NCBI GenBank assembly: GCA_002269645.1
Contig: NIVC01000773.1
Coordinates: 337,417 to 383,405, forward strand
Direction: 5' to 3'
Length of the DNA: 45,989 nucleotides
Source of the DNA: Macrostomum lignano
Lineage: Eukaryota
A model generated the notes under the pieces. It made no database searches and was not told where the DNA came from. It worked only from the letters and a program-made list of their open reading frames with translations. Numbering within the stretch: the stretch's first letter is position 1; each line of letters begins with the position of its first letter. Shown here piece by piece: positions 1 to 45,989 of the stretch. A program made the position numbers and the translations under genes.

Positions 1-3000
1 TATTTCATTTTTGTAGGATTCTACACCTGTGATACTAGATAAGAGTGCCACAATGATAGCAGAGTGCTACACTAGGTTTTTTTATCATAGGCATCCATGA
101 CATAACAAAATTAAAAATGGCATAAACATTTTTTGCCATTATGCCATTGTTAAATTGTCTATATTGAATCCCTAATTCCAAATTTTAGTTTTGCTTTTAT
201 CCTGGACTATAACAATGCATTGGCACATAAGGCCCAAGTGATGTCAAAGTTTTTGTCAGCAACAAACCTGATACTACTGCTGTATCTGCCATATTCACCT
301 GATTTAACATTGGAATTTTTTTCTATTTTCAAAAATCAAATAGAACTTAAAAGAGAAAAATTTTAATCCTAGGAAAAACTACTAAATATAATAGAAGAAA
401 AACTAGCAAAGATCAATAGAGACCATTTTGGGGGCATGTTGGCATGTTTTTTGCATAGTTTGACAAGATGAAAAAGTGCTAGGATTGCAATGATAGATAT
501 TTTGAGAAATGTTAAGATCTATATTTGACTACTGATAAAATTTTATGCTAGTATGATATATTAAAATAGTTTTTCTTAGAAACTTATTGAGTAGCCTTTA
601 TTTATTTTGCCTTTTATTATTAGGAATCTTAGGGCATTTCCGCCAATTAGGCACTATCGGAAAATTACACTTCAACAAACAGAAAATGATGAATTGTAGC
701 TTAAGCCAGCTAATTGAAGTCAAACAAGGACTTAAACTGAAAAATACAACCACTTTTGCTCAATTTAAAGCTATTTGAAGATTGTTAATCGGCAAAATTA
801 ATGTTGAAAAACCATTTTAAACTTACGTAGACGCCACTTTTTTGGATGTCCAAACACACAATTTTTAACTTCAACATTGAATAAAAGAGCGAAGAAAACA
901 TTCTTTATAGTAATTCTCTTTGTTTCATGAAAAAAAACACATTAAACTTTGTTAAAATCATTCCTTTTCGTCACAAAACCTGCAAGAAGTCATTGATTTT
1001 TATCAGTTTTCTTGCTATACCAAAAAAGTATAAACGGTAAGTTTTTGCATCATTTGTACTCATGTTGTACCCTCTCATTTACTCATAAGGCTTTCAATCT
1101 TCACGTTTTTTAGCTTAAATGAAGGAAAACATCTTTGCGATGATGTATCAGTATATTTTTTAGCAATAGAATTTGCTTAATACATTTTTCTAAGACATTG
1201 ATTTTTTTCGATGTGACATCTTAACCACAAGATTGTACTCATGTTGTACCCAATAATTTTTTTAGTGCTTTTTATCAGCTGAAAACAATATATTTATGGA
1301 TTGCCGACATACAGAGCTTCACAAAAAGTGGTCTGCTGAACTGTAATCTGTCAAAATACCTTAAATATTAACATTTAAATGTAGTAAGCACACTACTTAC
1401 ACGAGATGTATTTTCATGTTGTACCCTTTATTTTATTTTTGCTAGTTTTTTTCTCAAAATCAGTCTTACAAGACTATCATTAGGTATAAAAGCTGGAAAA
1501 TAAAACAGTTTCACATTAATTTCTTGTTTATTTATCAATAAAAATGTAATTTACATTTTGCACTATAGTATGTAGATAGTAATTTACATAGTATTAAATC
1601 AATTTTCCCCACATTTATTTGTAATATTGCTTCAGAAAAACTTTCTCTAGATTGTAGAAGCATATGCATTTCTTGCTGCTTGCAAAGTTGCACTGGAACT
1701 TCTGAATAATTACGGTGATCGGCTAGTTACTGAAAAGTAAAATTAGAGATTTACGTTCGGTATATCGCGCAGAAAAAAACATTTTGACAAAGTTAAAAAA
1801 TATTGTATGAACTTATGCGCAAAAATAACAAAATCTGAATTAAAAAGTTGATTAAAAGCATTAAGAAACAATTAAAAAATTATTGACTGAAAGAAAGTTA
1901 ATTATAAGCAAGCAATTACGCCTCAATATAAAATTTTATTCTCCTACGGTATTAATCGTCTTCTTAGATCAGTATAACTTTTATCGGCAACTTTTATTGT
2001 TACCAGAAAATTTCTTGTGCTTCTACAAGGTAAAAAAAGAAATTTAATAACAAATTCTAGTTAGATTTCCTGTTTTCAACATTTTTCTTCTTCTTTGCAC
2101 ACTCGGACACAATTTGTGTCCCTATTTGGCGGAAATGCCCCTTAGCATATATTTATCTTGTAAAATTTAAAAATCTTACAAATTATATTTAAGAGTTAAA
2201 TAAAAAGAAAATAATTCACCTAACTTATTTTTTCAATTATTTTTCTCAAAAGCCAAGGCAAAGAAGGGCCATAGGCCTAGGCGACAAAAATAAATTCATT
2301 TAAAATAAATGATCAAAACCATTGCCAAGAAATTAGGGCCTAGTTAAGACCCAAACCATTGCATTGGTATTAGGCCTATCCTAATTGAAAGCACATGAGT
2401 TTAGTATGCAAATATAAGCTTGTATATTATTGATTAAAATACTAAATTAGATATACTAAAATAAATAAATACTAAAAATATAAATGGCATTGCAAAATTT
2501 AAAATAGGCCCTATAAAAAATTAACAGAATATTGTGGCATAACTTTGGTTTCCTGCTGAAAATTACTTTCCAGAGTATTTAAACTATCAGTCCAAAAATG
2601 GCAGCGTAGGCCTTAATAGTTTGAAGCAAGAAAGTAAAGCAGATTGCTATATTGCAAATTTGGAAATGCCAAAAAATAATTTAGAATACCAAAAATATTA
2701 ATGCCTGAATAATTCAGAGAAAAAAATAGAGCAACAACCCGATGTTATGCCAATATTGTCAGTCAAGCATACGATACAAGGGGTAAGGCCTAGGCCTATT
2801 CATACTAGGGCTATTATCACAGAACTCACTTCGACAGTTATACTAAAATAAAGTAGTTTAATCTGGGATTAAAATATAGTAAATTTTGACTTAAGACTTC
2901 CAAAAAATCAAAAGTGTACAAGATACAAATAGAAGAAGCACACTTCAGAAGCTGACAAGCACACTTGCTTCAAAAAACTGCCGCGAAATGAAGTAGGAAT

Positions 3001-3299
3001 GGAGAAAAATGTCAAATTAGAAACACAAATGCGAAAAAACGTTCAGATCAAGTTAATTAGTAATAATAAAAAACGAGAAGAAAATTAATTTTAAATTTCT
3101 GCCACTAATTCTAAAGAACTAGATCAGTGAAACAAAATTCTCTAATTGCTTACACAAATTTAATAAACTACAGCTTTTATTACAAATAAACCAAGTTTAA
3201 GTTGTTTTTATGTTTTCTTATGTTGCTAAGTCTAAAATCTGTTTTGAAGTTGATGTAACTAGTGATCTTTAAATATTTTAATTTCGTTTAATTTTCCGA

Positions 3300-3320
3300 C
3301 GTGCTACATGCAGTTTATAG
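3300..3320 (+). promoter_or_regulatory. 3' splice acceptor just upstream of the EFCAB6-like ATG (5'-UTR cis intron or SL trans-splice site)
   Basis: TTTATAG ending 3320, preceded by T-rich sequence (3200-3300), 18 nt before ATG 3339. Confidence 0.5.
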
Positions 3321-3338
3321 GATACATGCTGCAATAAT

Positions 3339-10731
<7,393 letters not shown>

Positions 10732-10912
10732 TGAATCGCTGTATCTTCTTCTGTTTTGCTTGATATACTGGGCAAAGCTAACTAGAAAAATGCGTTTGTT
10801 CTACTATCAGTAGCTAAATTAGCGTTTTTCGTTGGTTTTCAAAGTGAAGATGGAAAATTATCGATCTGTTGTTGGGGATGCTAAAGTGCGAAAAATGCTA
10901 ATCATACTACTG

Positions 10913-10918
10913 AATAAA
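10913..10918 (+). promoter_or_regulatory. Candidate polyadenylation signal of EFCAB6-like gene
   Basis: First AATAAA about 180 nt downstream of the stop codon. Confidence 0.5.
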
Positions 10919-11554
10919 TTAAGTAGACAAGCAAATATATATATTTCGCAAGTGACACATCTAGAAACGGTTAAATTTAAGTGAATTACTCAACTTTTGT
11001 CAACTTTAACTATCTGCAACTTTACTCGAAGGTGATTATTTTGTAAATCAGCGTTCCACCTTGCGTGTTTTCTGACTGAGTTTTCGCTTACTGATCAATA
11101 TGTTTTTATTCAACACTTTTCGTACCTTGATAAAATTCGCTTTTTACTTTGTTCAATGCTCTTCGACACGCTTAAAAATAACAGAACAGTTAAACAAAAT
11201 CAAAATGTGACTTTGTGCTTCGTATTTTGCTACTTTTTTCATAGATTTTTTACATCTCAAACGAAAGAAAAAGAGTGTTGGAGTAGTTTTTTTAATTTAG
11301 CGTTGTTTCTCTTTGTTATACTGCCACTGTCCCAGTCGCTTTCTGCTGTTGCATGACAAATATTAACAAATATTTGTGATATTTTTCGAAAAACGCCCGC
11401 TTTTTCAAATTTATTATAATACACTGCTGACGGAATATTCAATTTTTTACTAATACGATGAGCTCATTTTTCACAAGCCAAACTGACCGCACAGAGTTTT
11501 GGCCGTGTGCTTTTTTGCTGGGTTGAAAGCGGTTGAAGAAAACTTGCTTGAGGA

Positions 11555-11920
11555 CGCCACTTTGAGTATCAGGGGGCCACTTTGAGTATCAGGGGCGCCA
11601 CTTTGAGTATCGAAGCGCCACTTTGAGTATCAGGGGCGCCACTTTGAGTATCAGGGGGCCACTTTGAGTATCAGGGGCGCCACTTTGAGTATCGAAGCGC
11701 CACTTTGAGTATCAGGGGCGCCACTTTGAGTATCAGGGGCGCCACTTTGAATGTCAGGGGCGCCACTTTAAGTATCAGGGGCGCCACTTTGAGTATCAGG
11801 GGCGCCACTTTGAGTATCAGGGGCGCCACTTTGAGTATCGAAGCGCCACTTTGAGTATCAGGGGCGCCAAGTTGAGTATCAGGGGCGCCACTTTGGGTAT
11901 CAGGGGCGCCACTTTGAGCA
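11555..11920 (+). repeat. 20-21-bp minisatellite (GCCACTTTGAGTATCAGGGGC), intergenic
   Basis: About 17 head-to-tail copies without spacers. Confidence 0.95.
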
Positions 11921-12627
11921 CAAAATGTGGTGAAGACTCATCACAAGCCACTATTAAATAAATAAAGCTATCAGAAATCCATGGAATCATTTTTAAAAGA
12001 GTTAAACATCAATAAATAAGACTTCAAGGAGACTTAAGCGTCTAAAAATAGTGCACACAATGTATTTCTTGCACTCACGGATATTGCTTGTCACAGATAT
12101 GATAATAAAAAAGTTGTCAACACGCGACCATGCATTTTATATAGGTGTAAAATAATATTTGGAATTGATAAAAATAAACATTTAGGATAAAGCTGTCATG
12201 GGGTGCATGGGACTTAGGGACCAAGGCTGCTTATGCACTGTAGCAGCCAAGATAGAATAAGAAGATATTATTCTAATATTAATAAAAATCACAAACTCAA
12301 TCCGGAGAATACAAAGTGGAAAAAAAGCTGAGATAAAAATATTTAAAAATGAAACAGGAATAGAAGCACACCAATATAAAGCATCTCAGATCCAATCTCA
12401 TTACTAACAGTAGTAATTAATTAGTTAAATTAGGATATTGAAGGCCAAGCCCGGGTTTTTAAACCTATCTGAACTAACTCAAGCCAGCTGATATAAAAAT
12501 ATTATAAACATTCGTGACGTCTACTCATAGTGGTAAGATGATGTTATGAAGCTTTGAATTTCAGCATCTTTGCAAAAGAGATTTCGATAATAATTGCAGC
12601 TGAGGCGGTCTCAGAACCAGCTCTGAC

Positions 12628-12705
12628 GGCAACTCTGCCCAGTGGTGTAGCGCGGCGCTTTGATGTGCCAGTGGCCCAGGCTCGATTCCAAGTGCAGTCA
12701 GATTT
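12628..12705 (+). mobile_element. Degenerate tRNA-derived SINE head
   Basis: A-box-like CTGCCCAGTGG (12635-12645) and B-box-like GGCTCGATTCC (12679-12689); no convincing cloverleaf. Confidence 0.5.
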
Positions 12706-12821
12706 GATTTGGACCTGAATTGGAATCTCTCGGCTTGGCTCTGCTCGTGCAATTAACGCCCAGCTTAAGGACCAACCCCCCAAGGCGCAGTGAAGTGTAC
12801 ATGCCTAACGATAAATAAAGT

Positions 12822-13056
12822 TAGGGCCGCTGTACACTCCTGTGTGAGTGTGTGCCTGTGCGTATGACTGCGTACGTATCCGCGCGCTTGTGGGCCTGCT
12901 CAGGGGAGTCGGCGGAATGGGCAGTAATGCCTCTCGCCGGTTGTGTGGCAATGTCGCTTGAAGTGCGCCAGGGTGCACACAGCCCCTGCCTCTAACAAAC
13001 TAACTGTAAGAAGGGCACGCACTCACACACGCTCACACAGGTGTACATCAGCCCCA
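12822..13056. mobile_element. Possible MITE with imperfect inverted ends
   Basis: GGGCCGCTGTACACTCCTGTGTGAG... at left and ...CTCACACAGGTGTACATCAGCCCC at right; no clear TSD. Confidence 0.4.
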
Positions 13057-13140
13057 GACTCTAACCATCCGGCATGTGCACTCTTGCAATCTTGAAGTGC
13101 TGCATCGTATTACTTTAAGTAGCTAGATCAGAAGTTCAGC

Positions 13141-13618
13141 TCAGCGCGCAGCTTCAAACAGTTCGAGCTCCTCGTCCTCGGCGGCGGCTTGAACCGCCCG
13201 CCCCACCGGGAACCGCCGAGTCTCCGGCAGCTTCGCCGATGTCTGCAACACGGCGACGTAGTCGACCCCGAAGGCTCACCCGGCCGAGGTCCAGGGCGCT
13301 GAGGTGAACCTCCCAGCAGGTGCCGCCGCCGTCGCCGCTGACCTGCCGCGATGCCAGAAGCAACCGACGACCGCTGGACTGACGCGCCAGCAGCTGGACG
13401 TCCTCGCCGAACAGCTGCAGCCAGACGGTCGGCGGCCCCGGCAAGTCATCGGCCAGCGGGACGAGCCGCACTCGGTACACCGCGGCGGGCAGCAGCAGGG
13501 CTCCCGGCCAGTCGGCTTGAATCTCCAGGCAGTTGCCTGGCTGCAGGCCGCTGGCAGGTTCGGGCAGTTGCACAGCGGACTCGAAGCTGGCCCCGGTGTC
13601 CAGGTCTTGGAATGTCAG
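13141..13618 (-). CDS. PLAT-repeat gene terminal exon(s); stop at 13154 if unspliced, or at 13141 via a 37-nt intron (13243-13279) or frameshift
   Basis: Acceptor CCGCTTAG; LTFQDLDTG...; the PLAT-like C-terminus (RRFPVGR...) lies in a second frame. Confidence 0.7.
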
Positions 13619-16600
13619 CTAAGCGGTGAAATAAAAATGTTTGAAGTGTGCACGGAGGATATCATAGTAAAAATTCAATTTTTACTTCATTTTTTTCCTA
13701 CGGCTTTTCAGTACTCGTATATTTCTACTATAAGTAGAGTATTAAAGAAATTAATTATTTTTATATTTATACATGCAAAATGTTATGATTTCTACTGCTA
13801 GTAGAGTAAAATAAAAATTATTTCGTAAGTGATGGACTAAAATCTACAATGATTACAGACTTTCGTCTTGACTACTCCTAAATTTTAAGCCGCCCCCCTG
13901 ACACTGATTTTGGCACTTTATGACAATGATAATATTGGACCTCGTAACACCTCTAACACTTCTGGACCCTCTGACACTATTTGACCTTCTCTGACAGTTT
14001 GAGGACCCCCAGACACTTTTGGAGCCCCTGAAACTTTTGGACCCCCTGACACTTTTGTACCCCTGACACTTTTGGACCCCCTGACAGTTTTGGACCCCCT
14101 GACAGTTTTGGACCCCCTGACAGTTTTGGACCCCCTGACAGTTTTGGACCCCCTGACACTTTTGGACTCCACACCCAATGACCCGCAAACCTTTCTCGGT
14201 CGCCACGCGAATGCAGCGGCACCCGCAGCACCGTCGCCTCCTTCGCCATCCACAGGCAGCTCCAGACCCAGTCGGACTTTGTAAACCCCGTCGGAGCAGT
14301 CCGGCGCGTTCTCGAACTTCAGCTCGAAGTCTTCGACGCCGTCGCCGCGGAAGCCGCCCAGCCGCTGCCTGCTGGACTCGCCGTCCTCTGGCGTCACGAG
14401 CGCCGCCCAGACAGCCGGCGGCTGCTGCGACTCGACTGTCAGCTCGGACTCGATTCGAACTCGCCACCGACCGCGCGACTCTCTCGTGCCGCTGCCGCCG
14501 TTGTCCGCCTCCGGGTAGGTCGGCACCGCCAGCAGGGCGAAGCGAGTTGGCGGCCCGCCGCCCACCCGCAGCTGCGCAGGCCGGCTGCACACGAAGGCGA
14601 ACCGGTCGCGATGGTCCTGCAGCAGTCGTAGCCGCGTCACGGCCAGCGGGGTTGACGTGACGGCCTCCGCCGCCGCCGCCTCTTCAACTCCGTCGATGTC
14701 GGTGACTTCGCCTCCTTTGTCCTCGTCTTCGAAGTCTTCGCTGTCCTCCCACAGGCTGAGGGCGGCCACACGGGGCAGCTGTGGGTACCGGAAGGTGTAC
14801 AGGCAGCGCTGCCGTTGCGAATCGTTGACGTCGTCGACCTGTAGTTGGTGTCGCTTTAGCGGCGCGGCTGGCAACGAATCGGCGGTTGCCGCCGTTGCCG
14901 CGTCGTCTTTGGCGTTGGGGTGCAGCCGAACGCGAAGTCCTCGACTGGCCTGCGGGAATCCGTCACCTTGGACTGAGGAATCCCCTCGTTCGGAGACCCC
15001 AGAAAGGAAATCCAACGGGGGGGGAATCCCCCAACAGAAATTCCCTATGAAAAATTCTCCAACGGAAATCCCGTGCGAAAAATCCCCTGTGGAAAATCCC
15101 CTAACGGAAATCCCCTGTGGAAAATCCACCAACGGAAATCCCCTGTGGAAAATCCCCTAACGGAAATCCAAAGTGAAAAATCCCCCAATGAAAATCCCCT
15201 GCGGAAAATCCCCCATCGGAAATTCCTGTAGAAAATCTCCCATCGGAAATACCCTGTAGAAAACCCTCCAACGGAAATCCCCTATGGAAAATCCCCCAAC
15301 AGAAATCCCATGTGGAAAATACTCCAACGGAAATCCCCAGTGGAAAATCCCCCAACGGAAATCCCCTGTGGAAAATCCCCCAAAGGAAATCCTCTGTGGA
15401 AAATTCAAACCTGCAGTCGCTGCAGCGGCTCGGCGTGCACCTCCAGCTCGTACAGCAGGTCGCCCGGCTGCTTCTTCTCCCCATCCGAGCTCTCCGCCGA
15501 GTCCGTCAGCGTAGCCTGAGTCTGTCCGTCGCCCCAGGCGCTGTCCAGCCATCGCTGGCAGCGGAACCGCCGGCTTTCTGGTGCCCGATCGCGCCAGCTC
15601 ACGCTGACGGAGTCCAGATAGACGCCCTGGCCGCCGCCGCGCTGCTCGTGCCCGATCGTGACGGAGTGCAGGTGGCCGACGGACAGGCAGCGGACATTGC
15701 GGCTGACGGTCTGTCCGGGCAGCAGGCGCAGGTTCAGCAGGCGGCCGGGCGCCGAGGAGCCAAGATCGCCGTGCAGCACGATCCTCATCGAGGTCACCGC
15801 CGATGAGCCGCAGTTCCTGGCCGAGCCGAGCCGCAGGCTGACCCGGTAGTCAAGCGACACCGCCTGCGGCACGCCCGGCCTCGAGGCGTTGAACTCGGCC
15901 TGCTGCCCGGCCTCCAGGCTGCAGTCCAGCGGGAAGAAAAAGTCGAGCGGCTGCTCCAGATCCGAGAGCCGCAGCGAGGCCAGGTGCACCTGGTCTTCAG
16001 GCCGGTGCGAGTCCAGCTGCAGGCTGATCTTGCCGAGGTCGCCGAAGCCGCCGGAGCCGACTGAGGCGAGCTGCAGCTGCTCACCAGCGGCTGGCAGGCG
16101 GCCGGGCTCGTGCAGTCGGTGCGGCCCGCTGGTGCCGAGGCTGCCGTGCAGCGTCAGGGACAGGCAGCAGCCACCCAGATTGTCTGCGTCGCCTTTGTCG
16201 CCAGATTTTCCAGCCGACGGTGACGAAGGCGCAGGCGACGGAGTCGTCCCGGGCATCGGCGTTGTCGATGAGGTCGCGGCTGAGTGGCCGAGCCGGAGAG
16301 CCAGCCGGTAGCGGCCACTGCTGGCTGGGAAGGCGGAGGCCGCGGTCGCCGCTGCAGTGAGGGCGGCGCTTGCCGCGGTCCGTTGCGGAGGTCCCAGACG
16401 GATGTCCGGCTGGGTGGCGCTCAACCGACAGTCGGCGTCGCCGCTGACGAAGCTGAGCTCGGCGAGGTTGAACAGGCCAGGACGGACGAGCACCTGGCAA
16501 TGGGAGGCAACAGGAATTCAATGGGATGTCTTGGTGTGTGCCCGCGTCCCTTGGTACGTCTCTTGACTAGCTAGGTCTACCTGTCTCTTGAGTAGGACCC

Positions 16601-19600
16601 CTGTCTCTTGAGTAGGACCCCTGTCTGTTGAGTAGGACCCCTGTCTCTTGAGTAGGACCCCTGTCTGTTGAGTAGGACCCCTGTCTCTTGATTAGGACCC
16701 CTGTCTCTTAAGTAGGACCCCTGTCTGTTGAGTAGGACCCCTGTCTGTTGAGTAGGGCCCCCTGTCTCTTGAGTAGGGCCCCCTGCCTATTGAGTAGAGG
16801 CCAGTTATGAGACCCATGCCCATGAGGCCCAGCCCACAAGACAGAGCTAGTGTGTACATGTCTTATGTACATGTGTACATTTCTCAACATGTCTGATGAC
16901 AAGAATGTCAGGGCCCAAAAACTCCCAATGCGAACAGACTGACTGCAGTTTGATGCATGCAGCACCGACTTACCTCCTCGAACTGCCACTCCTCATCATC
17001 GGCCTCCGAGTTGCCACCGCTGATGCTTCCAGTCGCCGCGGAAGCGACCCGGTTGGCCGCCGCCGCCGTGACCTCTGGCTCCCCCTGCTCAGTCTCCAGA
17101 CTGAAGCGCACTCCAGTCAGCCAGCCCAGGTGGACGCTGCGCACCAGGAAGGCGTGCAGCTGCGTCGTCGAGGATGTCGCCGCCGCCGTCCGGAGCTCCT
17201 GGCCGGCCAGCGAGCGGCTCAACAGCCGGGCGCCGCTGGAAAATCCCCGGCCCTCGATTTCCAGGCGAAGCTGACGCTGTCGACGCCGCCGCCGCTGCTG
17301 CTGCAGGTCGCCGGTGCGGCGGCACCGCAGGCCGACATAATAGTCCACGTGCAGCAGGCCAGGTGTCAGCGAGACGTCCAGGCAGCTGCTGAGCCCGAAG
17401 CGGTGGTTCGGCCACCGGCGCAGCGTGGCGTTGACCGTGTTGATGGCCGTCTCCAGCCAGTTGCCGGCCGAGCGCAGCGTGAGGGCGGCCAGCTCCCAGT
17501 CGGACGCGTCCGAGTTTACCTCCAGCCGGACAAAGGCCAGCCGGCCGGCTCCGTCCAGGTCAAGGCGGAACTCGGCCTCCTGGCCAGGTGAGAAATCTTT
17601 GCCGGACTCCCGCACCGACAGTCGCTGAGTCCGCGAGCTGCCTTTGCTGCCAAAGCAGGTGACCCACACCGGGCCGCGGAAGGTCGACGAGCTGCCTCGG
17701 CTGGTGCGGAGCCGCAGGACAGCCGGGCCGGCCGAGCTGTCCACCTGCGGCTCCGTCTCACTTCGGTGCAGCAGCTCAGGCGATTTCAGGTGCACCTGGA
17801 AGAGTGGCAGCGGGTTTCGCGCCAAGGTACAAAGGCTATTGCTCAGACTCCAATGCTAAATAGACAGGTGCTCAGATTCCAAGGCTCGATGGACAGGCGG
17901 TCAGACTCCAAGGCTCAATGGATAGTTGCTCAGACTCAAATTATCAATGGACAGTTGCTCAGACTCAAATTATCAATGGACAGTTGCTCAGACTCAAATT
18001 ATCAATGGACAGGTGCTCAGATTCTAATGCTCAATGGACAGTTGCTCAGATTCCAATGATCAATGGACAGGTGCTCAGATTCTAATGCTCAATGGACAGG
18101 TGCTCAGACTACAAGGCTCAATGGACAGGTGCTCAGATTCCAATGATCAATGGACAGTTGCTCAGATTCCAATGATCAATGGACAGTTGCTCAGATTCCA
18201 ATGATCAATGGACAGTTGCTCAGATTCCAATGATCAATGGACAGGTGCTCAGATTCTAATGCTCAATGGACAGGTGCTCAGATTCTAATGCTCAATGGAC
18301 AGGTGCTCAGATTCCAATGATCAATGGACAGATGCTCAGATTCTAATGCTCAATGGACAGATGCTCAGATTCCAATGATCAATGGACAGGTGCTCAGATT
18401 CTAATGCTCAATGGACAGTTGCTCAGATTCCAATGATCAATGGACAGATGCTCAGATTCTAATGCTCAATGGACAGGTGCTCAGATTCCAATGATCAATG
18501 GACAGGTGCTCAGATTCTAATGCTCAATGGACAGATGCTCGACTCCAATGATCAATGGACAGGTGCTAAGATTTCAAGGCTCAATGGACAGGCGCCCAGA
18601 CTCCACGGCTCAATGGACAGGCGCCCAGACTCCAATGCTAAATGGACAACTGCTCAGGCCCCAATGTTTAATGAGCTCACTACTCGCTACTAGTTAGTAG
18701 TAGCAGCAGCCCGTCTCACCTGAGTGTCCCCTAAGGAGCTCTCCAGCCAGCGGCCGCTCGGGAACGTGGCCAGCAGGTCTGAGCCCTGCTCGCACACGGC
18801 GATTCTGTCTAAGAAGATCCCGCATCCGGACCTGGCTGCTGCTGCTGGCTGCTGCTCCGGCCCCACCAGCAAGCCGAAGATCACCGCCTCGATCTGACCC
18901 AGATCGGCCGCCTCAACTCTGAACACTCGCGTAGCCCCGTGGGTGAACCAGCGGCCTCCACCGCCGCCGCTATCGGCTGGCGAAGACTCCAACAGCAGCG
19001 CCCGCCGGCCGGTGTTGCCGCGCTCGCCGTGCACGTCGACAAAAAAGTTCGCATCAGTGGCGGTGCCGAACTCCTGGCCGGGCCGGATGTACACAAAGTA
19101 CAGCCGAGTGGAGTCACCCGGCAACAGGGGGATCTCCTTGCACAGCAGGGCGTCCGGCTCGCGACCGAATCTGCAGTTCAGCGCGGCACTCACGAGCGGC
19201 GTTGATGACGAATCATCTGACTGGTCGGTGAGGCTGAGCGAGCTCAGCAGACAGTTGTCCCAATGGTGATCGGCCTGGGCTGAGAGCCGAACTTTTGTCA
19301 GCTTGCCAACATTCGACAGGCGTAGGTTGAAGCTCTGAAAATTTTAGTTGGGCGTGCGCGAATGATTTGCCTCAGCTCTCACGCTAGCCCTGACTCTCTC
19401 ACGCTAGCCCTGACTCTCTCACGCTAGCCCAGACTCTCTCACGCTAGCCCTGACACTCTCACGCTAGCCCAGACACTCTCACGCTAGCCCTGACTCTCTC
19501 ACGCTAGCCCTGACTCTCTCACGCTAGCCCAGACTCTCTCACGCTAGCCCTGACACTCTCACGCTAGCCCAGACACTCTCACGCTAGCCCTGACTCTCTC

Positions 19601-22600
19601 ACGCTAGCCCTGACTCTCTCACGCTAGCCCAGACTCTCAAGCTACCCCAGACTCTAACACAGTAGCCCAGACTCTCTCACGCTAGCCCAGACTCTCTCTG
19701 GCAACTCAATAAAGCCCAGTCTCTCGCCTCAGACTGTCGAAAACCCCGGAACGCCATCCAGAGATGCAGCAACGAACCTGCCGCTCCCCGCACCGCAGCA
19801 CCTGGCCGCCGTCCGGATTCAAGCAGACGTCCCTGGTGTGGCCGCGCTCTCCATACAGCGCCAAAAACAGCTGGCCAGTCTGATGCTGGCCTGATTCCAG
19901 CGACACCTGCAGCTCCACCAGCCAGTCCACCGGGCGAAGGCCTTCAACTGACCCGGCTGGTCCCAGCGGTTCGAGAGTCACGGACGCCTGAGTAGGGTAG
20001 AGCTCGAGACTGTTGCAGAAGCTCCACTGCTTAGCAGTCCCTTCCTCCTCGACCGTCACCAGGTCGAAGATCCAAGCGTCCGAGTCTGCCGGAGATTCAA
20101 GTCCGACGCGGATCTTGTTGAGCTCGCCGAGGCTCACGCAGCTCAGGGCGAAGCTCGCCGTTGCGTCCACGGTCGCAGTGGCTGCTGCAGCGGAGTCAGC
20201 CGCGTCCTCGACGGGACGGCGGCGGTGGAGGCGGCGCGCTCCGGAGTGGCCGGCGCTGCCGCAGAGTTGAATGAATGGGCGCGCCGAGGCACTGGGGGCG
20301 CGCTGGCTGGAGATGCTGACCCGATAGGTGACCACTGGGTGCGGGGAGCGGGTTGCGGGGCTCATTGTCGGATCTTAGGGCTTTGGGAGGCGTTCAATTG
20401 CTGGGGAACAGATGGGATTTGCGCTTCGATTCGCCATGAGATTTATGCAAGAGAGATTCCCCATTCCTGGGTGGGTGGGATTCCGCTTTCCTATTGGGAT
20501 GGAATTCCCCATTCATAGTTAGGTGGGATTCCCCATTCATAGTTAGGTGGGATTCCCCATTCCTATTGAGGTGGGATTCCCTGTTCCTTTTTAAATGGAG
20601 TTTCCCATTCCTATTTAGGTGAGATTCCATTCCTATTTAATGGGGTTTCCTATTCCTATTTAGGTGGGATTCCCCTCAGAAGTTGAAATTCAAAATTCAA
20701 AAAGCAATCCAATTCTGCGAACAGGTAAAGCATAAGTTTTTACCTTTTAAGTGCTCAATTAGCAGCACTTCGTGCACTACCTCGAACGGCTCGCGAAGTC
20801 GCGAGAACCAGCGGTTCACCGGGCACCGCAGCAGCTCAAAGTCCGGCGTCAGGTGCTCCAAGGTGATCTGTGAAGCAGGTAAAAAAGATCAAAGTACAGT
20901 TGAACTATTTGTGCGAAGCTGCAAGCGGCATCAAACAGCAGCCGACTCACCTCTTTAACAAACCACTCGTCACCGGCAGACTCGGACATCTGCAGCCGCA
21001 GTTTGTACAGCTCGCCAATCTGACTCCGCACCAGCCGCAGCGGGAACTCCATGTCGCAGTCGGGGAACAGGCGCAGTCGCTGCTTCGCCTTCTTGATCTC
21101 GTAGACGTCAGATTCGCCGCGATCTCCGCAGATGACCAGCGAGATCTCAGTGTCCGGTTGGCAGCCTTTCTCCCCGCTGCTGAGTGTCAGCTGCCAGTTG
21201 CTGTCTGGTAGATGGGGGAGATGCTTGCTGATAATTGGTTTCCTGCACTTTGTCTACCAGCTTTTGTTGTTATATTTATTAGCAGATTACTATGCAAATT
21301 ATCAAAGGCATTCTTCAATGCCCTGGTTCCGGTTTTTTTAAACTCCTTTTCACTTCTGGGCTTTCCTTTATACTCTCGTTAAAAGCCAAGCTTGGAATTT
21401 CTTGCTGTACAAGCGAGAGTGAGAGATGTTATAACCCATTCGGGCAGAGCATTGCAACGGACGAGATGGGATTCCACTAAATAAAAAACACGGTCTAGAT
21501 GGAGGCCTGCAGTCTAAAAATAGAAAACCCGCGGATTTCCCTTCTAGAATTCTTATTCTAGAATATTCTAAATACAATTTGTAAATGTAGACTGCACTGA
21601 TTCCGTGTATTTGCTATGGGTCGCCATCATAAGCTCGAAAAATCACATCGTCGAAAACTGATTTAGCAACCACCATCACAAGCTCGAAAAGGCACAAGCT
21701 CGAAAAGGCACAAGCTCTAACCCTAACCCCAAGACACCCTAACCGCAAGGCGCTCTAACCCTAACCCCAAGCTCTAACCCTAACCCCAAGCTCTAACCCT
21801 AACCCCAAGCTCTAACCCTAACCCCAACCCTAACCTAACCCTAACCCTAAAGGCACAAGCTCTAACCCCAACCCTATTCGAGCTTGTGAGTGGTTGCTAA
21901 ATCAGTTTTCGACGATTTGATTTTTCGAGCTTGTGATGGCCCCCTTTGCGATCGATACGCTCGTACATCTTTGCGTCAACAGACACTCCTAATGTACATA
22001 AAAGCGGACAACGTAAAGCCCAAAACCGCCCAGCTTAACACCCCGTTTTTTTCCTTCCCGCTTGCCGAAGTCGGGCAAGTTTTGTTTCTTTCTATGTACA
22101 CGCACAAATGTACATTCAGCCGCGACCCTCTGTTTTGTGTGTACATTTTAAGTGTCCTACTCCTTTCTACCCCTCAAAGGAACCCCCCTCAAAACCCCTA
22201 TTGTCACCCAGCTTATCTTTTTATCTTATCATGTTTTATCTCTTTCTCGACTAGGATATCTGCTTATCTGCTCTGTTTGAACTTCGAGGGATTCGAGCGA
22301 TTAAATTAGAGGGCCAAAAATTCGTTGTTCATTTAATATTAATTGTATTAAACTTAGAGGTAATTCCTTTACAGATAATTTAAGCCTTTTAAAGCTGTTT
22401 TTCTACGATAAACTGTAGACTTAGCTCGTAGTCGTAAGGACCGATTCTAAGTGCATTATAACTAAAACGGAACGACGACACTGCGGTGCCTATAAGCTAA
22501 GCTCATTCATCTGAGCATTCAAAGCCAAGGCTAAAATAAATGAAGCTCAAAGAAAAATTTAATCCTCTTTTATCGTACATTTTTTAGCACAACAAATGCC

Positions 22601-25600
22601 AGACTGACACGAACTGATTATAAAAGCGAAGCTGTCATTAAATTCTAGGCAAGCCACACTAGCATCGGCTCGAGGTGCGCAGAACCTCCTCTGCGCGTCA
22701 TGCGTCATGCATCACTTCTTAAACTACCGCATTTATAAGTTTTACATTGTCAATTACATTTAAAATTTGCTGAACATACCTCTTTAAAAAAATGTTATGC
22801 CTTGAGTTGTGCGTCTTGAGTAGGCCAGAAACTCTGTGCTTGATTTGTTATTTTGAGTTAACTATTTTTCTATCTAGCTGAGCTCAGATTTACATGCTAG
22901 TTAAATAAATATATAAAAAAATTACAGGAAAGAAAATAGCAGTTTTTGCAAGGAAAATATCTATAAAGCAGAGAGCCATGCCGTTGGCAACACTGCTGCT
23001 TTTAGAAGCCATTTTTCTGGCCGCCACTTCGCTCTGAAGGGGAAGAGTTGAAAAATTGTGGCAAAAGTTAATTTCATTTTCTACTTCTCATAATTCAAAC
23101 ATTCGTATTTTAGATTCGCATTCGCACTTGTCTACTAACAGTAGGCTAATTTGAAACTTACCAGATTTTTTTCTCGGAGCCGACCGCGTTTCCTGGAATG
23201 AAATTGGTACAGGATGAAAATAGCATTGGCTAGGAGAGCGCACTGTGCATTTGTCTGATCAACAATTAATTGAGTCATTGTAAATCACCAAAATAAAGCT
23301 AAGACAAAATTCAAAAGTGACGTTATGCTATAGAACCATAAGCATTGATTGCGCTTTACATGTAAGCAATACTACCTACTATTAGTAGCATAGAGTATAT
23401 AGAATTGCCAAAATTCACTGGCACTATGTTAAATTTTGTTAATCTCGAGAAACAAACACCTGATTGAAAGTATGAAAAACGGTGATTAGGGTGGCCCACT
23501 ATAAAGGTTCAAAGGTGGAGCCAGTGAACAGGTTAAACTAAGGGTTTATAGCTAAAAAAGTTGAATTAAAGTTCGCTGAGTACTAAAGCTATTAGGTAAA
23601 CTACAAATAAAATAGTTGTGACAGTTAATTAGGAAACTATAAATCAATCATTTTACGAATGAGGCTACGCATAATGCTGCGTGAAGGGCTGTGGGTGTCT
23701 CATACCTTCCCAGCAGAGGTCCTCCAACTTAAATGCAATTGTGTCTGCTATTTCAGACAACAGACTTTGCGGCGCTGTGGGTCCAATTAAAAGAGACAAG
23801 AGCATTCTAGTTTTTCAGTATGTAATCTTCACTATCCGTTCAAATCAACTAGCATATTCTAAGCTTGCCTACTGCCAGTAGTTAAACTGCGCATGAAGTT
23901 GTTGGCTACAGAAAATAAATGTTCGTTGTTACAAAGAGTATTGCGTTCCGAGAAATTAAGGAGTTTTTGAAAAACTTAAATTTGGGTGAAAAATCGTGCA
24001 AATCTTATCAGGAACTTATGCTGACAATTTATAAATTCGTGGTTATAATTAACTTAGTAGATGTAGTGCTTAGATATATACTACTGATTGTGAGTAGCTT
24101 AGTGCAATTATACTTAGTGATTACTACCTTCATGCAGCTCTTCAACTCTTTTAGCTGCCTGTTCCGTGATGGCGTCAATGAGTTTGCGGGCTGCAACATT
24201 TTGATTTGATTGTTTTAGTCGTTGTAATATCTTCATAGACTGCCAGTGACAATTGACAGCCAGTGACAAATGACAGCCAGTGACAATTGACTGTCAGTGA
24301 CAATTGACTGTCAGTGACAATTGACAGCCAATGACAATTGACAGCCAGTGACAATTGACAGCCAGTGACAATTGACAGCCAGTGACAATTGACAGCCAGT
24401 GACAACTTAGACTTCCACCAAAAGCATCAGACAGAAGCTCAAAACGGCAAATTTGGCTCACCATCTTCTTGAATCCCTTCTAGGTCGTCGTCCTCCGTCA
24501 GAGGTTCTGTGTTCAACGGGGAGGGGGTTGGCAACACCAAAATGAACTTGTTGGATTAGTAGCAGAGATTTGCATCACGAGATCTGTGCAAGAGCAGGCA
24601 TAACAGAAATAGAAGCTGTGCATAACGCATAACAGCTGACCAAAGCAGCTACAGGAAGCAGTGCCAAGCCCACAGAATCTACTTTGATAAGATATTGCTT
24701 TTATAAGTCAGAATTTATACAGATCGATGTACACTCAGAGCATGCTGTACTTTAAGCTCTACAAAAGTACATATAAAAGTACTCGAGTCTGCAGCAGACC
24801 TGATGCCGTTAGTTCATACAGAAGTTCCGCTCTGGCATTGGCAATGGCTCTGGAGGTCAGACTGACCACCAGTGCATCTGCGGGCGGATCGGCTGGGGCT
24901 TGTGGCCTCTGCGCTGCTGGGGAGGGATGATGGAGAAGGGGAGGGAGAGAGGGGGAGAAAAAAAGAGGGAAGAGGGAGACAGAAGGTGAGGGCAAGGAGA
25001 GAGGAATTGAAGAGAGGGGAGATGGGAAGGGGAGAGGGGAGAGAGGGAGGGGCGAGAAAGAGAGGGGAGAGAGGGGAGAGAGGGGGGAGATGGGGGAGAG
25101 GGAGAGGGGGAGAGGGGAAGGGGAGAGGGGGAGAGGGGAGAGAGGGAGGAGAGAGGGAGGGGGCGAGAGAGAGAGGAGAGAGAGAGGGGAGAGAGGGGAG
25201 AGAGAGGGGAGATGGGGGAGAGGGGGAGAGGGGAGAGAGGGAGGAGAGAGGGAGGGGGCGAGAGAGAGAGAGGAGAGAGAGAGGGGAGAGAGGGGAGAGA
25301 CCCAGTGGTTAGAAAAATTGGGGCGTACCCTCTAGGCCGGCGCCCCGGCGGCCCTCAAGGGTACGCCCCATCCCGCAAGATAAAAGTTTGTAGGTTTTCT
25401 TCTTTGTACGTATGAAATATTTTTGTGAGGAAATTATGTAAAGAGCAGAATTTTTAAAGTTGATTTTTTTAGTTTCGGGTGTTTTTGTGCTCGAACCTGA
25501 CAGTACGCCTTTCAGTACGTGCAGTGGACAGTGGGGCGAACTATTGATATCCTTATTAATTATTTTCTTGTATAATGAGCTCATTATTTATTTGCATTGA

Positions 25601-28600
25601 CCAATCCTCATACTACAGCTAACTTGAACTTTTAACCCTTTGAGCAGCCATCTCTTTGAAAAAATTGCTGCAAGCTCCAAAGTGGGGTATAGGCGACTCG
25701 TGCAAATTTTTCTGAGTTTCATACACTTCAGAAATTGGATGTGAGCGCAAAAGTGTGCGTTTTAGCCTACCTACTTATAAGTAATACCTTTTGATCTTCG
25801 AAATCAACGCAACAAAAAATATATTTTTTAATACTCCACTACTTAAGCACTAGCGCATGTACAATGTTGCTTGTATTCTTAAGTTTTCATTTAGATGAGT
25901 CCGATTTGGTGGTCAATTCAGGATTTTTAAAGTAGTGGGGGCAGATTTGCCCAAATTTTTGTTTTGGTCTAAAAAGCCAAAGTAAGCTCAAAATTTACCC
26001 CCCTTATATGCAAGTCCAGCCATGGCAAAGGGGGCGGCCGCCGGGTCTACTACATCTACGAGTACATTTGACCGCCAAAATTTGATCGCCGTTCTATTCA
26101 AGGTGAAATAGGTCGGCGGGCAAATTGTCTGGCGGGCAAATTGTCTGGCGGGCAAATTGTCTGGCGGGCAAATTGTGGCGGTCTCCGCTGTCGGTCTCCC
26201 GCGGCCGCGCCCCCCCCTTGGATAGTGGCGTAAATAAATACTCATTTCAAAGTTTTACATGTAAGTAGGCGGCATACCCTTGCACAAGGTTGCATAATTA
26301 TTTGAAAGCCGTATGCTTGTATGGGGTGGACAGTTGACAGTCAAAATGCCTATATCTACATGTACCTCCATACAGTAATAATTTACCCATTAAACAACAG
26401 GTAAGGTCAAAGATAACATATGCGTATGCCAGCAAAGGTTTAAAATTTTCAATAATTAATTGTACGGTACAATGCGATAGCAAAACAAACTAATCTTAGA
26501 TGCAGCTGTTATCTAGAATCTCGATTTATCTTCCAGAATTTTAGAGAAATACAACTAGGACAGGGGAAATCCCGGAAAATCAATCAGGTTTGCCAAGCTG
26601 TATTAAAGGGGGACCAAGCGCATTTTTACCAAAATACAGAGCCACCCCTCCGCCCCCTTGGGTCTTTACCCTTCAGAATCCGCCCCCCCCCCACATAAGA
26701 AATTTCTGCTTGCGCTGCACTGCTAACAGTTCAAGTAATTCTGGAGAGCACAGAGTGCTGTCTAGAGAAGCTGTTCAGGCTTGGCACAACGCGCCCGCCA
26801 AAATTTTGTTAATGTCAACTTTTGCTCATTGTAATGATCGAAATTCCTTGCGAGGGATTGGCTAACTATTTTACTTTAAGTGCCAGATAGAGAATCTAGC
26901 TCAAGACTGCGGGCCAGAAGGAGGAGAGTGGAGGGGAGGGGAGAGATGTGAGATGTGAGAGGAGGGAAGAGAGGAGAGAGGCGAGATGAGAGAAAGAAGG
27001 GAGATAAGGGAGAGAGGAGAGAGGCGAAAGGAGAGATGTCAGAGGAAGGGAGCAAGCAGTAGCGCAACCAGAAATTTTTTGAGGGGGGGCGGATTCTGGA
27101 AGGTAAAGTCCCGTGAGGGAGGGGGCGGAGGGGAGGCTCTGTTTTTGGCGAAAATTCGCTTGGTCCCCCTTCAATTTTTTCTGGGTCTCCGCCTAAGGGG
27201 GGGACCGCCCCCCCCCCCCCCCGCCCCCCCGCCCCCCCCCCTGGTTGCGCCACTGGGAGCAAGGAAAGAGGGGAAAGGAGGAGAGAGGGGAGATTTTGAT
27301 GAGAAAAGGAGAAGAAATTAGCAAAAAGCTGAGAAGAGATGCAAACCTTGAGCGGGCTGGATTGTTATTGGCATGGGAAGTTAGAAAGGACCCGAGGGCT
27401 GGATAGAGAGACTGCGGGCCGCATGTGGCCCGTGGGCTGGAGTTTGCTGACCCCTGCAGCCTGCAGTAGGCTATGCATGTCGGGCCCAGTTAACTGCATA
27501 ATGGCAAATAAGAGACATGGGAGATTGGAGATAGGAGACTGTCTCCCCTGTCTCCCCTTCATTTATCTCCCCGATTACGAGTAGGGCACAGTCACTCAGT
27601 CACATTTTGATACATAGACATAGATATTTTCTCAGTTTTCATATTCATAGGCGGTCAGAGCTCAAATGGGACAGGTCATGAATAAATAACAATCTAACCC
27701 CCGCCTTGTCATTTTTCCGGATGAATAAATCCACTGAATCATAAAGGTTTCAAAGTGCATTTGCGTTCTCATGACAGTTTTTTGCCACTCAATTATTCTA
27801 GTCTTACTGAATCCCCGAGTTAACAGAAAATTATAGCTCGGCGCACGTCCGCCAGCTTGAATATTCTCGCTATATTGTTCTCTATTTGCGATCGTCTTTT
27901 ACAACCCGACATCAATAAAACCCGTGTGGGCTTTATCTCTCATTAACAGAAATCTCTCATCAATTATAGCCTGTATAAAGCTTACTCATTTAGAGTTGCT
28001 CTTAGAAAAATGTTTTGAATTTCCTGGCCAGTGGCAATAACCCGTAATGACAGGGCAATGCAAGGAATTATTTTAACCTAGAGGTGACAGCTAATTTTGG
28101 CCAATTCATTTCAGTTGGGGTGGGGGGTCAGAAGAAAGGCTAGAGAAGTGATATGGGAATTTCTACGTTGTACCGTTCTTGCCTGCTTAAGCGAACCTAT
28201 GCGAAACAAACAAACTGTCCTGACTCCTTATCAGTGCAGGTCATCAAGTTTTTTCTATTCCCATATTGCACCAAAGATAAAGGAAGAACAAAGACGAATT
28301 TCGTGCGAGGCTTGACAAGGTCTGAACTATATATATATATATATTTTATAAGTTACAACCTAGCATAAACACATAAATACTTTGATACGGAAAGTATTGA
28401 TTCGATCTGACCTAAAATAGGTGCCAGCAAAAGAAAGAAAATATTCATAGCATTTTATATGTGCTTAAAAGTAAAACCAGATGGTAACAGATGGAAATTA
28501 CAGTTGTGCAGCTAGTTGATTATTATCAATGGGATAAGTAAAATATTACAAAAATTCTGTTGGCTTGAATTGGAGGTAGGAATACTGTATACAATACCAT

Positions 28601-31600
28601 TAGTATTTCATACTCGTATACTGGGGTTTAAGAAAATAAATCCCCCATTTCAGCCACATACAGCGGCATCACCTCCCACTAAGTTTCCGGCCCCTCCACC
28701 CCTCCTACACAGTTTTGAGCTAAATTACCCCTCCGGCCTCTATAACACCGAATTTTAAGCTGTACCTAATTCTAGGGTTCAAGAATGTAAACAATAAAGA
28801 TAGAAGCAATATAATCAGTCTCTAAAATAACTCCAGTTCATGAATGACCGATCGCCAGGCTTGTAGTAAACTCGTGAAACTGCGGATCCTAAAAGTAAAG
28901 ATAAAATGGCAGTTGCGATCGAGTATGCATCGTAATATACTAATATTTAACTCACAATCTACAATCATGTCTGCGTGTTGAAGCTGAGAACATATACAGG
29001 AAGAAATTGCAGAATTGCAGAATACAGGGAATACGAGAATCGAGATAGAAGGAAATCGGATTGATATAAAAAACCAGAGAAAGATATTTTTAGTACTCAC
29101 TTGCGACTCACGCGTCCTACATCAGGCCTCCTCGGAGTCACCTGTCAGAGGAATGACAAAAAATGGCTTGCTGGATCCCTGTCCGCTCCAGCAAGATTGG
29201 CAAGCAGATTCGCAGGCAAAATCCAGCACTTTCGCTCAGGTGTGCCAGTTAGAACACCAGATGTCATCCTGTACAAGCCGATTCCCAGACGCAAAGATGG
29301 ATATGGGTTGGCGTAGATGTTGTCAACTGGGTGTAAAATCCTGCCAGTGACTTGATTAGCTTCACTTACAGCTTCGATTAGGACGCATACTTTGTCGATT
29401 ATGCAACAATTATCACCTCGCTTTGTGCTGAATTTCAACGGTGGAATTCGCTGCTCATTCAACAGAAGATCGCGAACTCTGAGCACCTGCTTAACTGAAT
29501 GCGCTGCCATGTGCCTTGTCACCTTTACGCGGCGCTTTACAGATCCAAGAAAGTTTTCGAAAGGGAAAGTCGAAAAGTTGTTTAAACTGCCTAGCTTTCG
29601 GACAAACTCATCCAAATGAAGAATAGTGTGAAGATTGAAACTTATAAACTTCTGGCCGTAAAGATGGGCAGCCCGTTCAACAAAAACTTCAATGCAAGTT
29701 TTTGCCTGCGTCCACCACTTGGAGTACCTTTCGTTGGAGTATGCGTAAATGGCGAAATGGAGGTAAAGAAAGTGGTTATACCTTTCTTCATTTAAAATGC
29801 CTTTGAAGAGGACAGGTCCTAGGTACAGCAAGTACTGTCTGAATTCAGTAGCCTTCATGTGCTTCAGTTCCAAGTCGATTTTCCGGGGTCTTCGTTGAAA
29901 GTTTGAAGGTGTCCAACCGGCAGCCATAGTAATTCGGTCGCCCAATAGGCTCATCGGACCGGGATAGACGAGACACTTCTTGCCATTAGATTTGTCGAAA
30001 AATAGGTAAAATAGCTTCCTTGTGACTCCAAGGCAGACGGCATGCTGGTAGTCAGGGGGAAAAGCATCGACAAAACTAATGTTAGGCAAATTTAGAAGGG
30101 GCGATAGAGCGATTTTTTTATTTTCCTGGTTAGACTCCTTTCCCTCTCGGTATTGTTGGCTGCTACGAGACTCCCCGACGCTCGTTGAAAATGTTACTCT
30201 GTTGTCGGTATAAGGTCCAGTAGCCCTGCAGTACATGCAACCGACGTACGACATGTGCCCTTGAGTTACTGAGACCCAGGCTCGAGCAGGCGCATCGCAA
30301 ACAAATCGGATAGTCGAGAAGCTGATGCTTAAATTTTCGATAATTTTTATGGGACCCGTAAGAAAACGTTTAGCCTCGTCGCAAAATTGTCGAAGATAAT
30401 CATTCAGAGGTGGCTTGCCACAACCAGCCCATACGGCTACTGGAAAAGGTCTGCTGAATATGCTGGGAATAGACATTAGTATGGGCCAAAGACCGAAGTG
30501 GCTTGCTCGGTACAAAGGCAAGCCGTCAAAATTAACGATGGCTTCAATTTTGTAAACCTTCTCAGTTTCACTATCGTGTTGTAGATATTCTGGCTTCATG
30601 TGCAGCTGGTTTTTGCGAAACATTAGTTCTAGATTTTTCAGAATCGAAATGTAGCGAAAATGGCCTTTTCCCATGGACTCCAATTTTTCCGTTGGATCGC
30701 CAGCATTGATGACGGCCTCAATAGAGTTGACAGACTTCGGCGCAGGCAAACCTATGTCTCTTAGACCATCAACAAGGAATTTTTTAGATCCATGACTTAG
30801 GTTGAAACAAGAAAAGTAGACTACCAGCAAGGCGAATATTTTATCTTCTAAAGAGCGGTCATCCTCTTTCTTGTCAATCTCCTCATCTTCATCGCTGCAA
30901 ACTCGCGCGAACTCGTCAAAATCAGGATAGCTGCCATTGTCGTTGCCAAGATCTGGATCCGTACCTTCATTGACTTCTGCTACAGAGGACTCCGAAGCGA
31001 TGAAACCGGCGACTCTCCAGAATCATCTGCTTCGACTACTTTTCTTTTTTTCTCTTGCAGTGCGATGTCTTCCAAAGCTTCTTGTTCTCCTTCCATGAAC
31101 AAGCCCAGCAAATCCTTATTTGCTTGTCGCCTCAATTGCCTTGTCATTGTTTTCGTCCGAATCAGACTTTGATGATAGTTGACTGTTGTAATAATAATAA
31201 AGTAATTACTACGATTGCTTATTTCGTATTAAAGAAAGGATATGAACAAAAGCTGGGAAGAATTGAAAACTATTCCTTTGGGGGTTTGTGCGCGCTGATT
31301 GGACAGGTATGGATGCGGGGACGGTAGGGCCAATGAAATTGGAAAAGCCATTGCGGCCTTTTTCATTCGAAGAACTATAGAAGACAATTGCTTCTAGAAG
31401 CAACCTAAACCACTGAATCATTAAATAAGCATAAACTATAGTGTGAGCTCCAAACTCTTGCTTTATTTGGTACTCAGTTTTGCACTAGCATAGTTAGTCT
31501 GCATGCTACAATGAAGTTTTTAGTGATCTTTAAAGACGACCGTCAAATTGTTGAGGTCTCGGAAAGCGAAGTGAAGCTTCCTGAAGGCTTTCAAAACCTT

Positions 31601-34600
31601 AAGGAAGAGGAATGGTTAGAAAAGAGGGACTCCACTGAGAAGTGGAAGTGTGAAGCCTTGTATGAAGGCTGTTTTTACTCTGCTCTAATTATTCAGGTAA
31701 GCAACCGATCCCAACGATTGAAATGTTAAAATTCTTGAATCGATCTAATATTTGTACGCTCATATTTTCTCATTAATTTAAAGGTAATACTAAGCAACAA
31801 CCTAGAGCCTGGGAGCTTCCGCTTTGTGCGTGAATTGGTGGCCAAAAAGACCCGACTGAACCGAATTCTCGAGTTGGTTCAACCCAGAGTCTTTCAGGAG
31901 CGTGACATGAAGAAAGCACGAAGGCATTACCAGACAAAGGTAAAATTAAGCACAGCCCATATAATTTTTATCGAGAACTTTGTTTTCTCCGTTTTACCTT
32001 TTCAAACTAATTTTTAAGAAAAGGGAAGAAATTAAATGTGAAAATAATCTTTAAAACTGACATTAACTTGATAATTTCTCATGCCGTAACCATCCCAAAC
32101 AGAATCTGTCAGACGGCTCAGCCACCGATTCCGAGGCAATCTTCGAAGATAAGAGCAGCCGCTGTTTGCAACCTCCAGCTTTGCTGCCTAAACAACATCC
32201 GCCTACGATTGCACAGTTAGCGCCAATGCCTCCTATTAGTGATGATGAAGCAGAAGCTGGCGTAGACGCCGATATGGAAGCTGAGGCGGAAGCTGAAGTG
32301 GAAGCTGAGGTGGAAGCTGAGGTGGAAGCTGAGGTGGAAGCTGAAGTGGAAGATGAGGTGGAAGCTGAGGCGGAAGCTGAAGTGGAAGCTGAGGCGGAAG
32401 CTGAAGTGGAAGCTGAGGCGGAAGCTGAAGCGGAAGATGAGGTGGAAGCTGAGATGGGAGCTGAGGCGGAAGCTGAGGCGGAAGCTGAGGTGGAAGCTGA
32501 GATGGGAGCTGAGGTGGAAGCTGAGGCGGAAGCTGAAATAGAAGCTGAGTTCGTAGCAGATGATCGATCGACGATTCCTAAGTCGCCTCCCACCATTTCA
32601 TCTTTTAATTTTGGTTCTGGCTTTCTTAGAAAACTAGAAGAGCAGATCCAAGCCGGTGTTAGCTTTGAGCTGGAAAGTCCAAGAGGCATCAAGTTTCTGT
32701 CCTTATATGCCCTACGCGAACTTACTATGCGCAAGAATTAATTGAAAGCATTAGAAAATAGTTTGACCAAACAAATCACCGCAATGCGCACTGAAGTGCA
32801 GAGCGTGCTACGCTTTTTGGAACCGGTTGGCGCTGACATTCCAACTGATAATTCTGAGCCTTCATTCTGGCCGATCAACTCCTGGGAAAAATATGTGCAA
32901 TTCGCTTCCAGTCCAAATGAACATATTTCTACTTTGGTAAGTTCATGACAGAGTTTTTTATTTTCTTTTCATTAGAAGAAATGCTCTAACTACTACTCAA
33001 AGCGCACTAGTACTATCACTGAAATAATAATCTATAAGTATTCTCACCTGTAAAAATCTAAACAGAAGAGCCTGCTACGTTCATGCAAGCGAGACAAGTG
33101 GTCCGATGCTTTAATGGCAATGCTTAACGAGAGCTTGTCGAAAGAGATGCAGGCGGTTATTAATTTAATCGGGTCAGACATGCGAAGCTGAGCTGTTGCT
33201 GCTGGAGTTGCGACCAACCTTGCTGATGCGCAGCTTGGATTTCAGAGCACTCTGCTCAGCCATTTCCAAAGTAAGTCTACTTAATCAACGTTCAATGAGA
33301 CTTTTAGAGCTAAATATCAAGAAATTAGTCGAGCACAGTGCATGCTATTCATAGTAACTTTCAACTTTTTTCCTAACAGAAGCAATCACATTCATCTATG
33401 GCGCGACCGCTGAAGCCGGCAGGCCCTCTGAACAATCTGTAAGAAATACTTGCAGACAGCAGCTAAAGCATGGCGGTGACCGATTAAAGGGGCGGTCGCA
33501 TCGCACAGGAAGCCAGCTGCTTTCCGGAGTCCAGACTCAAAGCCCCGCTTCTGACAGCACCGTACAAAGACAGTCTCTGGTGGCAGCGACTCCAAGCCCC
33601 GCTTCTGGCAGCGCCGTACAAAGACAGTCTCTGGTGGCAGCGACTCCAAGCCCCGCTTCTGGCAGCGCCGTACAAAGACAGTCTCTGGTGGCAGCGACTC
33701 AAAGTCCCGCTTCTGGCAGCGCCGTACAAAGACAGTCTCTGGTGGCAGCGACTCCAAGCCCCGCTTCTGGCAGCGCCGTGCAAAGACGGTCTTTGGTGGC
33801 AGCGACTCAAAGTCCCGCTTCTGGCAGCGCTGTGCAAAGACGATCTCTGGTGGCAGCGACTCAAAGTCCCGCTTCTGGCAGCGCTGTGCAAAGACGATCT
33901 CTGGTGGCAGCGACTCAAAGTCCCGCTCCTGGCAGCGCCGTGCAAAGACGATCTCTGGTGGTAGCGACTCAAAGTCCCGCTCCTGGCAGCGCCGTGCAAA
34001 GACGGTCTTTGGTGGCAGCGACTCAAAGTCCCGCTTCTGGCAGCGCTGTGCAAAGACGATCTCTGGTGGCAGCGACTCAAAGTCCCGCTTCTGGCAGCGC
34101 CGTGCAAAGACAGTCTCTGGTGGCAGCGACTCAAAGTCCCGCTTCTGGCAGCGCCGTGCAAAGACAGTCTCTGTGGCAGCGACTCCAAGCCCCGCTTCTG
34201 GCAGCGCCGTGCAAAGACACAGCCATTCATCTTCTTTTTCCCTAGTGAGTAAAAACGTATCTAAACTGAATAATGAACGATGAATACGATGATTGCTAAG
34301 CATTAAATACTACTGTCAGTAAGATAAAATGTGCATGCAGTAATTTTTTGTTTTCTTTCCAATGTCACAGACACCATCGCGACTATCAGCGGGAGAAGTG
34401 CCGCCAGCGGCGACAGCAAAGCCGAGCTCCCAATCCAGAAAGCGAGCGAGTATTCAGTTGGATTCTCAGCCTCGAAAGCGGAACAACCATCGCCCCCGTT
34501 CAGCAAAGTCGAAAACCAACTACCGCACTGACTGCTCTCTCGAATCTGATGACGAAACCGAATCAAGTGGATCAAACTGGTCCGAAGATCAGCGAGAGCT

Positions 34601-37600
34601 GGATGATGGACAATTTAAAATCTTCTAATTATGAGAGCACGTATTTTACGAGTAAATGCTGTCACAAAATGATTTTAAAACTGACATTCTTTCAACACCT
34701 TTGTTGCCAAAAACTTAACTATTTTTCGTTCTAATATTGTGTTTTAATATCAGTTCCATTTAACTTCGCTAAATAAATTCAAATTTCATTACATTTAAGT
34801 TTCTTATTCGATTTCATTCATAGACTCAAACTAATTTTCTAAAAAACTGCAAAAAAATTCACAAAAGGCAAACTTCGTAAGCAGGTAGCAGCAAGGTTGT
34901 TTAAATTTATAATGGAAGAGACAATTGCTTAAAAAAATCAGATAGCTCTGAAAATTATTTGGAAATAAATTCAATTTTGAAACAACCAGAAAGCTAGGCT
35001 GCTGCCAGAGCAAAATATATCAATAAAAGCCCTGCATACTACTGTTAGTAGAGTAAACCAATTCTTGCCTTAATTTATTGGGCAGTCCACCGGGCGCCGG
35101 GTATAAGGCCGGCGCCCCGACTGGACAAAGAGTACGCCCCGCTACCGGCCACAGGCCACCGGGCGCCGCGGTCTGCGCACCCTTGGGCGTACCAGAATTT
35201 CCCACTGGGGAGGGGAGAGAGAGGGGAGATGGGGGAGAGGGGGAGAGGGGAGAGAGGAGTTGGATGAGAGAGAGGAAGAGAGAGCGGGGGTTATAGGGGT
35301 AGAGGGCGAGTTGGGGAAGAACGAGAGAAGAGAAACAGAGATGGCAAAAGCAGGATGGAGAGAGAGAGAGAAGGGAAGAACGAGGAAGAGAGGGGAGAGG
35401 GAAACAAAAAAGTCCTGAGCAGGACTCAGCTTATTATGGAGGTTCATGGAGTCTACGGTGCCTCCCAGCATCCCACATCAGACACCTTTGAGAGGAAGTC
35501 CATTTCCGTTCTAAACCCGGCAATACTACTCACTCAAATAAAGTCAGCCAACCTTTTTACGGGCATTGCAAAACATTTGTAACAAATGAACAACAAAATT
35601 TGATGAATGCATTTTATGAGCTGGGCGGACTTGTGGAAGCTGCTGCTGGATTGAAACAATTGTATTATATACCCGATTTCTTTTCGAGTGAGTGCGAACT
35701 CTGAAAGTATGGCATGTACGTGTAAATTTTTACCTGAAATGGGATACTCACATCCTTAGTTGTTTCGAGTGATGCTTATCAACAAATTCTCCACATCCCC
35801 GCTAGTCCCCCCAAATCCCAACTAATTCCCCAATATCCCAACTAATTCCCCATATCCCAACTAATCCCCCCCAAATCCCAACTAACCCCCCCCCAAATCC
35901 CCCCTAATCCCAACTAACCCCCCAAATCCCAGATAAATGCTCCCAAGTCCCAACTAATTCCCGAGTCCCAAATGATCCCAAGTACAAAATAACCCCTAAA
36001 ATTCCAAATCGCCAAGGATTCCCAAATGATTTCCTGCATCCTAACTGATCCCCAATTCCAAAAAGATCCCCAAACGCCAATGTCCCCAGCCGCAGGCAGG
36101 GCAGGAATTCGGGCCTCACCGTCGGGCCGCAGAGTTCGCTCGGCTCTGCCGTCCGGCTCCCCCGAGGCCGCAGCCAATCACAGCAGATGAAGTCGGTGAC
36201 GGAGAAGCCCGGACCCAGCCTGGCAGCAATGAGGCGGTCGCAGTTCCAGGCTCCCGAGGCTTCGCGACTGTCAGCGGAGATTCGGCACAGCCTGAGCTGA
36301 CCCAGATCCACTGCGCTTAGCTGCACTTCGAGTACCTGTCAATCAGATTTATAGGCATATTAGGTAAATAAACTGATTGAATGACATCATCTTATGATTT
36401 TTTTGGTACAGGCAAGACCGAAAAGATATTTAAGCTAAATTCGTAGCTTAATTATTCCCTAATTCCTCTATCAAGAAATTGCCTAATTTCAATCGGGTAA
36501 TTCCCCAATTCCAATCGAGGGATTCCCAATTTCCAAACTGGGGATTTCCCAAATTCCAATCTGGGGATTTCCCAAATTCCAATCTGGGGATTTCCCAAAT
36601 TCCAATCGAGGGATTCCCAAATTCCAATCGGGAGATTCCCAAATTCCAATCTGGGGATTTCCCAAATTCCAATATGGAGATTTCCCAAATTCCAATCGGA
36701 GGATTCCCAAATTCCAATCGAGGGATTCCCAAATTCCAATCGAGGGATTTCCATATTCCAATCGAGGGATTCCCAAATTCCAATCGGGGGATTCCCAAAT
36801 TCCAATCTGGGGATTTCCCAAATTCCAATCTGGGGATTTCCCAAATTCCAATCGGAGGATTCCCAAATTCCAATCGAGGGATTCCCAAATTCCAATCGAG
36901 GGATTTCCATATTCAAATCGAGGGATTCCCAAATTCCAATCTGGGGATTTCCCAAATTCCAATCGAGTGATTCCCAAATTCCAATCGGGAGATTCCTAAA
37001 TTCCAGTCGGGGAATTCTCTAATTCCAATCGGGGGATCCCCAAATTCCAATCCGGGAATTCCCAAATTCCAATCGGGGGATCCCCAAATTCCAATCCGGG
37101 AATTCCCAAATTCCAATCGGGGGATCCCCAAATTCCAATCCGGGAATTCCCTAATTCCACAAAACCTCTCCGTCGACGCTGCCGAGGCCCCCAGCCGGCA
37201 AACTGATGGCCCGTCGCCCGGTGTCGCCCAGGTCGCCGACCAGCTCCAGCCGGAGGCAACCTTGCAGTGGACCGCCGTCAGCCGATGTCGAGGCCTTTAG
37301 CGTCACCAGTCGCAGCTGATAGTCCGCCACCGCCTGTCGGCCGGCCGGCACCTCCAGGCTCGCCTGCGCGCTCGCCGCGTCTCCAGGCGCCGACGCCGCC
37401 GGCCAGAAAAGTCGAGCCGCGGCCGGCAGACGAAACTCTATCGATAGCGACGCTTTCGCCTGGTTGGTCGTTTGAAGCGCCGGTTTCCATAGCAACAGAC
37501 GTCGCAGCGTCGGAGGCGGTTGCCATGTCGCCGCCAGCCGAGGATCCCGCGGGATCAGGTCGAGACGCAGCTTCCACAGCTCCGGTCTGGACGCCGCCTC

Positions 37601-40600
37601 GTCAGCCGACGCGGACTTCAAGGCCAGTCGAAGCCGCACCTCGCCGCCAGACTGAGGCAAAATTGTCGCCGAGGCAGTCGCTGCCGCGTCGCCCGAGCCG
37701 AAGCAGACGGTGGCCTCCATGCTGGCCAAGTTTTGGCCGACGCTGCTTTTCTTGGCATCGAAGTCAGCGAAGCCCAGCAACCATTCGTCTGGGCCGAGAG
37801 CTGGCGGTGGCGGCGGCGGCGGCGTCTGGGGCTTCGAAGGCAGTGGTGGCGGTGGCGACTCCGACTTCAGTGGCTGCGGTGGCGGCGGCAGCGGCGCCTT
37901 TGGAGGAGGCTTCGGGCTGCCGACTGTGCATGTGTGAAAATTATTATGGAGAATTTAATGAATTTTTCTATTACAGTGTTGTGATGGGGCTCAAGGGCTC
38001 GGTCCTTTCGTGCCCCTTTCCCAGACCCGGGTTCGCGCACTGAACCTGGCTGCGGTCCTCCACTGACACGCGTACGACGCGGTGTCCGTCAGGACCAGGC
38101 TGCTCGAGCGTACGACGCACGACAGCCTACAGACTCGCGTACGACGCAGAGCTGCTTGGGTTGGGACCGGCGTACGACGCACTTAATCCCTCTAAGGTGC
38201 CTAGTACAGATGCAGACCCAAATGACTTGCAAATTGGAAGGCTTACCGGCGCGATTTCAGTCGTACAACTCGGGAACAGCGCCGACAGAGCAGTGGGAGT
38301 ATCGATAGTCTTTAATTGTATTTGTAGGACAATTCGGACACTTAATAGCAACCAACGCTGGCAAAATCACCGGAGAGCCACGAAGATGACGAGAATGGGG
38401 TCTCAAGGGGGTCAGAATAAATAGGCAGCAAACTGGGGGTTGAGGGCGCGGGATAAAGGCAGAAAAGAGGCTTAGACATCAGCATAGAAAAAACATGAGC
38501 CGTACCAGCCAATCGCCGGGGCGCAGCACGGCAGACTGGGACTGGCAGCCAATCACAAACAGGGGCGGGGCAGCAAAGCTAACAAAAGAATGGGGCGGGG
38601 GCGCACGGGGCGCACACAGAGCAAGGGGGGTTTGACTAAACGGAAAAGGCCTAGGCAGAGAGGGGGAGGATACGCACGCGCAGAAGTGAAAGGGGGTTGA
38701 GTCAGAAAATATCTGAGGAGGGGGGGGGAAAGATGCCGGCCAGACTGGCCCGGCGTAGAATAGTGCACTCAACTCAAGTTACAATAACACATTCATGACA
38801 ACAGCATTTTTGGTGCTCCCTACTCAGTCACTGACTCTTCCTACTCAGCTACTAACTCTCCCTACTCAGCTATTGACTCTCCCTACTCAGCTACCGACTC
38901 TCCCTACTCAGCTACTGACTCTCCCTACTCAGCTACTGACTCTCCCTACTCAGCTATTGACTCTCCCTACTCAGCTACTGACTCTCCCTACTCAGCTATT
39001 GACTCTTCCTACTCAGCTATTGACTCTCCCTACTCAGCTATTGACTCTTCCTACTCAGCTATTGACTCTCCCTACTCAGCTATTGACTCTCCCTACTCAG
39101 CTACTGACTCTCCCGACTCAGCTATTGACTCTCCCTACTCAGCTATTGACTCTCCCTACTCAGCTATTGACTCTCCCTACTCAGCTACTGACTCTCCCGA
39201 CTCAGCTATTGACTCTCCCTACTCAGCTCCCAGTCAGCTCCCAGTGGCTATTCCACATTGCTCACAGGTCAAAACTTCCGGATAGAGCCGAACATTCGGT
39301 TCCGCGTCATCGCTCACTGGTACCGCTCGACCGTCCGGCTCGAAGCCGAGCCACAGGCCGCTGGAGCAGCTGCGCAGGGTGACGAAAGCGCCTGTTTTGA
39401 ATTTTTCCACTTTGAAATGGCAGCTGACGTCCCCGGTGCCCTGAAAATAAAAAATTAAAAAATGCGCGCTCTGATAGCAACCTCATGGCAACGCAGTAGC
39501 AATAGCATAGCAACAGCATAGCAAAAGCATTGCAACAGCATAGCAACAGCTAGCAACAGCATAGTAACAGCATAGCAACAGCATAGCAACAGCATAGCAA
39601 CAACGTAGCAACAGCATAGCAACAGCATAGCAACAGCATAGCAACCAACCAGGCAGTCGAACTCGCCGTCCCGCAGCCGCAGAAACTGCTCCGGCAGCAG
39701 CACCGATTCGAACATCCGCAGCGCTGTCCGGCCCTCGCCGTCATCGTAGCCTTCGCCCTCGTCATCGGGCAGTCGGCGCACCCTGAAGAGCGCCACCCGG
39801 CCTCGCCGACCAGCCCCGTTCAGGCGGCGGCCGTCTTGCTCAACCGCCAGCGCCTGCTCCCTACTGGTTGCCATGGTAACCACAGAGCCTTGCCGGAACC
39901 GACCGCGGCAGTGCGGAACCAGCGGCTGCGGCAGCGAAGTCGCCGCTGCGGCTTTCTTCGACGTCGACAACGTCGACTGGCGACCGTCGGCATTGAGCAG
40001 GAGCTGCTGGGACGGCCGCCTGGCCGATGCGACAACAACGGAGCGCGGCAGCAGCTCGTGAGGCCGCAGGCGGAACTCGCATTGGGCACCGGATTTGCCC
40101 TGGTTCGATTTGTTTTTTTTCGTTTTTTTGTTATAATTATATTTTGTTATAATTATATTTTGTTATAATTATATTTTGTTATAATTATATTTTGTTATAA
40201 TTATATTTTGTTATAATTATATTTTGTTATAATTATATTTTGTTATAATTATATTTTGTTATAATTATACTTTGTTATAATTAGGTCCCGCATGCGGCTG
40301 GTGCGGGTTTACCGGTAGTCTGATGGATTATTAAAACAAACTCTAACAAAAATAGCAAAACGAGGCCGGAGGCGAAGGTTTGTTTCTAAGAAATCAGGTC
40401 ACTTTCTATATCGAATGATTGTGACACTATGACATATTAGGAGAAGATAAGATATTAGACATAAAACAATGGAAATGAAAGATATTAAATGATAGATTGC
40501 CGATTAGAGAAAAAGAGATGGAAGATGAAGAGGCTAGAGATTAGAGAATAGATATCAGAGACTAGAGAAGACAGATTAGAGATTAGAGACTAGAGATTAG

Positions 40601-42725
40601 AGTGAGATATAAATGAGGAGAGAAGAGAAATAAAGTATATTTTATTGCATCATGTAACTACAGGCTGAGTGCAAAGCTACAGTGTAACATTGTTGGGCAA
40701 AATGGAATTGTTTATTTTTGCTATCGGTAAATTCGATAAAAAACTTCAAGGGTCAGTGCAATAATTTCTAATGTTATTTAGTTTGTGGTGGTCGAACAAA
40801 ACGGATCATGTTTCTAAGAAATCATAAAACCTGTACCTGAACCTGATGCTCGGTCATGAGAAACTGAAAACCGAGCGATGATGTCTTGTGAGACTGAAAC
40901 AGTCTTAAGAGTACAGCAGTATTTATTGATCTCAGTCAATACGGTGCCGCCTTACCTGGCCTTTTATGAGACCGTTCGGGCTGAGCCCCAGGTAGCATTT
41001 TGGAGCGCCGAGGCAGCGAAACATCCGCGACCCATCTGGCTTTGCCAGCACGGTGAAGAAGGCTGAAATGCATTGTTTATGACCGCATATTCCTTAGGTA
41101 GGTTCCATGAGGATTTTAGTTGCCATGCCGTTTCTTATACTGGTTACTATGCCGTTTCTAACTGGTTACTATGCCGTTGCTAACTGGTTGCTATGCCGTT
41201 GCTAACTGGTTGCTATGCCGTTGCTAACTGGTTGCTATGCCGTTGCTAACTGGTTACTATGCCTTTGCTAACTGGTTGCTATGCCATTGCTAACTGGTTA
41301 CTATGCCGTTGCTAACTGGTTGCTATGCCGTTGCCAAGTGGTTGTTATGCCGTTGCTAGCATGTTGCTGTGTCGTTGCTAACTGGTTGCTATGCCGATTC
41401 TTATACCGGTTGCTATGCCGTTGCCAACCAGTTGTTTTGCCGTAGCTAATTGGTTGCTCGTTGCTACCTAGTTGCTATGTTGTTGTTAAGACATCGTGCA
41501 AGATCTAAATCTCACACATTGGATTCCCCTCGGCCTCCGATTCGCTCAAATCGTTCGTCCTTGCCGCGTCCACGCTGGTGTCCGAGTTCACTCGGACAGG
41601 CCGGCCAGTGGCCGGGCAGTAGAGCTGCACGGTGCAGTTGTTCTCGAACATCCAGGCGATGCCCTGCCAGGACGACCGCTCCAGCTGCTGCAGCGCCGGC
41701 TGCTCGTCCGGCGGGACACCGGCTGATGCGGCGGCGGCCGCCGACTGTCTGCGCAGCGGCCGGAGGTCCCTGGCCAGTCGACCGTCGTCCTCGGCGGAGT
41801 CCAGCCACCTGGATTGGAGCGACGGATTAGCGAGGGTTACTCTACTTAACTCTACTCTACACAACTCTGATCTATTATACTCCACTCTACTCCACTATAC
41901 TCTACTACACTCTACTCCACTCTACTCCACTATACTCTACTACACTCTACTCCACTCTACTACACTCTACTCCACTCTACTTCACTCTACTCCACTCGAC
42001 TCCACTCGACTCTACTACATTCTACTCAACTCTATTCTACTCTACTCTACTTTACTCTACTCTACTCTACTGCATAATTTAATCTAATATTGCTCTATCT
42101 ACTACATTAAATCTATTCAAATTTTCTGTTTACGTCCCTAATGTCAGCCACTAAGCCCTCTTCTCCAGATCGTCTACTCAAACTCTCGCCTCTACTCTAA
42201 GTAGTGTTTTATTACTCTTATCTACAGCCTCTCCATCGCAGAACCAAATCCCGCCCACCTGTAGCACAGAAACTCCGCAGCTTCATCCGGTTGGGACTCC
42301 GGCCGCACGGCCACCTTGTCCAGGTACCAGCCGTGTCCGGGCTCTCTGGCGTCGTGGCAGACGCTCAGCTTGGTCAGGCGGCCCAGGTGCACAGCCTCGA
42401 GTGAGAATTTGTCCACCTTGAAGTTGAAAATTAATCATTAAAGTGAAATCTGCCTGCAGCGGCACAAAGATAAGCTACAAAGAGCTGCATCAAAGCATAA
42501 AAATTAGTCAGCTGCCCGCACCTGTCCTTTCATAAACGGTGCAACTTGAAAATCTTTATCTTCAACGCGATCGAAAAGCAGTTCTCGGGGTCCGGTGTCG
42601 CCAAGGTCTCCGTGAAGGGTGACGGTGACTGCGGCTGAGGTGCCAGCGTTGTACAGGTCACCTGTGTGCACCTCCAGAGTGTACCGCTCCACTGCAATTG
42701 GTGATGGAATAGGTGCCCCGCTATT

Positions 42726-42772
<47 letters not shown>

Positions 42773-44503
42773 AGCAATGATGGCAGGCATTAATGTTTCG
42801 TCTTCCCGCGCCTCTCCCTGGGGATTTACTCGGCACGTCCTTTTTCCCGCACTCCCAGGTCGCGCACGAGCCCGCCTCCATGCAGCCTCTTCGCCTCCTA
42901 CAACGGAAGCCCCACTCAGCCTAACGAGCTTCTTCTCCATCCTATCGTCCCATTTTTAATCCTTAGTTCCCCTTTTCGGCGTTCTTTCCCTTAGTCACTC
43001 CCCAAAAAATTGATCCACATTGCTTAGCAACCCGAGACAGAGCAAAACAGCGGCTCCGGGAGGCGGTATTTTCTGTCAAATTTCCATCCGTGATGCGCCT
43101 TCAGTGCCCATTTTGTTGTTAAATGCATCGCAATTAAATTCGGGAGAGTCAAGCTGTTGAAGACTGGCTTTGCACTGTCTATGGCCCAAAGGGGTCTGTG
43201 GCCAGTTGGAGAATTTTGGTCGCGCAATGAATCAGTGCTTTGCACAGCTATGGCAGATGTCATCAGGCAAGCATGGAAGACTCTTTCCTGGGGGGCCTTT
43301 GACCACCTTGACCTCCATTGGATGACCTCCATTGCAGTTGGGCGTTATCTGAGTGGAGCCAGGCACTGCACTTTTCATTTTCACTTCAGCTTGATCGACA
43401 GCTTTAATGTAATTTTCATTACTCTTACGACTAAAAGGTCGGGGGTTCGATTCTCAACCCACTCGGAACAATTTGTGTCCTTGAGCAAGACGCTTGACTC
43501 TGCATTGTTTCAGTTCACCCAGCTATAAAATGGGTGCCAGCATTAGCTGGGGTAATTGAGGGTGTGTGGCGACCCCCCAGTCCTTGGACTGAACAGCCGT
43601 ACGCAGCCTCCCACTGTACAAAACGCTAGAAGAAAACGCTAGACTTAAGTAGAAGTCATGGCAAACTTTAGACAGACCTGGCAACACAGGCCGCCCGTCC
43701 CGACCCAAGGCGGGCAGCTCCTTGCACATCATGGCGCGGGCCAGCGAGCAATTGAAGTCGAACCGAAGCTCCTCGCCCGTGTCGGCGTCGGTCATGACGA
43801 GACGCCCGACTGGCAGATCGGCGGCCGACGCCGCGGCCACCGTGGCAGCCGCTGAACTCCGAGGTCGGGCCTCCAGGCTCAGCCGCACTTTCAGAATCTC
43901 ACCAATTTGCCCCGTGTGCACCTGTGATTAAATAATAATCACTCATAATCATAAAAATCATTTATCGCTATTCGGACTGTTCGCTAAGTAAAATAATCTT
44001 TGATCCAATGTGCAGCGGAATTTACAGTCGATAAACTCTGTCCCTAATGTACACCTGCCCGATGACTCATTCCCCACCCGATAAACTCTGTCCCTAATGT
44101 ACACCTGGCCGATGACTCATTCCCCACCCGATAAACTCTGTCCCTAATGTACACCTGCCCGATGACTCATTCACCTCAGAATCATCCTTCAAGTAAAATT
44201 TTTGTCCTAAAGTATCAACTTGCATCTTCATGTACCTGAGCAGGATTCAAGTGTCTATCACAAATGTACAAATATAAGAATTTACTGAAATTTCTACCTC
44301 AAAATCTGACTCTGCCTCATCAATGAGGGCTTGAGAGCGAAGCAGCGGCAGCGGGCCTGAGCAGCCCTGCCTGCCGTACACGGTGAGAAAGAGGCGACGG
44401 GAGGAACTCGCGGCTGTCGAACTTTCATGGCCGACGCCCGGCGTGTCGATCTGAACTCGCCAGTGGCCACTGGGGGTTGTTGATGACTCTTTCAGTTCAG
44501 AGA
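13141..44503 (-). CDS. Multi-PLAT/LH2-repeat protein with FGF/fascin-like beta-trefoil and Pro-rich linker (LOXHD1 / RP1-long-isoform-like); 5'-incomplete; at least 20 exons, about 2570 aa in window
   Basis: One canonical PLAT ([36 protein letters not shown]...[22 protein letters not shown]...GWYLDKVAV...[18 protein letters not shown]) and about a dozen degenerate ones ([41 protein letters not shown]). GT-AG exon chain is phase-consistent except across the transposon-containing intron. Confidence 0.8.
13950..14170 (+). repeat. 18-bp minisatellite (TTTTGGACCCCCTGACAG)
   Basis: Direct reading; intronic. Confidence 0.92.
14191..14949 (-). CDS. PLAT-repeat gene exon
   Basis: Acceptor TTCCCGCAG (nearest phase-0 site), donor GTTTGC; 759 nt. 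Confidence 0.72.
15008..15400 (+). repeat. Degenerate minisatellite (AACGGAAATCCCCTGTGGAAAATCCCC)
   Basis: Fills most of intron 14950-15410. Confidence 0.9.
15411..16493 (-). CDS. PLAT-repeat gene exon
   Basis: Acceptor TTGCCAG, donor GTTTGA; 1083 nt, phase 0/0; [14 protein letters not shown]...VYLDSVSV...FRCQRWLDS. Confidence 0.85.
16580..16797 (+). repeat. 20-bp minisatellite (GAGTAGGACCCCTGTCTCTT)
   Basis: Direct reading; intronic. Confidence 0.95.
16974..17795 (-). CDS. PLAT-repeat gene exon
   Basis: Acceptor CTCTTCCAG, donor GTAAGT; 822 nt, phase 0/0. Confidence 0.85.
17841..18665 (+). repeat. 29-bp minisatellite (CAATGGACAGGTGCTCAGATTCCAATGAT)
   Basis: About 28 copies filling intron 17796-18719. 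Confidence 0.95.
18720..19334 (-). CDS. PLAT-repeat gene exon
   Basis: Acceptor TTTTCAG, donor GTGAGA; 615 nt, phase 0/0; [17 protein letters not shown]...VHGERGNTG...FPSGRWLE. Confidence 0.88.
19375..19698 (+). repeat. 20-bp minisatellite (CTCTCTCACGCTAGCCCTGA)
   Basis: Direct reading; intronic. Confidence 0.95.
19778..20334 (-). CDS. PLAT-repeat gene exon
   Basis: Phase 1 to 0; within ORF 19706-20365; VTYRVSI...LGELNKIRV...WIFDLVTV...LYGERGHT. Confidence 0.85.
20445..20675 (+). repeat. Degenerate minisatellite (GGGATTCCCCATTCCTATTTAGGT)
   Basis: Direct reading; intronic. Confidence 0.85.
20744..20867 (-). CDS. PLAT-repeat gene exon
   Basis: Acceptor CTTCACAG, donor GTAAAA; ITLEHL...CPVNRWFSR; phase 0 to 1. 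Confidence 0.85.
20951..21204 (-). CDS. PLAT-repeat gene exon
   Basis: Phase 1 to 0; NWQLTLSSG...[10 protein letters not shown]...IGELYKLRL...WFVKE; donor GTGAGT. Confidence 0.82.
21618..21944. mobile_element. TIR element (MITE) with internal telomere-like (CTAACC)n repeats
   Basis: 51-bp TIRs 21623-21673 / 21890-21940 (2 mismatches); flanks TTTGCTAT / TTTGCGAT as near-perfect 8-bp TSD. Confidence 0.8.
24238..24405 (+). repeat. 17-bp minisatellite (CAGCCAGTGACAATTGA)
   Basis: Direct reading; intronic. Confidence 0.92.
24462..24546 (-). CDS. PLAT-repeat gene exon (tentative acceptor)
   Basis: Branch-like CTAAT plus AAG acceptor; strong donor G|GTGAGC; [28 protein letters not shown]; phase 0 to 1. 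Confidence 0.55.
24783..24916 (-). CDS. PLAT-repeat gene exon (tentative boundaries)
   Basis: Acceptor TCCCCAG after a very long pyrimidine tract; phase 1 to 0; donor GTACTT is weak. Confidence 0.5.
24920..25300 (+). repeat. GA-rich polypurine tract (left flank of EnSpm; continues at 35210-35405)
   Basis: Direct reading. Confidence 0.95.
26607..26721 (-). mobile_element. Diverged, truncated inverted copy of the same MITE
   Basis: Reverse complement (cagtgcagcgcaagcagaaattt...gggggcggattctgaagggtaaag...cgcttggtccccc) aligns by eye with 27057-27170. Confidence 0.7.
27057..27255. mobile_element. Non-autonomous hAT-type MITE nested in the EnSpm element
   Basis: 15-bp TIRs CAGTAGCGCAACCAG / CTGGTTGCGCCACTG (1 mismatch); perfect 8-bp TSD GGAGCAAG (27049-27056, 27256-27263). 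Confidence 0.85.
27380..27456 (-). mobile_element. hAT-Charlie-like terminal fragment
   Basis: Minus strand reads CAGGGGTCAGCAAACTCCAGCCCACGGGCCACATGCGGCCCGC, typical of Charlie-group termini; second end and TSD not found. Confidence 0.5.
29145..31147 (-). CDS. EnSpm/CMC-type DDE transposase (main ORF 29145-30830; probable N-terminus from ATG 31147 separated by one frameshift near 30990-31015)
   Basis: Motifs NFDGLP...WPIL, CDAPARA, HxxYxGCxxC, DYQH.VCLGV, HTILHL...[14 protein letters not shown]; upstream frame carries KKRK NLS-like and acidic segments. Confidence 0.88.
31148..31510. promoter_or_regulatory. Candidate bidirectional promoter of the transposon genes
   Basis: 363 bp between divergent ATGs; ATTGG 31298-31302 and CCAAT 31330-31334 in opposite orientation, with GC-rich elements between and nearby. 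Confidence 0.4.
32270..32550 (+). repeat. Coding low-complexity repeat (GAAGCTGAGGYG)n encoding (EAEV/EAEA)n
   Basis: 6/12-bp units, frame preserved, inside accessory-gene exon 3. Confidence 0.9.
33535..34220 (+). repeat. 54-bp coding tandem repeat, about 13 copies ([18 protein letters not shown])
   Basis: Directly visible 54-bp period, in frame with the accessory-gene exon. Confidence 0.92.
35673..35700 (-). CDS. Candidate 28-nt microexon of PLAT-repeat gene
   Basis: Acceptor TACTTTCAG, donor GTATAT; phase 0 to 1 would fix the phase gap between exons 36120 and 24916. No homology support. Confidence 0.3.
35806..35990 (+). repeat. Degenerate C-rich repeat (CCCAACTAATYCCC)
   Basis: Direct reading; intronic. 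Confidence 0.8.
36120..36335 (-). CDS. PLAT-repeat gene exon
   Basis: Acceptor TTGACAG, donor GTGAGG; phase 0/0; [14 protein letters not shown]...WNCDRL...FICCDWL. Confidence 0.8.
36470..37155 (+). repeat. 20-21-bp minisatellite (GGGATTCCCAAATTCCAATC)
   Basis: Fills intron 36336-37165. Confidence 0.95.
37166..37923 (-). CDS. PLAT-repeat gene exon (poly-Pro linker plus degenerate PLAT)
   Basis: Acceptor TGCACAG; phase 1 to 0; [13 protein letters not shown]... in frame with ORF 37151-37780; LVGDLGDTG. Confidence 0.8.
37977..38789 (-). mobile_element. Solo-LTR-like segment
   Basis: TG...CA bounded (TGTTATTGTAAC...CATCACAACA on minus); two ATTGG boxes, GC boxes, TATTTAT and ATTAAA in U3-R-U5-like order; no TSD found. 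Confidence 0.4.
38815..39240 (+). repeat. 21-bp minisatellite (CTCTCCCTACTCAGCTATTGA)
   Basis: About 20 copies. Confidence 0.95.
39266..39440 (-). CDS. PLAT-repeat gene exon (beta-trefoil end)
   Basis: Acceptor TTTATTTTCAG, donor GTGAGC; [24 protein letters not shown]...LWLGFEPDG...VRLYPEVL. Confidence 0.85.
39470..39645 (+). repeat. 11-bp minisatellite (AGCAACAGCAT)
   Basis: Direct reading; intronic. Confidence 0.9.
39650..40099 (-). CDS. PLAT-repeat gene exon (beta-trefoil)
   Basis: 450 nt, phase 0/0; [13 protein letters not shown]...[24 protein letters not shown]. Confidence 0.8.
40128..40283 (+). repeat. 16-bp AT-rich minisatellite (TTGTTATAATTATATT)
   Basis: About 10 near-identical copies. 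Confidence 0.95.
40956..41062 (-). CDS. PLAT-repeat gene exon (beta-trefoil), absent from ORF track
   Basis: Acceptor CATTTCAG, donor GTAAGG; 107 nt, phase 1 to 0; [35 protein letters not shown]; resolves the phase between its neighbours. Confidence 0.85.
41120..41480 (+). repeat. 22-bp minisatellite (GTTGCTAACTGGTTGCTATGCC)
   Basis: Direct reading; intronic. Confidence 0.9.
41516..41808 (-). CDS. PLAT-repeat gene exon (PLAT end plus start of beta-trefoil)
   Basis: Phase 2 to 1; [16 protein letters not shown]...[30 protein letters not shown]; donor GTGAGA. Confidence 0.85.
41838..42072 (+). repeat. (CTCTA/CTACT)n pentanucleotide repeat
   Basis: Direct reading. Confidence 0.92.
42259..42416 (-). 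CDS. PLAT-repeat gene exon
   Basis: Phase 0 to 2; [14 protein letters not shown]...WYLDKV; donor GTGGGC. Confidence 0.88.
42522..42691 (-). CDS. PLAT-repeat gene exon
   Basis: Acceptor TTGCAG, donor GTGCGG; phase 1 to 0; [10 protein letters not shown]...GDLGDTG. Confidence 0.88.
42729..42768 (+). repeat. Short (CAGA)n
   Basis: Direct reading. Confidence 0.95.
43400..43600 (+). mobile_element. CORE/MIR-like tRNA SINE
   Basis: B box GGGTTCGATTC (about 43443) followed by TGTGTCCTTGAGCAAGACGCTT and CAGCTATAAAATGGG, resembling the CORE-SINE consensus. Confidence 0.55.
43678..43921 (-). CDS. PLAT-repeat gene exon
   Basis: Acceptor TCACAG, donor GTCTGT; phase 0 to 1; [14 protein letters not shown]...CKELP. 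Confidence 0.82.
44030..44172 (+). repeat. 50-bp tandem repeat, about 2.8 copies
   Basis: GATAAACTCTG starts at 44030, 44080, 44130. Confidence 0.92.
44298..44503 (-). CDS. PLAT-repeat gene exon (most 5' found in window)
   Basis: Acceptor TTGTCAG, donor GTAGAA; phase 1 to 0; WRVQIDT...[17 protein letters not shown]. Confidence 0.72.
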
Positions 44504-44513
44504 CTGACAAATT

Positions 44514-45935
44514 CACACCGGTGACTCTGACACTCACACCGGTGACACTGACACACTCACACCGGTGACTCTGACACACTCACACCGGTGACTCTGTCAC
44601 ACTCACACCGGTGACTCTGACACACTCACACTGGTGTCTCTGACACATTCACACCGGTGACTCTGACACACTCACACCGGTGACTCTGACACACTCACAC
44701 CGGTGACTCTGACACACTCACACCGGTGACTCTGACTCACTCACACTGGTGTCTCTGACACACTCACACCGGTGACTCTGACACACTCACACCGATGATA
44801 CTGACACACTCACACCGGTGACTCTGACACTCACACCGGTGAAACTGTCACACTCACACCGGTGACTCTGACTCACTCACACTGGTGACTCTGACTCACT
44901 CACACTGGTGTCTCTGACACACTCACACCGGTGACTCTGATACTCACACCGGTGACTCTGATTCACTCACACTGGTGTCTCTGACACATTCACACCGGTG
45001 ACTCTGACACACTCACACCGGTGACTCTGACACACTCACACCGGTGACTCTGTCACACTCACACCGGTGACTCTGACACTCACACCGGTGACTCTGACTC
45101 ACTCACACTGGTGTCTCTGACACACTCACACCGGTGACTCTGTCACACTCACACCAGTGACTCTGACACTCACACCGGTGACTCTGACTCACTCACACTG
45201 GTGTCTCTGACACACTCACACCGGTGACTCTGATACTCACACCGGTGACTCTGACTCACTCACACTGGTGACTCTGACTCACTTACACTGGTGTCTCTGA
45301 CACACTCACACCGGTGACTCTGATACTCACACCGGTGACTCTGATTCACATCACACTGTGTCTCTGACACATTCACACCGGTGACTCTGACACACTCACA
45401 CCGGTGACTCTGACACACTCACACCGGTGACTCTGTCACACTCACACCGGTGACTCTGACACTCACACCGGTGACTCTGACTCACTCACACTGGTGTCTC
45501 TGACACACTCACACCGGTGACTCTGTCACACTCACACCAGTGACTCTGACACTCACACCGGTGACTCTGACTCACTCACACTGGTGTCTCTGACACACTC
45601 ACACCGGTGACTCTGATACTCACACCGGTGACTCTGACTCACTCACACCGGTGACTCTGACTCACTCACACTGGTGTCTCTGACACACTCACACCGGTGA
45701 CTCTGATACTTACACCGGTGACTCTGACTCACTCACACCGGTGACTCTGACACACTCACATCGGTGACTGACACACTCACACCGGTGACTCTGACACACT
45801 CACATCGGTGACTCTGACACACTCACACCGGTGACTCTGACACACTCACACCGGTGACTCTGACACACTCACACCGGTGACTCTGCACACTCACACCGGT
45901 GACTCTGACACACTCACACTGGGGGACTGACACAC
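44514..45935 (+). repeat. 21-23-bp minisatellite (CACACTCACACCGGTGACTCTGA), about 60 copies
   Basis: Direct reading; palindromic CACCGGTG core. Confidence 0.97.
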
Positions 45936-45989
45936 TGAATAACCAATCGATATCAAATAATCAACGGACTCACGTGACTTGACAATTTT

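Follow-up and report, generated by a model that had tools for sequence, protein, structure and literature searches.

RP1, like RP1L1, is a photoreceptor axonemal microtubule-associated protein of the doublecortin family, and its textbook mammalian form comprises approximately 2150 aa, with a long low-complexity exon following the pair of DCX domains and with neither PLAT nor beta-trefoil domains. LOXHD1, the 15-PLAT protein of hair cells, is located in stereocilia, and FGF13 is a microtubule stabiliser that binds microtubules. The flatworm protein described here shares with RP1 and RP1L1 the N-terminal tandem DCX domains, which are also present in its gene models; unlike textbook mammalian RP1, it adds two PLAT domains, two beta-trefoils and a PLAT array after the DCX pair. 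Its long PLAT array alternates two types, as in LOXHD1, and the PLATs of the two proteins show strong mutual similarity. In contrast, LOXHD1 lacks both the DCX head and the trefoil module, and the flatworm protein is not a PLAT-only protein.

By profile, the trefoils belong to the same sequence family as the FGFs (PF00167), particularly the intracellular FGF11-14 (FHF), with which they also share a cytoplasmic setting. They differ from FGFs in occurring as two tandem copies between PLATs inside a protein that exceeds 2250 aa rather than as a free-standing domain of growth-factor size, and the flatworm copy falls under the Pfam FGF cut-off. Fascin is likewise a cytoskeletal protein with tandem beta-trefoils and gives weak Pfam matches, whereas it possesses four trefoils instead of two and the flatworm sequence is closer to FGF. 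FLJ46154 is presumably DCDC1/DCDC5. It is described as a DCX-family protein with a beta-trefoil of the ricin type, and the same description sets it apart by its other trefoil family and other DCX repeat order, with no PLAT array mentioned (PMC1550402).

Exon structure and PLAT repeats

The window is a stretch of 45,989 nt of Macrostomum lignano DNA (contig NIVC01000773.1, assembly GCA_002269645.1), the minus strand of which contains most of a gene encoding a giant protein. Very probably, to judge from its sequence and domain order, this is the M. lignano orthologue of an old animal gene with the architecture of two DCX domains, two PLATs, two trefoils, a proline-rich linker and a PLAT array. 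Three M. lignano proteins were used for comparison: UniProt A0A1I8JCT0 (P0001; "Oxygen-regulated protein 1"), residues 277-740 of which are 100% identical to the window exons, a second UniProt model (P0002), and GenBank PAA87100.1 (P0158), a copy that is 95-100% identical and maps on the window from 44468 down to 16102 by tblastn. The features are as follows.

44298..44469, minus strand: exon, first half of PLAT-1; 100% tblastn match to A0A1I8JCT0 residues 277-334, borders read, PLAT profile match
43678..43921, minus strand: exon, second half of PLAT-1; A0A1I8JCT0 residues 333-414, borders read, PLAT profile match
42522..42691, minus strand: exon A, first half of PLAT-2, which is better conserved than any other PLAT; Pfam PLAT E 7e-15 for exons A and B together
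42259..42416, minus strand: exon B, second half of PLAT-2; Pfam PLAT with exon A, PLAT profile match
41516..41808, minus strand: exon C, PLAT-2 tail (10 aa), Ala/Pro-rich spacer, invariant W..W lead-in and first strands of trefoil 1
41675, minus strand: start of the conserved 297-aa trefoil module, within exon C
40956..41062, minus strand: exon D, remainder of unit 1 plus unit 2 of trefoil 1 (35 aa); AG/GT borders, present in PAA87100.1, aligned in all orthologues
39650..40099, minus strand: exon E, unit 3 of trefoil 1 (to 39911) and units 4 and 5 of trefoil 2 (from 39910)
39266..39440, minus strand: exon F, remainder of unit 5 plus unit 6 of trefoil 2, closing with the motif YPEV(L/I), which is conserved; residues 258-290 matched to Symfoil
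37166..37923, minus strand: exon G, poly-Pro linker (37923-37784), degenerate PLAT-like segment and, from about 37321, first half of the next PLAT
36120..36335, minus strand: exon H, second half of the PLAT begun in exon G; PLAT profile E 1.2e-6, borders read
23704..24884, minus strand: three small linker exons (24884-24801, 24191-24126 and 23775-23704); tblastn match to PAA87100.1 residues 1232-1319
15408..21205, minus strand: PLAT array, about 7-8 recognisable diverged PLATs in exons 21205-20745, 20335-19778, 19337-18717, 17798-16965 and 16517-15408
13157..15156, minus strand: likely further exons, open frames holding 2-3 PLAT-like repeats that are very degenerate and were recognised by eye only

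Exons A-H all possess AG acceptors and GT donors, and their spliced frame is uninterrupted over 776 aa. The exon joins proposed in the preliminary description between 42691 and 37166 are thus reproduced, both of its end coordinates being exact exon borders, and every peptide string quoted there is found in the spliced protein. The same exon structure is present in PAA87100.1 and agrees with the 12-sequence alignment described below. Exon E carries a flatworm-specific acidic insert of 12 aa, and an 11-kb intron precedes the three small linker exons. The introns are rich in minisatellites, and one of them contains a transposon-like ORF.

Exon D is skipped in both UniProt models of the gene, and A0A1I8JCT0 additionally uses an earlier exon C donor, after 41574. 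By the present analysis, both models are mis-spliced and lose predicted strands from both trefoils. Genuine alternative splicing of exon D is unlikely, because core strands would be lost and because every orthologue retains the exon.

The best-conserved PLAT lies ahead of the trefoils and the poly-Pro linker follows them, both as first described. Two PLATs precede the trefoils, and the approximately ten highly diverged PLATs reported behind them correspond to at least 8-9 recognisable domains (37300-15500) together with 2-3 degenerate candidates extending to about 13150. Pfam finds PLAT on the window with E values of 7e-15 and 9.5e-5, and just three PLATs in PAA87100.1; the PLAT profile built in this analysis finds about 10-11 in the window. 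The middle segment of exon G appears, in our own alignment by eye, to be a degenerate PLAT; Pfam searches gave no match for exon G alone, nor for the open frames at 13157-15156. The tail had been called greatly expanded, a description that does not hold: orthologues carry 14-18 PLATs after the trefoils, whereas the flatworm protein has about 10-13, fewer and degenerate. Part of this tail, in which several domains are strongly degenerate, may have lost its original function.

The tandem trefoil module

At the level of sequence profiles, on which the fold assignment rests, the segment after PLAT-2 is two tandem FGF-type beta-trefoils comprising six strand-turn units. The beta-trefoil reported at this position is therefore confirmed in kind by profile evidence, and is a tandem pair instead of the single domain then proposed. 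Searched alone, the window protein matches Pfam FGF with E values of 0.009-0.016 (15.6-16.4 bits, under the 24-bit cut-off) and FGF-derived Symfoil chains in the PDB with an E value of 1.2e-6. Once 11 orthologues were added to the window protein in a 12-sequence alignment (A1), the trefoil signal at profile level became decisive. The best 60 of 132 PDB chains matched by A1 are only FGF or FGF-derived Symfoil chains, with E values from 2.5e-18 to about 1e-7; they include Symfoil, FGF1, consensus FGF2 (aligned to A1 positions 18-135, E 1.2e-7) and FGF8 (positions 16-135, E 3.7e-7). The second half alone (A2) matches Symfoil over its full length with E values from 1.8e-12 to 1e-8, and FGF1 with 1e-4. 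Ten of the 12 A1 members match Pfam FGF (best E 9.5e-17), and the score exceeds the 24-bit cut-off in the Bufo (43.6 bits) and amphioxus (26.2 bits) proteins. Because these orthologues pass the cut-off, the homology holds at the level of the family profile.

One trefoil with a long insert was also considered and rejected: the profile of each half covers FGF or Symfoil chains over their full length, and the halves match each other with an hhalign probability of 98.6% (E 1.3e-15). All six units are visible in A1.

The pair could alternatively be a ricin-type lectin or a fascin-type actin bundler that links microtubules to glycans or actin. Tandem trefoils are the design of fascin, and a ricin domain occurs in the DCX-family protein FLJ46154 (PMC1550402). 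The weak Pfam matches in A1 are mostly to other trefoil families (Fascin, RicinB_lectin_2, IL1 and AbfB), the remaining ones being single and weak (E 0.08-0.22). Of these families, Fascin (PF06268) is matched in 3 of the 12 members, with E values of 0.0015 for the best orthologue and 0.23 for the window protein, and RicinB_lectin_2 in 2 of the 12 (best E 0.0078). These matches are outweighed by FGF, which is by far the best Pfam family, and no lectin or fascin chain occurs among the best 60 of 132 (A1) or the best 60 of 123 (A2) PDB chains, all of which are FGF or FGF-derived; a lectin or fascin identity is accordingly judged improbable. The ligand does not follow from the sequence family, and the FGF-type pair may bind actin or lipid.

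DCX head and relation to RP1 and LOXHD1

DCX domains had been predicted in exons past the right-hand end of the window. Residues 1-276 of A0A1I8JCT0, which have no match in the window, contain two DCX domains, and residues 26-282 align to the doublecortin chain 4atu_I with an E value of 2e-20. PAA87100.1 also contains two DCX domains (Pfam DCX E 5.8e-30). The DCX exons lie outside the window, and their link to the window exons in M. lignano rests on these gene models. A 647-aa product encoded on a 2043-nt contig (P0049) comprises DCX-DCX-PLAT-PLAT and the beginning of trefoil 1; since 647 aa are encoded in 2043 nt, this contig is essentially intron-free and was counted as transcript-level support. 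The N-terminus of A0A1I8JCT0 is hydrophilic and, by eye, shows no obvious signal peptide, and nothing points to receptor signalling.

The survey of conservation covers the proteins retrieved in the present analysis. Among them, the order DCX-DCX-PLAT-PLAT-trefoil-trefoil-(PLAT)n is found in a jellyfish, flatworms, molluscs, amphioxus, lamprey, sharks, lungfish and amphibians, and fragments from echinoderms and hemichordates follow the same order. Two PLATs stand ahead of the trefoil module in almost every protein with upstream sequence, one trematode model having three, and DCX domains are present in every trefoil-module protein with a complete N-terminus, including that of the jellyfish Sanderia (P0083). 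In the nematode relatives, DCX and PLAT are kept and no trefoil was detected in the profile survey, which suggests that the trefoils are dispensable in some lineages.

The amphibian and lungfish orthologues are named RP1 by NCBI. The extended RP1 isoform that the preliminary description had mentioned does exist in databases: "oxygen-regulated protein 1" of Bufo bufo (2823 aa) combines 2 DCX and 12 PLAT domains with an FGF domain (43.6 bits). Residues 26-600 of the flatworm protein are collinear with the NCBI-named RP1 of Bufo, Bombina and Protopterus, and the Bufo protein is 51% identical to an approximate human RP1 N-terminal sequence up to the start of PLAT-1. The proposed orthology to RP1, as against other DCX proteins (DCX, DCLK, DCDC2 and RP1L1), rests on this collinearity and on the database names. 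The RP1-type identity first suggested is supported, since the segment is recognised as a trefoil pair by profile and DCX domains lie upstream, the two points on which that suggestion had been made to depend. The trefoil had also been considered foreign to canonical vertebrate LOXHD1, and its profile indeed has no match in mammalian LOXHD1 (P0009, Mustela). A literature search yielded no article in which RP1 or DCX proteins are described with PLAT or FGF-like domains; the family is present in sequence databases, and the gene is otherwise ordinary but uncharacterised.

Could the gene instead be a plain LOXHD1 orthologue of the PLAT-only stereocilia type, its DCX head being a separate neighbouring gene fused by the predictors? 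NCBI gives the name "lipoxygenase homology domain-containing protein 1-like" to the relatives from amphioxus, snail, acorn worm, shark and lamprey, and the PLATs, which form the largest part of the protein, strongly match LOXHD1 of Mustela (P0009) and sea urchin (P0006). Against this, true LOXHD1 (P0009) possesses neither DCX domains nor the trefoil module, the same DCX-PLAT junction is predicted independently in more than 10 species by different pipelines and is also found on the intron-free 2-kb contig (P0049), and Bufo RP1 is collinear from its RP1-type N-terminus (against the approximate human sequence) into PLAT-1, so that this reading is highly improbable. Equally hard to credit is a decaying duplicate without functional product in a polyploid genome, as at least two M. 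lignano copies with 95-98% identity, the strongly degenerate PLAT tail and the minisatellite-filled introns with their transposon-like ORF might suggest, given that the frame stays open for 776 aa through exons A-H, that all matched exons are stop-free, and that only about 5 of the 297 trefoil-module residues differ between the two copies against about 94.5% identity in the linker exon, as expected under constraint.

Proposed mechanism and significance

The RP1-type orthologue architecture combined with an inferred tether role is, with good confidence that falls slightly below that in the architecture itself, the best overall explanation of the locus. The giant protein is probably associated with the cilium. 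By analogy with its relatives, it could act as a tether from microtubule to membrane, a role to which we give somewhat less than an even chance. In this mechanism, the protein would be anchored by its DCX pair to the lattice of microtubules, most likely those of the ciliary axoneme, just as RP1 and RP1L1 are in photoreceptors. The array of PLATs, strung out like beads, could then extend to the membrane or to membrane proteins, a role that has been proposed for LOXHD1 in stereocilia. Between them, the trefoil pair may serve as an extra docking module for tubulin, actin, phosphoinositide or a partner protein, for which intracellular FGF13 and fascin would be precedents. Direct microtubule binding by fascin is reported in PMC4696496.

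A bolder and in our estimate unlikely proposal is that the tandem trefoil pair is the closest intracellular relative, possibly the evolutionary source, of the FGF growth factors, or else an unrecognised tubulin- or membrane-binding module, and that the short RP1 of mammals arose by truncation of an ancestral LOXHD1-related axoneme-to-membrane tether.

RP1 is a human blindness gene and LOXHD1 a human deafness gene, and the mechanisms of both are only partly understood. The conserved family described here unites the part that defines each of them, an RP1-type DCX head and a LOXHD1-type PLAT array, with an FGF-like trefoil pair between them. If the long form is ancestral, sensory and motile cilia may share a logic in which a microtubule anchor is joined to a membrane-reaching chain of PLATs, and M. 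lignano, a laboratory flatworm amenable to RNAi, would provide a tractable invertebrate model for the family.

Exon structure and gene models

The PLAT/trefoil gene that the preliminary description had placed at 37166-42691 was confirmed, and both of these limits coincide with exact exon borders. The window sequence is eukaryotic, with repeat-filled introns separating GC-rich exons. Exons were delimited by reading of the DNA and their splice borders then verified by script; eight of them, joined from 42691 to 36120, form a single open frame of 776 aa, in which all previously quoted peptides were found.

Exons (AG acceptor, GT donor) and domains, all on the minus strand
44469-43678, PLAT before the trefoils (profile/model mapping)
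42691-42259, PLAT before the trefoils (profile/model mapping)
42691-42522, exon
42416-42259, exon
41808-41516, exon
41062-40956, exon
40099-39650, exon
39440-39266, exon
~41675 to 39911, trefoil 1, three exons
39910 to 39267, trefoil 2, two exons
37923-37166, exon
37923-37784, Pro-rich linker, after the trefoils
Between this linker and the split PLAT, degenerate PLAT-like stretch
~37321-37166 and 36335-36165, split PLAT
36335-36120, exon
36119-24885, 11-kb intron, followed by three small exons
Between 21205 and 15408, PLAT array, ~7-8 recognizable
Down to ~13157, candidate degenerate PLATs, possibly 2-3 more

A protein search returned two M. lignano proteins, A0A1I8JCT0 and A0A1I8FS84. The former, named "Oxygen-regulated protein 1" in UniProt and carrying Pfam DCX and PLAT matches, aligns with the window from residue 277 to 740 at 100% identity, while residues 1-276 comprise two DCX domains without a match in the window. 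PAA87100.1 (2256 aa) is a second M. lignano copy, 95-100% identical, which has exactly the previously described exon structure and also starts with two DCX domains. As both models carry two DCX domains, the DCX exons predicted to lie past the right edge were borne out at the gene-model level. The proposed poly-proline linker is present as the Pro-rich stretch, and the wording "highly diverged" for the PLATs is fair, since Pfam detects only three in PAA87100.1. The tail is not "greatly expanded", as the trefoils of the orthologues are followed by 14-18 PLATs.

Both UniProt models leave out exon 41062-40956 and splice at sites inside the two exons that follow. They are faulty at 41574-39392, where this omission and the shortening of exons 40099-39650 and 39440-39266 delete trefoil strands. 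PAA87100.1 is faulty at 16517-16102; its last ~130 residues follow a wrong frame of exon 16517-15408, in which the frame that encodes PLAT is open. At the end of exon 36335-36120 (36120-36177), A0A1I8FS84 keeps the frame ...SELCGPT with the donor GTGAGG at 36119, whereas PAA87100.1 goes to a different frame.

Nearly every intron of the minus-strand gene (13956-45919) consists largely or wholly of its own minisatellite with 10-29-bp units, the unit sequences varying between introns.

Examples of intron minisatellites
44504-45919, 23 bp x 63
41119-41479, 22 bp
39474-39645, 11 bp, essentially the whole intron
38816-39228, 21 bp
36478-37159, 22 bp
19376-19698, 20 bp
17840-18657, 29 bp
16580-16797, 20 bp
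15080-15404, 28 bp

Within the 11-kb intron, an intact 625-aa minus-strand ORF (29148-31022) has no Pfam match at E up to 1 and resembles a gene carried by a transposon, of a family that is either undescribed or very divergent. The convergent plus-strand neighbor (3339-7905) is an EFCAB6 orthologue coding for an EF-hand repeat protein, with matches to Pfam EF-hand families and the PDB EFCAB6 chains 9cpc and 7rro (E ~1e-66). EFCAB6 sits inside the doublet microtubules of the axoneme. A second cilium-type gene adjoins the DCX-PLAT gene here. A repeat palindrome at 7985-8410 consists of two mirror-image tandem arrays, ATCATAAACCCGAAAT x12 followed by its reverse complement x12, with the distant flanks (ACAG)66 and (TCTG)159 (regions 7066-7329 and 8999-9634).

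The predicted trefoil module

Searched alone, the spliced flatworm segment gave a sub-threshold Pfam FGF match (E 0.009-0.016, ~16 bits; cut-off 24) and, in the PDB, matched the symmetric "Symfoil" designs derived from FGF-1 (E 1.2e-6). Orthologues retrieved by an exhaustive search with A0A1I8JCT0 align across the entire 297-aa module and are 25-38% identical there to the flatworm segment. With an E limit of 10, the profile of the resulting 12-sequence alignment matches 132 PDB chains, the best 60 of which are all FGFs or FGF-derived trefoil designs. Symfoil (2.5e-18), FGF1 (~1e-8), an FGF2 consensus (1.2e-7) and FGF8 (3.7e-7) are matched over essentially the full FGF core. Ten of the 12 sequences match Pfam FGF (best E 9.5e-17), and the other weak Pfam matches are mostly to trefoil families (Fascin, RicinB_lectin_2, IL1 and AbfB). 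With whole proteins, the toad (43.6 bits) and amphioxus (26.2 bits) sequences exceed the FGF cut-off.

The beta-trefoil assignment of the preliminary description is thus upheld, as FGF-type, by the profile and Pfam; its count of one is not. The module has six strand-turn units. Its second half alone covers Symfoil chains completely (E 1.8e-12 to 1e-8) and also matches FGF1 (1e-4), and profile-profile comparison of the first half with the second gave a probability of 98.6% (E 1.3e-15, 113 columns). Judged from these alignments, the segment is predicted to be two tandem trefoils rather than one. The flatworm copy carries lineage-specific inserts, namely an acidic run of 12 residues and an Ala/Ser-rich loop.

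Conservation and relation to RP1 and LOXHD1

Among the proteins surveyed, domain order is fixed. Two PLATs precede the trefoil module in almost every protein with upstream sequence (three in one trematode model), and DCX is found in every trefoil-module protein with a complete N-terminus.

Animals with surveyed proteins
Cnidaria: Sanderia (jellyfish)
Flatworms: Echinostoma, Calicophoron, Dicrocoelium, Taenia solium (entry named "Oxygen-regulated protein 1")
Molluscs: Physella, Lottia
Echinoderms and hemichordates: Lytechinus, Saccoglossus
Invertebrate chordates: Ciona; Branchiostoma (3437 aa, 19 PLAT)
Jawless and cartilaginous fish: Lampetra, Callorhinchus, Pristiophorus
Lungfish and amphibians: Protopterus, Bombina, Bufo (all named "oxygen-regulated protein 1")

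In nematode relatives among the surveyed proteins, DCX and PLAT are retained and the trefoil was not found. A 647-aa product of an essentially intron-free 2043-nt contig spans DCX-DCX-PLAT-PLAT and reaches the beginning of trefoil 1; the near absence of introns argues for genuine transcription of the fusion in at least one species.

The toad protein shows 51% identity over 271 residues to an approximate version of the human RP1 N-terminus, and this alignment stops exactly at the start of PLAT-1. LOXHD1 (Mustela), unlike the M. lignano protein, has neither DCX nor trefoil. The RP1-type interpretation of the M. lignano gene is supported once corrected for trefoil number and PLAT tail, and we infer a ciliary role.

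Possible role and status of the family

A growth-factor role is unlikely, since no signal peptide is evident, by eye, in the hydrophilic N-terminus of A0A1I8JCT0. DCX pairs are microtubule-lattice binders, and that of A0A1I8JCT0, which aligns with doublecortin solved on microtubules (4atu), would bind the lattice likewise. RP1 is a photoreceptor axonemal protein. The PLAT fold is a beta-sandwich, which in lipoxygenases, lipases, polycystin-1 and LOXHD1 makes contact with membranes or with membrane proteins. On the most economical reading, the protein would be a long tether that links the microtubules of the axoneme with the ciliary membrane or with proteins of that membrane, and the trefoil pair would serve as an extra docking site. 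Precedents for trefoils on the cytoskeleton are FGF13, with microtubules, and fascin, with actin. Published work places RP1L1 in the photoreceptor axoneme (PMC7600334) and fascin on microtubules as well (PMC4696496); a further precedent is the ricin-type trefoil of another DCX-family protein (PMC1550402).

GenBank and UniProt already contain this gene and its orthologues, with automatically assigned names, and the FGF match of the vertebrate entries would be visible through Pfam. Full-text searches of the literature outside subscription journals found no paper in which RP1 or another DCX protein is described with PLAT or FGF-like domains; the family is visible in databases yet uncharacterized. 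New here are the predicted tandem arrangement of the trefoils, corrections to the faulty splicing of two UniProt models (A0A1I8JCT0 and A0A1I8FS84) and a strict domain order reaching back to cnidarians.
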